Below, one piece after another: positions 1 through 64,000 of a DNA stretch of 64,000 bases. The position numbers and the translations under genes were made by a program. Within the stretch, counting starts at the first letter, position 1. Each line of letters starts with the position of its first letter. The stretch is from Desulfosudaceae bacterium (GTDB taxonomy: Bacteria > Desulfobacterota > Desulfobacteria > Desulfobacterales > Desulfosudaceae). The stretch is taken from assembly GCA_963674745.2 (NCBI GenBank), contig CAXXDV010000003.1:2432001-2496000 (forward strand). Reading direction: 5' to 3'. A model generated the notes under the pieces. It worked only from the letters and a program-made list of their open reading frames with translations, did no database searches and was not told where the DNA came from.

Positions 1-2020
1 CCGCCGATCAGGGTGTCATTGCCGCTATTGCCGTCCAGCGTGTCGTTGCCGGCACCGCCATACAGCGTATCATCGCCGGTATACCCATAAATCGAATCAT
101 TGCCGCCAAGTCCGTCGATGACATCATCCTCATCATGATAACCGCGGATTTCATCGTCTCCCTCGGTCGCCGCCACGGACAGAAGCATTGTTTTGATTTC
201 GTCATAGGTCCAGGCCGTGCCGTCAGAAAAATGGATCTCTTCAACCCGATAGTCGGCGTCATTGTCAAATTCCTCGTTCACGGTAATCTGATCGGTTGTC
301 CCGTCTATAAAGATAATGAGATCGTCGACGTCCCGGCTCAGGAGTACGTCAGCCGGTAATATGCCGGCCGTAAACTCGATCACATCCGTGCCGTTGCCCG
401 AGGAGGTCTCGTTAATGAGGTCCTGGCCAAAGCCCGGATCAAACACGTAGGTGTCATTACCCGTCCGGCCGATCAGGGTATCATTATCAGCACCGCCGAT
501 CAGGGTATCATTGCCGCCATTGCCGTCCAGCGTGTCGTTGCCGGCACTGCCGTAAAGCGTATCATCGCCGGTATACCCATAAATCGTGTCATTGCCGCCA
601 AGTCCGTCTATGACATCATCCTGGTCGTTATATCCCTGGAGCAGGTCATCGCCCTCTGTTCCTGTCAGAGGCAGCCTGCTTTGCATATCATCCCGCGTCC
701 ATTCAGTGCCGCCTGCGAACCGGATCAGTTCGATATGATAGTCGGCGTCACTGTCAAAATTCTTGTACACGGTTATCTGATCGGTTGTCCCGTCTATAGA
801 GATAATGAGATCGTTTCCGTTCCTGATCAAGGAGACGTCAGCCGGTAAGATGCCGGCCGTAAACTCGATCACATCCGTGCCGTTGCCCGAGGAGGTCTCG
901 TTAATGAGGTCCTGGCCAAAGCCCGGATCAAACAGGTAGGTGTCATTACCCGTCCGGCCGATCAGGGTATCATTATCAGCACCGCCGATCAGGGTGTCAT
1001 TGCCGCTATTGCCGTCCAGCGTGTCGTTGCCGGCGCCGCCATACAGCGTATCATCGCCGGTATACCCATAAATCGAATCATTGCCGCCAAGTCCGTCGAT
1101 GACATCATCCTCATCATGATAACCGCGGATTTCATCGTTTCCTTCAGTCGCCGCCCCGGACAGAAGCATTGTTTTGACATCGTCATAGGTCCAGGCCGTG
1201 CCGTCAGAAAAATGGATCTCTTCAACCCGATAGTCGGCGTCATTGTCAAATTCCTCGTTCACGGTAATCTGATCGGTTGTCCCGTCTATAAAGATAATGA
1301 GATCGTCGACGTCCCGGCTCAGGAGTACGTCAGCCGGTAATATGCCGGCCGTAAACTCGATCACATCCGTGCCGTTGCCCGAGGAGGTCTCGTTAATGAG
1401 GTCCTGGCCAAAGCCCGAATCAAACAGGTAGGTGTCATTACCCGTCCGGCCGATCAGGGTATCATTATCAGCACCGCCGATCAGGATGTCATTGCCGCTA
1501 TTGCCGTCCAGCGTGTCGTTGCCGGCACCGCCGTAAAGCGTATCATCGCCGATATACCCATAAATCGTGTCATTGCCGCCAAGTCCGTCGATGACATCAT
1601 CCTCATCATGATAACCGCGGATTACATCGTTTCCTTCAGTCGCCGCCCCGGACAGAAGCATTGTTTTGACATCGTCATAGGTCCAGACCGTGCCGTCAGA
1701 AAAATGGATCTCTTCAACCCGATAGTCGGCGTCACTGTCAAATTCCTCGTTCACGGTAATCTGATCGGTTGTCCCGTCTATAAAGATAATGAGATCGTCG
1801 ACGTCCCGGCTCAGGAGCACGTCAGCCGGTAATATGCCGGCCGTAAACTCGATCACATCCGTGCCGTTGCCCGAGGAGGTCTCGTTAATGAGGTCCTGGT
1901 CAAAGCCCGGATCAAACACGTAGGTGTCATTACCCGTCCGGCCGATCAGGGTATCATTATCAGCACCGCCGATCAGGGTATCATTGCCGCCACTGCCGTC
2001 CAGCGTGTCGTTGCCGCCAA
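1..2020. repeat. Intragenic tandem repeat of ~490-bp units encoding RTX modules
   Basis: Anchor ccgccgatcagg recurs at 1, 493, 982, 1474 and 1966 (periods 492, 489, 492, 492, all multiples of 3). Three units are near-identical; unit 493-981 has a divergent middle. Confidence 0.95.
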
Positions 2021-5000
2021 GACCGATCATGACATTGTCGGTTGCGTCTCCGGTGAGCGCATCATCCCCCTCGCTGCCATACATTGCGCCTGCAATGACC
2101 GCACCATTGGCATAGTCGGTCAACGATTCTGTTCCGTCACTGATCGTTGCATAAATATACCAGATGCCATTCGATAACCCGGAGACATCCCATTCATATG
2201 TATCATCATCTCCATCCGGCTCTGCGGCAATGCCATTGACGATCAGCGTGCCGTCTTCGCCTGTGTTATCATCATCAAAATATAGAGCGATAAAGGCATT
2301 GTTGTCAGGATCAGAATCTTCCCATTGGATGGTGACCGTATCGCTTACATAAACGTCCTGTGACGGTTCCAGCAGTGTAATTCCAAGAGGACCGAGTAAT
2401 GATAAAACGTATTCTCTGGTCCAGGACGTACCTTCCGCGAATTGGATCTCCTCGACATGATAATTTGGTTCATCACCAAAGAATTCCGCGACGGTTATGG
2501 TATCTGTTCCCGACACTTCAATTAACAAGTGCGCACCGGAACGGGTCAAAACGATATCAGAAGGCAGTATACCGGCGGTAAACTCGATAATGTCCGTTCC
2601 ACCGCCATCCGCCGTCTCGCTGATACTGTCCTGACCAAAACCAGGGGCAAACAAATAGGTATCGTTATCCAGATTCCCCTGCATATAATCATTACCCGCA
2701 CCGCCGATCAGGGTATCGTCATTAACACCGCCATACATGAGATCATCGCCATCACCGCCATAGAGGGTATCGGCCCCCGCGTAGCCGACAATGGTATCAT
2801 TTCCGCCCAATCCGTAGATCACGTCGTCAACAGCATGCGTCCCGTCAAGGGTGTCATTGTTTTCCGTTCCGACAACCGTGCCGATGGTAACCGATCCGTC
2901 CGCGTACACGGTTAAAGATTCTGTTTCGTCACTGATAATTGCGTAAATGTACCAGGTTCCGCCCAAAAGGGCCGGATCGGAGATATCCCATTCATAAGCG
3001 TCTTCCGTGTCGCCGTCCGGATCTTCAAATATGTCTTCCAGATTGATCCGCGTTCCGTTCTCACCTGTATTATCGTCATCGTAATACAGCTCTATGGTGG
3101 CGTTACTGTCGCCGTCAGAATCTTCCCACTGGATGGTGAACGTGTCAGCCGCAAAAACATCATCGGCAGGTTCCGCCAATGTGATTTCAGGTGATGTGCC
3201 TACCCACGAATATTCTCTGACAAAAAACGGCGCGCCGTCCATCCACTCGCTGACTTCGCCGTCCGGATCTTCCGCCAGGGCCCGCCAGAAATAGCGGGTA
3301 TTATCGTCAAGGACTGAAGGAACAACAAAAGACGGCTGGGCGGAAGATCCTTCAAAAACCAGGTCTTCAAATTCGCTGTCCGAATACAGCTCAAAATAAT
3401 AACTTAAAACATCCCCATCCGGATCGATGGCGGGATTGACAGCCAGTTCCGGGGTAAGCGACTGGACCCAGGCGGTATGGCCCGGGTTGTTCAGGGTCGG
3501 TGTCTGGGGCGCCTGATTGATGGGATTGACCAGAAAATTGCCTGTCACCCAGGGGCTGTAAGCGGCCCCGTCAAAAGCACGTGCCCGCCAGAAATAAGTG
3601 GTGTTGCTGAACAGGCCGGTCACATACCAGGCGGTTGAGGCCGTGCCTTCGGAAATATCAGCGGCTGTTACCAGAGTTGAACTGTCAAACGTATTGACCG
3701 TATCGAGCTGGAAGTCGTAGACCAGGGTATTCCCTTCCGGGTCGACCGCGTTGGTAACGACAATATCCAGTTGATGAACAATAACCCTCGCACCGACAGC
3801 CGGGGCATCTATGGCCGGCGCGCTCGGCGCCTGGTTGGCGGTGGATACGGTAAAGGAACCGGTTGTTGATGTTTCCAGGCCATCGGGGTCGACCGCCACC
3901 GACTTCCAGTAATACGTGGTTTCATCGCTCAGATCCACGTCCACCGTCCAGGCGGTTGTACCATCGGTGCCGGTCAGGATATCCGATACCGAAGTCACCT
4001 GACTTGTCATTATGCTGTCCGAGTAAACCTCGAATCTGTACGTCAGGGCATCCTGATCAATATCACTGCTGTTGGTGACTTCTAATACCGGCGTCATGGT
4101 ATCCACATATGAGCCGACAACCGGGCGGCTGATGTTAAAAACGCCGGGCGCCTCGTTGGCCGTATCCACAAAAAACGTGCCGTATGTCCAGATACTGGAA
4201 GCAGCGTAGTCACAAGACCGGACCCGCCAGTAGTACAGGGTATTGTCGTCCAGAGGGACGGTAACGGGCCAGACCGTGGTGTCAACGCCTTCGGCCACAC
4301 CATGAGCGGCAGCAACCCGGTCGGTCAGCTGCAGGTCCGAGAAAACCTCAAAGTCATAGGTCAGGGTATCACCGTCCGGATCCGTACTGTTGTCGATTGT
4401 CAAAACAGGAGAAAAAACGGTCACGTCCTGCCCCTCGGCAGGTGATACAATGACCGGTGGCGACGGGCCATAGTCTTCCCTGGTGGGATCCGTTCCGTTT
4501 AAATATTCATCAAGATCTAGAATACCGTCACTATCAAAGTCCCCGGTGCCGTCCCGTTCCAGGCTATCATTGAAATATTCCTTTTCCCAGTCATCATCCA
4601 TGCCGTCGCCATCCGTATCGTTTATTGAACGGATTTCAACGGGTACGATCATAACAACCGTTGTGTGCCCGTCACTGGCGCGAAAAACAGGCGCGTAGTC
4701 ACCCGCCTGACCGATTGCGGGTGTCCAGTTGAAGGTCCCGGTACCATCACCGTTATCTATAAAATCAGCGCCTTCCGGAAGATTGGAGGCGGAGAGGGTC
4801 AACGTTTCACCTTCCGGATCGGTGGCGGTAACCGCAAATTCCAACAAATCCCCTTCCACACCTGTCTGCTCGTCTAATTCAACAAAATCCGGTGAGTCAT
4901 TAACAACCGGCGTATCAAACATAACGGTATAATCTCCGGTCGAATCGACATCAAAAAGATTGACGAAATAAGCCCATTCATTTTCAACTTTTTCCTTATA

Positions 5001-6323
5001 AAGCCAGATGTTATCAGACTTTATGCGTTTTCCGTCACTGCGGACCGCTTCTGTGATCATTTTGCCCTCTTCAAACGGATCCGGAACACTGACAAAAATA
5101 AATGGGGAAGAAGATGTAAACTGCAGTTTATAGGTTGCCTCGTCTCCTGAAGGATTGGTGAACGATACCGAGGCGTCGGATGAAAGATCGGTTACATCCG
5201 AATCCCAGATCCCGGCCACAGCTTCTGACTCACATACTTTTATAACCGAATAAGGTTCCTCAAAAGATTTAACCAGAAAATCCTTGCAACCATCCCGCCC
5301 GGGCAGATCAACCAGAACGTCCTTTTCCAGCGACATGGCTGTAATACCGTCGATAATAGACGTCACCTGACCGCCAAGCGCCTCCGCATGGGATACACTG
5401 GCGGTAAACTCGGTGAATTCGCCCATCAGACTGCTGATCATCAGCCAGCGACCGACAGCGGCCTCACCCGGCGCGATGTTTCCCAGGTCCACCATCAGAC
5501 TGTTATCCGTAACCGCTCCATTGACTTCCGTGCCGATTATGGAAAATGAGACCAGTAGATCTTGATCGTTGCTGACAATTTTCGGTTGAGCCGAATCGAT
5601 TTTCAGATTGTAGGCGGTATTATTGCCGGTATTCTTGACCCGTACGCCAAGCGTGAAAGGGATTGAAGGTTCAATTACAGGACTTTCCGGAGTGCCGGTA
5701 AAGGGGTCATCACCATAAACCTGTCTTGTTAAAAAGCTGTCCAGTGTGAGTTCCGGCAACGGTTTGACAAAAATCGAATCCGGCTTGACGTCAACAACAT
5801 GTTCTTCGCCGTTGGCACCCATTTTATAGGTCAGCTTGGCTCCGACAAAATAAAGTTTGCCTTCGGGATCATCACCGGCAGAACCTGGAACAGGAATAAT
5901 CAACCAGTGAAAATCAGAAGAAGTCGAAGCCGTGACAGGATCCAACGGCCATGAGCCTCCCGAAATGGATCCAACATTGTTCGAATCCCCGCGAATAAAG
6001 AAGCAGAATTCCGGATCATCCGGGTCTGTGGTCGCATTCGTATCTGTTGTCGCAACTACGGAGGCGCCTTCTTCATCCGTAAATAAAATTTCCACATTGA
6101 GGTTTTCCAGGTCTATATTTGACAGGCCGTTGTTAATACGCATATGCGCGTCAAAAGCCTGGCGTTCCAGGGTCAATTCCTGCCGGATCTCGATTTTAAC
6201 TTTAGCGCATTGAGAATCTTCGGAACCCGCAGCTTGAGTCGAAGTCACCCAAGCTATCATAAGGCAGAAAAAACCAATTAAAAGAACAAACAACTTCTGT
6301 TTCATATTATTGGTTGTGCTCAT
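1..6323 (-). CDS. Giant secreted Ca2+-binding surface/adhesin-like protein (>2100 aa, runs off the window edge): N-terminal signal peptide, Ig/FN3-like repeats, DxDGDG motif, RTX/hemolysin-type repeat modules
   Basis: Absent from the ORF track, consistent with no stop inside the window. Manual translation from ATG 6323 gives MSTTNNMKQKLFVLLIGFFCLMIAWVTSTQAAGSEDSQCAKVKIEIRQELTLERQAFDAHMRINNG. DTDGDGMDDDWEKEYF occurs near 4.6 kb. The same frame reads GGAGNDTLDGNSGNDTLIG at positions 3-59. Not every codon in between was checked. Confidence 0.88.
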   Translation of the reverse strand, partial: MSTTNNMKQKLFVLLIGFFCLMIAWVTSTQAAGSEDSQCAKVKIEIRQELTLERQAFDAHMRINNGLSNIDLENLNVEILFTDEEGASVVATTDTNATTDPDDPEFCFFIRGDSNNVGSISGGSWPLDPVTASTSSDFHWLIIPVPGSAGDDPEGKLYFVGAKLTYKMGANGEEHVVDVKPDSIFVKPLPELTLDSFLTRQVYGDDPFTGTPESPVIEPSIPFTLGVRVKNTGNNTAYNLKIDSAQPKIVSNDQDLLVSFSIIGTEVNGAVTDNSLMVDLGNIAPGEAAVGRWLMISSLMGEFTEFTASVSHAEALGGQVTSIIDGITAMSLEKDVLVDLPGRDGCKDFLVKSFEEPYSVIKVCESEAVAGIWDSDVTDLSSDASVSFTNPSGDEATYKLQFTSSSPFIFVSVPDPFEEGKMITEAVRSDGKRIKSDNIWLYKEKVENEWAYFVNLFDVDSTGDYTVMFDTPVVNDSPDFVELDEQTGVEGDLLEFAVTATDPEGETLTLSASNLPEGADFIDNGDGTGTFNWTPAIGQAGDYAPVFRASDGHTTVVMIVPVEIRSINDTDGDGMDDDWEKEYFNDSLERDGTGDFDSDGILDLDEYLNGTDPTREDYGPSPPVIVSPAEGQDVTVFSPVLTIDNSTDPDGDTLTYDFEVFSDLQLTDRVAAAHGVAEGVDTTVWPVTVPLDDNTLYYWRVRSCDYAASSIWTYGTFFVDTANEAPGVFNISRPVVGSYVDTMTPVLEVTNSSDIDQDALTYRFEVYSDSIMTSQVTSVSDILTGTDGTTAWTVDVDLSDETTYYWKSVAVDPDGLETSTTGSFTVSTANQAPSAPAIDAPAVGARVIVHQLDIVVTNAVDPEGNTLVYDFQLDTVNTFDSSTLVTAADISEGTASTAWYVTGLFSNTTYFWRARAFDGAAYSPWVTGNFLVNPINQAPQTPTLNNPGHTAWVQSLTPELAVNPAIDPDGDVLSYYFELYSDSEFEDLVFEGSSAQPSFVVPSVLDDNTRYFWRALAEDPDGEVSEWMDGAPFFVREYSWVGTSPEITLAEPADDVFAADTFTIQWEDSDGDSNATIELYYDDDNTGENGTRINLEDIFEDPDGDTEDAYEWDISDPALLGGTWYIYAIISDETESLTVYADGSVTIGTVVGTENNDTLDGTHAVDDVIYGLGGNDTIVGYAGADTLYGGDGDDLMYGGVNDDTLIGGAGNDYMQGNLDNDTYLFAPGFGQDSISETADGGGTDIIEFTAGILPSDIVLTRSGAHLLIEVSGTDTITVAEFFGDEPNYHVEEIQFAEGTSWTREYVLSLLGPLGITLLEPSQDVYVSDTVTIQWEDSDPDNNAFIALYFDDDNTGEDGTLIVNGIAAEPDGDDDTYEWDVSGLSNGIWYIYATISDGTESLTDYANGAVIAGAMYGSEGDDALTGDATDNVMIGLGGNDTLDGSGGNDTLIGGADNDTLIGRTGNDTYVFDPGFDQDLINETSSGNGTDVIEFTAGILPADVLLSRDVDDLIIFIDGTTDQITVNEEFDSDADYRVEEIHFSDGTVWTYDDVKTMLLSGAATEGNDVIRGYHDEDDVIDGLGGNDTIYGYIGDDTLYGGAGNDTLDGNSGNDILIGGADNDTLIGRTGNDTYLFDSGFGQDLINETSSGNGTDVIEFTAGILPADVLLSRDVDDLIIFIDGTTDQITVNEEFDNDADYRVEEIHFSDGTAWTYDDVKTMLLSGAATEGNDEIRGYHDEDDVIDGLGGNDSIYGYTGDDTLYGGAGNDTLDGNSGNDTLIGGADNDTLIGRTGNDTYLFDPGFGQDLINETSSGNGTDVIEFTAGILPADVSLIRNGNDLIISIDGTTDQITVYKNFDSDADYHIELIRFAGGTEWTRDDMQSRLPLTGTEGDDLLQGYNDQDDVIDGLGGNDTIYGYTGDDTLYGSAGNDTLDGNGGNDTLIGGADNDTLIGRTGNDTYVFDPGFGQDLINETSSGNGTDVIEFTAGILPADVLLSRDVDDLIIFIDGTTDQITVNEEFDNDADYRVEEIHFSDGTAWTYDEIKTMLLSVAATEGDDEIRGYHDEDDVIDGLGGNDSIYGYTGDDTLYGGAGNDTLDGNSGNDTLIG

Positions 6324-6412
6324 TCTTTCCCCCATTGTGGTGGTTTTGTAAAAGGCGGATCAGCCCTTTTATGACCGGATATTCCGGTTGTTTTATAATA
6401 CTAAAGCGTTGC

Positions 6413-7303
6413 TTATGAATTCATCTTAACGGTCACGCCTTCCCCCTGAACGCGGAACCGGTTATATCCCTGCATACTGTTTTGGCAGGTGTCGCTGATG
6501 ATTCTGAAAGCGACATAGTCGTCTGTTTTCTGCATAAAGACACGCGTCTGGGGATCTGCCAGAAGCCAGCGCCCCTGATGATAAAATTCAGCCCAGTTAT
6601 GAAAGTCGCCGGGCGCAAGAATTTTATTTCTCCCGCAAATATATCCGCCCATTCTCCGGCAGGGGATACCTGTTGCCCGGCACAGGGCGGTAAACAGGTC
6701 CATATGTTCGGTGCAATCTCCTGCCTTTCGGGTCAGGGCGTATAGCGCCCCACGTTCATTGCGGATATAACCGGAATTTTGAATATGACCGGCGACAAAA
6801 TTGTGTATGCCCTCGGCCGTATCAACCGCTTCTTTCTTTTTTAATGCCTGCGCCTTTTTAACAACCTCCGGCTGATCGGATTCCACATATTTTTCCGGAT
6901 TCAGGAATTCATCCTGGTTTTTGTTTTGATCAGGCAAACGGTTCTGTTGATTCGAAAGCATGAGATCGGTTTTAATGTTTATAATCCGGGTGGCATATGG
7001 TGGAAGCGTGTCAAATGAAAACCTAAGGATCTGGTTACCCAGAGAATCGATCTCCAGTTCATACGGAAGGGAGGCTTCAATGGCTTTACATAATTGGGTG
7101 CCGGTCTGTTTTACCGGAGCGTATACAAAAAGGCCGGCGTTTTTTATTAACCGGTTTGTCGTATTTTGAACCGTGAAACTGTATCTGATTTGTTTAGGCA
7201 CTGTATAAGAAACAACATTGCTTTTATGTTTAAAATACAGAACAGATCCAGCCGTTAGCACCAAGATCACAGCCAACGCAGACCATAGGGCTGTCTTTTT
7301 CAT
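6413..7303 (-). CDS. Transglutaminase-like (Transglut_core) protein with N-terminal membrane anchor
   Basis: GDCTEH, HNWAEFY and LADP fit a Cys-His-Asp triad. Hydrophobic N-terminus MKKTALWSALAVILVLTAG. ATG 7303 is preceded by GAGGGTGGGGG. Confidence 0.8.
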   Translation of the reverse strand: MKKTALWSALAVILVLTAGSVLYFKHKSNVVSYTVPKQIRYSFTVQNTTNRLIKNAGLFVYAPVKQTGTQLCKAIEASLPYELEIDSLGNQILRFSFDTLPPYATRIINIKTDLMLSNQQNRLPDQNKNQDEFLNPEKYVESDQPEVVKKAQALKKKEAVDTAEGIHNFVAGHIQNSGYIRNERGALYALTRKAGDCTEHMDLFTALCRATGIPCRRMGGYICGRNKILAPGDFHNWAEFYHQGRWLLADPQTRVFMQKTDDYVAFRIISDTCQNSMQGYNRFRVQGEGVTVKMNS

Positions 7304-7816
7304 TCCCCCACCCTCTAACCAGAACGCAAGTATACGCACAAGATATTGTAATATAGAACTTTTTTTCTCCCCCGAGAAAAATAGATGCGTTTAAGCAACT
7401 AAAGTATAGTTCAAATAATATTTTCAATACTAAGTCAAGAATTTTTTAATCCATTTACCTTGATTCTACTTGAACCGGTACTATTTTTATAAAATTCACC
7501 TTAAAAAACGAACCATTAGTCGAAAGATAAATTTATCGTAATTTTGGGGGATTTTGTACTTTTGGGGACGTACTTTTGGGGACGCCTTTAATATTTCTAT
7601 ATTTAGCCCTTGGCAATTCCTCTCTATTGTTACGTATAAAATGGTTATAGAACAATGCTATCTGAAAAAAAAATAATCACCAAATATAAGAATATAAATA
7701 TGGGGTGCCCATATTGTCTACATTTTGCCCAATTTGAATTTGCATAAACACTCTTCCTGCTATATTATTATTCAAAATTTAACCAGAATAGCCGCATAAA
7801 CACATAATAAAAGAAA

Positions 7817-8701
7817 ATGAACCTGTTAATTACCGGTGCCAACGGACAACTGGGAAAAGACTGCCGGACGGTGTTCGGCGGGGCTCATACCTTGACCTGC
7901 GTGGACATTGAAGAACTGGACATCACCCGCGCAGATGACGTGTCGGCCTTTGTCCGCAACATCAAGCCGGGGGTCATTATCAACTGCGCCGCATATACCC
8001 AGGTCGACCGGTGTGAGACAGAGCAGGAACCGGCCCGGGCCGTCAATGTGACCGGCGCCGAAAACCTGGCCGAAGGTGCTGCCGACTGCGGGGCGCTGAT
8101 GGTTCACATTTCAACCGATTATGTTTTTGACGGCCAGAAGGACTATCCGGAAACCTATACCGAAACCGATGCCACCGCCCCTCAGTCCGTCTATGGCCTC
8201 ACCAAGCTGGAGGGGGAGCAGGCCGTCATACGGTGCACGGACAATCACCTGATTCTCAGAACCGCCTGGCTTTACGGGTTTCACGGCCACAATTTCATCA
8301 AAGCCATTCTCAAAAAAGCTCTGGCCGATCCGGAAACGCCGTTTAAAGTCGTCAACGACCAGTTCGGAACACCCACCTGGAGCATGGCCCTGGCCCGCCA
8401 GATCGCCGAACTGATTGATCCGCCGGCCCGGGGGCTGTATCACGCATCGGCCGAAGGCGCCTGTACCTGGTATGCGTTCGCCCGGTATTTTCTGGAAAAG
8501 CTGCAGGTGCCCCACCGGATGGTCACCTGCACCACCGAAGAATATCCCACGCCGGCAAAGCGGCCCCATTGTGCCATTCTGGAGAACCGGCGGCTGGCGG
8601 CTGAAGGACGAAACCGGATGGCACACTGGCAATCGGCTCTGGACGAATATATAAATCAATACGGACCGGCCTTGCTGGATGAATGCCGGCCATCAAATTA
8701 A
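7817..8701 (+). CDS. rfbD: dTDP-4-dehydrorhamnose reductase
   Basis: GANGQLG, HISTDYVFDG, YGLTK, DQFGTPT. Confidence 0.95.
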   Translation: MNLLITGANGQLGKDCRTVFGGAHTLTCVDIEELDITRADDVSAFVRNIKPGVIINCAAYTQVDRCETEQEPARAVNVTGAENLAEGAADCGALMVHISTDYVFDGQKDYPETYTETDATAPQSVYGLTKLEGEQAVIRCTDNHLILRTAWLYGFHGHNFIKAILKKALADPETPFKVVNDQFGTPTWSMALARQIAELIDPPARGLYHASAEGACTWYAFARYFLEKLQVPHRMVTCTTEEYPTPAKRPHCAILENRRLAAEGRNRMAHWQSALDEYINQYGPALLDECRPSN

Positions 8702-8715
8702 ACAACGGAATGGAC

Positions 8716-9762
8716 ATGAATCTTTTAGTCACCGGTGGATGCGGCTTTATCGGCACCAACTTCATCCGTTATCTCTTTGACCGACCGGACTTTTCCGGCC
8801 GGATCGTCAATGTCGACCGCCTGACCTATGCCGGCAACCCGGAAAATCTTGACGGCATCGAAGAACAATATCCCGACCGTTATGTTTTCCGTCAGGCCGA
8901 CATCTGTGATATGAAAACGCTGACCCGGATATTCGATGACAACGATATTGACACGGTCTGTCATTTTGCGGCCGAATCCCATGTGGACCGGTCCATCGTG
9001 GCGCCGGACGATTTTATCCGGACCAACATCGTGGGCACCTTCAACCTGCTGGAGATCGCCAGGAACCGGAGCGAAAGACTCAACCGGTTCCATCACATCA
9101 GCACGGATGAAGTTTACGGCAGCCTGGGCAAGGACGGCCTTTTCACAGAGGCCACCGCCTACCAGCCCAACAGCCCCTATTCCGCCTCCAAGGCCGCCTC
9201 CGACCACCTGGTCCGGGCCTATCATGCCACCTACGGCCTGCCGGTCACCCTGTCCAACTGTTCCAACAATTACGGACCGTACCAGTTTCCGGAAAAACTG
9301 ATCCCGTTGATGATTCTAAACGCCCTGGAAGACAAACCCCTGCCGGTTTACGGGGACGGCAAAAACGTCCGGGACTGGCTGTATGTGGCAGATCACTGCA
9401 GCGCCATCTGGGAAATCATCTGCCATGGCCGGGAAGGCGAGACATACAACGTGGGCGGTAATTGCGAAATGGAAAACCTGTCCCTGGTGGAAAATATCTG
9501 TGATGCCATTGACGCCAAAACCGGACGGAAAGACGGCAAGTCCCGGCGGCAGCTGATTTCCTTTGTCAAGGACCGGCCCGGCCATGACCGGCGCTACGCC
9601 ATTGACGCTTCCAAAATCAAGAACGAACTGGGATGGGAGCCGGTAACACCGATTGCGCAGGGCATTGACATGGCCCTCGACTGGTACCTGAACAACCCGG
9701 TCTGGATCGAGCGTGTGAAAAGCGGCGATTACAGGCGTTGGATTGAAGCACACTATTCATAA
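8716..9762 (+). CDS. rfbB: dTDP-glucose 4,6-dehydratase
   Basis: TGGCGFIG, AAESHVDRSI, STDEVYG, PYSASKA, DRPGHDRRY. Start could also be 8710. Confidence 0.95.
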   Translation: MNLLVTGGCGFIGTNFIRYLFDRPDFSGRIVNVDRLTYAGNPENLDGIEEQYPDRYVFRQADICDMKTLTRIFDDNDIDTVCHFAAESHVDRSIVAPDDFIRTNIVGTFNLLEIARNRSERLNRFHHISTDEVYGSLGKDGLFTEATAYQPNSPYSASKAASDHLVRAYHATYGLPVTLSNCSNNYGPYQFPEKLIPLMILNALEDKPLPVYGDGKNVRDWLYVADHCSAIWEIICHGREGETYNVGGNCEMENLSLVENICDAIDAKTGRKDGKSRRQLISFVKDRPGHDRRYAIDASKIKNELGWEPVTPIAQGIDMALDWYLNNPVWIERVKSGDYRRWIEAHYS

Positions 9763-9768
9763 AAAATC

Positions 9769-9856
9769 ATGATTAAGTGTTTATGTGGTTATGTGGTTAA
9801 GTGATTAAGTGATTAAGTGATTAAGTGGTTATGTGGTTAAGTGATTATGTGATTAA
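9769..9856 (+). repeat. Intergenic octamer tandem array, 11 copies of approximately GTG(A/G)TTA(A/T)
   Basis: atgattaa gtgtttat gtggttat gtggttaa gtgattaa x3 gtggttat gtggttaa gtgattat gtgattaa. Confidence 0.95.
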
Positions 9857-9960
9857 GGTTTTCCTTAAAAAGGTCAGGGTGTCAATAAAAAGCACTTTGA
9901 CCGGAACTGTTGACTTTTGGATAATTCGGGCTTTCCCCAAAGCCCTCTTTAGAGGTTAAA

Positions 9961-10854
9961 ATGAAAGGTATAATATTGGCCGGCGGCTCCGGCACCCGGC
10001 TCTACCCCCTGACACGGGTCACCAGCAAGCAACTGCTGCCGGTCTACGACAAACCCATGATCTATTACCCCCTGTCCGTCCTCATGCTGAGCGGCATCCG
10101 GGACATCCTGATCATCTCCACCCCCCAGGACCTGCCCAATTTCAAGGCCCTGCTCGGGGACGGGTCCTGGCTGGGGCTTTCTTTGACCTATGCCGAACAA
10201 CCCCAACCCGAAGGCCTGGCCCAGGCGTTTATCATCGGCGCCCCGTTTATCGGCGATGATCCGGCCTGCCTGATTCTGGGGGACAACCTCTTTCACGGGC
10301 ACAGCCTGCCCGGCATCATCAAAAGGGCCAGTCAAACACCATCGGGTGGCGTGGTTTTCGGGTATCGCGTCAATGACCCGGAGCGTTACGGCGTAGTGGA
10401 ATTTGACGATCAGGGCAATGTCATCGGCATCGAGGAAAAACCGCAAGCGCCCAAATCCAAATACGCCGTGTCCGGTCTTTATGTTTATGACAACGCCGTC
10501 ATTGATATTGCCCGCGGGCTTAAACCTTCCGACCGCGGTGAACTGGAGATTACGGATGTAAACCTGGAATACCTTAAAAGGGGCGCCCTGAAAGTGGAAA
10601 TCCTCGGACGGGGTTTTGCCTGGATGGACATGGGCACCCATGAATCCATGCAGCAGGCAGCCGCATACGTGCGGGCGGTACAGAACCGGCAGGGATTCAA
10701 AATCGCCTGTATTGAAGAAATCGCCTATCGCCTGGGATATATCGACAGCAACCAGTTAAAACTGATCGCCTCGGAAATGGCTAAAAACGACTATGGCCAA
10801 TACCTTTACGAAATCGCTGAACTCACCCCCACGGAACTGGTCAAATGGCTTTAA
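9961..10854 (+). CDS. rfbA: Glucose-1-phosphate thymidylyltransferase
   Basis: [40 protein letters not shown]. Confidence 0.97.
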
Positions 10855-11399
10855 CCATAACCGAACTGTCCATACCCGGCGTCCTGCTGGTCGAACCGCC
10901 CGGATTTAAAGACAACCGCGGTTTCTTCATGGAAACCTGGCACCAGAAAAAATACAGTGCCGCCGGGATCGACAAGCCCTTTGTCCAGGACAACCGCTCC
11001 CATTCGGCAAAAGGGGTTCTCCGGGGCCTGCATTATCAACTGGCCCACCCCCAGGGCAAACTGGTCTTTGCCGTAACCGGTAAAATCTTTGACGTGGCCG
11101 TGGATATCCGTTCGGGGTCACCGACTTTCGGTCAATGGACGGGTGCCGAACTGTCCATGGAAAACCGTCGCCAGATTTATATCCCGGAAGGGTTCGCCCA
11201 CGGATTTGTGGTCCTCAGTGATTTCGCGGATGTCATCTACAAATGCACGGACTTCTATGCGCCCGGAGATGAATACGGCATTCTCTGGTCGGACCCGGAC
11301 ATCGGTATCGACTGGCCGCTGACGTCACCGATTCTGTCCGACAAAGACCAACAGGCGCCGCCCTTGGGCCTGGTTCCAGAAGGCCATCTTCCGGCCTGA
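10845..11399 (+). CDS. rfbC: dTDP-4-dehydrorhamnose 3,5-epimerase
   Basis: [23 protein letters not shown]. Confidence 0.96.
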
Positions 11400-11452
11400 T
11401 GGTTGTGATCGCAGATGTTATATTCTAAAATTTGCATATTAAGGAGGAGGGG

Positions 11453-12040
11453 ATGAAAAAAAACATTGTGTTCCTTACCGGTCTGCTGGTGATCGTTCTT
11501 CTGGCGTCCGGATGCGGCTATAATACCATGCAGCAGAATGAGGAGGCCGTTTTAAAAGCCTGGGGTGATGTCGAGTCCAATTTACAGCGCCGGGCCGACT
11601 TGATTCCCAACCTGGTGGAAACCGTCAAGGGGTACGCTTCGCACGAAAAAGAAACCCTGCAGGCGGTCATTGAGGCCCGGGCCAAAGCGACTTCCGTCAA
11701 CCTGTCGACAGAAGATCTCGGGAATGCCGCTGCCATGCAAAAACTCCAGGATGCCCAGGGCGCCCTGTCTTCGGCCTTATCCCGATTGATGGTGGTGGTG
11801 GAACGATATCCCGACCTTAAGGCCAATGTCAATTTCATGGACCTGCAAAACCAGCTGGAAGGGACCGAAAACCGGATTAACGTGGCCCGGCAGCGATACA
11901 ACAAGGCCGTTGAGACGTTTAATTTTTCTATCCGCAAGTTCCCCAACAGCCTGACCAACAGCCTCCTGCTTCACCTGGAGCGAAAAGAATACTTTAAAGC
12001 CGAGGCCGGCGCCAAAGTCGTCCCCAAGGTAAAATTCTAA
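11453..12040 (+). CDS. lemA: LemA family lipoprotein
   Basis: Lipobox-like [43 protein letters not shown]. Confidence 0.93.
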
Positions 12041-12051
12041 GGGATAAAGAG

Positions 12052-12969
12052 ATGAACGCTTTCTGCCTCAAGTTGACGATCATCTTTGCGCTTGTTTTAT
12101 CCGTGCTTTTCATCCCGGCAAAAAGCGTTTCAGCCCTTGACGTCCCGGCCCTCTCCGGGCGCGTTAACGATTATGCCGGCATGCTGTCCGGCCATACGGA
12201 ACAGCAGCTTGATACAAATCTCGGGCAACTGGAAAAAACGGATTCCACCCAGATTGTGGTTCTGACCATCCCGTCCCTGGAAGGAGACAACCTGGAGGAT
12301 TTTTCCATACGCGTGGCAGAGGCCTGGGGTGTCGGCCATAAGGGGAAAGACAATGGCGCCATTCTATTGATTGCCAAAAAAGAACGAAAGATACGGATTG
12401 AAGTCGGCTACGGCCTGGAAGGAAGTCTCACCGATATGATCTCGGGTCGGATTATTCGCAATATTATCACACCGAACTTTAAATCAGGCAACTTTGACAA
12501 AGGCGTTCTGGATGGCGTCCAGGCCATGATCGGCGTCGTCAAGGGCAAGTTTAAAGGGCAAAAACCGGGGACTCAAATAAGCGCGTCACCTCCGGACCTG
12601 TTCGGTTTTTTTGTGGTACTGATGCTGATAAATATGCTTGGCAGGCTGCGCCGTTCCGTGGGCACTTTGGCCGGGGGCTTTCTTATACCGCTGGCCGGCT
12701 GGCTGACCTTCGGCCTTAGCATGTTATGGGTCCTGGCCCTGATTCCGGCAGGTGTGCTTTCCGGGTTACTGATAAGCTATATCGGCCGGCCTTTATCCTT
12801 TAGCGATACCACTTCCGGATATTCCCGCCGCGGCGGCGGATATTACGACACCGGTGGATATTTTGGCGGCGGTGGTTTTGGCGGCTATGGTGGCGGTGGA
12901 TTCGGAGGCGGCGGTTTCGGGGGGGGCGGTGGCGGTTTCGGCGGCGGTGGCGCCTCCGGCGGCTGGTAA
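12052..12969 (+). CDS. TPM-domain (YgcG-like) membrane protein with Gly-rich tail
   Basis: RVNDYAGML, RIEVGYGLEG, C-terminal GGGFGGGGASGGW. Confidence 0.92.
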   Translation: MNAFCLKLTIIFALVLSVLFIPAKSVSALDVPALSGRVNDYAGMLSGHTEQQLDTNLGQLEKTDSTQIVVLTIPSLEGDNLEDFSIRVAEAWGVGHKGKDNGAILLIAKKERKIRIEVGYGLEGSLTDMISGRIIRNIITPNFKSGNFDKGVLDGVQAMIGVVKGKFKGQKPGTQISASPPDLFGFFVVLMLINMLGRLRRSVGTLAGGFLIPLAGWLTFGLSMLWVLALIPAGVLSGLLISYIGRPLSFSDTTSGYSRRGGGYYDTGGYFGGGGFGGYGGGGFGGGGFGGGGGGFGGGGASGGW

Positions 12970-13012
12970 AAATGATTTCGTTCAGAAACATACATATATT
13001 AATGGTTGAAAT

Positions 13013-13666
13013 ATGAAAGACCTGACAAAAATTTTTCTTTCACCAAGTGACAGGGAAAATATTATCAAGGCCGTCAAAGATGCGGAAAAAGAGACTGCCG
13101 GAGAAATCGTTCCAATGATTGTTCCCGTTAGTTACCATTACCCCGTAGCCGATATTGTCGGAGGCGCGGCTTTCGGCTTACCACTGGCCCTGGCAGCCAC
13201 TTATCTGGTCGGTGGCTGGCTGTGGATCGGCACCCAGAATCTATGGCTGTTCCTGGGCCTTTTCGGATTACTGTTCATTGTCTTTCAGCAGACAATCAAA
13301 CGCTCAACCCGGCTGAAGCGACTTTTTGTTTCCGAAAATGAAATGCTGGAAGAAGTTGAAGAAGCCGCTTTTGTTAATTTTTACAAAAACGGATTAAATC
13401 GCACACGTGATGAAACCGGAATCCTGCTTTTTATCTCTGTGTTTGAAAAAAAAGTCTGCATCCTGGCCGATCGCGGCATAGATCAGAAAGTACCGGCCGA
13501 CCAGTGGAACCAGACCGTTGAAACAATCGTTGCAGGCATCAAACAGAATCGTCAGGGAGAAGCCATTTGCGAGGCCATATCCGAAGTCGGACGTCTTTTG
13601 GCCCTCCATTTTCCGGTTAAGCCGGATGACGTGGATGAACTGGACAACCTGGTCGTCCAGGAATGA
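13013..13666 (+). CDS. TPM-domain membrane protein (LemA operon partner)
   Basis: AEKETAGEIV, TGILLFISVFE, ILADRGI, DELDN. Confidence 0.88.
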   Translation: MKDLTKIFLSPSDRENIIKAVKDAEKETAGEIVPMIVPVSYHYPVADIVGGAAFGLPLALAATYLVGGWLWIGTQNLWLFLGLFGLLFIVFQQTIKRSTRLKRLFVSENEMLEEVEEAAFVNFYKNGLNRTRDETGILLFISVFEKKVCILADRGIDQKVPADQWNQTVETIVAGIKQNRQGEAICEAISEVGRLLALHFPVKPDDVDELDNLVVQE

Positions 13667-13689
13667 GTCCTCCTGGGCCAGGCCTTACA

Positions 13690-13830
13690 GGTATTTCAAA
13701 AAATTAGAATTCTTGTTCGAGGTCAAGGCCTGTGAAAATTTTAACCGGGGGAATACATGGATGTATTTCGAGGATTAAAATTTGAGCATAACGCCGACAT
13801 CGGGCCAAAAGGCAATTTTTAAAACTGACC
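13690..13830. repeat. Structured intergenic repeat element (REP/MITE-like) between convergent genes
   Basis: Hairpin AAATTTTAA..GAATACAT-gg-ATGTATTT..TTAAAATTT (13736-13783), flanked by AGGTCAAGGC and AACGCCGACATCGGGC, which resemble motifs in the element at 17564. Boundaries are approximate. Confidence 0.6.
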
Positions 13831-13839
13831 GGATATGAA

Positions 13840-14622
13840 TCAGGTTTTCAGGTAGACGCTGGGTTCAACGAATTTAAAGGAATGCGTCAGGAAACTCAGG
13901 CTTTCAGCACCGCCAATGATCAGATATCCGTTGGGTTTCAATACGCCGTAAATTTTTTCCAGCACTTTCTGCCGGGTCGGGGGATCAAAATAAATCATCA
14001 CGTTGCGGCAGAAAACAATATCAAAGCGCCCGATCGGCATGGCGTCTGTAATCAGATTGTGGTGGTTAAAGGTGACATGCTTCCTGACCTTCTCACTGAC
14101 ATGAACGGTTTTTCGATCTTCATCACCTGATATCTTAAAATAGGCCGTCACCAGTCGCGAATCCATCTTGTCAGTTTTTCCAATCGGATAAACAGCTTCT
14201 TTGGCCTGTTTGAGCATGTTTCCGGACAAATCCGTGGCCAGCACGGAAGGGGCAAACCCTTTTTCCAGACAATCGATCACCACCGAGTAGGGCTCCTCAC
14301 CGCTGGAGCAGGCGGCGCACCAGATATTGGCGGCCGTGTTTTTTTGAAGGTATTTGAAGGATCCGTTCTCTCTGAAAAAAAAGGTATGGGTCGTGGCAAT
14401 GGCATCGATAAATGAGGCCAATTCCGTGGGGTCAGAGCGTAACAGACCCAGATAATCGCTGACCGGCATCATGCCAATTTTTGTAAGCCGCTGATAAAGA
14501 CGCGTTTCTATCAGCCGGTGCTTACCCTTGAGGTTAATGCCCGATTCCCTGTAAGCCAGGCCAATCAGTATGTTATACTGCGACTCGGTCAATTTTATAA
14601 CGGAATCGCCGGGATTATCCAA
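13840..14622 (-). CDS. cheR: CheR-type protein-glutamate O-methyltransferase
   Basis: TFFFRE, IWCAACSSGEEPYS, FDIVFCRNVMIYFD, GYLIIGGAESL. Confidence 0.92.
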   Translation of the reverse strand: MDNPGDSVIKLTESQYNILIGLAYRESGINLKGKHRLIETRLYQRLTKIGMMPVSDYLGLLRSDPTELASFIDAIATTHTFFFRENGSFKYLQKNTAANIWCAACSSGEEPYSVVIDCLEKGFAPSVLATDLSGNMLKQAKEAVYPIGKTDKMDSRLVTAYFKISGDEDRKTVHVSEKVRKHVTFNHHNLITDAMPIGRFDIVFCRNVMIYFDPPTRQKVLEKIYGVLKPNGYLIIGGAESLSFLTHSFKFVEPSVYLKT

Positions 14623-14805
14623 CGTCAGCTTAACCTCTCAACCACTTAATCACCTAAAACTTTAAAACCTAAAACCGTTTAAGAAGTAAAAGGGCTGCTG
14701 AGACGGTTTAAGGCCTTGCCCGGTCAGGGCGCTAAGAACAATTAGAATATAAATAGTCTTGCATAAAAAGTCCCGATCTTTTTTACGCAGACCCGAAAAA
14801 ATTTG

Positions 14806-14858
14806 TTGACTTGACCAATCAAACTGATAATATATTGGACGGATGACCGAACAATATA
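14806..14858 (+). promoter_or_regulatory. Putative sigma70 promoter overlapped by a palindromic TetR operator
   Basis: TTGACT at 14806 and TAATAT at 14828 (16-bp spacer). Imperfect palindrome TATATTGgaCGGatgaCCGaaCAATATA at 14831-14858, about 30 bp upstream of the tetR ATG. Confidence 0.55.
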
Positions 14859-14887
14859 AAAAACAATACCAGACTTGAGATAATATT

Positions 14888-15526
14888 ATGGGTAGAAAAA
14901 GCATGGCGGACGAGCGCCGCCAGGAAATCATCGAAGCTTTTTACTATTGTGTCAATGACGGCGGACTGGCCAACGCGTCCATTCGCAAAATCGCCCGGCA
15001 GGCCGGGGTCCAACCCAGCATCATCCATCATTATTTTAAGGACCGGGATGAAATGATTGAAAATATGGTGGTTTTTTTCGCGGACACCATTTTCGACAGT
15101 TTCATCGAGGAAATGGAGCAGCATGGAAATCCGGAAACAAAATTTTTCAAGGCCCTGGAATTCATGTACAGCCCGGGCATGATTAATAAGGAATACTCCG
15201 GTTTTTTCCTGGAATGTTGCGTAGAAGCACGCCGCAACCCCAAGGTTAAAGCCACTCTGGCCAGAACTTTTCGCCATTTTCGGCAGACCATCATTGCCTA
15301 TATTGAAGAAATGAACATCCTGGAAAACCTGACGAAAACACAGAAAGAAAATTACGCCTCCATGCTTATCGCCATTCACGAGGGGCTGGAGTTGCAGTGG
15401 TATCTAGATCCCAAAGCCGTTTCTCTGAAAAAAGCCACGGCCCTGACCCGCTATGTGATTGACCTGATGATCGCGGACAGTATGCGGACGGCCACCTTAG
15501 AAGCAGGGACCGCATTAACCCGATAA
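14888..15526 (+). CDS. TetR/BetI-family transcriptional regulator
   Basis: N-terminal HTH: ERRQEIIEA..ASIRKIARQAGVQPSIIHHYFKDRDE. Confidence 0.92.
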   Translation: MGRKSMADERRQEIIEAFYYCVNDGGLANASIRKIARQAGVQPSIIHHYFKDRDEMIENMVVFFADTIFDSFIEEMEQHGNPETKFFKALEFMYSPGMINKEYSGFFLECCVEARRNPKVKATLARTFRHFRQTIIAYIEEMNILENLTKTQKENYASMLIAIHEGLELQWYLDPKAVSLKKATALTRYVIDLMIADSMRTATLEAGTALTR

Positions 15527-15548
15527 TCCATTAAAGGCCATTTGAAAA

Positions 15549-16667
15549 ATGATTACAGGTATTTTAAAAGAAATCAAACAGGAAGAGCACCGGGTGGCCA
15601 TGACGCCGGCCGGTGCGGAACTCATGCATCAGCACGGCCACCAGGTTCTGGTAGAAAAAAATGCCGGTGAGGGCAGTGGCTATGATGACTGCCGTTACCA
15701 GGAGGCCGGGGCCGAGATCGTTGCAACGGCGGAAGAAATTTTCAACCGGGCCGACATGGTCATGCATGTCAAGGAGCCGCTGAAAAGTGAATACAACCTT
15801 TTGCGGCCCAGTCAGATTTTGTTTACCTACCTGCATTTGGCGGCCAATCAGGAGCTGACCGAGGCGCTGATCAAAAGCGGTGCCGTGTGCATTGCTTATG
15901 AAACGATTCAGAAAGCGGACAAGTCCCTGCCCTTGCTGACGCCGATGAGTGAAGTCGCCGGGCGGATGGCCGTACAGGAAGCCGCTAAATTTCTGGAAAT
16001 TCCCAACGGTGGCCAGGGCATACTGCTGGGCGGCGTTCCCGGAGTCGCACCGGGTAACGTGTTGGTCATCGGTGGCGGCGTAGTCGGTGTCAATGCCGCC
16101 AAAATGGCCTGCGGCCTGGGAGCCAGTGTGACCCTGCTGGATACGGATCTGGAACGGTTACGATACCTGTCTGATGTCATGCCCAAAAACTGCTTTCTGT
16201 TAATGTCGACACCGGCCGCCGTCCGCAAGCTGGTTCCCATGGCCGATGTGGTCATCGGCGCGGTTCTGCTTCCCGGTGGCGCCAGGGCCCCCCGGCTGGT
16301 GACCCGTGACATGCTTAAAACCATGAAAAAAGGGGCTGTCCTGGTGGACGTGGCCATTGACCAGGGCGGCTGTTTTGAAACCTCCCGACCGACGACCCAC
16401 GGCGACCCGGTTTTTATGGAAGAAGGCGTGGTACATTACTGCGTGGCCAATATGCCGGGTGCGGTAGCCAAAACATCCACCCAGGCACTGACCAATGCCA
16501 CCCTGCCCTATGCCCTTGAAATAGCGGACAAAGGTTGGCGGCAGGCCATGAAGGAAAACATGGAAATCCAGTATGGCGCAAATATTATTGAAGGTAAGGT
16601 GACCTGCCGGGGCGTAGCCGACGCCTTTACCATGGAATGCGAATCAATGGAAACGTTACTGTCCTGA
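15549..16667 (+). CDS. ald: Alanine dehydrogenase
   Basis: KEIK..EHRVA, FTYLHLAA, PMSEVAGR, DVAIDQGGCFETS, HYCVANMPGAV. Confidence 0.96.
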   Translation: MITGILKEIKQEEHRVAMTPAGAELMHQHGHQVLVEKNAGEGSGYDDCRYQEAGAEIVATAEEIFNRADMVMHVKEPLKSEYNLLRPSQILFTYLHLAANQELTEALIKSGAVCIAYETIQKADKSLPLLTPMSEVAGRMAVQEAAKFLEIPNGGQGILLGGVPGVAPGNVLVIGGGVVGVNAAKMACGLGASVTLLDTDLERLRYLSDVMPKNCFLLMSTPAAVRKLVPMADVVIGAVLLPGGARAPRLVTRDMLKTMKKGAVLVDVAIDQGGCFETSRPTTHGDPVFMEEGVVHYCVANMPGAVAKTSTQALTNATLPYALEIADKGWRQAMKENMEIQYGANIIEGKVTCRGVADAFTMECESMETLLS

Positions 16668-16769
16668 TAAACCTTCGGATATCCGGGCAGGCTTGTTTGA
16701 TATAGCAGCTGGGGACTGACGCATTAACCGGCAAATGTCCCTCTAAACCTCTAAAAAAGGAGGCTGACG

Positions 16770-17534
16770 TTGAACTATCAATCTATTCTGGCAGCACTTA
16801 ACCTGCAGGCGGTGCTGCCCAACCTCGAGGACATTGTCCGGCATGACCCGTCTGCGGCCGATATCGCGGGCAAAAAAGATATCAGCATTCAGTTTCTGGT
16901 CAGAAACGGTCCGGCCGCCGGTGTTGAATTTAAAAACGGCGCCTGCACCGTCACCAGTGGCAAGCGGGCCGATGCCGATGTAAAACTTTTTTTTACATCC
17001 TGCGACCATTTGAACAAAATGTTCAAGAACCAGTCCAATCCCATTCCGATCAAGGGATTCACCAAGCTTGGTTTCCTGACAAAAGAGTTCACTCAGATTA
17101 CCCAGCGGATGGAACATTTTTTGACCCCGGATGACAAGCTTCTGGAACAGGCGGACTACATGGCCCTTAACACATTGCTGACGTTGAACACGGCCGCACG
17201 GGCCATTTGCATCATCATCCAGGGGGACCCGGCGGCAAAAAATGTGGCCGCCGGTATACCCGATGGGACGATCATGCTCAAAGTGCTTCCGGAAGGTCCT
17301 GCGGCTACCGTTTCTTTCCAGAACCGGCAGGCGACCATGCTCCCGGGAGAAGTTGACAAGCCGTCGGCCATCATGCTCATGAAAGACATGAAGACCGCTA
17401 ATGATCTGTTAAACCAGAAGCTGGACGCCTTTTCGGCCATCGCCCTGGGAGACATCATGATCTGGGGGCAGACACCCATGATTGACTGCCTGGACCTTAT
17501 CCTGGACCGAATCCCGCATTACCTGCAACCATGA
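16770..17534 (+). CDS. Hypothetical protein with probable tandem SCP2-like (lipid-binding) domains
   Basis: Two strand-rich segments, each followed by ADVKL or PSAIM. C-terminal LLNQKLDAFSAIALGDIMIWG resembles the SCP2 signature. TTG start after AGGAGG. Confidence 0.6.
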   Translation: MNYQSILAALNLQAVLPNLEDIVRHDPSAADIAGKKDISIQFLVRNGPAAGVEFKNGACTVTSGKRADADVKLFFTSCDHLNKMFKNQSNPIPIKGFTKLGFLTKEFTQITQRMEHFLTPDDKLLEQADYMALNTLLTLNTAARAICIIIQGDPAAKNVAAGIPDGTIMLKVLPEGPAATVSFQNRQATMLPGEVDKPSAIMLMKDMKTANDLLNQKLDAFSAIALGDIMIWGQTPMIDCLDLILDRIPHYLQP

Positions 17535-17563
17535 GTAATGCCTGTATAAAAAGTCAACAATGG

Positions 17564-17687
17564 GATGGCAAAGTAAAAAGCACAAGGTCAAGGCGCGCAA
17601 ATCACGAGGAATGCAGCGTACTAGATCGTACGTGAAATTCCGAGAGATGCAGCGCAACGTAGAGATTGGGCTTTTTACGAAGCCATC
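17564..17687. mobile_element. 124-bp MITE-like element with 18-bp terminal inverted repeats, inside the operon
   Basis: GATGGCAAAGTAAAAAGC ... GCTTTTTACGAAGCCATC (15/18 complementary). Confidence 0.7.
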
Positions 17688-17701
17688 ATGAGAGAGGCAA
17701 C

Positions 17702-18940
17702 ATGAAAACATATACTTTTCAAAAATCAAGAGAACTGTTTCAAAAAGCGTCCCGTCTCATCCCCTGCGGCATATACGGGCACTTCAGTCCGGCGCCGCTG
17801 ATCCCGCCGGAGCATTATCCTTTTTACGCGGAAAAAGCGTCCGGTGCCCGCATAACGGATGTAGACGGCAATGAATTCGTCGACTATATGTGCGCCTACG
17901 GCCCCATGGTACTGGGGTACAATCATGAAGGCGTGGACAGGGCCGCCGCCGCTCAGCGCGAAAAGGGAAACTGCCTGTCAATGCCGTCACCGATCATGGT
18001 GGAGCTGGCCGAAAAACTGGTCGACACGGTTTCCATCGCCGACTGGGCTTTTTTTGCCAAAAACGGCAACGATGTCACCACTTACGCCCTCATGACCGCC
18101 AGAAAAGCCACGGGCAGGAAAAAAATCGTTTGCATCAAAGGCGGCTATCACGGTGTGGCGCCTTGGACGCAAGGTTACGGCCACCATGGCATCATGGAAG
18201 AAGACGGCCGGCATATCATCCGCATTCCCTGGAATGATATCGGCGCCCTGGAAGCGGCTATCGACCGGAACCCGGACCAGATTGCCGGCTTCATGGCCTG
18301 TCCTTATCATCACCCCACCTTTGTGGATAATGAAATGCCGGCCGATGGTTACTGGCAGAACGTGGAACGTATCTGCCGCCGACACGGCATCGTGCTGATA
18401 GTCGATGACATCCGTTGTGGATTTCGGCTGGACATCCGGGGATCAAACGAATATTTCGGATTCAAACCGGATCTGATCTGTTTCTGCAAGGCCATCGGCA
18501 ACGGTTATCCCATCTCGGCCCTGGTCGGTGTCGAGTCGTTGAAAAACGACGCCGCCAAAGTATTCTACACCGGCAGTTACTGGTTTTCGGCGGTCCCCAT
18601 GGCCGCGGCCATCGCCACCATCGACGAGATGAAACGGATCAATGCCACCAAAACCATGCTCTCTTTCGGCGAAAAACTGCGGGACGGGCTGATCTCCAGC
18701 GCCCAACAGCATGGTTTCGACCTGAAGGTTACGGGTCATCCCGCCATGCCCTACCTGCGCATCACCGATGATCCCACCCTCATGCTGCATCAGAAATGGT
18801 GCGGCGAATGCACCCGCCGGGGCGCTTTTTTCACATCTCACCATAACTGGTTTGTATCAACAGCCCATAATGATGAAGACCTTGACCTGACCCTGCAAAT
18901 CGCCGACGCGGCTTTTGAAGCAGTTAAACAGCAATCATAA
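17702..18940 (+). CDS. Class III PLP-dependent aminotransferase, FumI (aminopentol aminotransferase)-like
   Basis: DYMCAYGP, ADWAFFAKNG, DDIRCGFR, PDLICFCK (PLP Lys), GYPISAL and TGSYWFSAVPMAAAI match my recollection of Sphingopyxis FumI, not HemL. Confidence 0.85.
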   Translation: MKTYTFQKSRELFQKASRLIPCGIYGHFSPAPLIPPEHYPFYAEKASGARITDVDGNEFVDYMCAYGPMVLGYNHEGVDRAAAAQREKGNCLSMPSPIMVELAEKLVDTVSIADWAFFAKNGNDVTTYALMTARKATGRKKIVCIKGGYHGVAPWTQGYGHHGIMEEDGRHIIRIPWNDIGALEAAIDRNPDQIAGFMACPYHHPTFVDNEMPADGYWQNVERICRRHGIVLIVDDIRCGFRLDIRGSNEYFGFKPDLICFCKAIGNGYPISALVGVESLKNDAAKVFYTGSYWFSAVPMAAAIATIDEMKRINATKTMLSFGEKLRDGLISSAQQHGFDLKVTGHPAMPYLRITDDPTLMLHQKWCGECTRRGAFFTSHHNWFVSTAHNDEDLDLTLQIADAAFEAVKQQS

Positions 18941-18962
18941 CAACATGACGGAGGCAACGATA

Positions 18963-19799
18963 ATGGCTTTATCACAAGAAGAATTCACATTATTAAATGA
19001 AAAAGCCCGACAGGCCCGAAGGGACATCGTCGATATCACCGGTTGGTCCGGCGGCGCCCATATCGGCGGCGGATTATCGGTGGTGGATATGCTGATTATC
19101 CTTTACTACAAGTACATGAACATCAACCCCCAGCAACCCGACTGGGAGGACCGTGACCGCTTCATTCTCAGCAAGGGTCACGCCGGGGTGGCTTACGCGC
19201 CGGTACTGGCAAGAAAAGGCTACTTTGATTTCGACCTGCTTAAAACCTTCAACAAATTCAAATCACCCTTTGGCATGCACCTGGACGGCGGCAAGGTCAA
19301 GGGTGTGGATGCGTCTACCGGCTCCCTGGGACACGGGCTGCCCATAGGCGTGGGCATGGCACTTGGCGCAAGGCTGCAGAAGAAAGACTGGTGGACATAC
19401 TGTATCCTGGGTGACGGCGAATGTAACGAAGGCTCGATCTGGGAAGCGGCCATGGCTGCCAGTCATTTCAAGCTGACCAACCTGATCACCTTCGTGGACA
19501 AAAACAGGCTGATGATCGACGGCACCACCGAAGAGGTCATGGGCCTGGAGCCCCTGGCGGACAAATGGACCGCCTTCGGCTTTATTGTAAAAGAGGTGGA
19601 TGGCCACAGTTTCGAGGAACTGGCTGCCGCCATCGATTATGCCCACAGTAAACCCGGGCAACCGGTGGTCATCATCGCCAATACGGTTAAAGGCAAAGGT
19701 GTCGATTTTATGGAAAACGAGGTTAAATGGCATTACGGCGGGCTGGATACGGCGCTGCTGGAAAAGGCCCACCAGTCCATAGATAAAATGTACGCCTGA
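18963..19799 (+). CDS. Transketolase-like N-terminal (TPP-binding) subunit
   Basis: RDRFILSKGHA, TGSLGHGL, LGDGECNEG, TVKGKGV. Confidence 0.95.
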   Translation: MALSQEEFTLLNEKARQARRDIVDITGWSGGAHIGGGLSVVDMLIILYYKYMNINPQQPDWEDRDRFILSKGHAGVAYAPVLARKGYFDFDLLKTFNKFKSPFGMHLDGGKVKGVDASTGSLGHGLPIGVGMALGARLQKKDWWTYCILGDGECNEGSIWEAAMAASHFKLTNLITFVDKNRLMIDGTTEEVMGLEPLADKWTAFGFIVKEVDGHSFEELAAAIDYAHSKPGQPVVIIANTVKGKGVDFMENEVKWHYGGLDTALLEKAHQSIDKMYA

Positions 19800-19865
19800 T
19801 AACGGCCGATAATAAATCAGACATGAAATCATCATTATTAAATTTTCAGATAACAGGAGTCAATT

Positions 19866-20876
19866 ATGAGTGAAGGCATCACCTGGACGGTTTATGACGC
19901 GGATACCATGACCCAGGCTGAGATATACGGTCAGGTATTATGCGATCTGGGAAAAATCAATCCGAAGATTGTCGGATTATCCGCAGACCTGGCCAAGTCC
20001 ACTAAAATCGGCCGTTTTCAGGACCATTTCCCGGAACGTTTTTTCAACGTCGGCATCGCGGAGCAGAATCTGTTCGGTGTGGCCGCGGGCCTGGCCAAGA
20101 CCGGCCTGCTGCCGTTCGTATCCACCATGGCCGCGTTTTCATCCATGCGGGCCGCCGAGCAGGTCAGGACCGACATCTGCTACCAGAACCTGGACGTCAA
20201 AATTATCGCCACCCACGGCGGTGCTTCTTTCGGCCAGGCCGGAACCACCCATCACTGCACCGAAGATATCGCCATCATGCGGTCTTTCGCCAACATGACC
20301 GTGATTGTACCGGCCGACGGCATAGAAATGGCCAATGTGGTCAAACAGTGTGTCGATTATCCGGGCCCGGTTTATATCCGTATCGGCCGCGGATTTGAAC
20401 CCCGCCATTATGAAAACGAGGAATACGGATTTACCATTGGCAAGGCCGTGGAATTATCCCAGGGTACGGACATTACCATCATCTGCTGCGGTATCACCGT
20501 GTTCCACGCCATGGAAGCGGCCAAGGTACTGACGGAAGATGACAAGCTGTCGGTACGCGTGCTCAACATGCATACCATCAAACCGCTGGATGAAGAAGCC
20601 GTCATGAAAGCCGTCACGGAAACCCGGCGATTGATCGTCTTTGAAGAGCACAATGTCAACGGCGGATTGGGCAGTGCCGTGGCCGATGTCATTGCGCAAA
20701 GCGGCAAAGGCTGCGCTTTCAAAAAAGTCGGTATTCCGGACTGTTTCTGTGAAGTCGGTTATCCGGAAGACCTTTATACCCACTACCGGCTGGACACGGA
20801 CGGTATCATCGAAACCGTGCGGGAAGTGATGAATATCGAATTTGAAGAGGACGAAGACTGGGAAGACGAGGTATAA
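19866..20876 (+). CDS. Transketolase-like C-terminal (pyrimidine-binding) subunit
   Basis: ADLAKST, GIAEQN, THGG, GPVYIR, HTIKPLD, EEHNVNGGLG. Confidence 0.95.
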   Translation: MSEGITWTVYDADTMTQAEIYGQVLCDLGKINPKIVGLSADLAKSTKIGRFQDHFPERFFNVGIAEQNLFGVAAGLAKTGLLPFVSTMAAFSSMRAAEQVRTDICYQNLDVKIIATHGGASFGQAGTTHHCTEDIAIMRSFANMTVIVPADGIEMANVVKQCVDYPGPVYIRIGRGFEPRHYENEEYGFTIGKAVELSQGTDITIICCGITVFHAMEAAKVLTEDDKLSVRVLNMHTIKPLDEEAVMKAVTETRRLIVFEEHNVNGGLGSAVADVIAQSGKGCAFKKVGIPDCFCEVGYPEDLYTHYRLDTDGIIETVREVMNIEFEEDEDWEDEV

Positions 20877-20877
20877 C

Positions 20878-21651
20878 ATGGCGACAGAAAAAGAGCTCAT
20901 GACGTCGAGGATTTTTTTACGTGCCGTTCTGCCGGTGATCAAGGTGCTGGTGGAAGAAGACCCTAAAATCAATAAAAAATTTGCCTCCGTCAGCGCCCGG
21001 GTGCAGTTTGTGGCCAAAGACCCCGCCGGAAGCATCGGTGCCTGTCTGGTATTTGACCAGGGTGATTTTCAGGTCGAGCAGGGCATAACAGACAAGCCGG
21101 ACATCACCTTTTCCTTCGGCAGTGTAGCGGCCATGAATGCCATGTTCGCCGGCAAACCGGCCCTGCCGATGATAAAGGGGTTGTTAAAAGTCGGGCTGCT
21201 GATAAAGGTAATGACCCTGCTGCTGGCTTTAAAACTGCTCATGCCGAACAACCGCCCCACAGACCCTGAAAAAAGACGGCTCAAGGTCAAAATGACCTTC
21301 TACATGATCACCACCGCGCTGTCCCAGTACAACAAAGGCGGAGACCCGGAAATGGTAAAATGGACCGGTTCACAACCGGAGCGCATCTACCAGATCACGG
21401 TTGATGATGATATCGCCGCTTACCTTCGCGTCAAAGCCGGAAAAACCAAAGCCGGTCGGGGAAAATACACCAAGCGACGCCCCTTTATTCACATGAAGTT
21501 TAACGGTGTGGACGGCGCCATGCCGGTCGTCCTGAATGATGTGGATATGGTTACGGCCGTCAAGGAAGGATTTCTGTCGGTTGATGGGCCGCCGGAATAC
21601 GGTCGGGATATCGGTGATTTTATGATGCGCATCCAGAACCTGATTACTTAA
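20878..21651 (+). CDS. Hypothetical protein with probable SCP2-like domains
   Basis: RVQFVA..ACLVFDQGDFQVEQG..KPDITFSF..MNAMFAGK, and a second segment ending DMVTAVKEGFLSVDG. Architecture is similar to 16770-17534. Confidence 0.55.
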   Translation: MATEKELMTSRIFLRAVLPVIKVLVEEDPKINKKFASVSARVQFVAKDPAGSIGACLVFDQGDFQVEQGITDKPDITFSFGSVAAMNAMFAGKPALPMIKGLLKVGLLIKVMTLLLALKLLMPNNRPTDPEKRRLKVKMTFYMITTALSQYNKGGDPEMVKWTGSQPERIYQITVDDDIAAYLRVKAGKTKAGRGKYTKRRPFIHMKFNGVDGAMPVVLNDVDMVTAVKEGFLSVDGPPEYGRDIGDFMMRIQNLIT

Positions 21652-21653
21652 AA

Positions 21654-21829
21654 GGATTCAAGGGTTCGAGGGGGCAAGGGGTCAAGGGGTCAAGGGAAAG
21701 GCTAAAAACAATGAACGGGCGCACACTTGAACGCTCGGTTTATTTCCTGAGTCTTTTTGTGTTTCGTGCATCGGCAGGCAAGTTGCCGCCCCCCCCCTCG
21801 ACCCCTTGAATCCTCGCCCCCCTGAACCC
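21654..21829. repeat. Inverted pair of octamer tandem arrays (GGGGTCAA-like) between convergent genes
   Basis: ggattcaa gggttcga gggggcaa ggggtcaa ggggtcaa (21654-21693) versus tcgacccc ttgaatcc tcgccccc ctgaaccc (21798-21829). Confidence 0.85.
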
Positions 21830-21833
21830 TTTG

Positions 21834-23822
21834 TCACCTGGCGTTGGCGACTGCCGTGACTTTTCCATCGGGTGGCGGCGCAAACCCGGCCGAAGTGGTG
21901 TGGTTGATATAGGCCTTGATACCATTGAGGATACCGTCACAGAGGTGGCGTTGATACTCACGGTCCGTCAGGCGACGGCATTCTTCGCGATTGCTGATAA
22001 AACCCGTTTCTATCAGAATGGACGGCATCTGGGCACCGATCAGCACGTAAAACGGCGCCTGCTTGACCCCTTTATCTTTTATTCGCTTGTACCGCTTTTT
22101 CAAATACCCGCATAAGGCACTCTGCACATATCCGGCCAAACGGCTTGATTCGTTAATCTTCGCGTTCTGCATCAGGTCCTGTAGAATCGTCTGCAAATCG
22201 CTGATATTTTTCTGGGAGGTACTGTTTTCCATGGCCGCCACCCGCATGGCATCTTCGTCGGTGGCCAGGTTCAAGATATACGTCTCAATGCCATAAGCGT
22301 CCCTGGCCCGGCAGGCATTGGTATGAATGGAAATAAACAGGTCGGCGTTCTTCATGTTGGCAATCGCCGTACGTTCTTCCAGGGTCAGAAACTCATCCCC
22401 TTCGCGGGTCATAATGACTTCACAGCCCAGTTCATCCCTGATCCGGTCGGCCAGCATCCGGGACAAATCCAGGACGACTTTCTTCTCATGGATACCCTTT
22501 AAATTACCGGGCGCCCCGCCGTCTTTACCGCCGTGACCGGGATCGATCACGATCCGCCTGACCGTCAAGCCCAGCTGTTTTGCCAGAGACGTTTTTCCGC
22601 TCTCCTCTTTCGCTTGCTTCCGGTCGGCGGCCGTCACAGCAGGCACATCACCCTGATCACCGCTGACATCAATGACGACCCTGAAAGGATCCCGCAGGGA
22701 AAAAATTTTATAATTTTCAAAGGATTTAATATCCACCACGACCCGCACGCAGGTATTCGTGTACTGTCCGGCCCGGATATCTTTCAGCAGATTATCGTCA
22801 ATGGTGACCTGTCGGGATAATTCCTGATGAAGCCGGCTGCCCTTTAAATCGATATACAGACGAGGCGGTTTGCCACTGGCAGCGTCTCTTTTTAACAGAT
22901 TATGCGTAAATTCCGCGGGACCGGTCGTGTCGATGACAACACGGGTATAACTGGGATTGGACCAGTAGCGAAGCTCTTTGACAACAACCGTCTGACCTGA
23001 AGTCGACACTTCTGAAACAGGAAATGGCAGGTCCGTGAACCGGTCATCTTCCGCCGACTCAGATACCGGTTCTTTATCAGGCGTCAAAACGCCGGAAACA
23101 CCGGCGCCAGCTAGGGCGTCGGCTGCTTTCTTATGATACGCGCTCTTAGGAAAATCATCGACGACCTTTTGCAGCAACCGGTTCCCCTCGAGCCGGTCCT
23201 CTTTTTTATAGGAATACTTATAGAGCTCACCATAAAGATTACCGGCCATGTACAGACCTGCAGCCGCCCAGGGGCCGTCCGGATCGGACGAATAAACCCC
23301 ATGAAAGGCGTTGATGCAGTCCAGCCAGTAACAACGGTATTTTTTTCGGCTTTTATTTTTGAGCAGTTTCTGATAGCAGGCGTCCGCCTCAAAATATTCC
23401 TTTTTGATCGTCTTAACATCAACCGCCGGACGATTGTGCCGCGGTGCCTTTTCCATCTTTTCAAGTTGGTTTTTGGCCTTGGCACTGTATGCGCTTTTAG
23501 GATAATCGGCAATGATATTTTGAAAAATATCAGAGGCTTTCCGGAGATCGGCGGTCCGACCGGAATACCTGGAAAGTTTCTGATACAAAAGGCCGGTCCG
23601 GTATAAAGCGGCTGCAGCCCATGGGCCGGATGGATCGGCATCATGAACATCCATATAATTGTTAATGCAGTTCAACCAGTAGGACCGGTACCGTTTGTGT
23701 TTGGGGTTCTGATCCAGGTCTTTGGTGCACCTTTCAGCCTCAAAAAAACGGGTTTTAAGGTTCGGGGATAAAAGCGCACAGGAAAACAGGCCGGAAGCAA
23801 GTAAGCAGATGATCACCAGCAC
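21834..23822 (-). CDS. N-acetylmuramoyl-L-alanine amidase (lipoprotein; duplicated TPR-like domain, AMIN, Amidase_3)
   Basis: IVIDPGHGGKD, FISIHTN, GVKQAPFYVL, ILIETGF. Lipobox-like LFSC. Confidence 0.92.
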   Translation of the reverse strand: MLVIICLLASGLFSCALLSPNLKTRFFEAERCTKDLDQNPKHKRYRSYWLNCINNYMDVHDADPSGPWAAAALYRTGLLYQKLSRYSGRTADLRKASDIFQNIIADYPKSAYSAKAKNQLEKMEKAPRHNRPAVDVKTIKKEYFEADACYQKLLKNKSRKKYRCYWLDCINAFHGVYSSDPDGPWAAAGLYMAGNLYGELYKYSYKKEDRLEGNRLLQKVVDDFPKSAYHKKAADALAGAGVSGVLTPDKEPVSESAEDDRFTDLPFPVSEVSTSGQTVVVKELRYWSNPSYTRVVIDTTGPAEFTHNLLKRDAASGKPPRLYIDLKGSRLHQELSRQVTIDDNLLKDIRAGQYTNTCVRVVVDIKSFENYKIFSLRDPFRVVIDVSGDQGDVPAVTAADRKQAKEESGKTSLAKQLGLTVRRIVIDPGHGGKDGGAPGNLKGIHEKKVVLDLSRMLADRIRDELGCEVIMTREGDEFLTLEERTAIANMKNADLFISIHTNACRARDAYGIETYILNLATDEDAMRVAAMENSTSQKNISDLQTILQDLMQNAKINESSRLAGYVQSALCGYLKKRYKRIKDKGVKQAPFYVLIGAQMPSILIETGFISNREECRRLTDREYQRHLCDGILNGIKAYINHTTSAGFAPPPDGKVTAVANAR

Positions 23823-23848
23823 CGGTAAATATCTTTTCCTGGTCTTGG

Positions 23849-26500
23849 TCAGGCTTTTAATAATTTTTCCGCCTTCAGTTTTAAGTCATTTAAACAATTC
23901 AAGGCCTCCAGTGGCGTCATGGCCGATATATCCAACTGGGACAATATATCAGCCAGCACGTCAGCGGGAGAATCAAAAAATGACATTTGCACGGGGCCTT
24001 TATTCTTTGACCTGGATTTGATCCCGGAAAGGGACTCAAACCCGGCGTCCCCCTGTTCAATATCGAAAAGTATCTCTTTGGCTCGGGTAATGACCGCTGC
24101 GGGAATACCCGCCAGTCTGGCCACCTGAATACCATAGCTGCGGTTGGTGCTGCCTTCGACCAGTCTCCTGAGAAAAATAATATCATCGTTCCACTCTTTA
24201 ACGGCGATATTAAAGTTCTTAACCCGCGGTTTTATCTCGGTCAGTTCCGTCAGTTCGTGATAATGCGTGGCAAACAGCGTCTTGACCCCCCGGCCGTGGT
24301 GCAGATCATGAAGGTATTCGGCCACCGCCCAGGCGATACTCAGGCCGTCGTAAGTACTTGTTCCCCGGCCGATCTCGTCGATAACAACCAGGCTCCGGGA
24401 TGTGGCGTTGTTAATAATATTGGCGGTCTCTTCCATCTCAACCATGAAGGTACTCTGTCCGGAGGCCAGATTGTCCAGGGCACCGACACGGGTAAAAATC
24501 CGGTCAACAATACCCGTCCGATACTTCCTGGCCGGCACGAAGGACCCCATTTGGGCCAGAATGGCGCATAACGCGACCTGTCGTAAAATCGTCGATTTAC
24601 CGGCCATATTCGGGCCGGTAATAATCAGCAGCTGGTTTTCGGTGTCGTCCAGCTTAACGGTATTGGGCACATAACGTTCGGCCGTCAGCACTTTCTCCAC
24701 AACCGGATGACGACCGTCTTCCATGTATATTTCACCATCGTCCGTAATTTCCGGCCGGGTATAATGGTTGTTCACGGCCACGTCGGCCAAGGCGCAGAGA
24801 ACGTCGATTCTGGCGGCAAAAGCCGCGGCTGCGAAAACATACCGGCTGTTTTTTGCCACCCGGTTACGGATATCGTTGAAAATCGACAGTTCAAGTGCCA
24901 GACGCTGTTCCTCGGCACCTAACACAAGGTTTTCAAACTTTTTCAATTCATCGGTAATATAGCGCTCGGCATTGACCAGCGTCTGTTTTCGGACATAATG
25001 ATCCGGAACGGACGACACTTGAGACCTGGGCACTTCAAGGTAATAACCGAAGACCTTGTTGTACCTCACCTTGAGAGTATTAATACCGGTCAGTTCCTTT
25101 TCCCGCGCTTCCATGGCGGCCAGCCGGTTCTTGCTGTCCCGACTGACGGCAATCAGTTCACGCAGTTCAGGGTGGAATTCTTCGCGGATCAGGTTGCCTT
25201 CCTGAATGGTCGGCGGGGCGTCCTCCCTCAGGGCCGCCTCAAGCAGTTCGGAAATACCGGCCAGCGTTTCCTGCTGGTCCACGCTCAGGCAGTCTGCCGG
25301 AGAAAAAAGCGGGCTTTGAAAAACCGCTAATGTCTCAAAAATAAGCGGCAAGGCTTGAAGGGACCGTTTCAAGGCCACCAGGTCACGGGCGTTGGCCCGG
25401 CCCATAACCGCTTTGCTGGTGAGTCGTTCAAGGTCATATACGGACTTTAAGTGTTCTCTGACTTGCCGCCGGACACCGTCCTTGCCGAAGGCTTCGGATA
25501 CGGCATCATAACGGCCAATGACCTTTTCCGCGTCCATCAGGGGATAGTGCAGCCACTGCCGCAGCAACCGGCTGCCCATGGCCGTCACGCAACCATCCAG
25601 AATTTCGACCAGCGTCCCCTGCCTGGACCCGGTCCGCAGGTTATTAAAAAGTTCCAGATTTCGACAGGTCGTATCATCAACCAGCAGGTAATTATCCAGG
25701 CAATAGGTTTCTATTGCCGTAAACTGGGCGGCATCCTGTTTCTGGGTCTGATGCACATAGGACAGAAGGGCACCGGCGGCGGAGACACCGACGGTCAGTT
25801 TTTCGCACCCGAAGCCTTCCAGCGAACGCGTGGCAAACTGCCGGATCAATTTCTCGCGGGCAAAGGAAAATTCGAACTCGGTATCCGGCAAACAGGATAC
25901 GGCTGTTTCGGAAAACAATTCCCGCACAAAGGCAAAGGCCGCATCCGTTTGGGCGGATTCCGGAAGAATGATCTCTTTTGGGCCGATTCGCAGCAGCTCA
26001 TCTCCCACCGCGCGCTTATCGTTTGATTCACAAAGGCGAAAAGAACCGGTGGAAATATCGATGGCGGAAATACCGAACCTATCGTCCCGACGAAAAACGG
26101 CCAGGACATAGTTGTTGCTGTCCTTTTCCAGCAGTTCATTGTCGATGATCATACCCGGCGTGACAACGCGGACCACTTCGCGGTCGACCAGGCCTTTAGC
26201 CGCAGAAGGGTCCTGCACCTGTTCGCAGACAGCGACTTTGAAGCCGTTATCGATCAGTCGGCCGATATAACCGTCGGCGGCCTTGACCGGCACACCGCAC
26301 ATGGGAATGGGGTTGGGATCGTTTTTATTGCGGGAGGTCAGGGTAATTTCCAGGACAGAGGAAGCGGTTTGCGCGTCTTCGAAAAACATCTCGTAGAAGT
26401 CGCCCATCCGGTAAAACAAAATGGCATCCGTGTACTGTTCCTTAATGGAAAGGTACTGCTGCATCATGGGAGTCGCTGCTACAGAGCCCATCACCGACAC
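23849..26500 (-). CDS. mutS: DNA mismatch repair protein MutS
   Basis: TPMMQQY, GDFYEMFFEDA, TGPNMAGKST, DEIGRGTST, FATHYHEL. Start may be 26491. Confidence 0.98.
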   Translation of the reverse strand: MSVMGSVAATPMMQQYLSIKEQYTDAILFYRMGDFYEMFFEDAQTASSVLEITLTSRNKNDPNPIPMCGVPVKAADGYIGRLIDNGFKVAVCEQVQDPSAAKGLVDREVVRVVTPGMIIDNELLEKDSNNYVLAVFRRDDRFGISAIDISTGSFRLCESNDKRAVGDELLRIGPKEIILPESAQTDAAFAFVRELFSETAVSCLPDTEFEFSFAREKLIRQFATRSLEGFGCEKLTVGVSAAGALLSYVHQTQKQDAAQFTAIETYCLDNYLLVDDTTCRNLELFNNLRTGSRQGTLVEILDGCVTAMGSRLLRQWLHYPLMDAEKVIGRYDAVSEAFGKDGVRRQVREHLKSVYDLERLTSKAVMGRANARDLVALKRSLQALPLIFETLAVFQSPLFSPADCLSVDQQETLAGISELLEAALREDAPPTIQEGNLIREEFHPELRELIAVSRDSKNRLAAMEAREKELTGINTLKVRYNKVFGYYLEVPRSQVSSVPDHYVRKQTLVNAERYITDELKKFENLVLGAEEQRLALELSIFNDIRNRVAKNSRYVFAAAAFAARIDVLCALADVAVNNHYTRPEITDDGEIYMEDGRHPVVEKVLTAERYVPNTVKLDDTENQLLIITGPNMAGKSTILRQVALCAILAQMGSFVPARKYRTGIVDRIFTRVGALDNLASGQSTFMVEMEETANIINNATSRSLVVIDEIGRGTSTYDGLSIAWAVAEYLHDLHHGRGVKTLFATHYHELTELTEIKPRVKNFNIAVKEWNDDIIFLRRLVEGSTNRSYGIQVARLAGIPAAVITRAKEILFDIEQGDAGFESLSGIKSRSKNKGPVQMSFFDSPADVLADILSQLDISAMTPLEALNCLNDLKLKAEKLLKA

Positions 26501-26547
26501 ACCCGAACGTTTAACAGTTTACAATCCTCCCGGCATGATGCCGTTCA

Positions 26548-26913
26548 TCAGGAAGAGACCACGGTGCTTTCGTCAACGGTCTCTACGTTTTGCGGCACGG
26601 CTCTAAGCTCGGCCACATCTCTTTCAAGAGCGGTAATCTTTTCACTTGAGTCGGTCACTTCACTGGTCAGCGCCTTTATGGTCCGTCTCGATTGCCAGCG
26701 GCTTCGCAAGGTGGAGATAAAAGCCAGCAGCAGCCCGGCCACAAAGAAAACAAGCAGCAGAATACCATTCTGTATCTCGGGGGTCTGATAGCTGGCAAAC
26801 CACAAATTTAAACCAAACTGATGTTTGACCAAAAGAAACCCCATGTTCTGATAACCGATTATACCAAAAAATACCAGAATGAGAATCAAGATAACCAGTT
26901 TAACCTTTTTCAT
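26548..26913 (-). CDS. LapA/DUF1049-like small membrane protein
   Basis: TM helix, YQN, second TM helix and a C-terminal coiled coil. Confidence 0.7.
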   Translation of the reverse strand: MKKVKLVILILILVFFGIIGYQNMGFLLVKHQFGLNLWFASYQTPEIQNGILLLVFFVAGLLLAFISTLRSRWQSRRTIKALTSEVTDSSEKITALERDVAELRAVPQNVETVDESTVVSS

Positions 26914-27074
26914 GACCACCTCTTTTGCGAGAATTTATTATCCCGACGGGAATCGATCCGGGAAAAAACTCTGGTCGATTTTCGCCTCGGGTTCAATATC
27001 GACTTTAATCTTTTAAACAATATTAACTTTTAGGGAAACCATCAACCTTTTTTTGCGTTCGGGGCAGGCAAGCA

Positions 27075-28250
27075 TCACCCTGGGCCATCCCCTTCCTGCC
27101 AGTCAAGCGTCGGACGCATATCCGGCGGGCACTGGCGGATAAAATACTTGTCGGTCATACCCGCCATGAAATCTCTTACAATCTCGGGCGTTTGATGAGA
27201 TGACAGGTACGATTCGGACATATCTCGCAGAAAATTGGTGAATATGACGGAATCATGATTGACGGTTTCGATATCATTACAGTACCGTTCAAAAAGCATC
27301 ACAAATAAACGGTTAATCGTATCGGAAGCCGCCTTGATCTTCGGATTCTTATAAATACGCTCATAATTAAAGGCTTTCAGCCGGCGCAAAGCATCCGACA
27401 CTTCTTCACTGAAGGCGACGCAGTGATTGTTCATGCTGGTCCTGATAATATCCGTAACCAGTGAATAAACGATCTTGCCGTTGGTGTCGCCCAGTACCTT
27501 GACGCACTTTGCCGGTATGTCCCGGCGGCGGATCAGGTCAAGCCGGATGGCATCTTCAATATCACGCCCGATATAACTGACCGTGTCGGCAAACCGGACG
27601 ACACAACCTTCCAGGGTCATCGGCACCAGTTTTGCTGCGGGATTTTTCTTTTTTTGCGCCATCTCCCGTTCGAGCGTGGCAAAGGTTTTGTCCACTGCCG
27701 GCACAAGGTTGCGGTTATGCACCTCCCCGTCATGGCACAAGATACCGTCCAGGGTCTGCAGACACAGATTGCAGCCTTTGCCTTTCCGCTCAACTTTGTC
27801 CAGGAACTGGACGCTTTGAACATTATGCATGAAATGATCGATACCCGCTTGTTGGCAAAGCCTGGACAGATAGGTTTCGCCCTCGTGCCCGAAAGGCGTA
27901 TGACCGATATCATGTCCCAGCGCGATGGCCTCGATCAAGTCTTCATTCAACTCCAGCAGACGGCCGATCGTCCTGGCGACCCGGGAGACCAGCTGCACGT
28001 GCAGCACCCGGTGCGTGATATGATCGTTCTCGACAAGGTAAAACACCTGCGTTTTGTCAATGTACCGCGTATAGGCCAGCGAATGCAGAATCCGATCCAC
28101 ATCCACGGCAAAAGGTTGGCGATAATCTTCATCTAAAACGGGTTCTTCCCTGCGGCGGGCACTGTCGGCACTGCGGGCGGCAGATGACGATAAAATACAA
28201 CGCTCCCGCTGATTCAGCACATCTCGCATACTGTCCAATAAAGCCGACAT
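27075..28250 (-). CDS. HD-domain dNTP triphosphohydrolase (Dgt-like)
   Basis: DRILHS, KTQVF, LGHDIGHTPFGHEGE, DFMAGMTD. Confidence 0.88.
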   Translation of the reverse strand: MSALLDSMRDVLNQRERCILSSSAARSADSARRREEPVLDEDYRQPFAVDVDRILHSLAYTRYIDKTQVFYLVENDHITHRVLHVQLVSRVARTIGRLLELNEDLIEAIALGHDIGHTPFGHEGETYLSRLCQQAGIDHFMHNVQSVQFLDKVERKGKGCNLCLQTLDGILCHDGEVHNRNLVPAVDKTFATLEREMAQKKKNPAAKLVPMTLEGCVVRFADTVSYIGRDIEDAIRLDLIRRRDIPAKCVKVLGDTNGKIVYSLVTDIIRTSMNNHCVAFSEEVSDALRRLKAFNYERIYKNPKIKAASDTINRLFVMLFERYCNDIETVNHDSVIFTNFLRDMSESYLSSHQTPEIVRDFMAGMTDKYFIRQCPPDMRPTLDWQEGDGPG

Positions 28251-28369
28251 ATAATTGTCCTGCCCGGTAGGTTTGATTTGAATTTAACTTACGGGATATT
28301 AAAGGCTAAGAGGGAAAATGTCAAAAACGTTGTTAAGGGAATCTCTAAAAATACCCTTCATTCTTAATT

Positions 28370-30073
28370 TCAGGGCAGATCCGCTGATGAAATACGCACG
28401 CAATAGCCGGGGCCGACAGGGATATCCTTCAAAAATCGCAGCCGGTATTCATCCGGCATCGACTGACCCGGCGGGAGGTTTCCGGTGGCCGGGTCAGGCC
28501 GCTGCAATACCAGAATATGATTATAATATATCTGCTTTAAGCGGCGCAGTTGTTTCACCCGGCGGCGGGAAAAATCAAAACCAACGGATCCCACTTTGTG
28601 AATAGCATAAAAATTGGGACGGTCCGAGATAATCAGCAGCTTCTCCAGGTCCGGGTCATAGTTGGCTTCGATGTAGTCAAGCACCCGGTTATATTCATAA
28701 GTCATTGATTTCCCCTGGACAAGCATCTGCTTTTCAGCCACCGGCCAATAATGAACAAGTTGAACGACCGCCAGAAAGATGATGACGCCCCGCCAGGGAT
28801 TTTTCGTCCCTGGAAAACAACGGCGAACGGCATAAACCGCGGGGACAACCAGGAAGGGCAAAAAAACCATGGCCAGCCGATTATCGATGTCCGTTGCAAA
28901 GTCGCCCCAGTAGAATGCCGAATAAAGAAGAAAAAGCACTGCAGCGCAGAAAAGTCCGTAAAAAACGGCGGACCGGCTGACGTCATTTATGCGATCCGCC
29001 TTTTGGAACGTCCGCTTAACCAAACTGTACATGCCGACCGCGGCCAGAACGAACAACACCGGCACAAAGCCGTAATCTGAATTAAGCCCGGACAGCACAA
29101 ATATATTGGGTTGAAAATGCTGCGCCAGATTGGCCGGACCGAAAAGCTGGTCCGCCACCTGACGCGTATCACCGGCCAGGACCGCTCCGGAAAAAAAATA
29201 AAGGCGACGCTGCCAGATCAGGGGCAGCAACAGGACCGGGCACAAGAGCGTTGGCAGACGATAGCCAAGAATCATGTCCCGGGAAATAAACCTGGGGGCA
29301 AGCACCACCAGTCCGATGATAAAAACAGCTGATTCATAACGGCAGAAAGCCAGCAATACCAGCGACAGGAAAAGGCGTTCAGCGTGCTCAACCCGGCGGG
29401 TTTTTAAAAAGTCATAAAGCATGACCAGCGTGAAGATAACAAAAAACAGATTCACTAATTCAAAACCGCTGGAGGTTCCCCAGATGAGAAAAATCGGGCA
29501 GGCGGCCGTCAGCAGCACCCCGAGGATACCGTAAAATGGTGAAAAAACGCGGGCGAGCAGGACATATATAAAAAACAGGGCCAAAACACCGGCAACGAAG
29601 TTGACGACAAAACCATTGTACGGGCTGTACCCCAGCAGGGCATGAAGCAATGAAACAAAAAACGGGTAACCCGGAGGACGCTGGTCGATATCACCGGCGT
29701 AATCATATTCGCCGTAATCAAGCGCCAGTCCCTGGAGCGGCACGGAAACGGTTTTGTTTTTATGCATGGCCATGGAAACACCGACCAGGTTGGTCTCATC
29801 CGCCAGAATTTTAAACTGCGGCGGCAAGAGATGAAACACCAGTACCATGACCGCGGCGCAAAGCAGCAGCCCGCCGTAATGGGTCTTGACCAGCGTCCTG
29901 ATCCGACCGCCTGCCGTCCGGATGACGAGCCCGCCCCAGAGGACAAACGCAGCCAATACAAAATAGTAGGCGCTGTGATTGAATACCGGCCTCAGCCACC
30001 GGTGTGGGAAAAAAAAACCTGCCGCAAGTGTTGCGGAAACAACAACGACAAAGAATATGATGCGTCTTGCCAT
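28370..30073 (-). CDS. Polytopic membrane protein, probable GT-C glycosyltransferase
   Basis: Many TM segments, ILADE acidic pair after the first TMs, RPPGYPF, CRYE. Confidence 0.65.
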   Translation of the reverse strand: MARRIIFFVVVVSATLAAGFFFPHRWLRPVFNHSAYYFVLAAFVLWGGLVIRTAGGRIRTLVKTHYGGLLLCAAVMVLVFHLLPPQFKILADETNLVGVSMAMHKNKTVSVPLQGLALDYGEYDYAGDIDQRPPGYPFFVSLLHALLGYSPYNGFVVNFVAGVLALFFIYVLLARVFSPFYGILGVLLTAACPIFLIWGTSSGFELVNLFFVIFTLVMLYDFLKTRRVEHAERLFLSLVLLAFCRYESAVFIIGLVVLAPRFISRDMILGYRLPTLLCPVLLLPLIWQRRLYFFSGAVLAGDTRQVADQLFGPANLAQHFQPNIFVLSGLNSDYGFVPVLFVLAAVGMYSLVKRTFQKADRINDVSRSAVFYGLFCAAVLFLLYSAFYWGDFATDIDNRLAMVFLPFLVVPAVYAVRRCFPGTKNPWRGVIIFLAVVQLVHYWPVAEKQMLVQGKSMTYEYNRVLDYIEANYDPDLEKLLIISDRPNFYAIHKVGSVGFDFSRRRVKQLRRLKQIYYNHILVLQRPDPATGNLPPGQSMPDEYRLRFLKDIPVGPGYCVRISSADLP

Positions 30074-30089
30074 GATCTTCCGGCTCTTT

Positions 30090-31298
30090 TTAAACCTTAT
30101 TTAAAATTTTATATGCTTTGTCCAGCACAACTTCCGGCTTGATTGCCTCCAGACATAAATTATTGCCGTTGCAGGGAGAATTCCGGTGGTTATATGCCGT
30201 CAGGCAGGGGGAACAGGACCAGCCGGAAAAAAGGTTTACGGCGTTTGGGTTCATGGAACCATACAGAACCGGTGTTTCCGGCCCATACAGAATAATGCTG
30301 GGCAGCGATACCAGGCCGGCAAAATGTCCGGGACCGCCGTCATTGGTGATCAGTAGGCGTGAGAGACTGAATACCACCAGCAGTTCTCGCAGGCAACGGG
30401 TAAAACCGGTCATATCAACAATCTGGCCGGCTGAACCGCATTCAACGATCTGACGCGCCAGCCCCTGATCTTCCGGAGGTCCGGTCACTGCTACCACAAA
30501 CCCTTTTTCTGCCAGAGATCGGGCCACCCGGCAGTAGTAATCCGGAGGCCAGGCCCGTATGGGCAACAGCCCCCCCCCGGGATGCAAAATAACCGGGGAC
30601 GTTTCGGAAATATTAACCAGAGAAAAATGATCCCGTATCCGCGCTACCATCTCTTCTTTCTCGGTTTTCCGAATCTCGATTTGCGGCAATTCGGGCGCCT
30701 GTTCTGAAATCGGGCGTTTACATATGGGTACCTCCGAATGGTCTATGGCTTCTGCCAGGCTGACAAACTGGCGGGCAATATGCAGATAGGGATTATATAA
30801 CACCGGTCGATTGATGAAATCACCCCGGTAAAGCCCTTCCTGGGTATGGCGATGAAAGCCCACCCGAACCGGAGCCCCGGAAAAAAAGGCATAAATACTG
30901 CTGATTCTGGAAAACAGTTCACAGTCAATGACCACATCCGGCCGCTGTTGCCTCATCCTGAAAAAGAACTTCATGCTGTCAAAAACAAGTCCTGAAAACG
31001 ACCGGTCATTTACGGTTTGTATATTGTCCCGTCCCGTTAACCCGATGATATCGATAATTTCAATATTGCGCTCAAAGGTCAGAATATGCAGTGACGCCTG
31101 TGGAAATTTCTCCTGCAATCGTTTGATCATGGGCCAGGTCATGGTCAGGCTGCCCATCTCAGACAGCAGTATGATGAGTATCCGGTTGATCGGCCCACGG
31201 TCGGTATCTTTGCGCCAGATCAATGACAACAGTGACAACAACCGGCATATCAAGGGACCGGCAGTCCGATCAATTATCCGTTGGGTGGCTACTTTCAA
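30090..31298 (-). CDS. Glycosyltransferase family 9 (heptosyltransferase-like)
   Basis: LSEMGS, LHPGGG..RAWP, LITNDGGPGHFA, LYGPE, CSPC. Confidence 0.88.
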   Translation of the reverse strand: MKVATQRIIDRTAGPLICRLLSLLSLIWRKDTDRGPINRILIILLSEMGSLTMTWPMIKRLQEKFPQASLHILTFERNIEIIDIIGLTGRDNIQTVNDRSFSGLVFDSMKFFFRMRQQRPDVVIDCELFSRISSIYAFFSGAPVRVGFHRHTQEGLYRGDFINRPVLYNPYLHIARQFVSLAEAIDHSEVPICKRPISEQAPELPQIEIRKTEKEEMVARIRDHFSLVNISETSPVILHPGGGLLPIRAWPPDYYCRVARSLAEKGFVVAVTGPPEDQGLARQIVECGSAGQIVDMTGFTRCLRELLVVFSLSRLLITNDGGPGHFAGLVSLPSIILYGPETPVLYGSMNPNAVNLFSGWSCSPCLTAYNHRNSPCNGNNLCLEAIKPEVVLDKAYKILNKV

Positions 31299-31386
31299 TC
31301 AACACCTCATTTATCAACGTACAAGTTTATTAAACCACCTGTCATACCCAAGGACAACCAGACGGGTTAAATCCTGTCGGGATAAA

Positions 31387-33126
31387 TCAAGATCGATCAC
31401 CGCCAGGGCCTTTTGGTAACTCCGACCGGCAGCCGGCGTTTCCCCCCCGTGATTCATAGTATAAGCCCTTTTGATAAAAGTCCATGGCCTTGTCATAAAT
31501 GGTATCAATCTGTTGTCCCCCCTTCCGGGCTTTTTCCAGACTTTTGGTCAGCAATGCCAGCGCCTGGGGTATGTCCCCCAGGGCAATTTGGCCGCAACCC
31601 ATGTAGAACCATGCGGCCGGGTGATCCGGTTCCAACAGTGCCGCCCGGTTAAAGGCCTCTTCAGCTTTGGTCCATTGCTGATCAAAGGCCCGCGCTTTCC
31701 CAAGCGTCACCCATAGCGGCGCCCTGTCCGGCCGTATTTCAACCGCCTTTGAAAATTGTTCGATAGCCCCGGCTTTGTCGTTACGAACCGCCAGAACGTT
31801 GCCCAGCGCATGATGCGCCAGATAATTATTTTCGGTCACGGCCAGCGCATGACGATAGAGCGTTTCACTGTCCTGCCATGTCTGAATCTGAAAAAAGGTT
31901 ATGGGTGCATAAACACCGCTAAGCATTACGGGAATAACGATCATCCAGAGCCGTCGGTGAGACAGACCGGCCAGCAACGATTTCAAGCTGAAAACCACCA
32001 TTATCAGAATACCCGTCAGGGGCATATACATATAGCGATCAGCGATAAAAAACTCACCGACTTTGACGATACCGATAACCGGGACCAGTGTCCCCAGAAA
32101 CCAGAACCATCCGGTGAGCAAATATCGCTGTCGCCGGGCAAGGCAGATAACACCGACCGTGATTGCTGCCAGGACAGCCACAGTAGTTATCAATATACCG
32201 CTGTTCAACACCGGCATGGGATAAAACACGGTTAATGCACCGGGCCAGATGGATTTTTTCAAATACAGGGCATAAGCTGCCAGGACATGCGAAATCCTGG
32301 ACATTAACGGAAACGACTCCGTAGATACCAATCCACCACCCTGTTGCTGCGCCACTACAGCGATGATAATACCGGCCAGACAAATCCCGAACAGCGGAAC
32401 TTTTTCAATTACCAGTGTACGCCAGCGTCGAAAGCGGTGGCCACCGGACAAATCGCCGGATTCATGACCTGTATCACGGCATAACGGCCAGTAATCCAGC
32501 AGCAGCAGCAAAAAAGGCAGGGTAACGATCATGGGCTTGGCCATAAGCCCCATTGCAAAGAACACAGCAACAGCCAGATATCGCCTCCACCCCGGAGAGC
32601 GCCGGTATTCATCATAGGCCAGTATGGCCAGCAGCCAGAAGCCGACGCAAAGAAGCTCTTTTCGGCCCGAAACCCAGGCCACCGGTTCGACATGAAGGGG
32701 ATGAAGGGCGAATAACAGCGAAATCACCCAGCTTTCCCAGAGACGCCCCGTAAGCCTCCGAAAACAAATAAAAACCATGGCGCTGTTAAACAGATGAAGC
32801 AAAAGATTGGTCAGCAGGTATGCGCCGGGTTGGACACCGTAAAGTTCGGTATCCAACATGTAGGACAGCCAGGTCAAGGGGTGCCAGAACTCGGCTTTCA
32901 TTGTCTGAAAAGCCCAGATAAAATTGTCCGGACTGAGCCCGGAAACAACCCTGTCGTTATCGAACACATAAAGAGAATCATCCAGAGAGACAAACACATG
33001 ATCCGCCAACTGGCGGTATAAATAAAACGTGACCGACAGGACCAGAAGCAGGAGCGCCGTTATCAACAGTTTCTCGTAAACCAGCTTCCGGATTTTGGCA
33101 TTTCTTGTCATGAGTGAAAAAATCAT
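31387..33126 (-). CDS. TMTC-like GT-C membrane protein with C-terminal TPRs; probably frameshifted at a G7 tract, true end 31314
   Basis: FVSLDD..YV, WHPLTWLS, FALHPLHVEPVAWVSGRK, ADRYMYMP, WQDSETLY, TPRs. Confidence 0.85.
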   Translation of the reverse strand: MIFSLMTRNAKIRKLVYEKLLITALLLLVLSVTFYLYRQLADHVFVSLDDSLYVFDNDRVVSGLSPDNFIWAFQTMKAEFWHPLTWLSYMLDTELYGVQPGAYLLTNLLLHLFNSAMVFICFRRLTGRLWESWVISLLFALHPLHVEPVAWVSGRKELLCVGFWLLAILAYDEYRRSPGWRRYLAVAVFFAMGLMAKPMIVTLPFLLLLLDYWPLCRDTGHESGDLSGGHRFRRWRTLVIEKVPLFGICLAGIIIAVVAQQQGGGLVSTESFPLMSRISHVLAAYALYLKKSIWPGALTVFYPMPVLNSGILITTVAVLAAITVGVICLARRQRYLLTGWFWFLGTLVPVIGIVKVGEFFIADRYMYMPLTGILIMVVFSLKSLLAGLSHRRLWMIVIPVMLSGVYAPITFFQIQTWQDSETLYRHALAVTENNYLAHHALGNVLAVRNDKAGAIEQFSKAVEIRPDRAPLWVTLGKARAFDQQWTKAEEAFNRAALLEPDHPAAWFYMGCGQIALGDIPQALALLTKSLEKARKGGQQIDTIYDKAMDFYQKGLYYESRGGNAGCRSELPKGPGGDRS

Positions 33127-34280
33127 TCGATGATTGAATTAATAATTTCCGGTGGGATGTTGCCCACATACACCTCATCTTCGATTACGAAGCCGGGAGT
33201 GGCCGTCAGCCCCAATTGCAATGCGTCATGTATATCATTGGCCAGCAACGCTTTGAGCAACTGGCTTTTCAAGGCCCAGGCCAATTCGCGGGCATCCAGC
33301 CCCGATTTTTCGGCAATTTCTACCAGCGGCATGGCACCTCTGGGGATGCTGAACAACAGGTCATTCATTTCCCAGAACTTTTCTTTTTTCCCGGCATATA
33401 TCGCCATCAGCGCCATCTTTCCCGAACCGACGTGGAAAGGATCTTTGACAATAGGATTAAACTGATTGTCAAAGGGGAAATGCCGGTGAACAAGACGTAT
33501 CTTATCCGGATACGCTTCAACCATCTCTCTTAAATAGTAATGCATTTTCCGGCATTGAAAACAGAGGTAGTCGGAGTATTCTGTTATCGTCAGCTCCGGA
33601 TTTTCAGCACCGATCCAGGGATGACCGGTTTCGGTCAAACCATGGGGCAGGTCCTTATTTAAATGTTCGGGCGCAATTACCCAGTAGGGCGGTAAAAGGA
33701 AAATGACCAAAAGAGCGGAAAGGCCAAAAACAGATAATATCGTCTGGTGTCTCGGCAAGGCCATAAAAAAAACAAAATCCGAAACCAGCCCCCGCCAGAA
33801 ACGGTCAACGGAAAACCGGCGACGGATCAACCAGCAATAAAACAGTACTGCAAAATTAATCACATAGCTCACGATACACATGATGCAATAGCTGTGGATC
33901 AAATAATTGGAAATCATTGCCAGGATAATACTGTATATTGAATAAAAAGCAGAAATCACCATCAGCAACGTCCAGCCGGACTTATCCCGGCTTTTGTCGA
34001 AACCGGCAAAAAGGATCAATATCACCAGGAAAAGATAACCGATTACCCCCCATATGGGCACGGGTATGTTCAGAAAAACGGCATAGGGGCTCTGTGATAC
34101 CGTGTCACAGTTGATGGCTTTGGAAATAGCGCAGAAACTATCATATGAGATATCCGTATACACCCGGTGATGAGCGTAAGAGAGATAAATCGAATCAAAA
34201 AAACCCGCCAGCGCCAGCAACAGGACCGGCAGAAAATAAACATTGAACGGAAGCGGCTGGATGCGTCTTGTCTTGTTCAT
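33123..34280 (-). CDS. VKOR-family protein fused to a DsbA/thioredoxin domain
   Basis: SFCAISKAINCDTVSQS loop cysteines, CIMC, then EYSDYLCFQC, RHFP and ATPGF. Confidence 0.9.
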   Translation of the reverse strand: MNKTRRIQPLPFNVYFLPVLLLALAGFFDSIYLSYAHHRVYTDISYDSFCAISKAINCDTVSQSPYAVFLNIPVPIWGVIGYLFLVILILFAGFDKSRDKSGWTLLMVISAFYSIYSIILAMISNYLIHSYCIMCIVSYVINFAVLFYCWLIRRRFSVDRFWRGLVSDFVFFMALPRHQTILSVFGLSALLVIFLLPPYWVIAPEHLNKDLPHGLTETGHPWIGAENPELTITEYSDYLCFQCRKMHYYLREMVEAYPDKIRLVHRHFPFDNQFNPIVKDPFHVGSGKMALMAIYAGKKEKFWEMNDLLFSIPRGAMPLVEIAEKSGLDARELAWALKSQLLKALLANDIHDALQLGLTATPGFVIEDEVYVGNIPPEIINSIIE

Positions 34281-36370
34281 TCCGGTAAAATTCCTTTTTC
34301 CTCGGCTTCCCGGGCAATGGCATAAAAAACCGTCTTGATGACCGGGGTCACCAAATTTTTCTCCACGGGAATTGTCTTGCCGGGTTCTGGCAATGTCTTT
34401 AACGTTTTAAAAATATCATAGACATCAAATTCAGAAAATAAAATCCGCGCGTATTGCTCTGCAGCCGATCGTTCACCTGCCCTGACGCTGTTTTCAATCA
34501 ACAACAGAAATGTCCGCATCTTCACCGGCTGCCGGAACTGGGCCAATTTATAAAACCATTCCGCCCGCGCGTATTCGCCGGTACGACTTAAGGCGGAGCC
34601 CGTGTAATATAATGTCAGGGGTGAATTATAAGGGTCCTTGATCAGGGCCTTCTGTAAAGAGGCCAGGGCTTTGTCGGGCAAATTCATCCACAGCAGGATA
34701 TATGCCTGCGTCTGATAATATTCCGCCCGGTCGTGTTCTCCTGAAAGGTGAAGCAACGATTCGATTTCGGCCAGCGCTTTTTGCCACTGGGCCGTTCTTG
34801 CCAGAAAACGGGCCAGATTATGCCTTGGTTTTAAAAAATTCGGATCCAGGTCGATGGCCTTCTGATAAGCCGTTTCAGCCTGAGCAAAATCGCCCAGCTC
34901 CATCAGCAATGTGCCGAGATTATCATACATTCTGGACCGAAAGTTGCGCCTGGGATGTTCCAGCGTGATGGCCTTTGTGAGCAATCTTACAGCCAGTTCT
35001 TTGTCCGCGAGCGTGCTTTGCTTTCCCCAGCCCAGGGCTGCGGCCAGATTATTGAGCGGCCCGGGCTGGTTCGGGGCTTTGCGGCTGGCATCATACCAGA
35101 GTGTCTCAATAGAACCCCAGGCACTGTTCCGTTCATAGGAAAACCGCCCCCAAAAAATGATCACCGACAGCAGACAAATTCCAACGGCCCAAAAAACCAG
35201 ACGATTACGCGATGCATACCGTTTAAGAAGATACAGAAAAACGGCTGTTACCGGCACAAAAAGAAATAAAGACGGAAGATAATTGCGGTGCTCAAAAATC
35301 AACTCCAGGGGAATAATGGTGGATTCTACGCTATGATTCACAAAATAGAAAAGTATGGCAAAAGCAAGCAGCGGGTAACGGCGGCGGACCGATACCGCCA
35401 TTACAACCAGTAAGCCAGTCAGCATGATAGCGGGAAATGTGGTCCAGGGGGAAAAAAGCGACCGGGACAACAGGACATCATGACTTATGGACAGCCGGGA
35501 CGGCAGGGGGTAAAATATCTGTGACAGATAGAACAAAACAATCCGGGGCTCCGTCAGGGTCCTTTCCAACAATGAAAACGGCCGGTCGCTATAACCTTTA
35601 AGAAAAAAAAGGATATCACCCTTTGCAAACATGACGACCCCGATGAGCCCGGCACCCAGAGCCAAACAACACAAGACCAGGTGAAAACGATGCCCGGCGC
35701 CATTTGTCCGTCGTCTTAAAAACAGTAATTCCAGAAAAAAGAGCACCACCGGAAACATAACGGCGTTCTCTTTTGAAAAAACAGCGCAGCAGAACATCAA
35801 TGCGGCCGGAAGGAAATACCACCGCCCGCATCCGCTCGAAGACAGCCTGGCCTTCAAATAGAAAAACATACCGGACACATAAAAAAGGGCGGCCATCTGG
35901 GCCATCCGCTGGACAATATAAGTAACCGTCTGGGTTTGTATGGGATTGACAGCCCACAACATGGCACTGATCAGAGAAACGAAAACAGCGTCATCAATTG
36001 AATACCGGCGACAGAGGGCGGGTGTTCGAAACAGTTGCAATATCGTCAGGTATAAGAAAAAAGCGGTCAGAACGTGTATCACAATGTTGACCAGGTGATA
36101 ACCGAAAGGATTATCTCTTCCGACAAACCAGTTCAGGGCAAAAGAGAAATTGGGCACCGGGCGATAAAACCGCTCTCTGCCGGCCTGGGTAAAAAACGTC
36201 TGGCGGACGGCATCGGCATCAAAGTCTGTCAGATGCAACTGCGGGTTGTAAAGAATATTGGGATGATCATCATACTGCCAGGGCGCATGAAGTGTGTTGG
36301 AATATATGGGGACAATCAGGCAGATCAAAAAGACCAGCACTGTCAGTAACCGGGGATGAGAAAATGACAT
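34277..36370 (-). CDS. TMTC-like GT-C membrane protein with C-terminal TPRs
   Basis: WQYDD..NI, YRP, NPIQTQTVTYIVQR, SKENA, FEHRNYLPS, TPR repeats. Confidence 0.85.
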   Translation of the reverse strand: MSFSHPRLLTVLVFLICLIVPIYSNTLHAPWQYDDHPNILYNPQLHLTDFDADAVRQTFFTQAGRERFYRPVPNFSFALNWFVGRDNPFGYHLVNIVIHVLTAFFLYLTILQLFRTPALCRRYSIDDAVFVSLISAMLWAVNPIQTQTVTYIVQRMAQMAALFYVSGMFFYLKARLSSSGCGRWYFLPAALMFCCAVFSKENAVMFPVVLFFLELLFLRRRTNGAGHRFHLVLCCLALGAGLIGVVMFAKGDILFFLKGYSDRPFSLLERTLTEPRIVLFYLSQIFYPLPSRLSISHDVLLSRSLFSPWTTFPAIMLTGLLVVMAVSVRRRYPLLAFAILFYFVNHSVESTIIPLELIFEHRNYLPSLFLFVPVTAVFLYLLKRYASRNRLVFWAVGICLLSVIIFWGRFSYERNSAWGSIETLWYDASRKAPNQPGPLNNLAAALGWGKQSTLADKELAVRLLTKAITLEHPRRNFRSRMYDNLGTLLMELGDFAQAETAYQKAIDLDPNFLKPRHNLARFLARTAQWQKALAEIESLLHLSGEHDRAEYYQTQAYILLWMNLPDKALASLQKALIKDPYNSPLTLYYTGSALSRTGEYARAEWFYKLAQFRQPVKMRTFLLLIENSVRAGERSAAEQYARILFSEFDVYDIFKTLKTLPEPGKTIPVEKNLVTPVIKTVFYAIAREAEEKGILPE

Positions 36371-36599
36371 GGTCCCCCTTCTTTAAAATCCTGAGATTTT
36401 TTCGCTCTCCGGGTTCCGGCGCCGGCCGGGTCAACCTGACACCATCATGTCAGCCCGAATAATAATACAAGCACCTTGCGGCCGGGATTTGTCTCTTGTA
36501 CCCCAAAATAATGATGCATTCGGGTTCGGCAGCAATGTTGATACCAACATTTATATCATAAAATTATAATATAAAAAACGCGGCCGATACAAATAAAAC

Positions 36600-36634
36600 A
36601 AAAAAGGGCGAGCCCGGGGGGCCCGCCCTTTTTT
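36600..36634. terminator. Rho-independent terminator after pilA (bidirectional form)
   Basis: AAAAAAGGGCG-agcccggggggcc-CGCCCTTTTTT. Confidence 0.85.
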
Positions 36635-36658
36635 ATTACTGAACGATTTGGAATAAAC

Positions 36659-37081
36659 TTAGAGGGACATCAGTTTGGTGTAGGTCAGGTTTGCATCGCC
36701 CCAGGCATTGCCGGCAGACGTCTGATAGTCAGACGGACATCTTGATGAGCCGTCAATAACCGTAATGGTAATGTTGATGTTGGGGTCATTAGCGGTAATA
36801 TCGGCTGTATTACCCGGGCTGCAGAAACCATTTGCCCAATCTCCATTTCCAGCAAGCTGGTTCGGCAGAAGGGTATGGTTCGGAATCGCAAAATGATCGC
36901 CAAGTGCAGCGGCAATATTATTGGCGTCTGATTCGGCCCGGCTGCAGAATGATTTATTCCTGTATGAAATGAAGTTCGGAATAGCGATGGCCGCCAGAAT
37001 ACCGATGATAGCGATAACGATCATCAGCTCGATCAATGTAAAACCCTGAGTGCCTCTGTTGATTTGAAGTTTACGTAACAT
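36659..37081 (-). CDS. pilA: Type IVa major pilin
   Basis: Leader ending G/FTLIELMIVIAIIGILAAIAIPNF. RBS AAGGAGG before ATG 37081. Lies downstream of pilR and a sigma54 promoter. Confidence 0.93.
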   Translation of the reverse strand: MLRKLQINRGTQGFTLIELMIVIAIIGILAAIAIPNFISYRNKSFCSRAESDANNIAAALGDHFAIPNHTLLPNQLAGNGDWANGFCSPGNTADITANDPNINITITVIDGSSRCPSDYQTSAGNAWGDANLTYTKLMSL

Positions 37082-37295
37082 GTGTGCCTCCTTTGTTGAC
37101 CTTCGGTTAAATAAAAACGTTGCCAAAATTTTGTTAAGTACTTTTGTATTGCCTCCCTCCTTTCTTCCCCTGATTTATTCTCAGAAACGATCTTTTTCAC
37201 GGTTCAAATGGAACAATCTTTCAGGGATCAATGCTTTACAGTCCTTTTTGCTTTAACGCCTTTTTCTGCTTAATCGTTGTTCACAAAGATTTAAA

Positions 37296-37311
37296 AGCAA
37301 AAAAGATGCCA
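37296..37311 (-). promoter_or_regulatory. Sigma54 (-24/-12) promoter of pilA
   Basis: Minus strand TGGCATCTTTTTTGCT fits the TGGCAC-N5-TTGCW consensus with exact spacing. Confidence 0.8.
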
Positions 37312-37420
37312 CCTGATTGTTTGCCGCCCTTAAAAAGATAAAAGCCTTTGTTTTCTTAGTAAAAAAAACCAACCCGCCAATTTAAAAAGAACCGCTTAAC
37401 GGGAAAAACTGGATTTTAAC

Positions 37421-37454
37421 GACAAATATTGTCAAGTTATACACAAAATTTGTC
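37421..37454. promoter_or_regulatory. Putative PilR enhancer sites
   Basis: GACAAATATTGTC (37421-37433) and CACAAAATTTGTC (37442-37454), 21 bp apart and 110-140 bp upstream of the -24 box. Confidence 0.55.
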
Positions 37455-37483
37455 GTATCGCCCGCTCAACACAATCATTATTA

Positions 37484-38878
37484 TTAACGCTCCAGATCCA
37501 ATTTGTCAAGTCGATACCGGAAAGAGCGGGGACTTATACCAAGTAGTTCACAGGCCCGGTTTTTGTTTCCACCGCTGCATTCCAGGGCTTTTCTCAGGTA
37601 AGATCTTTCAATTTCCTGAAGGATATCATCAATTTGGACACCATTAACGACTTCATCCAGGTCAAAACGCCGACCGGGTACACCTTCAATCCAGCGACGC
37701 TTGTAGGTTGAAATCGACAGGCTTTCAGGCAGGATGATATTGGTTTCCGTCAAAGCGACGCTGCGTTCGATCAGGTTTTCCAGCTCCCGAACATTGCCGG
37801 GAAAATCATATTTTTCTAGCATATCGATTGCATAAGAGGATATTTTAACAACTGATTTACCGAATTCAGCCGAAAATTTGTCCAGGTAGTACTGGGCCAG
37901 CAACCGGATGTCGCTTTTTCGCTCTCTCAAGGGAGGAACCTTCAATTCAATGACATTCAACCGGTAAAACAGGTCTTCCCGGAAATTACCCGCAATGACC
38001 TCCTGCGCCAGGTTCTTGTTGGTGGCGGCAACAATACGGCTATCTACCACGATATCCTCGGTACCCCCGACCTGCTTGAAGACACCGTCCTGAACCACCC
38101 GCAACAGCTTAACCTGCAGCGGCAAACTCAATTCGCCGATTTCATCAAGAAAAATGGTTCCCATGTGGGCCAGGGTAAAAAGCCCTTTCTTGTCGTTGGA
38201 GGCGCCCGTAAAGGCCCCTTTCTTATGACCGAACAGCTCGCTTTCCATCAGGTTTTCCGGTATACCGCCGCAGTTGACGACGACAAAGGGCTTGTCAGCG
38301 CGGGCGCTCTCTTTGTGAATCGCTCTTGCGATCAACTCTTTACCGGTCCCGCTTTCACCGCTGATCAGCACCCGGGTTCTGGTTTTGGCGACCTGGCGGA
38401 TAAGCTTGTAAATGTACTGCATTTTGGGATGATCCCCGACAATCGTATTGAAAAACAGGGTACTTTCCAGGTTTTTGTCAATGGTCTTTTTTTCCTGCTC
38501 CACGGTCTTTAACCGCAGCGCGTTTACGATGGTCTGCTTCAGTTCATTGCTGTTCAGCGGCTTGGGAACAAAATCATATGCGCCCTCGTTCATGGCCTCA
38601 ACCGCCGTCTCTGTCGTCGCATATGCCGAAATCATGATCACCACTGTTTCGTGGTCCGCTTTTTTAGCCGCCTTTAACACTTCGATTCCCGATATGTCGC
38701 CAAGCCGGACATCACACAAAACAAGATCAAACCGGACCTCGGCAATCATGGAAACGGCCTTGCGACCGTCTTCGGCCAGTGACACCCGGTAGCCTTCCCG
38801 GGAGAGCATGACATCAAGCAGCTCCCGCATGCTTAATTCATCGTCAACAACCAGGATATGAGACTGTTTTTCAGTCAT
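37484..38878 (-). CDS. pilR: Sigma54-dependent response regulator, PilR-like
   Basis: Receiver domain, GESGTGKE, ESELFGHKKGAFTGA, FPGNVREL, HTH. Directly upstream of pilA. Confidence 0.88.
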   Translation of the reverse strand: MTEKQSHILVVDDELSMRELLDVMLSREGYRVSLAEDGRKAVSMIAEVRFDLVLCDVRLGDISGIEVLKAAKKADHETVVIMISAYATTETAVEAMNEGAYDFVPKPLNSNELKQTIVNALRLKTVEQEKKTIDKNLESTLFFNTIVGDHPKMQYIYKLIRQVAKTRTRVLISGESGTGKELIARAIHKESARADKPFVVVNCGGIPENLMESELFGHKKGAFTGASNDKKGLFTLAHMGTIFLDEIGELSLPLQVKLLRVVQDGVFKQVGGTEDIVVDSRIVAATNKNLAQEVIAGNFREDLFYRLNVIELKVPPLRERKSDIRLLAQYYLDKFSAEFGKSVVKISSYAIDMLEKYDFPGNVRELENLIERSVALTETNIILPESLSISTYKRRWIEGVPGRRFDLDEVVNGVQIDDILQEIERSYLRKALECSGGNKNRACELLGISPRSFRYRLDKLDLER

Positions 38879-38903
38879 CGGCCTTCTCTCATTTTAAATT
38901 TGG

Positions 38904-40187
38904 TTACAGATTATCAAACACGACGCTGCCGCCGACCATGGTCAGCACTGCCCGGCCCTGCAATTCCCAACCGTCAAAAGGGGTATTTTTCCCCCGGGAA
39001 CGGAATTCACCTGTCTTGACCCGCCATTTTCGATCCAGATCGATAATGGTAATATCAGCCGCACCACCCTTTTTAAGGCCACTGGCCAGTCCCAGGATAC
39101 GGGCGGGAGCATTTGTCATGGTTTCCACCATACGACCCAGGGAAATCACGTTTTCGTTGACCAGCGACAGGGACAATCCCAACGAGGTTTCAAGGCCGCT
39201 GATACCGTTGGCCGCCAGATCGAACTCCACTTCTTTTTCCGTTACGGCATGCGGTGCATGATCACTGGCGATCACATCAATGGTGCCATCGGCCAGCCCC
39301 TCACGAACCGCTTCTCTGTCGGCTGACGACCGCAACGGGGGGTTCACCTTGGCGTCCGTATCATACTGTCCCACCGCCTCATCCGTCAGGGTAAAAAAAT
39401 GCGGCGCCGTCTCGGCCGTCACCGGGGCTCCGCGTCGCTTGGCCTCCCTGATGGCCTGCACGGACTCCTTGGTGCTTACGTGGGCAATATGCAGCGCGCC
39501 TCCCGTCAGTTCACATAAAGCAATGTCTCTCTGGACCATGACGCTTTCGGACGCATTGGGTATACCGGCCAATCCCAGTCGCGTTGCCGTCAGCCCTTCA
39601 TTCATGACACCGTTGGCCACCAGATCCAGCACCTCACAATGAGAAATAACCGGCAGGCCAAATCCCCGGGCGTATTCCAGCGCCCGGCGCATCAGCTGAT
39701 TGTTGGAAACCGGGTGACCGTCATCGGATACCGCCACGACTCCGGCTTCCTTCATCTCCGCGTATTCAGCCAGCTCTTTACCGGCTGACGCCCGGCTGAC
39801 AGCGCCGATCGGAAAAACCCTGACGCCGACATCACTTTTGGCCGCCTGAGACAGGATAAACCGGCAAATCTCAGCCCGGTCATTGACCGGGTCCGTGTTC
39901 GGCATGGGACAAACCGCCGTAAATCCGCCGCGGGCGGCCGCCAGGCATCCGCTGGCAATGGTTTCCTTGTATTCATAGCCCGGTTCCCTTAAATGCACGT
40001 GCATATCAATCAGGCCGGGCACGACGATCTTTCCTGCGGCTATGATCACCCGGGCTTCTTCCGCCGCCGGCGGGGACCCGGCAGCCGGATCAACGATATC
40101 AACAATCCGGCCTTCGGAAATATAAATATCAAACATACCATCCAGATGACCGGGGTCAACCACCCTGCCGCCTTTAATCACCACCAT
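38904..40187 (-). CDS. pyrC: Dihydroorotase
   Basis: DMHVHLREPG, MPNTDP, KVNPPLR, ASDHAPH, KNTPF. Confidence 0.96.
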   Translation of the reverse strand: MVVIKGGRVVDPGHLDGMFDIYISEGRIVDIVDPAAGSPPAAEEARVIIAAGKIVVPGLIDMHVHLREPGYEYKETIASGCLAAARGGFTAVCPMPNTDPVNDRAEICRFILSQAAKSDVGVRVFPIGAVSRASAGKELAEYAEMKEAGVVAVSDDGHPVSNNQLMRRALEYARGFGLPVISHCEVLDLVANGVMNEGLTATRLGLAGIPNASESVMVQRDIALCELTGGALHIAHVSTKESVQAIREAKRRGAPVTAETAPHFFTLTDEAVGQYDTDAKVNPPLRSSADREAVREGLADGTIDVIASDHAPHAVTEKEVEFDLAANGISGLETSLGLSLSLVNENVISLGRMVETMTNAPARILGLASGLKKGGAADITIIDLDRKWRVKTGEFRSRGKNTPFDGWELQGRAVLTMVGGSVVFDNL

Positions 40188-41112
40188 CCCGCTGGCCTCC
40201 CAATACCAGATAAAACAACGCCATTCTCACCGCCACACCGTTTTCCACCTGATCCAGGATAACGGAATACTCCCCGTCAGCCACTTCCGGCGCGATTTCC
40301 ACGCCTCTGTTCAACGGACCGGGATGCATGATCAATACATCCGGACGGGCCTTTTTCAACCGTTCTGAAGTCAACCCGAAGGTTCTGGCATACTCACGCA
40401 AAGTGGAAAAAAGAAAACCCGCCTGCCGTTCTTTCTGGATTCTCAACATCATAATGGCATCCGCCTCGGCAATGGCTTCATCTACACTATACGTTACATC
40501 CACACCCAAAGATGAAATCCCGGAAGGCATCATCGTCGGCGGTGCCGCCACAACAACACTGGCCCCCATCTTTTTAAAGCCTTCAATATTCGAACGGGCC
40601 ACCCGGCTCCTGGCGATATCGCCGATAATAGCCAGCCGCAAGCCGCTGATATTTCCCCGTTTTTCCCTGACAGTCATCAGGTCGAGCAGGGCCTGGGTGG
40701 GATGCGCATGCATGCCGTCACCGGCGTTAATCACCGGCACCGCCACATTCCGGGCCAGTAAATAAGGCGCTCCTGCACTGGAATGACGTATAACAATGAT
40801 ATCCGGCGACATGGCCTCCAGGTTTTTAACCGTATCGATCAGGGTTTCGCCCTTGGTCATGCTGCTGCTGCCGGCGGTCAGCGACACCGCGTCGGCACTG
40901 AGGCGCTTGGCGGCGATATCAAATGAAACCTTGGTGCGGGTACTGGGTTCGTAAAAGAAGCTGACCACGGTTTTACCCCGCAGGGTTGGTACTTTTTTCA
41001 CGGCCCGCCTGGATATTTCCTTCATGTTCACGGCAGTATCCAGAATCAGGGAAATATCTTCGCGTGAAAGCGACTCCATATCCAGAATATGTTTTGTCGA
41101 CAACCCCCCCAT
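40174..41112 (-). CDS. pyrB: Aspartate carbamoyltransferase catalytic subunit
   Basis: FYEPSTRT, INAGDG, HPTQALLD, RIQKER, MHPGP. Confidence 0.97.
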   Translation of the reverse strand: MGGLSTKHILDMESLSREDISLILDTAVNMKEISRRAVKKVPTLRGKTVVSFFYEPSTRTKVSFDIAAKRLSADAVSLTAGSSSMTKGETLIDTVKNLEAMSPDIIVIRHSSAGAPYLLARNVAVPVINAGDGMHAHPTQALLDLMTVREKRGNISGLRLAIIGDIARSRVARSNIEGFKKMGASVVVAAPPTMMPSGISSLGVDVTYSVDEAIAEADAIMMLRIQKERQAGFLFSTLREYARTFGLTSERLKKARPDVLIMHPGPLNRGVEIAPEVADGEYSVILDQVENGVAVRMALFYLVLGGQRDGGD

Positions 41113-41122
41113 GACACGCCCC

Positions 41123-41767
41123 CTATCTTACGACATCACCGATTCTCGACCACCGGACGCGGCCGAGCGCTGAAGTCGATTGATCATTCCATGACCAGTA
41201 AATCAAAAACGCTTTTCCCCGGACGGCCTCTACGTCCAGAAAACCCCAAAACCGGCTGTCACTGCTGTTATCCCGGTTATCTCCCATCACAAACAGTTGA
41301 TTGTGCGGCACTTCGATCGGCCCGAACACATCCCTGACGGACTTAATCCGGGAATCTGTATGGATAACATAATCCTCCTCTAAAGGCTGTCCGTTGACAT
41401 AAAGTTTCTTGTTCATTACAGAGATGACGTCCCCGCCGACGCCGATGACCCGTTTGATATAGTCCTTATCGGGCTCATTGGGATACTTAAAAACGATGAC
41501 ATCCCCCCGTCGGGGCATTTTACCGGGCAGAAGGGGGAGCCTGAGAAAAGGAACGTCGAGGCCGTAAGCAAACTTGTTGACCAGAATATGATCCCCGATC
41601 TGAAGTGTGTTCATCATGGACCCGGAGGGGATTTTAAAGGCCTGTACGACAAACGTTCGAATAAACAGTGCCAGCAGCACGGCAATCAGTATGGCCTCCA
41701 CATTTTCCCGCCAGGCACTGACAGCAGGGCCGGCAGAGGCGGCTGTTATCCCCTTGCTTTTTGTCAA
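41123..41767 (-). CDS. lepB: Signal peptidase I
   Basis: IPSGSM, DYIKRVIG, GDNRDNSSDSRFWG. Confidence 0.96.
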   Translation of the reverse strand: MTKSKGITAASAGPAVSAWRENVEAILIAVLLALFIRTFVVQAFKIPSGSMMNTLQIGDHILVNKFAYGLDVPFLRLPLLPGKMPRRGDVIVFKYPNEPDKDYIKRVIGVGGDVISVMNKKLYVNGQPLEEDYVIHTDSRIKSVRDVFGPIEVPHNQLFVMGDNRDNSSDSRFWGFLDVEAVRGKAFLIYWSWNDQSTSALGRVRWSRIGDVVR

Positions 41768-41809
41768 TTTAATACGCCTCCTTCATTTTATCTCCATGGT
41801 CCTTGCGCT

Positions 41810-43192
41810 TTAATCCGTCATGGCCTGCTGTATCAGGTCAAATCTGGCGCTGATATTGTTGTTTATCCATGATGCATCCCACCATTCAATGGGGTTGACG
41901 AAGGTTTCGTTGATGAGCATGCCGAAATGAAGATGGTCGCCACCGGCCAGCCCCGTCATGCCGGAACGACCGATAATGTCCCCTTTTTCCACGACCTGCC
42001 CGTCGGTTACGGCGATATGGCTGAGGTGGGAGTAAAGACTGAACAGCCCCAGCCCATGGTCAATAATAACCGTCCGGCCGTATATGCCGATGCTCCCGGT
42101 AAAGGCGATACGTCCTGCATTGGCGGCCGGTACCGGGGAGTTGGCTGTTGAGGCCAGGTCTACGCCCATATGCACCGCGTGATCAATGACCTTGCCCTTA
42201 TAAACATAACTGCGGCGGTCGGCAAACCCCGCTCTGGGGGCGGCATTGGGGAACCTCATGAATGTCCCCTGCCAGTACTTCCGGTTGTCCGACCGTCGGC
42301 ACAATGATCGAATCGTCTCGTTATTACTGGCGCGCATCTTGCTGTTGATCATCTTGAATTTATCAATCCCCTGCGCGCCCGCCTGGGAAACGTCAAATTC
42401 GGGCATTTTGGCGTTTAAAAATGAATCCGGTATGGTGATGCGGTCCTTGGCAAAGGATTTGGCCTTGATTAAATAATAAAACCCGGCCCGGGCAGTATTG
42501 CCCGCCTGATCGGTAACACTGACCAGCAGACGGGTATCGGCCGGCTGATCATAAGCCACCGCGAAAAACGCCAGGCAGATATTTTTGTCGGCAAACTGGC
42601 CGGCATAACCGGGGAAAAAATGATCACCGACCATGACGCCATGCACCATGTCCGGTTCAAATATCCGGTAAATAACCAGCCCCGCTCCGCCCTGGTTGAT
42701 ATAATGCTGACGGCTCAACACCTCAACTTCGGGTTTTTCGGTATCGATGACCACTTCTCTTTCAAGGTAGGTCCGGTTTCCTTTCAGAAACCCCGTCCAG
42801 GAGTAATCCTGAGCCAGTACCCGCAAGAGGACTTTTCCGTCCGGGACCCCCATCTTCTTCGGCTCCAGGCGGATATCAAACTGCCTGCTTCTAACCGCCT
42901 GCGCCCCGGCCCCGGCACCTGTAAAATCAGCCAGGACATGATCTTTCCCATCGGCCAGCAGGGTTACCGAGACGTTTTTCAGGCCACTTTTCTGATCGGC
43001 GACCCTGACGGAGAATTCCGACAAAACACCCATGGCCGGCGTAAGCCCGTCAAAAACGATTGTCGGGGCCTCTTTCTCCAGCCGGGGAAAACTCCAGACA
43101 GCAACAATGACGACAATCATCAGAATTAAGATCAGCAATATCCTTCCGGTTTTCTTTTTCACTCGTCCTGCCGTCACACGTACCCCCTTCAT
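41810..43192 (-). CDS. M23 family metallopeptidase, membrane-anchored
   Basis: HMGVDLA, YSHLS, GDHLHFG. Confidence 0.9.
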   Translation of the reverse strand: MKGVRVTAGRVKKKTGRILLILILMIVVIVAVWSFPRLEKEAPTIVFDGLTPAMGVLSEFSVRVADQKSGLKNVSVTLLADGKDHVLADFTGAGAGAQAVRSRQFDIRLEPKKMGVPDGKVLLRVLAQDYSWTGFLKGNRTYLEREVVIDTEKPEVEVLSRQHYINQGGAGLVIYRIFEPDMVHGVMVGDHFFPGYAGQFADKNICLAFFAVAYDQPADTRLLVSVTDQAGNTARAGFYYLIKAKSFAKDRITIPDSFLNAKMPEFDVSQAGAQGIDKFKMINSKMRASNNETIRSLCRRSDNRKYWQGTFMRFPNAAPRAGFADRRSYVYKGKVIDHAVHMGVDLASTANSPVPAANAGRIAFTGSIGIYGRTVIIDHGLGLFSLYSHLSHIAVTDGQVVEKGDIIGRSGMTGLAGGDHLHFGMLINETFVNPIEWWDASWINNNISARFDLIQQAMTD

Positions 43193-43265
43193 CGTTAATT
43201 TTGGTCACTTTACCAAGCAAAATCTTCATATTCAAGGTTAAAATGTCCGACCCGGCTATCCTGAT

Positions 43266-43330
43266 CCGGATATTTCAGTCGATGATTCAGGCCCGGAGGC
43301 TGAAATATCCGGGCGAACCCGGTTATTTCA
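43266..43330. repeat. Short inverted-repeat element sharing the CCGGATATTTCA end of the 57391 element
   Basis: CCGGATATTTCAG (43266-43278) pairs with CTGAAATATCCGG (43300-43312); a further copy AACCCGGTTATTTCA follows. Confidence 0.7.
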
Positions 43331-43443
43331 CGAAAAGAGGTTTGCTTGACATTACCCGCCAGCCACGCTAGTAATAGTTCACGGCCAATATCGACTTTAA
43401 GGACATAAACACATAACGACTGAATCACCTGACCGGAATCTTC

Positions 43444-44265
43444 ATGACGGAAAAAATTTCAATAGGCGATATCTGTATCGGTAACAGCGCCCCGCTGATG
43501 CTCATTGCCGGGCCCTGCGTCATCGAGAATTACGATGCTGCTTTTCAGATCGCAGACTATTTAAAAACCGAAACCGATCGTTTAAACATTCCTTTTGTCT
43601 TCAAGGCCTCCTGCGACAAAGCCAATCGGACGTCAATCCATTCCTATCGTGGTCCGGGTATGGACAGCGGGCTGACCATCTTGAGAAAAATTAAAGAGGC
43701 ACTTGAGGTCCCCGTTATTTCCGATGTTCATCTCCCGGAACAGATTGATGCCGCCGCAGATGTACTTGATATCATCCAAATCCCGGCCTTCCTCTGCCGT
43801 CAAACGGATTTTATTGTTAAATCAGCCGCTTCTGGTCGGGCATTAAACATCAAAAAGGGCCAGTTTCTGGCGCCCTGGGACGTAAAAAACATTGTTGAAA
43901 AAGCAGCCTCGGCCGGCAACAGCCGAATCCTGATTACCGAACGGGGTTCCGTCTTCGGATATAACAACCTGGTGGTCGACTTCCGGGGAATTGCCATTAT
44001 GCAGAAAGAAACCGGGAAACCGGTGATCTTCGATGCCACCCACAGCGTCCAGCTGCCAGGCGGTGGCGGCAACCGTTCCGCAGGGCAACGCGACTTCGCG
44101 CCGATTCTGGCCCGGGCGGCTGTTGCCGCCGGAGCGGACGGTATTTTTATGGAAGTCCACCCGAACCCGGACAAAGCGCTGTGCGACGGACCGAACTCGC
44201 TCTACCTTGATTCCGTGCCAGACATTTTGAAAACCCTTTTGGCCATTCGGGCCGCCATACAGTAG
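43444..44265 (+). CDS. kdsA: KDO-8-phosphate synthase
   Basis: AGPCVIE, DKANRTS, QIPAFLCRQTD, KKGQFLAP, FDATHSVQ. Confidence 0.97.
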   Translation: MTEKISIGDICIGNSAPLMLIAGPCVIENYDAAFQIADYLKTETDRLNIPFVFKASCDKANRTSIHSYRGPGMDSGLTILRKIKEALEVPVISDVHLPEQIDAAADVLDIIQIPAFLCRQTDFIVKSAASGRALNIKKGQFLAPWDVKNIVEKAASAGNSRILITERGSVFGYNNLVVDFRGIAIMQKETGKPVIFDATHSVQLPGGGGNRSAGQRDFAPILARAAVAAGADGIFMEVHPNPDKALCDGPNSLYLDSVPDILKTLLAIRAAIQ

Positions 44266-44273
44266 ATATCCTT

Positions 44274-44801
44274 ATGACATCAAACCACCAGCCCCTCTTG
44301 ACCGACATCAGGCTCCTGCTGCTTGATGTTGATGGCGTCCTCACGGACGGCCGCATCACTTACACCGGAACGGATCAGGAGGCCAAGTCTTTTTGCGTTA
44401 AAGACGGCCTGGGCATTAAAATGCTGATCAACTCCGGTATCCAGGTCGCGATTGTAACCGGGAGGTCTTCCGAGGCGCTTCTAAGGCGTTGCCGGGAACT
44501 GGGCATTGACCTCGTCTATGACGGCGTCAGGGACAAGGGTGTCCTGCTGGATCAGATTTTGGCTGAAACAGGGGTTGCGTCGCCGCGGGAGGTGGCCTTT
44601 ATGGGCGACGATCTGCCGGATATTCCACTACTGAAAAAGATCGGCCTACCGATAGCGGTGGCCGACGCCCATCCGGAAGTGAAAAATGCGGCTGAATTAA
44701 TTACATCTGCCGAAGGCGGTCGTGGTGCCGTCAGAGAAGTCTGCGAAAAGATGCTTCACGCTCAGGATCTCTGGCGCCGGGCAACAGCTGCTTTTCTGTG
44801 A
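44274..44801 (+). CDS. kdsC: KDO-8-phosphate phosphatase
   Basis: LDVDGVLTDG, KDGLG, MGDDLPD, GGRGAVRE. Confidence 0.95.
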   Translation: MTSNHQPLLTDIRLLLLDVDGVLTDGRITYTGTDQEAKSFCVKDGLGIKMLINSGIQVAIVTGRSSEALLRRCRELGIDLVYDGVRDKGVLLDQILAETGVASPREVAFMGDDLPDIPLLKKIGLPIAVADAHPEVKNAAELITSAEGGRGAVREVCEKMLHAQDLWRRATAAFL

Positions 44802-44814
44802 GGTTTTTTCGTTG

Positions 44815-45378
44815 ATGACGCCTCGTAAACGCCTCCTTATTCCGGTCCTGCTGACGCTGTCAGCACTGAGTTTTTTTGCCTTTCTGGGCGGAAACGATCA
44901 CCATCAACAGGCCGATCCTGAAGTCGAAGCCGTTCGAACCGCCCCTGACATATCCCTTGAAGACATTAAAGAGACCTATATCGAAAAGGGCGAAAAAAAA
45001 TGGGTGCTGAAAGCGACTTCCGCCTGTTTATCCCGCAGCAGCGACCAGACCCGGGTCAGTGATATTGACATCTCCTTCTTCACTGCCGACGGCCGTTCTT
45101 TCCGGGTTACCGCCGATCGCGGACTGCTGTCGATGAACACGCGCAATGCGGAAGTTTCCGGAAATGTCATTATCCATCATCCGGTCTATAAAATGTATAC
45201 AGAGTCATTGCGTTATCGTGCCGAAAACCATATAATAATAAGTAATGAACCGGTCAGGATAGAAAGCGACTGGCTCCGGCTTGAGGGCGACCGCTTGCGG
45301 TTTGATCTAAATACAATGAAGGCCGAGCTGACCGGAAAGGTGGACGGTTTAATTAACGAAAAACTCACCCGGCATTGA
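44815..45378 (+). CDS. lptC: LPS export protein LptC
   Basis: N-terminal TM, W.L.A beta-jellyroll pattern, position between kdsC and lptA. Confidence 0.85.
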   Translation: MTPRKRLLIPVLLTLSALSFFAFLGGNDHHQQADPEVEAVRTAPDISLEDIKETYIEKGEKKWVLKATSACLSRSSDQTRVSDIDISFFTADGRSFRVTADRGLLSMNTRNAEVSGNVIIHHPVYKMYTESLRYRAENHIIISNEPVRIESDWLRLEGDRLRFDLNTMKAELTGKVDGLINEKLTRH

Positions 45379-45386
45379 TCCTGTTT

Positions 45387-45962
45387 ATGACGAATTCCAG
45401 AACGAATCTCACTTTCTCCTGGCGATCCACGGTCCGCACCCTGCTGTGGCTCCTGATAACGGCAGCGTTTTTTCCTATCATTCCGGTGACGGCGGCCGAA
45501 TTGGCAACTGCCGTAAATGATGTCGGCACGATTCACATCAGCGCCGATACGCTGACCGTTCCCGGAGGAGAGCAAAAGCAGGCGGTTTTCAGCGGCAATG
45601 TCCGCGCTGTGGGTGATCGGTTTGAAATTACCGCCGACCAGTTGAAAATCTTTTATCAACCGGCGTCAGATACAGCCGGTGATGCGCTTAACACCGGAAA
45701 CGCTTTAGAGAGAATTATCGCCACCGGCAATGTCGTGATTACTGCCGGAGAAAAAATTGCAAAGACACAAGAGGCTGTGTATGATAAAGAGCATCAGACA
45801 ATAACTTTAACCGGTGAACACTCGGTGGTTCAACAGAACAACAGCTATATTTCCGGTGCAAAAATTATTATGCACACGGATAGTGAAGCTGTCAGGGTGG
45901 AAAGCGACAGCGGCAAAAGGGTGAAAGCGTTTATCGAAGCGAGGGAAGTCAAAAACCAATAA
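45387..45962 (+). CDS. lptA: LPS transport periplasmic protein LptA
   Basis: IHISAD, FSGNV, ITAD, ATGNV; synteny. Confidence 0.88.
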   Translation: MTNSRTNLTFSWRSTVRTLLWLLITAAFFPIIPVTAAELATAVNDVGTIHISADTLTVPGGEQKQAVFSGNVRAVGDRFEITADQLKIFYQPASDTAGDALNTGNALERIIATGNVVITAGEKIAKTQEAVYDKEHQTITLTGEHSVVQQNNSYISGAKIIMHTDSEAVRVESDSGKRVKAFIEAREVKNQ

Positions 45963-45981
45963 CTGCCCGGATATATCTGAA

Positions 45982-46704
45982 ATGACAGTATTTTCCTTGC
46001 ACGATCTACATAAAAATTATAACGGCAGGGCCGTGGTTGACGCGGTCAGCCTGGAACTGGCCAGCCATGAAGTCGTCGGCCTGCTGGGGCCCAACGGTGC
46101 CGGGAAAACCACGACTTTTTACATTTCCATCGGTATGATTCACGCGGACAGCGGCCGAATTCTGATCGATGAAAATGATATTACAGACATGCCCATGCAT
46201 TTACGGGCGCGCAAGGGGATCGGTTATCTGCCGCAGGAGGCCTCGGTATTTAAAAAGCTTTCGGTAGAGCAGAACATAAAAATCGTTCTTGAGTGCCTGA
46301 ACCACTCAAAAGCGGAACAAAACCGGCGAACCGATATGATTCTGGAAGAGATGGGTATCCATCATCTGGCCCGCCAACGGGCGAGCCAGCTCTCCGGAGG
46401 TGAAAGAAGACGGCTGGAAATCTCCAGGGTACTGGCCATCGATCCCGCTTTTATCCTGCTGGATGAGCCTTTTGCCGGTATCGATCCCCTGGCCATCGCC
46501 GACATTCAGAATATTATCTGTCACCTGACTGAACGAAAAATCGGTGTCATGATTTCCGACCACAATGTCAGAGAAACACTTGGCGTATGTGACCGGGCTT
46601 ATATTTTAAATAATGGAAAGGTCATTGAATCCGGAACACCGGAAGAAATCGCCGCCAGCGAAACAGCGCGGCGGATTTATCTGGGTTATGAATTCAAACT
46701 GTAA
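45982..46704 (+). CDS. lptB: LPS export ABC ATPase
   Basis: GPNGAGKTT, YLPQEASVF, LSGGERRR, DEPFAGIDP, DHNVRETL. Confidence 0.97.
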   Translation: MTVFSLHDLHKNYNGRAVVDAVSLELASHEVVGLLGPNGAGKTTTFYISIGMIHADSGRILIDENDITDMPMHLRARKGIGYLPQEASVFKKLSVEQNIKIVLECLNHSKAEQNRRTDMILEEMGIHHLARQRASQLSGGERRRLEISRVLAIDPAFILLDEPFAGIDPLAIADIQNIICHLTERKIGVMISDHNVRETLGVCDRAYILNNGKVIESGTPEEIAASETARRIYLGYEFKL

Positions 46705-46715
46705 ATTTATAGAAG

Positions 46716-48146
46716 ATGGTACTTGATTTAAGACAACGACTGAAGTTAACCCAGCAGCTGGTGATGACACCACAGTTGCAGATGGCTATCCGTCTTTTGC
46801 AATTGAACCGGCTGGAACTGGTTGACGCCATTCAACAGGAACTGGCTGAAAATCCGGCCCTGGAAGAGGTGGTCGAGACCGATGCTGAAGAGAATGCCCA
46901 GGCCACAGCAGAGACCACCGTGGAATCCAACCCCGAAAAAGAGGTCTCAATAGAAGAAAAGATATCGGACCAGGTGGAATGGGAAAATTATTTAAATGAA
47001 TACAACTCGTACGGCGGGGTCCATTTCGAGTCCGAAGAAAAAGAACGTCTCCAGTTTGAATCCTTTACCGCCTCCCCCAAAACACTGAAAGACCATCTCC
47101 TGTGGCAGTTCCTGATGACATTGCCCGAGGAGGGAGAAGAACGCATCGCCAGCCTTATCATCGGCAATATTAATGATGATGGTTATCTCGAGTCGGATAT
47201 TGACGAAATCGCACGTGCCGCCTTGACGACTTCTGAGCGCGTCAGCGAAGTACTGTCGGTGATCAAAACATTCGACCCGCCCGGTGTCGGTGCGGAAACC
47301 CTGGCCGAATGTCTCCTGACCCAGTTAATTCATCTGGGCATAAACGACCCCGTCATCCGAAAAATTATCACGCATCACATCAAAGACCTGGAAAACAAAA
47401 ATTACAAAGCCATCACCAGGGCACTGAAGATCAGAATGGAAGACCTGCTTACCGCCATCAACATCATTAAGCGACTTGAACCGAAACCGGGTCGGCAGTT
47501 CAAGCAGGAGGAGCCCAGATATATCATTCCGGACATCTATGTCTATAAGTTTGAAGATGAGTTTATCATTATGCTCAATGATGATGATCTGCCCAGGCTG
47601 AATATCAACCCCTATTATCGTAAGGCCGTCCGCCGGAACTCGGGAACGCCCCGGGAAACAAAAGAGTATCTGCGGGAAAGAATACGGTCCGCTTCATGGC
47701 TGATCAAAAGTATCCAGCAACGTCGAAAGACAATCTATAACGTCATGCAAAGCATTTTAAAATTCCAGTTCGATTTTTTTGAACACGGCATCACCCATTT
47801 AAAGCCCATGATTCTTCGCGACGTTGCCGAGGATATCGGCATGCATGAATCAACCATCAGCCGGGTAACCACCAACAAATACGCTCATACCCCCCAGGGC
47901 GTGTTTGAATTAAAGTATTTCTTCAACAGTTCGATCAACCGGGTTGACGGGGAATCCATGGCATCCGCCAGTGTCCAGGATGCCATCAGGCAGATCATAA
48001 AAACCGAAAACCAGAAAAAGCCTTACAGCGATGATAAAATCGCCAAAATGCTGAAGGAGGCCAATATCGACATTGCACGACGAACAGTAACCAAGTACCG
48101 GGAGGCTCTGGGTATTCTACCGTCAACCAAACGCAAACAATATTAG
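46716..48146 (+). CDS. rpoN: RNA polymerase sigma-54 factor
   Basis: MTPQLQMAI, HESTISR, RpoN box IARRTVTKYRE. Confidence 0.98.
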   Translation: MVLDLRQRLKLTQQLVMTPQLQMAIRLLQLNRLELVDAIQQELAENPALEEVVETDAEENAQATAETTVESNPEKEVSIEEKISDQVEWENYLNEYNSYGGVHFESEEKERLQFESFTASPKTLKDHLLWQFLMTLPEEGEERIASLIIGNINDDGYLESDIDEIARAALTTSERVSEVLSVIKTFDPPGVGAETLAECLLTQLIHLGINDPVIRKIITHHIKDLENKNYKAITRALKIRMEDLLTAINIIKRLEPKPGRQFKQEEPRYIIPDIYVYKFEDEFIIMLNDDDLPRLNINPYYRKAVRRNSGTPRETKEYLRERIRSASWLIKSIQQRRKTIYNVMQSILKFQFDFFEHGITHLKPMILRDVAEDIGMHESTISRVTTNKYAHTPQGVFELKYFFNSSINRVDGESMASASVQDAIRQIIKTENQKKPYSDDKIAKMLKEANIDIARRTVTKYREALGILPSTKRKQY

Positions 48147-48155
48147 GAGGTTTCT

Positions 48156-48482
48156 ATGCAGGTATCTGTAACATTCAAAAATATCGATTCCTCAGATCAT
48201 CTGAAAGCCTTTGTCCAGGAAAAACTGACAAAATTTGACAAATTCTTTGACGGCCCGGCGGAAGCCAACATCATTCTCTCTGTGGAAAAGTTCAGAAACA
48301 TCGTGGAGGTCACCCTTTCCGGTGACCGACTGGTCATAAACGGCAAGGAAGAAACCGAAGACATGTATTCCGCCATCGACCTGGTTGTGGATAAACTTGA
48401 AAAACAGATCAAGAAGAATAAACAGAAAATAAAAAACCATCACCGGGCCAGTTCCAGGCGGAGCCCCAAAAGCGCGGAATAA
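48156..48482 (+). CDS. hpf: Ribosome hibernation promoting factor (short form)
   Basis: EDMYSAIDLVVDKLEKQ; directly after rpoN. Confidence 0.92.
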   Translation: MQVSVTFKNIDSSDHLKAFVQEKLTKFDKFFDGPAEANIILSVEKFRNIVEVTLSGDRLVINGKEETEDMYSAIDLVVDKLEKQIKKNKQKIKNHHRASSRRSPKSAE

Positions 48483-48498
48483 GAACGCAACGGATAAT

Positions 48499-48661
48499 GT
48501 GATTAGGTGGTTAGGTGGTTAAGTGATTATGTATCAAACACGGTATGTTCTGATGTGATTAACCATGACCAGCCTGCAGGGCAAGGTTTATATCTTTCAC
48601 GAAAAAAATACATAATAAAGCTTAAACACATAACCACTTAAACACTTAATCACATAATCAC
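48499..48661. repeat. Inverted pair of GTG(A/G)TTA(A/T/G) octamer arrays
   Basis: Four forward units at 48499-48530 and five reverse-complement units at 48622-48661. Same unit as the 9769 array and the reverse units at 14630-14653. Confidence 0.88.
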
Positions 48662-48827
48662 CTTTTCTTCCTTCGATGACGGATGCTTCCGGGATCCAAT
48701 CGCCGCTTAAAGCATCCGGGCAACCCGATTTTTTATCCCCCATTTGACATCCTCCGATAAGTAACGTATCTTCTTGCCCCATGAATCTTTTATTACACGT
48801 GCGACACTGATATTTAAGGCGAAAAAA

Positions 48828-49286
48828 ATGAAACTACTTGATGTATTAAGAAAAGAAGCCATAATTTTAGGCCTCGAAGCCACAGATAAAAAAAGCGTGC
48901 TCGAAGAACTGACCATACCGGCCGCCGCTATTTCAAAAGTCGAGCACAGCCAGCTGGTACGGATGCTGATGGAGAGAGAGCGGCTCGGGACAACCGGCAT
49001 CGGCGGCGGCATCGCCATACCTCACGGCAAACTGAAAAGCCTGCCTTCAGAGATACTGTGCATGGGTATCAGCCAGAAAGGGGTTTCATTTGAAGCCATG
49101 GACGGAAAACCCGTCCATATCTTTTTTCTGCTGTTCACACCCGAAGGTGCCACTGAGCTCCACCTGATGCTGCTTTCACGCATATCGAAACTGTTGAAAA
49201 ATGGTATTTTCAAACAGCGGCTCCTGGACGCCCCCAATGCCGATACCATCCTGGATATTATTGAAGAATTTGATGAAGACGGTTAA
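48828..49286 (+). CDS. ptsN: PTS EIIA (nitrogen-regulatory type)
   Basis: ERERLGTTGIGGGIAIPHG, DGKPV. Confidence 0.93.
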   Translation: MKLLDVLRKEAIILGLEATDKKSVLEELTIPAAAISKVEHSQLVRMLMERERLGTTGIGGGIAIPHGKLKSLPSEILCMGISQKGVSFEAMDGKPVHIFFLLFTPEGATELHLMLLSRISKLLKNGIFKQRLLDAPNADTILDIIEEFDEDG

Positions 49287-49349
49287 TCCGGTGATGTAAC
49301 AGCCGCTTTTTTGAACCCGAAAAAACAAAAAAACTACACTGAGCAGCAG

Positions 49350-50216
49350 ATGCAACACCTTGACATAAAAATCATCAGCGGCCTCTCTGGTTCGGGGAAA
49401 AGCACGGTGCTTGACGCGTTTGAAGACGCAGGTTTTTATTGTGTAGACAACATGCCGGTTACCCTCCTGCCGAAATTCCTTGAAATGCCTGTGGAAACAA
49501 CCGGCGGCGTATCCGGCCTGGCATTCGTCATGGATTTGCGGGAAAAGGATTTTCTTTCCGCCTGTCCGACGGTGTTTGAAGGGCTCAAGCAAAAACACTA
49601 TCAACTTGAAATCCTTTTTCTGGAAGCCGATGAAAAGGTCATCATCCAGCGTTACAGCCAGACCCGGCGGCACCATCCTTTGGCCAGGGATAAAGGCCTG
49701 GTAGACGCTATCAGAGAAGAACGCGTGCAACTGGACGGGCTCAGGCAGTCTGCCGACCGCATCATTGACACTTCCAGGCTGACGATTCACGATCTTAAAT
49801 CCTACATTTTCAAGACACTGCAAAAAAGCGAGTCCCGCCTGTCCATGCGGATACAGGTGCTCTCCTTTGGCTTTAAATACGGCGTACCCCACGATGCCGA
49901 TATGATCATGGACGTCAGATTCCTGCCCAACCCGTACTTTGACCCTGAATTGAAAAATCTTGACGGAAAATCACAAAAAGTCGATAATTATGTTTTAAAT
50001 AACAATACCGGTAAAGCGTTTATTACCCGTTTCCTGGAGATGGTCGACTTTTTATTGCCATTATACCGGGAGGAGCCAAAAGCATATTTAACCATCGCAA
50101 TCGGTTGTACCGGCGGCCTGCACAGAAGCGTCGCCGTCGCTGAAGCGGTTTATAAACATTTACATCAACAGGGGCAACCGGTCGAAATAACACACAGAAA
50201 TATTCGGCTGAGATAA
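49350..50216 (+). CDS. rapZ: RNase adapter RapZ / YvcJ-family P-loop protein
   Basis: GLSGSGKS, SFGFKYG, DVRFLPNP, IGCTGG.HRSV. Confidence 0.95.
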   Translation: MQHLDIKIISGLSGSGKSTVLDAFEDAGFYCVDNMPVTLLPKFLEMPVETTGGVSGLAFVMDLREKDFLSACPTVFEGLKQKHYQLEILFLEADEKVIIQRYSQTRRHHPLARDKGLVDAIREERVQLDGLRQSADRIIDTSRLTIHDLKSYIFKTLQKSESRLSMRIQVLSFGFKYGVPHDADMIMDVRFLPNPYFDPELKNLDGKSQKVDNYVLNNNTGKAFITRFLEMVDFLLPLYREEPKAYLTIAIGCTGGLHRSVAVAEAVYKHLHQQGQPVEITHRNIRLR

Positions 50217-50247
50217 TTTTAAAGATTCAATTTTCTGGGCAAACCAT

Positions 50248-50661
50248 ATGACAGGCATTCTAATCGTCACCCACCAGCGTCTCGGAGAAGCACTGATCGA
50301 AGCGGCCGAATTTGTACTGGGGTTTACCCCGGAAGGTGTCACCGCCGTTTCCATTGATCTGAACGAACCGGCTGAAACACTCAGGAAAAAGATAGAAAAC
50401 GGAATCAAAACCGTCAAGGGCCAAAACGGTGTCCTGATCCTGACCGATATGTTCGGCGGATCACCTTCCAACCTGAGCTATTCTTTTTTGGAAGAAGGCC
50501 GGGTGGAAGTCCTGTCCGGTGTTAATCTGCCCATCCTGCTAAAAGCCATCAGGGCCAGGCAGGATATCGTATTAAGCGAGTTAATCAAAGAAGTGGAAGT
50601 TTTCGGCAAAAAAAGCATATCCATAGCCAGCAGTATCTTAAAAGGGAATAAGCGTGCCTGA
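50248..50661 (+). CDS. PTS EIIA, mannose/fructose family
   Basis: GILIVTH, LTDMFGGSPSN, GVNLP. Confidence 0.92.
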   Translation: MTGILIVTHQRLGEALIEAAEFVLGFTPEGVTAVSIDLNEPAETLRKKIENGIKTVKGQNGVLILTDMFGGSPSNLSYSFLEEGRVEVLSGVNLPILLKAIRARQDIVLSELIKEVEVFGKKSISIASSILKGNKRA

Positions 50662-51127
50662 TGACCTGCGACCTCGCACAGCCGAAATTTCCAGGGCAAA
50701 CATCAGCACCGTTGCCTGTCTCGAACAACGCTGTTTTCAAACCCCATGGAGCCCGGCCGCCTGTGCCGCTGAAATAACCCACGGAAACGGCGGCGGGTTT
50801 GTCGCCACCTGCGACAACGGGGAAACGATTACCGGTTATATCTTTTACCGGATGATATTAGATGAAATGCATATCATGAAAATTGCCACGGCCCCCCGCT
50901 GGAGAAAGCATCATATCGCGACTGAATTGCTGCAAAAGACCATCACCCTGGCCCGGGAAAAAGGGTTGCGACGTTTATGTCTTGAAGTGCGGGCATCTAA
51001 CCTGCCCGCTATAAATTTATACCGGAAATTCGAGTTTACCCTTTCAGGGAAAAGGCCCCGGTATTATGATAATCATGAGGACGCGGTACTAATGACCAAA
51101 AACATTTTGGAGGATTTTCTGTCATGA
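50654..51127 (+). CDS. rimI: Ribosomal protein S18 alanine N-acetyltransferase
   Basis: F..PWS, LEVRASN, RPRYY..EDA. Confidence 0.88.
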   Translation: MPDDLRPRTAEISRANISTVACLEQRCFQTPWSPAACAAEITHGNGGGFVATCDNGETITGYIFYRMILDEMHIMKIATAPRWRKHHIATELLQKTITLAREKGLRRLCLEVRASNLPAINLYRKFEFTLSGKRPRYYDNHEDAVLMTKNILEDFLS

Positions 51128-52128
51128 CAACATCAATAGGCATTAATGGATTCGGCCGAATCGGCAGAATGGTTTTCAGGGCGGCTTTAGACAACCCGGA
51201 AGTAAACGTCGTTGCCATCAATGATCTGACCGACCCTGAAACCATTGCTTACCTGACCCTTCATGATTCGGTGCACGGTAATCTTGACGCCGATATCAAG
51301 GCCGGTGACAACGCGATTATCGTCAACGGCACGACTATCCCGGTGACGGCCATAAAAGACCCGGCCCAGCTGCACTGGAAAGAGTACGGCGTGGATATTG
51401 TCGCAGAATGTACCGGCCTTTTCAGGGACCGGGACACAGCGGCCAAACATCTTGAAGCCGGTGCCCGCAAAGTCATTATTTCCGCTCCGGCAAAAGGCCC
51501 TGACGCGACCATTGTCATGGGTGTAAATGATAATACCTACAATCCCAGAGAGCACCATATCGTCTCCAACGCATCCTGTACGACCAACTGCCTGGCCCCG
51601 GTGGCCAAGGTACTGCACGAACGGTTCGGCATCAAAGCAGGGTTGATGACCACAATCCACTCCTATACCGGTGATCAGCGACTGCTGGATTTTCCCCACA
51701 AGGACCTTCGCCGGGCCCGGGCCGCGGCCCTGTCCATGATACCGACCACAACCGGTGCCGCCAAAGCGGTGGCCCTGGTGCTTCCGGAACTGGCCGGAAA
51801 ACTGAACGGTCTGGCCATCCGGGTGCCGACGCCCAATGTTTCCATCGTGGATTTTGTGGCCACCCTGGACAAGACCGGCCTGACACCGCCCGACATCAAC
51901 CAGGCGTTAAAAGAAGCCTCGGAAAACGAGTTGGCCGGTTTCCTGGGTTACAGTGAAGCGCCGCTGGTATCCGTGGATTTAAACGGATGCCCCCTGTCTT
52001 CCATTGTCGATTCCCTGACAACGGATGTAGTTGATAACATGGTCAAAGTGTTGTCATGGTATGACAATGAAACCGGGTATTCCCATCGCATGGTGGATTT
52101 GGCCATCATGATGGGCAACCAGTTTTAA
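51124..52128 (+). CDS. gap: Glyceraldehyde-3-phosphate dehydrogenase type I
   Basis: GINGFGRIG, NASCTTNCL, WYDNE. Confidence 0.98.
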   Translation: MTTSIGINGFGRIGRMVFRAALDNPEVNVVAINDLTDPETIAYLTLHDSVHGNLDADIKAGDNAIIVNGTTIPVTAIKDPAQLHWKEYGVDIVAECTGLFRDRDTAAKHLEAGARKVIISAPAKGPDATIVMGVNDNTYNPREHHIVSNASCTTNCLAPVAKVLHERFGIKAGLMTTIHSYTGDQRLLDFPHKDLRRARAAALSMIPTTTGAAKAVALVLPELAGKLNGLAIRVPTPNVSIVDFVATLDKTGLTPPDINQALKEASENELAGFLGYSEAPLVSVDLNGCPLSSIVDSLTTDVVDNMVKVLSWYDNETGYSHRMVDLAIMMGNQF

Positions 52129-52139
52129 AGGAGAGAATA

Positions 52140-52895
52140 ATGACTCAACGTCGACCGCTCATTGCCGGGAACTGGAAAATGTTCAAAACCTGGCAGGAAG
52201 CGAAAAAAACGGCTGAACAGCTGGCTGAACGCGTGGCCGGAAAGACCGACCGGGATATCATGGTGGCACCGCAATCCACCGCGCTGGTACCGGTCTGCGA
52301 ATCATTGAAAAACACCAATATCGACGTCGGCGCCCAGAACCTGTTCTGGGAAGCCGAAGGTGCCTATACCGGAGAGATATCACCGGCCATGGTTACCGCC
52401 ACCGGTTGCCGGTATGTTATTATCGGCCATTCTGAACGCCGCCAGTACTTTGGTGAAACAGATGAGACCGTCAACAAGAAAATCAAAGCCGCCTGTTCGG
52501 CCGGACTCGTCCCTGTCATGTGTATCGGTGAAACCGAAGACGAGCGGGAAACAAAAAAAACCTTTTCCGTACTTGACAAACAGATTCAAAACGGGTTACA
52601 AGGCTTTGATTTAGACGAGTTAAAGGATCTGGTGCTGGCTTATGAGCCGGTCTGGGCGATCGGCACCGGCAAAACAGCCACCAGCAACCAGGCCCAGGAA
52701 GTTCACGCGTACGTCCGCAAGGCCATAGAGGCCCTGTTCGGCGCGTCCCTGGCGGATAGCATACGTATTCTGTACGGGGGCAGTGTAAAACCGGGCAACA
52801 TCGCGGAACTGATGCAAATGGAAGACATTGACGGCGCTCTGGTCGGCGGAGCCAGCCTGGACGCCGGTTCGTTTGCCGAAATTGTTAATTTTTGA
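52140..52895 (+). CDS. tpiA: Triosephosphate isomerase
   Basis: AGNWKM, GHSERR, AYEPVWAIGTG, YGGSV. Confidence 0.98.
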   Translation: MTQRRPLIAGNWKMFKTWQEAKKTAEQLAERVAGKTDRDIMVAPQSTALVPVCESLKNTNIDVGAQNLFWEAEGAYTGEISPAMVTATGCRYVIIGHSERRQYFGETDETVNKKIKAACSAGLVPVMCIGETEDERETKKTFSVLDKQIQNGLQGFDLDELKDLVLAYEPVWAIGTGKTATSNQAQEVHAYVRKAIEALFGASLADSIRILYGGSVKPGNIAELMQMEDIDGALVGGASLDAGSFAEIVNF

Positions 52896-52906
52896 CAGGA
52901 CGTTAA

Positions 52907-53254
52907 ATGAGTATATTGATAACCATAATCCACGTCATCGTCTGCATTCTGCTGATTGTCATCATCCTGCTCCAGGCGGGTAAAGGTGCCGGCATGGGAG
53001 CGGCATTCGGCGGAGGCGGCAGCCAGACGCTGTTCGGCAGTACCGGCGGCACGACCTTTTTAACCAAAATCACCACCGCCGTGGCCGTGATATTCATGCT
53101 GACCTGCCTCTCGCTGGCCTACATGTCGACCAATCAGCAGCCGAAGTCGATCGTGGCGGATGAGCCTGCTCCGGTAAGCCAGCCGGCCGAAGAAACCCCG
53201 GCCGCGCCCGCGGCAACGCCGGCCCCGGAAACCCCGGCTCAGCCATCAGAATAG
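52907..53254 (+). CDS. secG: Preprotein translocase subunit SecG
   Basis: ILLQAGKG..GAAFGGG.SQTLFG, FLTKIT; follows tpiA. Confidence 0.96.
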   Translation: MSILITIIHVIVCILLIVIILLQAGKGAGMGAAFGGGGSQTLFGSTGGTTFLTKITTAVAVIFMLTCLSLAYMSTNQQPKSIVADEPAPVSQPAEETPAAPAATPAPETPAQPSE

Positions 53255-53263
53255 TCCCTTTGT

Positions 53264-53349
53264 GCCGAAGTGGTGGAACTTGGTAGACACGCTATCTTGA
53301 GGGGGTAGTGGGGCGACCCGTGCCGGTTCAAGTCCGGCCTTCGGCACCA
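53264..53349 (+). tRNA. tRNA-Leu(GAG)
   Basis: Acceptor stem GCCGAAG/CTTCGGC-ACCA, anticodon arm CTATC-TTGAGGG-GGTAG, long variable arm, T-loop GGTTCAAGTCC. Confidence 0.96.
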
Positions 53350-53397
53350 TCATTTTTTTAATTATTTCAAATATCTATAATTCAGAAGCAACATTAA

Positions 53398-53427
53398 AGG
53401 GGACATAAAAGTGTCCCCTATTTTTTT
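53398..53427 (+). terminator. Rho-independent terminator after tRNA-Leu
   Basis: AGGGGACA-taaaag-TGTCCCCT-aTTTTTTT. Confidence 0.85.
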
Positions 53428-53570
53428 CTCGACACCAAGCAAAATACTGTTTAATTACAAAATATTACAGTGACTACAGAAAAGATATCGAGTCGCTTTT
53501 GTGAGCTCCAGTATCCATAACATTAGCTTCGGCACCGCATTTCCCCGTTATTATAACAAACTCTTTTAAA

Positions 53571-54749
53571 TCAAGCACTTTCAGATGCACGAACAGGAAG
53601 GAATGCTTGTATGAGGGATTTTCGAGCCCGCACCTTTCCACGTCTTCGCTCAACGAGATTCATTTTTGCCAAGGCATTTAGGTCACGCTGGAGCATCCTA
53701 TCTCCGGCTGTGGCATATAGCCTGGCAAGTGCCGGTGAGAGTTCATCAATTTCAGACACGTTAACCCAGTCATGACGTGAAAGCTCCAGCACGAGATCCC
53801 GCCGTCTTTTCTGAGTTGGAGAAGTCCTCTTCTCTTGAAAAGTTTCGTGGACGTAATTTTCCCAAGCAACGCTCATTTGATGTTGTCGAACGCCTTCAAT
53901 TTGTTCCCGCAGCCCGTCCAGAAATCCCTGAACGGCATACTTGATGAACGGCATAAGATCTCCACCCGCTTTACTTGTACGATCCAGTTCACGGTAATAT
54001 TTGGTTCTAGTCCTGTTGTAATGGTCACTAAGCAGATGAGCAGCAGGAAGCGGCAGGCCGCTCGAAAAGAGGATATGAAATTCTACCAGTCTCGCCGTTC
54101 GGCCATTACCGTCTCCAAAAGGATGAATCCAGGCCAGGTAGACATGTGCAACAATGGCTTTTATCAGTGCATACGGAATAATAAGTTCATCGTCAGGAGG
54201 GATGAAATCATCTCCATCCAGCCATTCACATAATTGTCCAAGAAGATAATCACAGTCTTCAGCGGGAGCGCCTCGATAGACATTCCCAACGACAACAGAA
54301 TGTCTTCTCAATTGCCCGGGCACTACGCCCTCATCAAGTTCCAATTTATGCAAAATCTGTTCGTTATATGACTCTATCTGCTTTTTACATAATCCGCCTT
54401 TGGTTAAAGTGTTGTTCATCAGGTTCTGTACTTCTGCGTTACAGACGGAGATAATGTTGTCTACTTCCTGTTTGAGGTATTCCTGCGAAGGAGGGAGTTG
54501 GAGCTTTCCCTCAAGATGCATTTGAACCTGCTCTTCACTGAGGGTATTACCTTCAATAGCGGTAGTCGCAAGAACACCTTTAGCCAAAAACACATGGTTG
54601 AGTTCCTTTGCAAATGCAGGCCGCAAAGGTATTCCAGACAGGTGCTCGCATTTTGATGTTATCTCACCCAATTGTAGCCACAGTCGGAAATCCGAGACAT
54701 CTACATTGAGTGAAAATCGAAGCCATGGATGTGTAGTTTTGTACTTCAT
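53571..54749 (-). CDS. Fic-family protein with C-terminal HTH
   Basis: HPFGDGNGRTAR catalytic motif, TTAIEGN inhibitory motif, C-terminal LQRDLNAL. Confidence 0.93.
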   Translation of the reverse strand: MKYKTTHPWLRFSLNVDVSDFRLWLQLGEITSKCEHLSGIPLRPAFAKELNHVFLAKGVLATTAIEGNTLSEEQVQMHLEGKLQLPPSQEYLKQEVDNIISVCNAEVQNLMNNTLTKGGLCKKQIESYNEQILHKLELDEGVVPGQLRRHSVVVGNVYRGAPAEDCDYLLGQLCEWLDGDDFIPPDDELIIPYALIKAIVAHVYLAWIHPFGDGNGRTARLVEFHILFSSGLPLPAAHLLSDHYNRTRTKYYRELDRTSKAGGDLMPFIKYAVQGFLDGLREQIEGVRQHQMSVAWENYVHETFQEKRTSPTQKRRRDLVLELSRHDWVNVSEIDELSPALARLYATAGDRMLQRDLNALAKMNLVERRRGKVRARKSLIQAFLPVRASESA

Positions 54750-55135
54750 AGCGTTAAATATAGACGATACACAGCCAATGTCAAGAATAATATTGCCGTA
54801 AATTGACTATTTATTATGACGTATATATAGAGACATTTAGTGACGGTATAAATATAAACAATAACATTCTAATATTAATTATAAATCATATTACTTTATA
54901 TGAGAATCAGCGTCTTATTAGTGATTTAATAAACACTATTTTCGATCTGAGTGGTAAGGGCTAACGAAGAAACGCCTAAAATATATTATGACCTGCCCCC
55001 AAGCCATACCCCGCTTGTGGTGAGAACTCTAATCCTACTTCCACGCTGCTGAACGATCACGTCCGGCATAGGGTAGTGTTTTACATTCAAGGCCTTAAAT
55101 TTTCAATCGGAGTAAAACAATATTCTTGAAAAAAA

Positions 55136-55300
55136 TATGCGGTAATATGCGATTATGCTGCCAGGGTGGTACAAAAACGCGTTTAATGTTTGAAAAACTC
55201 ACTTTAATTATACTAATTTATTGTTATCATTACATATTTTGATAATCCGGTCTTCGGCACCATTTTTATACAATATAAACAAGGAGTTATCCGTAAGGAT
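55136..55300 (+). repeat. ~165-bp direct repeat, copy 1, containing a tRNA-Leu 3'-end att-like core at 55246-55262
   Basis: Aligns at a constant offset of 1942 with 57078-57242. Core TCCGGTCTTCGGCACCA matches tRNA 53333-53349 at 16/17. Confidence 0.92.
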
Positions 55301-55515
55301 ACTCCTTTTACATCAGAGTCCATCACCATCCCAAAATCATGTTCTTTCCAGGGGTCATTATCAGGCGTAAAAACATCAAAGTTCCGGACCGCTGAAAGAA
55401 CCCGGTGAAAGGTTTGCTCGTCAAGATTTCTACCCCCCCCCTGTGTGAGCATCACCCTGCCCCCTTGAAACGTTTTTCTTAACTGGTCATTTAGAGATGC
55501 AATTGCTCTATGTTT
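55301..55515 (-). pseudogene. Truncated DUF3768-like gene
   Basis: AIASLNDQLRKTFQGGRVMLTQG..AVRNFDVFTPDNDPWKEHDFG. Similarity stops at the repeat boundary and there is no good in-frame start. Confidence 0.7.
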
Positions 55516-55658
55516 CGGTTCCTTTTCCGGCCGATCAAAAGATTCATTTGGTTTTTTCCATAAAGATTAAAAAAATGTTAAAAAACTGATCATCTGCATG
55601 AAACAGGTGGGGCACTATTGGACGCCTATAGCGGGTCAATTTTAAATGCCGATTGACA

Positions 55659-56882
55659 TCAAAGTTCTGAAAATGGCAGGGCTGAAACATTAGGGCCAAG
55701 TGGAAGGGTTGTATCTCCCGGGTGAATAACATATCCTGGTCCAGCCGTCGGCTCAAAATCTTTTTGAAATATTTTTATAGCCGACGCCATTGCCGGACGA
55801 GGTGTAGCAGACAGCTTAACTTCAATGGGTATAAGCCGTCCACCGGTATCCACCACAAGATCCACTTCTGTACCGGCTGTTGTTCTCCAGAAGTAAGTCT
55901 GTGGCTGAATTCCCTGATGCGTTAATGTTTTTATGACTTCAGAGATTACTGCGGTTTCCATGATCGCGCCGCCCATGGGACCGGTGGCCGCATGTTCCGG
56001 GTCTTTCAGTCCGACCAGATAGCAGAGTGTACCCACATCTGTAAAATAGACCTTTGGGGTCTTGACAAGCCTTTTTCCTACATTGGCATAGTAAGGGCGA
56101 AGCACAATTACCTGATAGGTCGCTTCGAGGACTGAGAGCCATGCCTTGGCTGTATTAACGGCAACACCAAGATCCCTGGCGATATCGGTCATATTCAGCA
56201 ACTGGGCGCTTCTGGCAGCCAGTGCCCTGAGAAAACTCTGAAACTGGGATAGATCGCCGACCTGCCTGAGCGTGCGGATGTCCCGCTCCAAATAAGTTTG
56301 AACGTAACTGGCATGCCAAAGATGAGTATCCCGACGGGGCTGGACGTTCAGTTCCGGATAATATCCCCTGAGAAAACATTTCCAGAGTTTGCGGTATGAC
56401 GTTTTTGATGAACCTGGAGGAGAAGATTTGGTTTCCCACGTTAAAGAACGTTCAGGCCGCGCTTCCGTTTCTCGTCGTGAAAATGGTAGAAGCCGCAATA
56501 TGGCGGCACGTCCGGCAAGCGATTCCGTCACTTGCTCCATAAGCAAAATATTCTGTGAGCCTGTCAGTAAATATTGACCGGCCCTATTTCGGTCGGCATC
56601 GATTTTTTCTTTTATGTATGGAAGCAGATCAGGAGCGTTTTGTATCTCATCGAAAATCACGGGAGGTGGATACATCTTCAGAAAAGCACGTGGATCTTCC
56701 CTGGCAGAGATTCCCACATCTGGTGGCTCAAGAGAAATATACTGGTATTGCTTGCCGAACAAATGTTGAAATAACGTTGTTTTTCCTGATTGACGCGGCC
56801 CGGTGAGAACTACTGCGGGAAATTCAGTGGCTGCGTTCTTAATGATCGGCTCCAGAGATCGTTTTATGTATGCTTGGCCCAT
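55659..56882 (-). CDS. AAA_14 ATPase with DUF4143 (PD-(D/E)xK-like C-terminus)
   Basis: GPRQSGKTT, FDEIQ, LTGSQ, ESLAGR, KTPKVYFTDVG, EVDLV..PIEVK. Confidence 0.92.
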   Translation of the reverse strand: MGQAYIKRSLEPIIKNAATEFPAVVLTGPRQSGKTTLFQHLFGKQYQYISLEPPDVGISAREDPRAFLKMYPPPVIFDEIQNAPDLLPYIKEKIDADRNRAGQYLLTGSQNILLMEQVTESLAGRAAILRLLPFSRRETEARPERSLTWETKSSPPGSSKTSYRKLWKCFLRGYYPELNVQPRRDTHLWHASYVQTYLERDIRTLRQVGDLSQFQSFLRALAARSAQLLNMTDIARDLGVAVNTAKAWLSVLEATYQVIVLRPYYANVGKRLVKTPKVYFTDVGTLCYLVGLKDPEHAATGPMGGAIMETAVISEVIKTLTHQGIQPQTYFWRTTAGTEVDLVVDTGGRLIPIEVKLSATPRPAMASAIKIFQKDFEPTAGPGYVIHPGDTTLPLGPNVSALPFSEL

Positions 56883-57077
56883 TTTTTTCCTTTCGCATAC
56901 TTGATATTATGCATTTAAAATGCACAATATCAAGTAAAAATGTCCTCGCATAGTATTTAGGTGCCGCTATTTGAGAAAAAAAAGGATCCTGTGTGGCGAA
57001 AACCTTGCGCATACAGTCAACATAGAGAATATCATTATATCGATAGCTTATTACAAATCATGGGTACAATCTAAAAT

Positions 57078-57242
57078 TATGCGGTAATATGCGATTATGC
57101 GGCCAGGGTTGAACAAAAACTCGTTTAATGCTCGAAAAACCCGTCTTAATCACAGCAAATTTTTGTTATTACTATGTATTTTTATAATCCGGCCTTCGGC
57201 ACCAATTTTATACAATATAAACAAATAGTTATCAGTAAAGAT
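57078..57242 (+). repeat. ~165-bp direct repeat, copy 2, with a perfect 17-bp tRNA-Leu 3' end at 57188-57204
   Basis: TCCGGCCTTCGGCACCA is identical to 53333-53349. Confidence 0.92.
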
Positions 57243-57390
57243 GCGCCTTGTTTTTGTTTCCCGGATGTTTCCCACTCCGAAATACCCCTTTAGGGTTTCC
57301 AAAAAACCATCAATTCAGCAACCGAAAAACGCCATTTCGCTGCGGCACTGTTTTCAGGGAGGGTTACACTTGAACCAACCCCCCAATTTT

Positions 57391-57692
57391 TAGCCCGAAT
57401 ATTTCACGCGTCGATTTGGCCCTTGGCCGCCTGGCCACACCCGCAAGGCGCAGGACGCGAAGCTGTAGTGAATCTAATGCGAGCAGCCTGCAACACAACG
57501 GATGGAGCCAAGGGCTCGGGGTCAAGGTGACTCGCCCGAAGGGTGAAAATTCTCGACATACAATTGGCGTAAAATTCATCAATCTGCTCATGACAATTTG
57601 TATTTTCAAAAAACGTCACCTTTTTTTGCAACAGTCTGTCTTTGATATAGATTTTTATCCATGTCGAAAATTTTCATGAAATATCCGGGTTA
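57391..57692. mobile_element. ~300-bp MITE-like element
   Basis: TIRs TAGCCCGAATATTTCA / TGAAATATCCGGGTTA (14/16); no credible ORF. Confidence 0.7.
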
Positions 57693-57868
57693 GAGGCACC
57701 CTTAATGTCTGCATCCATTTTTTCACAAAATGTCAAATCATATTCACATATGATCAATACATAGGTATTAAATATGGTTTACGCTATTTATTCAAAGGGC
57801 CCTTTTTTCCCCTTTTTGAGAACTTCTGTCATGTGCTATTTTCTTTACAACCTGTTTTGAGGAAAACG

Positions 57869-58129
57869 ATGGAATATCAATCAAAGGCAACAGACCTTAT
57901 CAGAAACCGCTGTTCCTGGCGCAGTTTTGGCAGCAGGGCCGTAGAAACGGAAAAAAGAAAGAAACCGGCCGGCAGTGCGGATATGCAGCGCCTTGATATG
58001 GGGATCGCAATGTGTCATTTTGAGCTTGCCGCAGAAGAAGTGAACCTTGAGGGGGAATGGATCGAAACAAAACCGGCTTTGGCATTGCCCAAAAGATGCG
58101 AATATCTGGTGAGCTGGAAGGAAAATTGA
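57869..58129 (+). pseudogene. Internally deleted nitroreductase-family gene
   Basis: N-terminal DLIRNRCSWRSF is joined almost directly to C-terminal DMQRLDMGIAMCHFELAA..G.W, in only 86 aa. Confidence 0.7.
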
Positions 58130-58168
58130 GCAGTACGGCAACAATGCCTGAACTTCGGGAGGAAAAAA

Positions 58169-60565
58169 ATGGCTTTAGAAAAAAAACATGTCGTCTGCAG
58201 CATGTGTGATCAGGCCTGCAGCCTGGAAGCCCATGTCAGGGACGGACGATTGGAAAAACTACGCGGGTTTTCAGACCACCTGATGATGCCCAAAACCATT
58301 TGCTGCAAACCGGTCTATGCCGCTGAATGGTATTACAATGAACACCGCCTGAAATATCCCTTGAAACGAACCGGAGAAAGAGGCAGCGGCCAGTGGACCC
58401 GCATCAGCTGGGACCAGGCCATGGATGAAATCGCGGCAAAGCTTCAAAAGGTGGTTGATCAACATGGGCCGGAAGCTTTTGCCTGCTCCACCTCGGATCA
58501 TAATCTCCAGATGGGCAGCGGCATGGTCCGGCGGTTCATGAACCTTTTGGGAAGCCCGAATTACATCAGCGGCGTAAGCCTTTGCCAGGGCAATACGGCT
58601 GCCGTCAACAGCATGACCTGCGGCGGTTATCCTTTTCCGGATTATGAACAGACCCGCTGTATGGTATTTTTCGGGCATAATCTCCGGCCGAATTCCTGGG
58701 CCGGCGAATACTATCGTCTGAAAGCGGCCAGGGCCAGAGGCGCCAGGCTGATTGTTCTGGACCCGAGAAAGAGTCATTGCGCTAAAATGGCCGACATTCA
58801 TCTGCCTTTGCGGGCAGGCACAGACGCGGCCATGTGCCTGGGCTGGATCAACGTTATTATTGAAGAAGAGCTGTACGAAAAGAAATTCGTATCCCGCTGG
58901 TGTGTGGGTTTTGATGAACTCAAAGAACGGGCCAAAGAATACCCGCTGGATCGGGTGTCCCAAATCACGGGGGTTCCCGCGAACCTGATCCGTGAGGCCG
59001 CCATCATGTATGCCACCAACACGCCGGCCATTATTCCCTGGACATGTGCTACCGACCAGCAGCTGAACAGCACTTCCGCCCTGCGCTGCCAGGCCATACT
59101 GCGGGCATTGACCAACAGCCTGAATGTTCCCGGAGGGGACGTCCTGGTCGACCCCAACAAGATGATCATATCCGAGTCGGAACTGGAACTCCACGAACGG
59201 CTGCCCCAGGAAAAAAAAGACCTGCAGCTGGGGGCAAAGGATTATCCGGTCATGACCTATTGGGGGCAGCAGGCCTTAAACGAGCCCCGGCGCAGGGTAT
59301 GGGGCCATCCCTACCGGAACCTGATGAAAGGCATGTACATGGCCCACCCTCCGGCTGTATTTAAAGCCATGCGGGAGGGCGTTCCCTACCCGGTAAAAGC
59401 CCTTTTCTCCATCGCCAACAACACCCTCATGTGCTACACCAACCAGCAGGGCATTTTCGAGGCCATTAAGAATCTTGACCTGTTTGTGGTCAATGACCTG
59501 TTCATGACGCCCACCGCCCAAATGGCCGACTACGTGCTTCCAGGCGACTGTTTTCTGGAACGGCCTGTCCTGTACAATTATCAGGAGTGGCTCAGTACCT
59601 ATTCGAGTTTCGAAAAAGCCGTTGAACCACCCGGTGAGTGCAGGGATGTGTATTATTTCCTGCGCGAACTGGCCGTGCGTATGGGCATGGAAGAACACTT
59701 CCCCTGGAAGAACGTTGAAGAACTTTACGAATGCCGGATCTCCGGGACCGGGCTTACCTGGAAGGCGCTTTCAAAAAACCTTCCTTTTCTAACGGCACCC
59801 GCTCCTCCAATGCCTCCCGGCGCAATGAAGCTTACCCTGAAACTCTTTTCCAAAATGGGCCTTTTGCCGTTATTAAGAAACGGTATGACTTCCATGTTGC
59901 GCCAACACCAGAAAACCCGGGAGTTTTTTGAACGCCGCGGCATGAAACGTATGGCCCGCCTTTTCAGGGATAATTTTGTGCTCGTTCCCTACCCGCACGA
60001 AAAACGGGGCTTTGCCACCCCCAGCGGGAAAGTGGAGCTGTATTCCAGTGTTTTGGAATCCATTGGCTGCGACCCGCTTCCCTACTGGAAGGAGATTTAT
60101 CCCCCGGACGAAAACCCGTCGGAAGAAGAATATCCGCTCCGCCTTTTTGTCGGCCTGCGTGAAGATGGATATTTTCTCTCTGCCGGACGCCATGTCAAAA
60201 AACTGCGCCAACGCAACCCCGAACCACAGGCCATGATGAATACCCAAACCGCCCGAAAATCCGGCATCAATGATGGTGACTGGATTTATGTGGAAACCGA
60301 CTGGGGCAGGACAAAAATGAAAGCACAGCTGAGCGAGGACATACAAAAGGACCTGGTCGGGGTCCGCCACGGATGGTGGAAGCCGGAAATGGCCCCTGGC
60401 ACCCCTGAACTCTGCGGGGCCTGGGATTACTCGGACGGCGTCCTGCTAAACGATGATCCGGCGTTTTTTGACCCGGAACAGGGCCTGCCCGACCTGCGCG
60501 GCGCCAGGAAGTGCCGGGTAATGCCGATGGAAAATTTGCCTGAAAAAGAGGAACAGCAGGCGTAA
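58169..60565 (+). CDS. Mo/W-bis-PGD enzyme, acetylene hydratase-like
   Basis: KKHVVCSMCDQAC 4Fe-4S motif with adjacent Asp, RRFMNLLGSPN, LCQGNTA, ATPSGKVELYSS, GLRED, DPEQGLPDLRG. No Tat signal. Confidence 0.88.
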   Translation: MALEKKHVVCSMCDQACSLEAHVRDGRLEKLRGFSDHLMMPKTICCKPVYAAEWYYNEHRLKYPLKRTGERGSGQWTRISWDQAMDEIAAKLQKVVDQHGPEAFACSTSDHNLQMGSGMVRRFMNLLGSPNYISGVSLCQGNTAAVNSMTCGGYPFPDYEQTRCMVFFGHNLRPNSWAGEYYRLKAARARGARLIVLDPRKSHCAKMADIHLPLRAGTDAAMCLGWINVIIEEELYEKKFVSRWCVGFDELKERAKEYPLDRVSQITGVPANLIREAAIMYATNTPAIIPWTCATDQQLNSTSALRCQAILRALTNSLNVPGGDVLVDPNKMIISESELELHERLPQEKKDLQLGAKDYPVMTYWGQQALNEPRRRVWGHPYRNLMKGMYMAHPPAVFKAMREGVPYPVKALFSIANNTLMCYTNQQGIFEAIKNLDLFVVNDLFMTPTAQMADYVLPGDCFLERPVLYNYQEWLSTYSSFEKAVEPPGECRDVYYFLRELAVRMGMEEHFPWKNVEELYECRISGTGLTWKALSKNLPFLTAPAPPMPPGAMKLTLKLFSKMGLLPLLRNGMTSMLRQHQKTREFFERRGMKRMARLFRDNFVLVPYPHEKRGFATPSGKVELYSSVLESIGCDPLPYWKEIYPPDENPSEEEYPLRLFVGLREDGYFLSAGRHVKKLRQRNPEPQAMMNTQTARKSGINDGDWIYVETDWGRTKMKAQLSEDIQKDLVGVRHGWWKPEMAPGTPELCGAWDYSDGVLLNDDPAFFDPEQGLPDLRGARKCRVMPMENLPEKEEQQA

Positions 60566-60585
60566 ACATTTTTTTGGAGGCGTCC

Positions 60586-61401
60586 ATGACCCAGCGCTTT
60601 AAAGATAAAACAACCATAATTACCGGCGCGTCTTCAGGGATTGGCGCGTCTGCCGCCAGGCAGTTTATCATAGAGGGTGCCAATGTTGCCCTTATTGCCC
60701 GCAACAAAGACAATCTTGATAAAATAGTTGAGCAAATGGGCAGTGAAAAGGCCATTGCCATTTCTGCGGACGTCACGGATCTTGATAAAATGTCAGCCGT
60801 TCTTCAACAGGTGAAAAAACATTTCGGCGCCATTCACATACTGGTCAATAACGCCGGCTTCAACTCCAGGGGTCCGATAGACACCCGGCCGCTGGATGAA
60901 GTGCTGCACATAGTTGACCTGAACTTAAGGTCACCGATAGCGCTTACCAGGCTTGTACTGCCGCTAATAAAAGAAGCCGGAGCCGGAGCCGTGGTAAATG
61001 TCGCTTCGCTGGCGGGTCGATATCCCCTGCCGGATGAGGCGACCTACAGTGCAACAAAATTCGGGTTAAGGGCCTTTACCTATGCCCTGGCAGAAGAAAA
61101 CAGGGGGACAGGGGTGACGGTTTCCGTTGTCTCTCCCGGCCCGGTAGATACAGGGTTTATTATGGAAGATATTGATGACGTTCCGGACCTTGTTTTTTCA
61201 CAACCCATGAGTTCCCCCGAACAGATCGCCGCTGCTATTCTGGATTGCGCCTGTGACGGGAAGGTGGAAAGGGCAATACCCAGGTTAAGCGGTTATTTAA
61301 CCACAGCAGGTTATCTCTTTCCCGGCCTTCAGCGAAAGTTAAGGCCTATATTAAAAAGGAAAGGGCGTAAAAACAAGTTGAGATATAAGGCCAGGGCTTA
61401 A
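60586..61401 (+). CDS. Short-chain dehydrogenase/reductase
   Basis: TGASSGIG, VNNAG, YSATK, SPGPVDT. Confidence 0.95.
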   Translation: MTQRFKDKTTIITGASSGIGASAARQFIIEGANVALIARNKDNLDKIVEQMGSEKAIAISADVTDLDKMSAVLQQVKKHFGAIHILVNNAGFNSRGPIDTRPLDEVLHIVDLNLRSPIALTRLVLPLIKEAGAGAVVNVASLAGRYPLPDEATYSATKFGLRAFTYALAEENRGTGVTVSVVSPGPVDTGFIMEDIDDVPDLVFSQPMSSPEQIAAAILDCACDGKVERAIPRLSGYLTTAGYLFPGLQRKLRPILKRKGRKNKLRYKARA

Positions 61402-61478
61402 TTATGGTTTACGTTGTTTGTTCAAATGCCCTTTCTTTTTAAACATTTACCCTTATCCTTTAAAAAAGTGTGGTTGAG

Positions 61479-61640
61479 TAATGAACGCAGACAGCCTTAA
61501 CGGGTTGGTGGCTATTTTGCCGACACCATTTACCGATGACGGTAAAATCGACGAAAACGGTTTAAAGCGACTGGTCAGAGCCGCCATTAAGAAACAGCTT
61601 GATGGTGTTGTCGTTCTGGGAAGTAATGTAGCGTTTCCCT
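61479..61640 (+). pseudogene. Duplicated 5' fragment (162 bp) of the DHDPS-family gene at 62343
   Basis: Near-identical to 62341-62502 (offset 862). The ORF stops at 61675. Confidence 0.9.
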
Positions 61641-61766
61641 TGGCGGAGCCGCAATACATATGGAACCCGCTGTGATGTCGGAACGACCAAGGAGAACGAA
61701 TATGATTGATTTTTGTAGTGGAAACAGCTATAAAGGCAATATGAAAAGGGTTTTACGGGGGTCGAC

Positions 61767-61955
61767 ATGAACATCAACAGAACAGTTAATAAATATAAGC
61801 TGGAAGAACAGCCCAGCGATTTCGCTTTCTGGCAAACCCGGCCATGCCAGGAACGAATTGCCGCTCTGGAAGAGATCCGCCGGGATTATCATGCCTGGAA
61901 ATACCATGTTGAGCCGGGATTTCATAGAGTTTATCGAATCGTTAAACAGTCATAG
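61767..61955 (+). CDS. Small protein, likely partner of the nucleotidyltransferase (TA-like pair)
   Basis: DFAFWQTRP.QERIAALEEIR; overlaps the start of the next gene. Confidence 0.65.
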   Translation: MNINRTVNKYKLEEQPSDFAFWQTRPCQERIAALEEIRRDYHAWKYHVEPGFHRVYRIVKQS

Positions 61956-62343
61956 CGTCCGTTATCTGGTGGTGGGCGGATATGCCGTGGCTTTTCACGG
62001 TTACCCCCGGTACACCAAGGATCTGGATGTCTGGATCGACCGGACCCCGGAGAACGCTGCTTGCCTTATGAAGGCGCTGACCGCCTTCGGGTTCGGCTCG
62101 GTTGGTCTCACAGTTGATGACTTTCTCCGGGAAGACTATGTCATTCAACTCGGATACCCGCCCAACCGTATCGACATCCTGACCAGCATCAAGGGGCTCG
62201 TGTTCGTTGAATGTTATGGCGCCGGAGTCCAGGAGGAAATCGGCGCTGTTACAGTCAACTTCATCGATATCGACAACCTGAAAAAAAACAAACAAGCCAG
62301 TGGCCGGCCCCAGGATCTGGCGGACATCGAAAATCTGAAATAA
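61906..62343 (+). CDS. Minimal nucleotidyltransferase-fold protein
   Basis: YLVVGGYAVAFHGYPRYTKDLD, C-terminal NKQASGRPQDLADIE. Confidence 0.85.
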   Translation: MLSRDFIEFIESLNSHSVRYLVVGGYAVAFHGYPRYTKDLDVWIDRTPENAACLMKALTAFGFGSVGLTVDDFLREDYVIQLGYPPNRIDILTSIKGLVFVECYGAGVQEEIGAVTVNFIDIDNLKKNKQASGRPQDLADIENLK

Positions 62344-63314
62344 TGAATGTAGATAGCCTTAACGGGTTGGTGGCTATTTTGCCGACACCATTTACCGATG
62401 ACGGTAAAATCGACGAAAACGGTTTAAAGCAACTGGTCAGAGCCGCCATTGAGAAGCAGCTTGATGGTGTTGTCGTTCTGGGAAGTAATGCAGAGTTTCC
62501 CTATCTCCGTTTTGAAGAAAAAATACAGGTCATGGAAATTGCCGCTTCGGCAGCAAACGGAAAAATCCCTGTTATTGGTACGGCATCGGCCTGGAGTACA
62601 GATCAGGCGATTGATCTTGCAAAAGAGGCAAAAGCAGCAGGCTGCGATGCGCTTATGGCGGCGTTACCCGTTTATTTCAACCTTGACTTGAAAAATGTTG
62701 TGCACCATTTTAAATCCCTCACCAAAGCAATGGACCTGCCCGTTTATTACTACCATTTTCCTGATGTAACCGGTTTGAAAATACGGCCAAAAGACCTTGC
62801 CCGGATTGCGGAAATCGATGGCATTGTCGGGACAAAACTGACCGTTATGAACCGCCCGTTTTTAAAGAAAACGATTGACGCCACACGGCCTTATGACTGG
62901 AAAGTGTTTACCGGGGCATCATTGCTTCTTTATGACTGTCTCGAATTTGGTGGTGCCGGTGTGTTTTGTCCGATACCGCTTGTCGGGACTGAGGATGTCA
63001 GGATGTTATGGGACGCTTTTTCCTCGGGTGATTATAAAAAAGCAAAACAGATTCAGAAGAAACTGCTCAAAACGATCCCCCTGTTCACCGGTTCTTCACT
63101 GCCACCTGCAATTCTATCTCTCGGCTTTCAGTTTATGGTTCGACTGCCTTTTTTATCGGGCAAAAGACCTTTTGCCACTCACGGGTTATTGAAAGAAGCT
63201 TTGAGATTGCAGGGATATCTGGCCAGCAACAAAGTGAGAAGACCCCATGTTGAAGTCAGTCAGGCAGAGCAAAAGCTTGTTGAAAAAACACTGGCGTCGT
63301 TTGGGTGGCTATAG
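62343..63314 (+). CDS. DHDPS/class I aldolase family protein
   Basis: PTPF, LGSNAEF, YYHFP, GTKLT (Schiff-base Lys). ATG overlaps the upstream TAA. Confidence 0.9.
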   Translation: MNVDSLNGLVAILPTPFTDDGKIDENGLKQLVRAAIEKQLDGVVVLGSNAEFPYLRFEEKIQVMEIAASAANGKIPVIGTASAWSTDQAIDLAKEAKAAGCDALMAALPVYFNLDLKNVVHHFKSLTKAMDLPVYYYHFPDVTGLKIRPKDLARIAEIDGIVGTKLTVMNRPFLKKTIDATRPYDWKVFTGASLLLYDCLEFGGAGVFCPIPLVGTEDVRMLWDAFSSGDYKKAKQIQKKLLKTIPLFTGSSLPPAILSLGFQFMVRLPFLSGKRPFATHGLLKEALRLQGYLASNKVRRPHVEVSQAEQKLVEKTLASFGWL

Positions 63315-63345
63315 GAAGGGGACCGGGTCGGGCCAGGCGAATACA

Positions 63346-64000
63346 TTATGGAATCGGCGATAATTTTTCAATATAATCAGAATTTAATTTATTAATGTCA
63401 TTACACCCGATCAATGCCATTACCCGTTCCATTTCTTCTTTCAAGATCGAAAGCGCCCTGTCTACCCCTTTTTCTCCCCCGGCGGCCAATCCATATAAAT
63501 AGGCCCTGCCAATCATGCAGGCATCGGCGCCCAGGGCGATCGCTTTAATAATATCAGACCCTCTGGTAATGCCGCCGTCAATCAGTATCTCGAGTTGATC
63601 CTTTACGGCCTCTTTTACCTTTGGTAAAAGTTCTAAAGCCGTGGGGGCGCCGTCCAGCTGCCGGCCGCCATGATTCGATAACACGATGCCGCTGGCACCG
63701 ATATCAACGGCCTTTTTTGCATCTTCTACCGATTGTATTCCTTTTAAAAGGAAGGGGCCGTCACCCCAGTAGTCTTTTATTTCTCTGGCATCTTTCCATG
63801 AAACAGACGGATCGTACTGGCCATTAATTGTATCAACTACTTTTTGCACATCACCGCCATGGGGTAAATACCCGGTCATATTTCCCATAACCAGTTTGGG
63901 AGATGTTAAAAACCGGAATAACCATTCTGGTCTTGCGAGAGAGGATAAAACCATGTTTATTTTTAAGCGGGGGGTTCCATGACCGTGATGAATATCACGT
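63346..64000 (-). CDS. FMN-dependent alpha-hydroxy acid dehydrogenase/oxidase (LldD-like), 5' part outside the window
   Basis: LKGI, SNHGGRQLD, DGGI..GSD..KA, GRAYLYGL. The frame is open to the window edge. Confidence 0.93.
   Translation of the reverse strand, partial: RDIHHGHGTPRLKINMVLSSLARPEWLFRFLTSPKLVMGNMTGYLPHGGDVQKVVDTINGQYDPSVSWKDAREIKDYWGDGPFLLKGIQSVEDAKKAVDIGASGIVLSNHGGRQLDGAPTALELLPKVKEAVKDQLEILIDGGITRGSDIIKAIALGADACMIGRAYLYGLAAGGEKGVDRALSILKEEMERVMALIGCNDINKLNSDYIEKLSPIP

Follow-up and report, generated by a model that had tools for sequence, protein, structure and literature searches.

We found that a conserved bacterial operon pairs a FumI-like class III aminotransferase (AT) with an altered two-part transketolase (TK) and two putative lipid carriers. 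No description of such an operon was found when the literature was searched for one. The operon lies in the window, the whole stretch of 64,000 nucleotides of Desulfosudaceae DNA analysed here. We give about an even chance to its being under repressor control and serving the catabolism (or detoxification) of sphingoid-type hydrophobic vicinal amino-alcohols; the local TetR genes, the linkage to alanine dehydrogenase (Ald) and the patchy distribution lend it a catabolic flavour. Among single substrates, free sphingoid bases lead the candidates, though tentatively; threo or 1-deoxy amino-alcohols fit the TK stereochemistry better.

Organization of the operon

Seven co-directional open reading frames on the forward strand make up the operon (Table 1), in the arrangement tetR-ald-SCP2like-class III aminotransferase-tktN-tktC-SCP2like and at the positions proposed earlier from the sequence alone (hereafter the sequence-only reading). 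Three start codons were refined: AT begins at ATG 17702, with the ribosome-binding site GAGAGAGG upstream; TktN at ATG 18945, with the AT stop 4 nt earlier; and SCP2b at ATG 20878, with the TktC stop 1 nt earlier. From this last start SCP2b has 257 aa, a length typical for its orthologues, and judging by the stop-to-start spacing it is translationally coupled to TktC. The TetR protein had no NCBIfam match above cut-off, and the palindrome that precedes its gene is a candidate operator for this repressor.

Table 1. Features of the operon and its flanks, in window coordinates.
Feature	Position	Strand	Basis
Promoter-like site, TTGACT-16-TAATAT with TG	14806-14833	+	Consensus scan; putative function
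Palindrome TATATTGGACGG/CCGAACAATATA, 12-nt arms	14831-14858	+	Inverted-repeat scan; overlaps promoter-like site; precedes tetR
TetR-family regulator, BetI-type C-terminal domain	14888..15526	+	PF00440 + PF13977
Alanine dehydrogenase Ald	15549..16667	+	TIGR00518, 504.3 bits vs cut-off 391.85
SCP2a, tandem double-SCP2 fold (modelled)	16770..17534	+	PF02036, 23.0 bits vs cut-off 21.3
AT, FumI-like class III (PLP) aminotransferase	17702..18940	+	PF00202, 136 bits
TktN, split transketolase N-terminal (ThDP/PP-domain) subunit	18945..19799	+	PF00456
TktC, split transketolase C-terminal (Pyr + C domain) subunit	19866..20876	+	PF02779 + PF02780
SCP2b, SCP2a paralogue	20878..21651	+	PF02036, 25.4 bits
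Terminator-like hairpin 3' of SCP2b	21733..21752	+	Consensus scan; putative function

The aminotransferase belongs with FumI

The best solved match of AT was FumI (PDB 6hbs; 349.7 bits, E 2e-103), against 174.4 bits for the best HemL structure (3bs8); of the 402 residues aligned with FumI, about 42% are identical by hand count. The AT translation contains DYMCAYGP, ADWAFFAKNG and TGSYWFSAVPMAAAI, which correspond to the FumI blocks named in the sequence-only reading (DYMCAYGP, ADWAxFxKNG and TGSxWFSAVPMAAAI) and aligned with identical or near-identical blocks of 6hbs. Lys263, in CFCKAIGNGYP, aligned with the PLP lysine of FumI and HemL and was invariant in 26 family members. HemL NCBIfam models all scored below their cut-offs on AT (TIGR00713, 213 bits; cut-off, 527), and a true HemL is encoded elsewhere in the genome (629 bits). 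Thus, by sequence comparison AT belongs with FumI and not with HemL, as had been supposed.

FumI acts on a long-chain polyol with a 2-amino-3-hydroxy head, which it deaminates at C2 to the 2-ketone, and pyruvate is its preferred amino acceptor (in the part of PMC3136697 drawn on here). By analogy, AT would use pyruvate to deaminate a long-chain 2-amino-3-ol at C2. The preference of FumI for pyruvate fits the adjacent Ald, and the suggested coupling of AT to Ald through pyruvate gains from it.

A split transketolase with an incomplete sugar-phosphate pocket

TktN and TktC best matched the split TK of C. hydrogenoformans in the PDB (6yak and 6yaj; E 2e-78 and 5e-80), 6yak being the best match of TktN. 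The PP domain is on TktN and the Pyr and C domains on TktC, with the ThDP/Mg motif GDGE...NR aligned. All catalytic residues of transketolase are retained, including the catalytic His and the cofactor-activating Glu. With human TK numbering counted from chain coordinates in the alignments, TktN keeps residues aligned to H37, H77, H110 and H258, plus the GDG...N motif, while TktC keeps those aligned to E366 and H416 and has His at position 428, as in bacterial TKs. The matching of these positions to E. coli TK numbering is our assumption.

The sugar-phosphate pocket is incomplete. Among the pocket residues R358, S385, H461, R520 and D469 (E. coli numbering; set taken from part of PMC11387542), the S385, H461 and R520 positions are retained in TktC, and those of R358 and D469 are occupied by Ala18 and Ala125. 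Across 59 TktC orthologues the D469 position was Ala in 58 and Gly in one; at the R358 position there were 49 Ala, 5 Asn, 1 Ser, 1 Thr and 3 Arg. The genome also encodes a full-length TK and Dxs elsewhere, both with Asp at the D469 position. In E. coli TK, D469 hydrogen-bonds sugar hydroxyls and R358 is a phosphate binder (same part of PMC11387542). Loss of the C4-hydroxyl-binding Asp and of one phosphate-binding Arg is what would be expected if the released aldehyde were an unhydroxylated, unphosphorylated alkyl aldehyde, and so agrees with the role in fatty-aldehyde release first put forward for this enzyme. Three of the four phosphate-binding positions are kept, so it may still take a sugar phosphate. 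Split TKs take aliphatic aldehydes as acceptors, and among those tested one with Leu at D469 gave the top pentanal conversion, although full-length E. coli TK was higher (from the sections of PMC13663882 used).

Two SCP2 proteins and a predicted complex

Both genes flanking the AT-TK block had been read as SCP2-like, with PF02036 scores that barely exceed the gathering score. The AlphaFold model of SCP2a (pLDDT 93) has two SCP2-like halves, and its Foldseek matches were SCP2, UbiJ-SCP2 and the alkylsulfatase C-terminal domain (TM 0.6-0.7, target-normalised, for SCP2 and UbiJ-SCP2). The fold was computed for SCP2a, and SCP2b was assigned by paralogy, matching the SCP2a profile at E 8e-18. The SCP2 assignment was thereby upheld: the two are paralogous tandem double-SCP2 folds, as modelled for SCP2a and as sequence similarity indicates for SCP2b. 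Lipid binding in a hydrophobic tunnel of each is putative, by analogy.

SCP2a is predicted to dock on AT. The complex scored 0.77, against 0.00 for the best of three controls; scores at or above the mark were obtained for 116 of 157 solved complexes and for 2 of 215 mismatched pairs, counts that apply here only roughly because the alignments were our own. Prediction runs agreed on at least 93% of contacts, with partner pLDDT of at least 89. The predicted interface on AT comprises residues 10-41, 158-166 and 358-364, many of them family-invariant.

The five-gene core is conserved across phyla

We surveyed the loci of the best 80 of 496 AT relatives found in a contig search. SCP2a was present in 75 of the 76 loci having at least 900 bp upstream, and TktN, TktC and SCP2b occurred together in 51 of the 60 having at least 3.8 kb downstream, so the arrangement is not due to chance. 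The whole order SCP2a-AT-TktN-TktC-SCP2b was preserved co-linearly in 51 of the 60 loci whose sequence extends far enough, from at least seven phyla (Thermodesulfobacteriota, Spirochaetota, Actinomycetota, Bacteroidota, Nitrospirota, Hydrogenedentota and Chlorobiota); the neighbourhood, whose conservation had been proposed as a check, is thus kept far beyond its own lineage. In nearly all loci AT and TK lay side by side or showed translational coupling, and no TK without SCP2b was seen at any of these loci with room for SCP2b. Eight of 60 loci with room had no TK; seven of these kept SCP2a-AT, which argues that AT can function without TK, and the other (L042) was also without SCP2a. In the surveyed neighbourhoods, the genes conserved beside the module did not include a fatty-aldehyde dehydrogenase, an acyl-CoA ligase, a ceramidase or a lipid transporter.

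Ald and TetR were linked to the module in Desulfobacterota only. Ald adjoined it in 10 of the 80 loci, in two different arrangements, a TetR orthologue lay upstream in six (L001, L002, L003, L005, L007 and L009), and a second TetR type was near the module in nine. The idea that every gene has a role therefore holds in this lineage but not elsewhere. The label 'anaerobic' for the pathway would follow from the nature of the holders.

Within the order, AT was present in 27 of 201 genomes and co-occurred with a neutral ceramidase homologue: PF04734 was found in 11 of the 27 AT-positive and 6 of the 174 AT-negative genomes, and was absent from the other 16 AT-positive ones. Seven genera had both, where 2.1 would be expected by chance, related genomes being non-independent. 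The operon's own genome encodes a neutral ceramidase homologue (181 bits), as did none of 14 control genomes. Among five module-bearing genomes of other lineages the homologue was not found in three and was only partial in two.

Proposed mechanism and stereochemistry

We infer each chemical step of the mechanism from features observed at the sequence level. SCP2a would hold the lipid and dock over the AT entrance, AT would transfer the C2 amino group onto pyruvate, and in Desulfobacterota Ald would turn the resulting alanine into pyruvate, NH4+ and NADH. The specialised split TK, its pocket devoid of C4-hydroxyl binding, would cut the 3-hydroxy-2-ketone (ketol) between C2 and C3, passing the C2 unit to an acceptor aldose and releasing a long-chain aldehyde that would then be oxidised to the fatty acid. 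SCP2b, always encoded with the TK, would handle the lipid ketol or aldehyde, and the lipid amine, when present, would take TetR off the promoter.

Natural D-erythro sphingoid bases, such as D-erythro-sphinganine, are 2S,3R, and the fumonisin backbone is threo (3S). Deaminated at C2, a D-erythro base would yield a ketol of 3R configuration. Transketolases, by contrast, make and use 3S, and this S-selectivity extends to ten split enzymes (PMC13663882, in the part consulted). For cleavage to occur, TK would have to show reversed selectivity, C3 would have to be epimerised, or the substrate would have to be threo (3S), like the fumonisin backbone. The sequence-only reading had treated the sphinganine-derived ketol as a ready TK donor and overlooked this problem. 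Its overall proposal of a sphingoid aminotransferase plus transketolase is partly supported: it is favoured by the kinship with FumI, the SCP2 fold, co-conservation and the pocket, and is weakened by the stereochemistry, the confinement of Ald and TetR to one lineage and the ceramidase gaps.

Alternative explanations

It is rather unlikely, in our estimate, that the module acts on some other hydrophobic amine, or that TK does not act directly on the AT product. Fumonisin- or AAL-like aminopolyols, 1-deoxysphingoids, capnine-type sulfonolipids, amino-hopanoids or an unknown sediment lipid would be candidates. Characterised family members use hydrolysed fumonisin, a 1-deoxy threo amino-polyol, and the 3S ketone derived from it matches TK/DXS stereochemistry. 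SCP2 folds bind many lipids, the top fold matches here including UbiJ and alkylsulfatase domains; SCP2a-AT persists in seven of eight TK-less loci, and many holders are without ceramidase. Set against this are the near-universal adjacency or coupling of AT and TK and, as a weak argument, the improbability that fumonisin-type compounds are commonly present in the sediments, mats and wastewaters where relatives occur. Two of the histidines that bond sugar hydroxyls in TK presumably hold the donor C1-hydroxyl, and their retention would favour a hydroxymethyl ketol over a methyl ketone. All residues aligned to these E. coli TK histidines are kept (histidines as given in part of PMC11387542).

The same chemistry run in reverse would make a sphingoid-like 2-amino-1,3-diol without serine palmitoyltransferase, a possibility we consider unlikely. 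TK would extend a fatty aldehyde by a C2 ketol unit, yielding a 1,3-dihydroxy-2-alkanone, AT would aminate it with alanine supplied by Ald, and the SCP2 proteins would carry the lipid intermediates. Both reactions are reversible, split TKs accept aliphatic aldehydes (PMC13663882, in part), natural biosynthetic pairs of a TK and an aminotransferase are known (such as AniP/AniQ in anisomycin; PMC11387542, in part), and the five-gene core would need no transporter or downstream enzyme. The AT tree also tracks the phyla rather closely, with 12 changes against a minimum of 8. However, catabolic amine operons typically have local TetR-type repressors and linkage to Ald, every one of the nearest characterised AT relatives is degradative, and no acyltransferase or head-group gene was found near the module in the surveyed neighbourhoods. 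A membrane-lipid pathway would be expected clade-wide, but the distribution of AT in the order is patchy (27 of 201 genomes), and the ceramidase co-occurrence points towards breakdown.

A chance pairing of housekeeping genes (a HemL paralogue for tetrapyrroles beside a pentose-phosphate TK) is very improbable: homologues are labelled glutamate-1-semialdehyde aminomutase in the sources, and HemL and transketolase models are the best NCBIfam matches, but all score under their cut-offs, the genome has its own HemL, full-length TK and Dxs, the five genes are linked across phyla and the TK pocket is altered.

Comparison with known systems

AT has the class III PLP fold of FumI, the aminopentol aminotransferase encoded in the fumonisin catabolic cluster of Sphingopyxis sp. 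MTA144 and whose characterised homologues are FumIB, FumTSTA, FumPHTA and FumUPTA, and shares with it the three sequence blocks and the PLP-lysine motif. Unlike FumI, AT is encoded with an SCP2 pair and a split TK, and the AT residues predicted to touch SCP2a (158-162 and 358-364) are not conserved in FumI. The AT holders belong mostly to groups known chiefly as anaerobes, together with Leptospira and Thermoleophilia, whereas the FumI host is an aerobic sphingomonad.

In the sphingosine kinase and sphingosine-1-phosphate lyase route, C2-C3 cleavage of the sphingoid base yields a fatty aldehyde and a C2 fragment. The operon would reach the same end result if the catabolic reading holds, with neither a kinase nor a PLP lyase and at no cost in ATP, by deamination followed by ThDP-dependent cleavage. 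In P. aeruginosa, sphBCD serve sphingosine metabolism by enzymes that are still unresolved (according to part of PMC11893366).

TktN and TktC share with ChyTK (6yak/6yaj) and the panel described in part of PMC13663882 a two-subunit architecture, the catalytic His and Glu and the ThDP/Mg motif. They differ from split and canonical TKs in the family-wide replacement, mostly by Ala, of the D469 and R358 equivalents, in always being encoded with an SCP2 protein, and in a donor that would be a lipid ketol and not a ketose phosphate. Taurine:pyruvate aminotransferase Tpa with Ald exemplifies pyruvate-dependent amine catabolism, and the sulfo-TK pathway is a TK-dependent catabolism. The former recycles alanine through Ald by the logic suggested for the operon, and the latter relies on a split transketolase for catabolic cleavage of a C-C bond, as proposed here; however, their substrates are small sulfonates and sulfosugars, and they are not known to have SCP2 carriers or to be united in a single operon. 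UbiJ/UbiT of ubiquinone biosynthesis present lipid to soluble enzymes, and their SCP2 fold resembles that modelled for SCP2a (Foldseek matches 6h6p, 6h6n and 6h6o). In the operon, by comparison, the fold is tandem-duplicated and occurs in two paralogues, with SCP2a tied to AT and SCP2b to TK.

Organisation of the operon

ORF listing and family scans placed seven co-directional genes on the plus strand of the window, bearing out the cluster described by the sequence-only reading, which had proposed from it that sphingoid bases are catabolised by an aminotransferase and a transketolase. The aminotransferase (AT) and TktN genes are separated by 4 nucleotides, and TktC and SCP2b by 1. A promoter-like site with an overlapping palindrome lies upstream of tetR, a terminator-like hairpin lies 3' of SCP2b, and the neighbouring genes on both sides are unrelated (CheR upstream; AmiC and MutS downstream, on the opposite strand). 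A search of sequencing runs turned up no RNA run containing the locus.

Genes of the operon, with their positions in the window and the evidence for each assignment
Gene	Position	Strand	Evidence
TetR/BetI-like regulator	14888-15526	+	ORF listing and family scans
Alanine dehydrogenase (Ald)	15549-16667	+	TIGR00518, 504 bits (cut-off 392)
SCP2-like a (SCP2a)	16770-17534	+	ORF listing and family scans
Class III aminotransferase (AT)	17702-18940	+	ORF listing and family scans
Transketolase N-terminal subunit (TktN)	18945-19799	+	ORF listing and family scans
Transketolase C-terminal subunit (TktC)	19866-20876	+	ORF listing and family scans
SCP2-like b (SCP2b)	20878-21651	+	ORF listing and family scans

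The 167-nt spacer between SCP2a and AT (17535-17701) contains a small hairpin (CGTAC-TAGATC-GTACG) and a repeated ATGCAGCG, and may be an internal regulatory element; in most related loci this gap is about 30 nt or less. Elsewhere in the window, a very large minus-strand ORF (3-6335, at least 2111 aa) carrying RTX calcium-binding repeats and HCBP_related domains continues past the window edge. Minus-strand envelope genes at 28370-36370 (a PMT_2 glycosyltransferase, a GT9 heptosyltransferase, two TPR proteins and a VKOR-DsbA fusion) lie in a region of unusually strong nucleotide AT skew, reaching 0.25.

Conservation and distribution

A degenerate-pattern scan, run on a single genome from each species, found 496 relatives; the best 80 loci were kept, and gene presence was scored in them by tblastn with the seven window proteins. 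Of the 76 loci with 900 bp or more of upstream sequence, 75 carried SCP2a, and of the 60 whose downstream sequence reached 3.8 kb or more, 51 had TktN, TktC and SCP2b together. A transketolase without SCP2b was seen in none of the best 80. Ald was found near the module in 10/80 loci (7 co-directional, 3 divergent) and the window-type TetR in 6/80, all of them Desulfobacterota. The conserved core consists of five genes (SCP2a-AT-TktN-TktC-SCP2b). Among the 80 loci, 9 had a second type of TetR and 10 a cNMP-binding regulator.

Neighbouring genes were surveyed by grouping 1005 ORFs of the 80 loci into clusters and searching the recurrent clusters with Pfam. Beyond the core, no family occurred in more than 10/80 loci, save for opposite-strand shadow ORFs in loci of high GC content. 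Those extras that recurred were the cNMP-binding regulator, the second TetR type, MFS, glyoxalase and Ald; aldehyde dehydrogenase, ceramidase and FadL-type genes were not among the recurrent neighbours at the 80 loci by Pfam.

An intact transketolase was absent despite sufficient room in eight loci (L005, L010, L015, L017, L018, L019, L038 and L042) and partial in L022. In L004 the transketolase-SCP2b block was inverted and lay upstream of SCP2a-AT; in this rearranged cassette (L004:4178-8825) TktN-TktC-SCP2b is on the strand opposite to SCP2a-AT, and the two halves behave as separable units. In L005, a Desulfococcus MAG, a 40-aa TktN remnant is fused directly to the last ~104 aa of SCP2b (L005:10230-10658), either a transketolase deletion or an assembly artefact. 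L010, a Deltaproteobacteria MAG in which module-type transketolase is absent, has a transporter of the sodium:neurotransmitter-symporter family directly 5' of SCP2a-AT (L010:6491-7963). In the transketolase-less variants from Spirochaetota (L015, L017, L018, L019, L025, L028 and L038), a conserved protein of 473-502 aa lies 3' of SCP2a-AT (e.g. L017:4432-5853), amid AmgK/MurU/NamZ-like cell-wall recycling genes and GlmS; this protein, which follows AT in 8 loci, had no Pfam match.

The holders belong to Thermodesulfobacteriota, Spirochaetota (including Leptospira), Actinomycetota (Thermoleophilia), Bacteroidota, Nitrospirota, Hydrogenedentota and Chlorobiota, with AT identities of 61-89% among the best 80 of the 496 relatives. 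Cultured holders are Desulfatibacillum alkenivorans DSM 16219, Desulfosarcina widdelii PP31 and Draconibacterium aestuarii. The AT tree largely tracks phyla (12 label changes, minimum 8), and recent horizontal spread was unsupported. Within the window's order, AT was present in 27 of 201 sampled genomes (22 of 149 high-quality ones), and is an accessory trait.

The aminotransferase is closest to FumI

Across all PDB sequences, the best match to AT was the 'aminopentol aminotransferase' FumI (6hbs; E = 2e-103), with approximately 168 identities over 402 aligned positions (~42%, counted by hand from the printed alignment). The sequence-only reading would have fallen had AT grouped with HemL; on bit scores and curated cut-offs, which are the basis of this placement, AT sided with FumI (350 bits) over the second-best match, a HemL (174 bits). 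The HemL and GntE NCBIfam models scored far under their cut-offs on AT, and the window's genome encodes a true HemL elsewhere (629 bits against a cut-off of 527, v 213 bits for AT). The three FumI motifs named in the sequence-only reading were all present in the AT translation and align to FumI. FumI acts on the 2-amino-3,5,10,14,15-pentol hydrolysed fumonisin B1, giving the 2-ketone, with pyruvate as the reportedly preferred acceptor (PMC3136697), and homologues 61-74% identical to known fumonisin transaminases are described as performing the same reaction (PMC9858248).

Paired SCP2 proteins and a predicted complex

SCP2a and SCP2b are paralogues (one BLAST cluster; profile match E = 8e-18). 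Profile searches of PDB sequences gave only marginal matches for them (E = 0.024 and 0.67, respectively), so a fold search was needed. The SCP2a model, from a 27-row alignment, consists of two SCP2-type halves (pLDDT 93, pTM 0.89), and its Foldseek matches were SCP2, UbiJ-SCP2 and the SCP2-like C-terminal domain of alkylsulfatase (TM ~0.6-0.7 per target domain).

Co-prediction of AT with SCP2a scored 0.77, against 0.00 for the best of three controls. Of 157 solved complexes, 116 attained this mark, as did 2 of 215 mismatched pairs; these counts hold only roughly because our own alignments were used. The runs agreed on at least 93% of contacts, with partner pLDDT of at least 89. The predicted interface sets the C-terminal SCP2 half of SCP2a (154-246) against AT residues 10-41, 158-166 and 358-364, many of which are invariant across the family. 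The model supports a putative binding of SCP2a to AT; we know of no solved SCP2-aminotransferase complex.

An altered transketolase pocket

The best PDB match to both TktN and TktC was the split transketolase of Carboxydothermus hydrogenoformans (6yak, 6yaj; E = 2e-78 and 5e-80), followed for both subunits by human transketolase. Conserved features are the ThDP/Mg motif and the positions corresponding to human H37, H77, H110, H258, E366, S345, H416 and R474. Two positions differ: TktC has Ala18 where the human and C. hydrogenoformans enzymes have Arg (R318 and R36, respectively), and Ala125 where the GEDG motif has its Asp (human D424). We take these to be E. coli R358 and D469, respectively.

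We counted both columns in 59 orthologues, namely the window and the 58 of 80 loci with a TktC match of at least 50% identity over at least 250 aa. Position 125 was Ala in 58/59 and Gly in 1/59; position 18 was Ala in 49/59, with Asn in 5, Arg in 3, and Ser and Thr in 1 each. The window genome's own full-length transketolase and Dxs retain the Asp at position 125. In E. coli transketolase, R358, S385, H461 and R520 are given as the binders of substrate phosphate, and D469 as bonding sugar hydroxyls together with H26, H100, H261 and H473 (PMC11387542). Among the split transketolases reported in PMC13663882, one with Leu at D469 had the top pentanal conversion, below that of full-length E. coli transketolase. 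The loss of Asp in TktC would fit a substrate without a C4 hydroxyl, that is, a released aldehyde with a plain alkyl alpha-carbon. As three of the four phosphate-site residues are kept, a sugar phosphate could still serve as the acceptor.

Association with ceramidase

The window's genome encodes a neutral ceramidase homologue (678 aa; PF04734, 181 bits) ~2.3 Mb away. The homologue itself, at L089:8586-10622 in the ceramidase region of this genome (G000:C3, ~162.6-164.6 kb), lies beside a pair of 2-hydroxyacyl-CoA-dehydratase D-component (HGD-D) genes, a TetR gene and an FGE-sulfatase-like gene, a context that was uninformative. PF04734 was found in 0/14 control genomes and in 17 of the 201 order genomes; among all 201, 11 had both AT and ceramidase, 16 AT only, 6 ceramidase only (one under the cut-off) and 168 neither (odds ratio 19; Fisher P = 2e-7, kinship ignored). 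The pair co-occurred in 7 genera from five families, v 2.1 expected (hypergeometric P = 9e-4, kinship ignored); related genomes are non-independent, so both statistics are overstated. Of five module-bearing genomes outside the sample, three (a Leptospira MAG, a Thermoleophilia MAG and Desulfosarcina widdelii) had no ceramidase match and two had partial N-domain homologues only. The link between the module and sphingolipids is therefore suggestive and confined to certain lineages.

Discussion

The proposed mechanism begins with SCP2a, which would hand a lipid amine to AT. AT would then pass the amino group to pyruvate, recycled by Ald, and the transketolase would cut the resulting ketol between C2 and C3, freeing a fatty aldehyde and transferring the C2 unit to an acceptor aldose, possibly a sugar phosphate, with SCP2b managing the lipid on the transketolase side. 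On the boldest reading, this would be the first transketolase with a lipid as its natural donor, acting in a carrier-assisted assembly with a dedicated double-SCP2 protein docked on each enzyme. The result would be a kinase- and lyase-independent, ATP-free pathway in which free sphingoid bases yield a fatty aldehyde and a C2 unit borne on a sugar phosphate. It would operate across seven or more bacterial phyla, with many of the holders in groups known chiefly as anaerobic. We hold this as a possible reading, with the odds somewhat against it.

Two observations count against the mechanism: no downstream lipid genes were linked to the module in the 80 loci, and transketolase-less variants exist among them. 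Stereochemistry is a further difficulty. D-erythro sphingoid bases are 2S,3R, so their ketol would be 3R, and the fumonisin backbone is 2S,3S. Transketolases use 3S, and S-selectivity is reported as kept in ten split transketolases (PMC13663882). A D-erythro sphingoid substrate is therefore mismatched to transketolase, and a threo or 1-deoxy amino-alcohol fits better.

The same chemistry might instead run in the reverse, biosynthetic direction, for which anisomycin, described as involving a natural transketolase and aminotransferase biosynthetic pair (PMC11387542), offers a precedent. We consider this improbable, and less likely than the degradative reading; if true, the reversed cassette would be a serine-palmitoyltransferase-independent route to sphingoid bases.

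Sphingoid bases, which are antimicrobial, abound in the biomass of eukaryotes and Bacteroidota. To our knowledge, bacterial routes for their degradation are essentially unknown, with none known for anoxic habitats. The cassette provides a concrete enzyme set and cultured holders for testing such degradation. If the degradative reading is true, transketolase chemistry would extend to lipid ketols, and hand-off between SCP2 and enzymes would extend beyond ubiquinone synthesis. Both positions of the D469A/R358A pocket are engineering hotspots, so a version that arose by natural evolution is of direct interest for biocatalysis, and the large pool of FumI relatives (~500 species in the degenerate-pattern scan) is relevant to mycotoxin detoxification.

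Transketolase-transaminase cascades to amino-diols exist as artificial constructs. Among the papers listed by full-text literature searches, none described the cassette or a transketolase-based sphingoid route; bacterial sphingosine metabolism is represented in the literature by the sphBCD genes of P. aeruginosa (PMC11893366). The enzyme families themselves are already known, and what we regard as new is their combination, the putatively lipid-adapted transketolase and the paired SCP2 carriers. AT differs from FumI at the surface where a carrier would dock: the AT residues that contact SCP2a in the predicted complex are not conserved in FumI.
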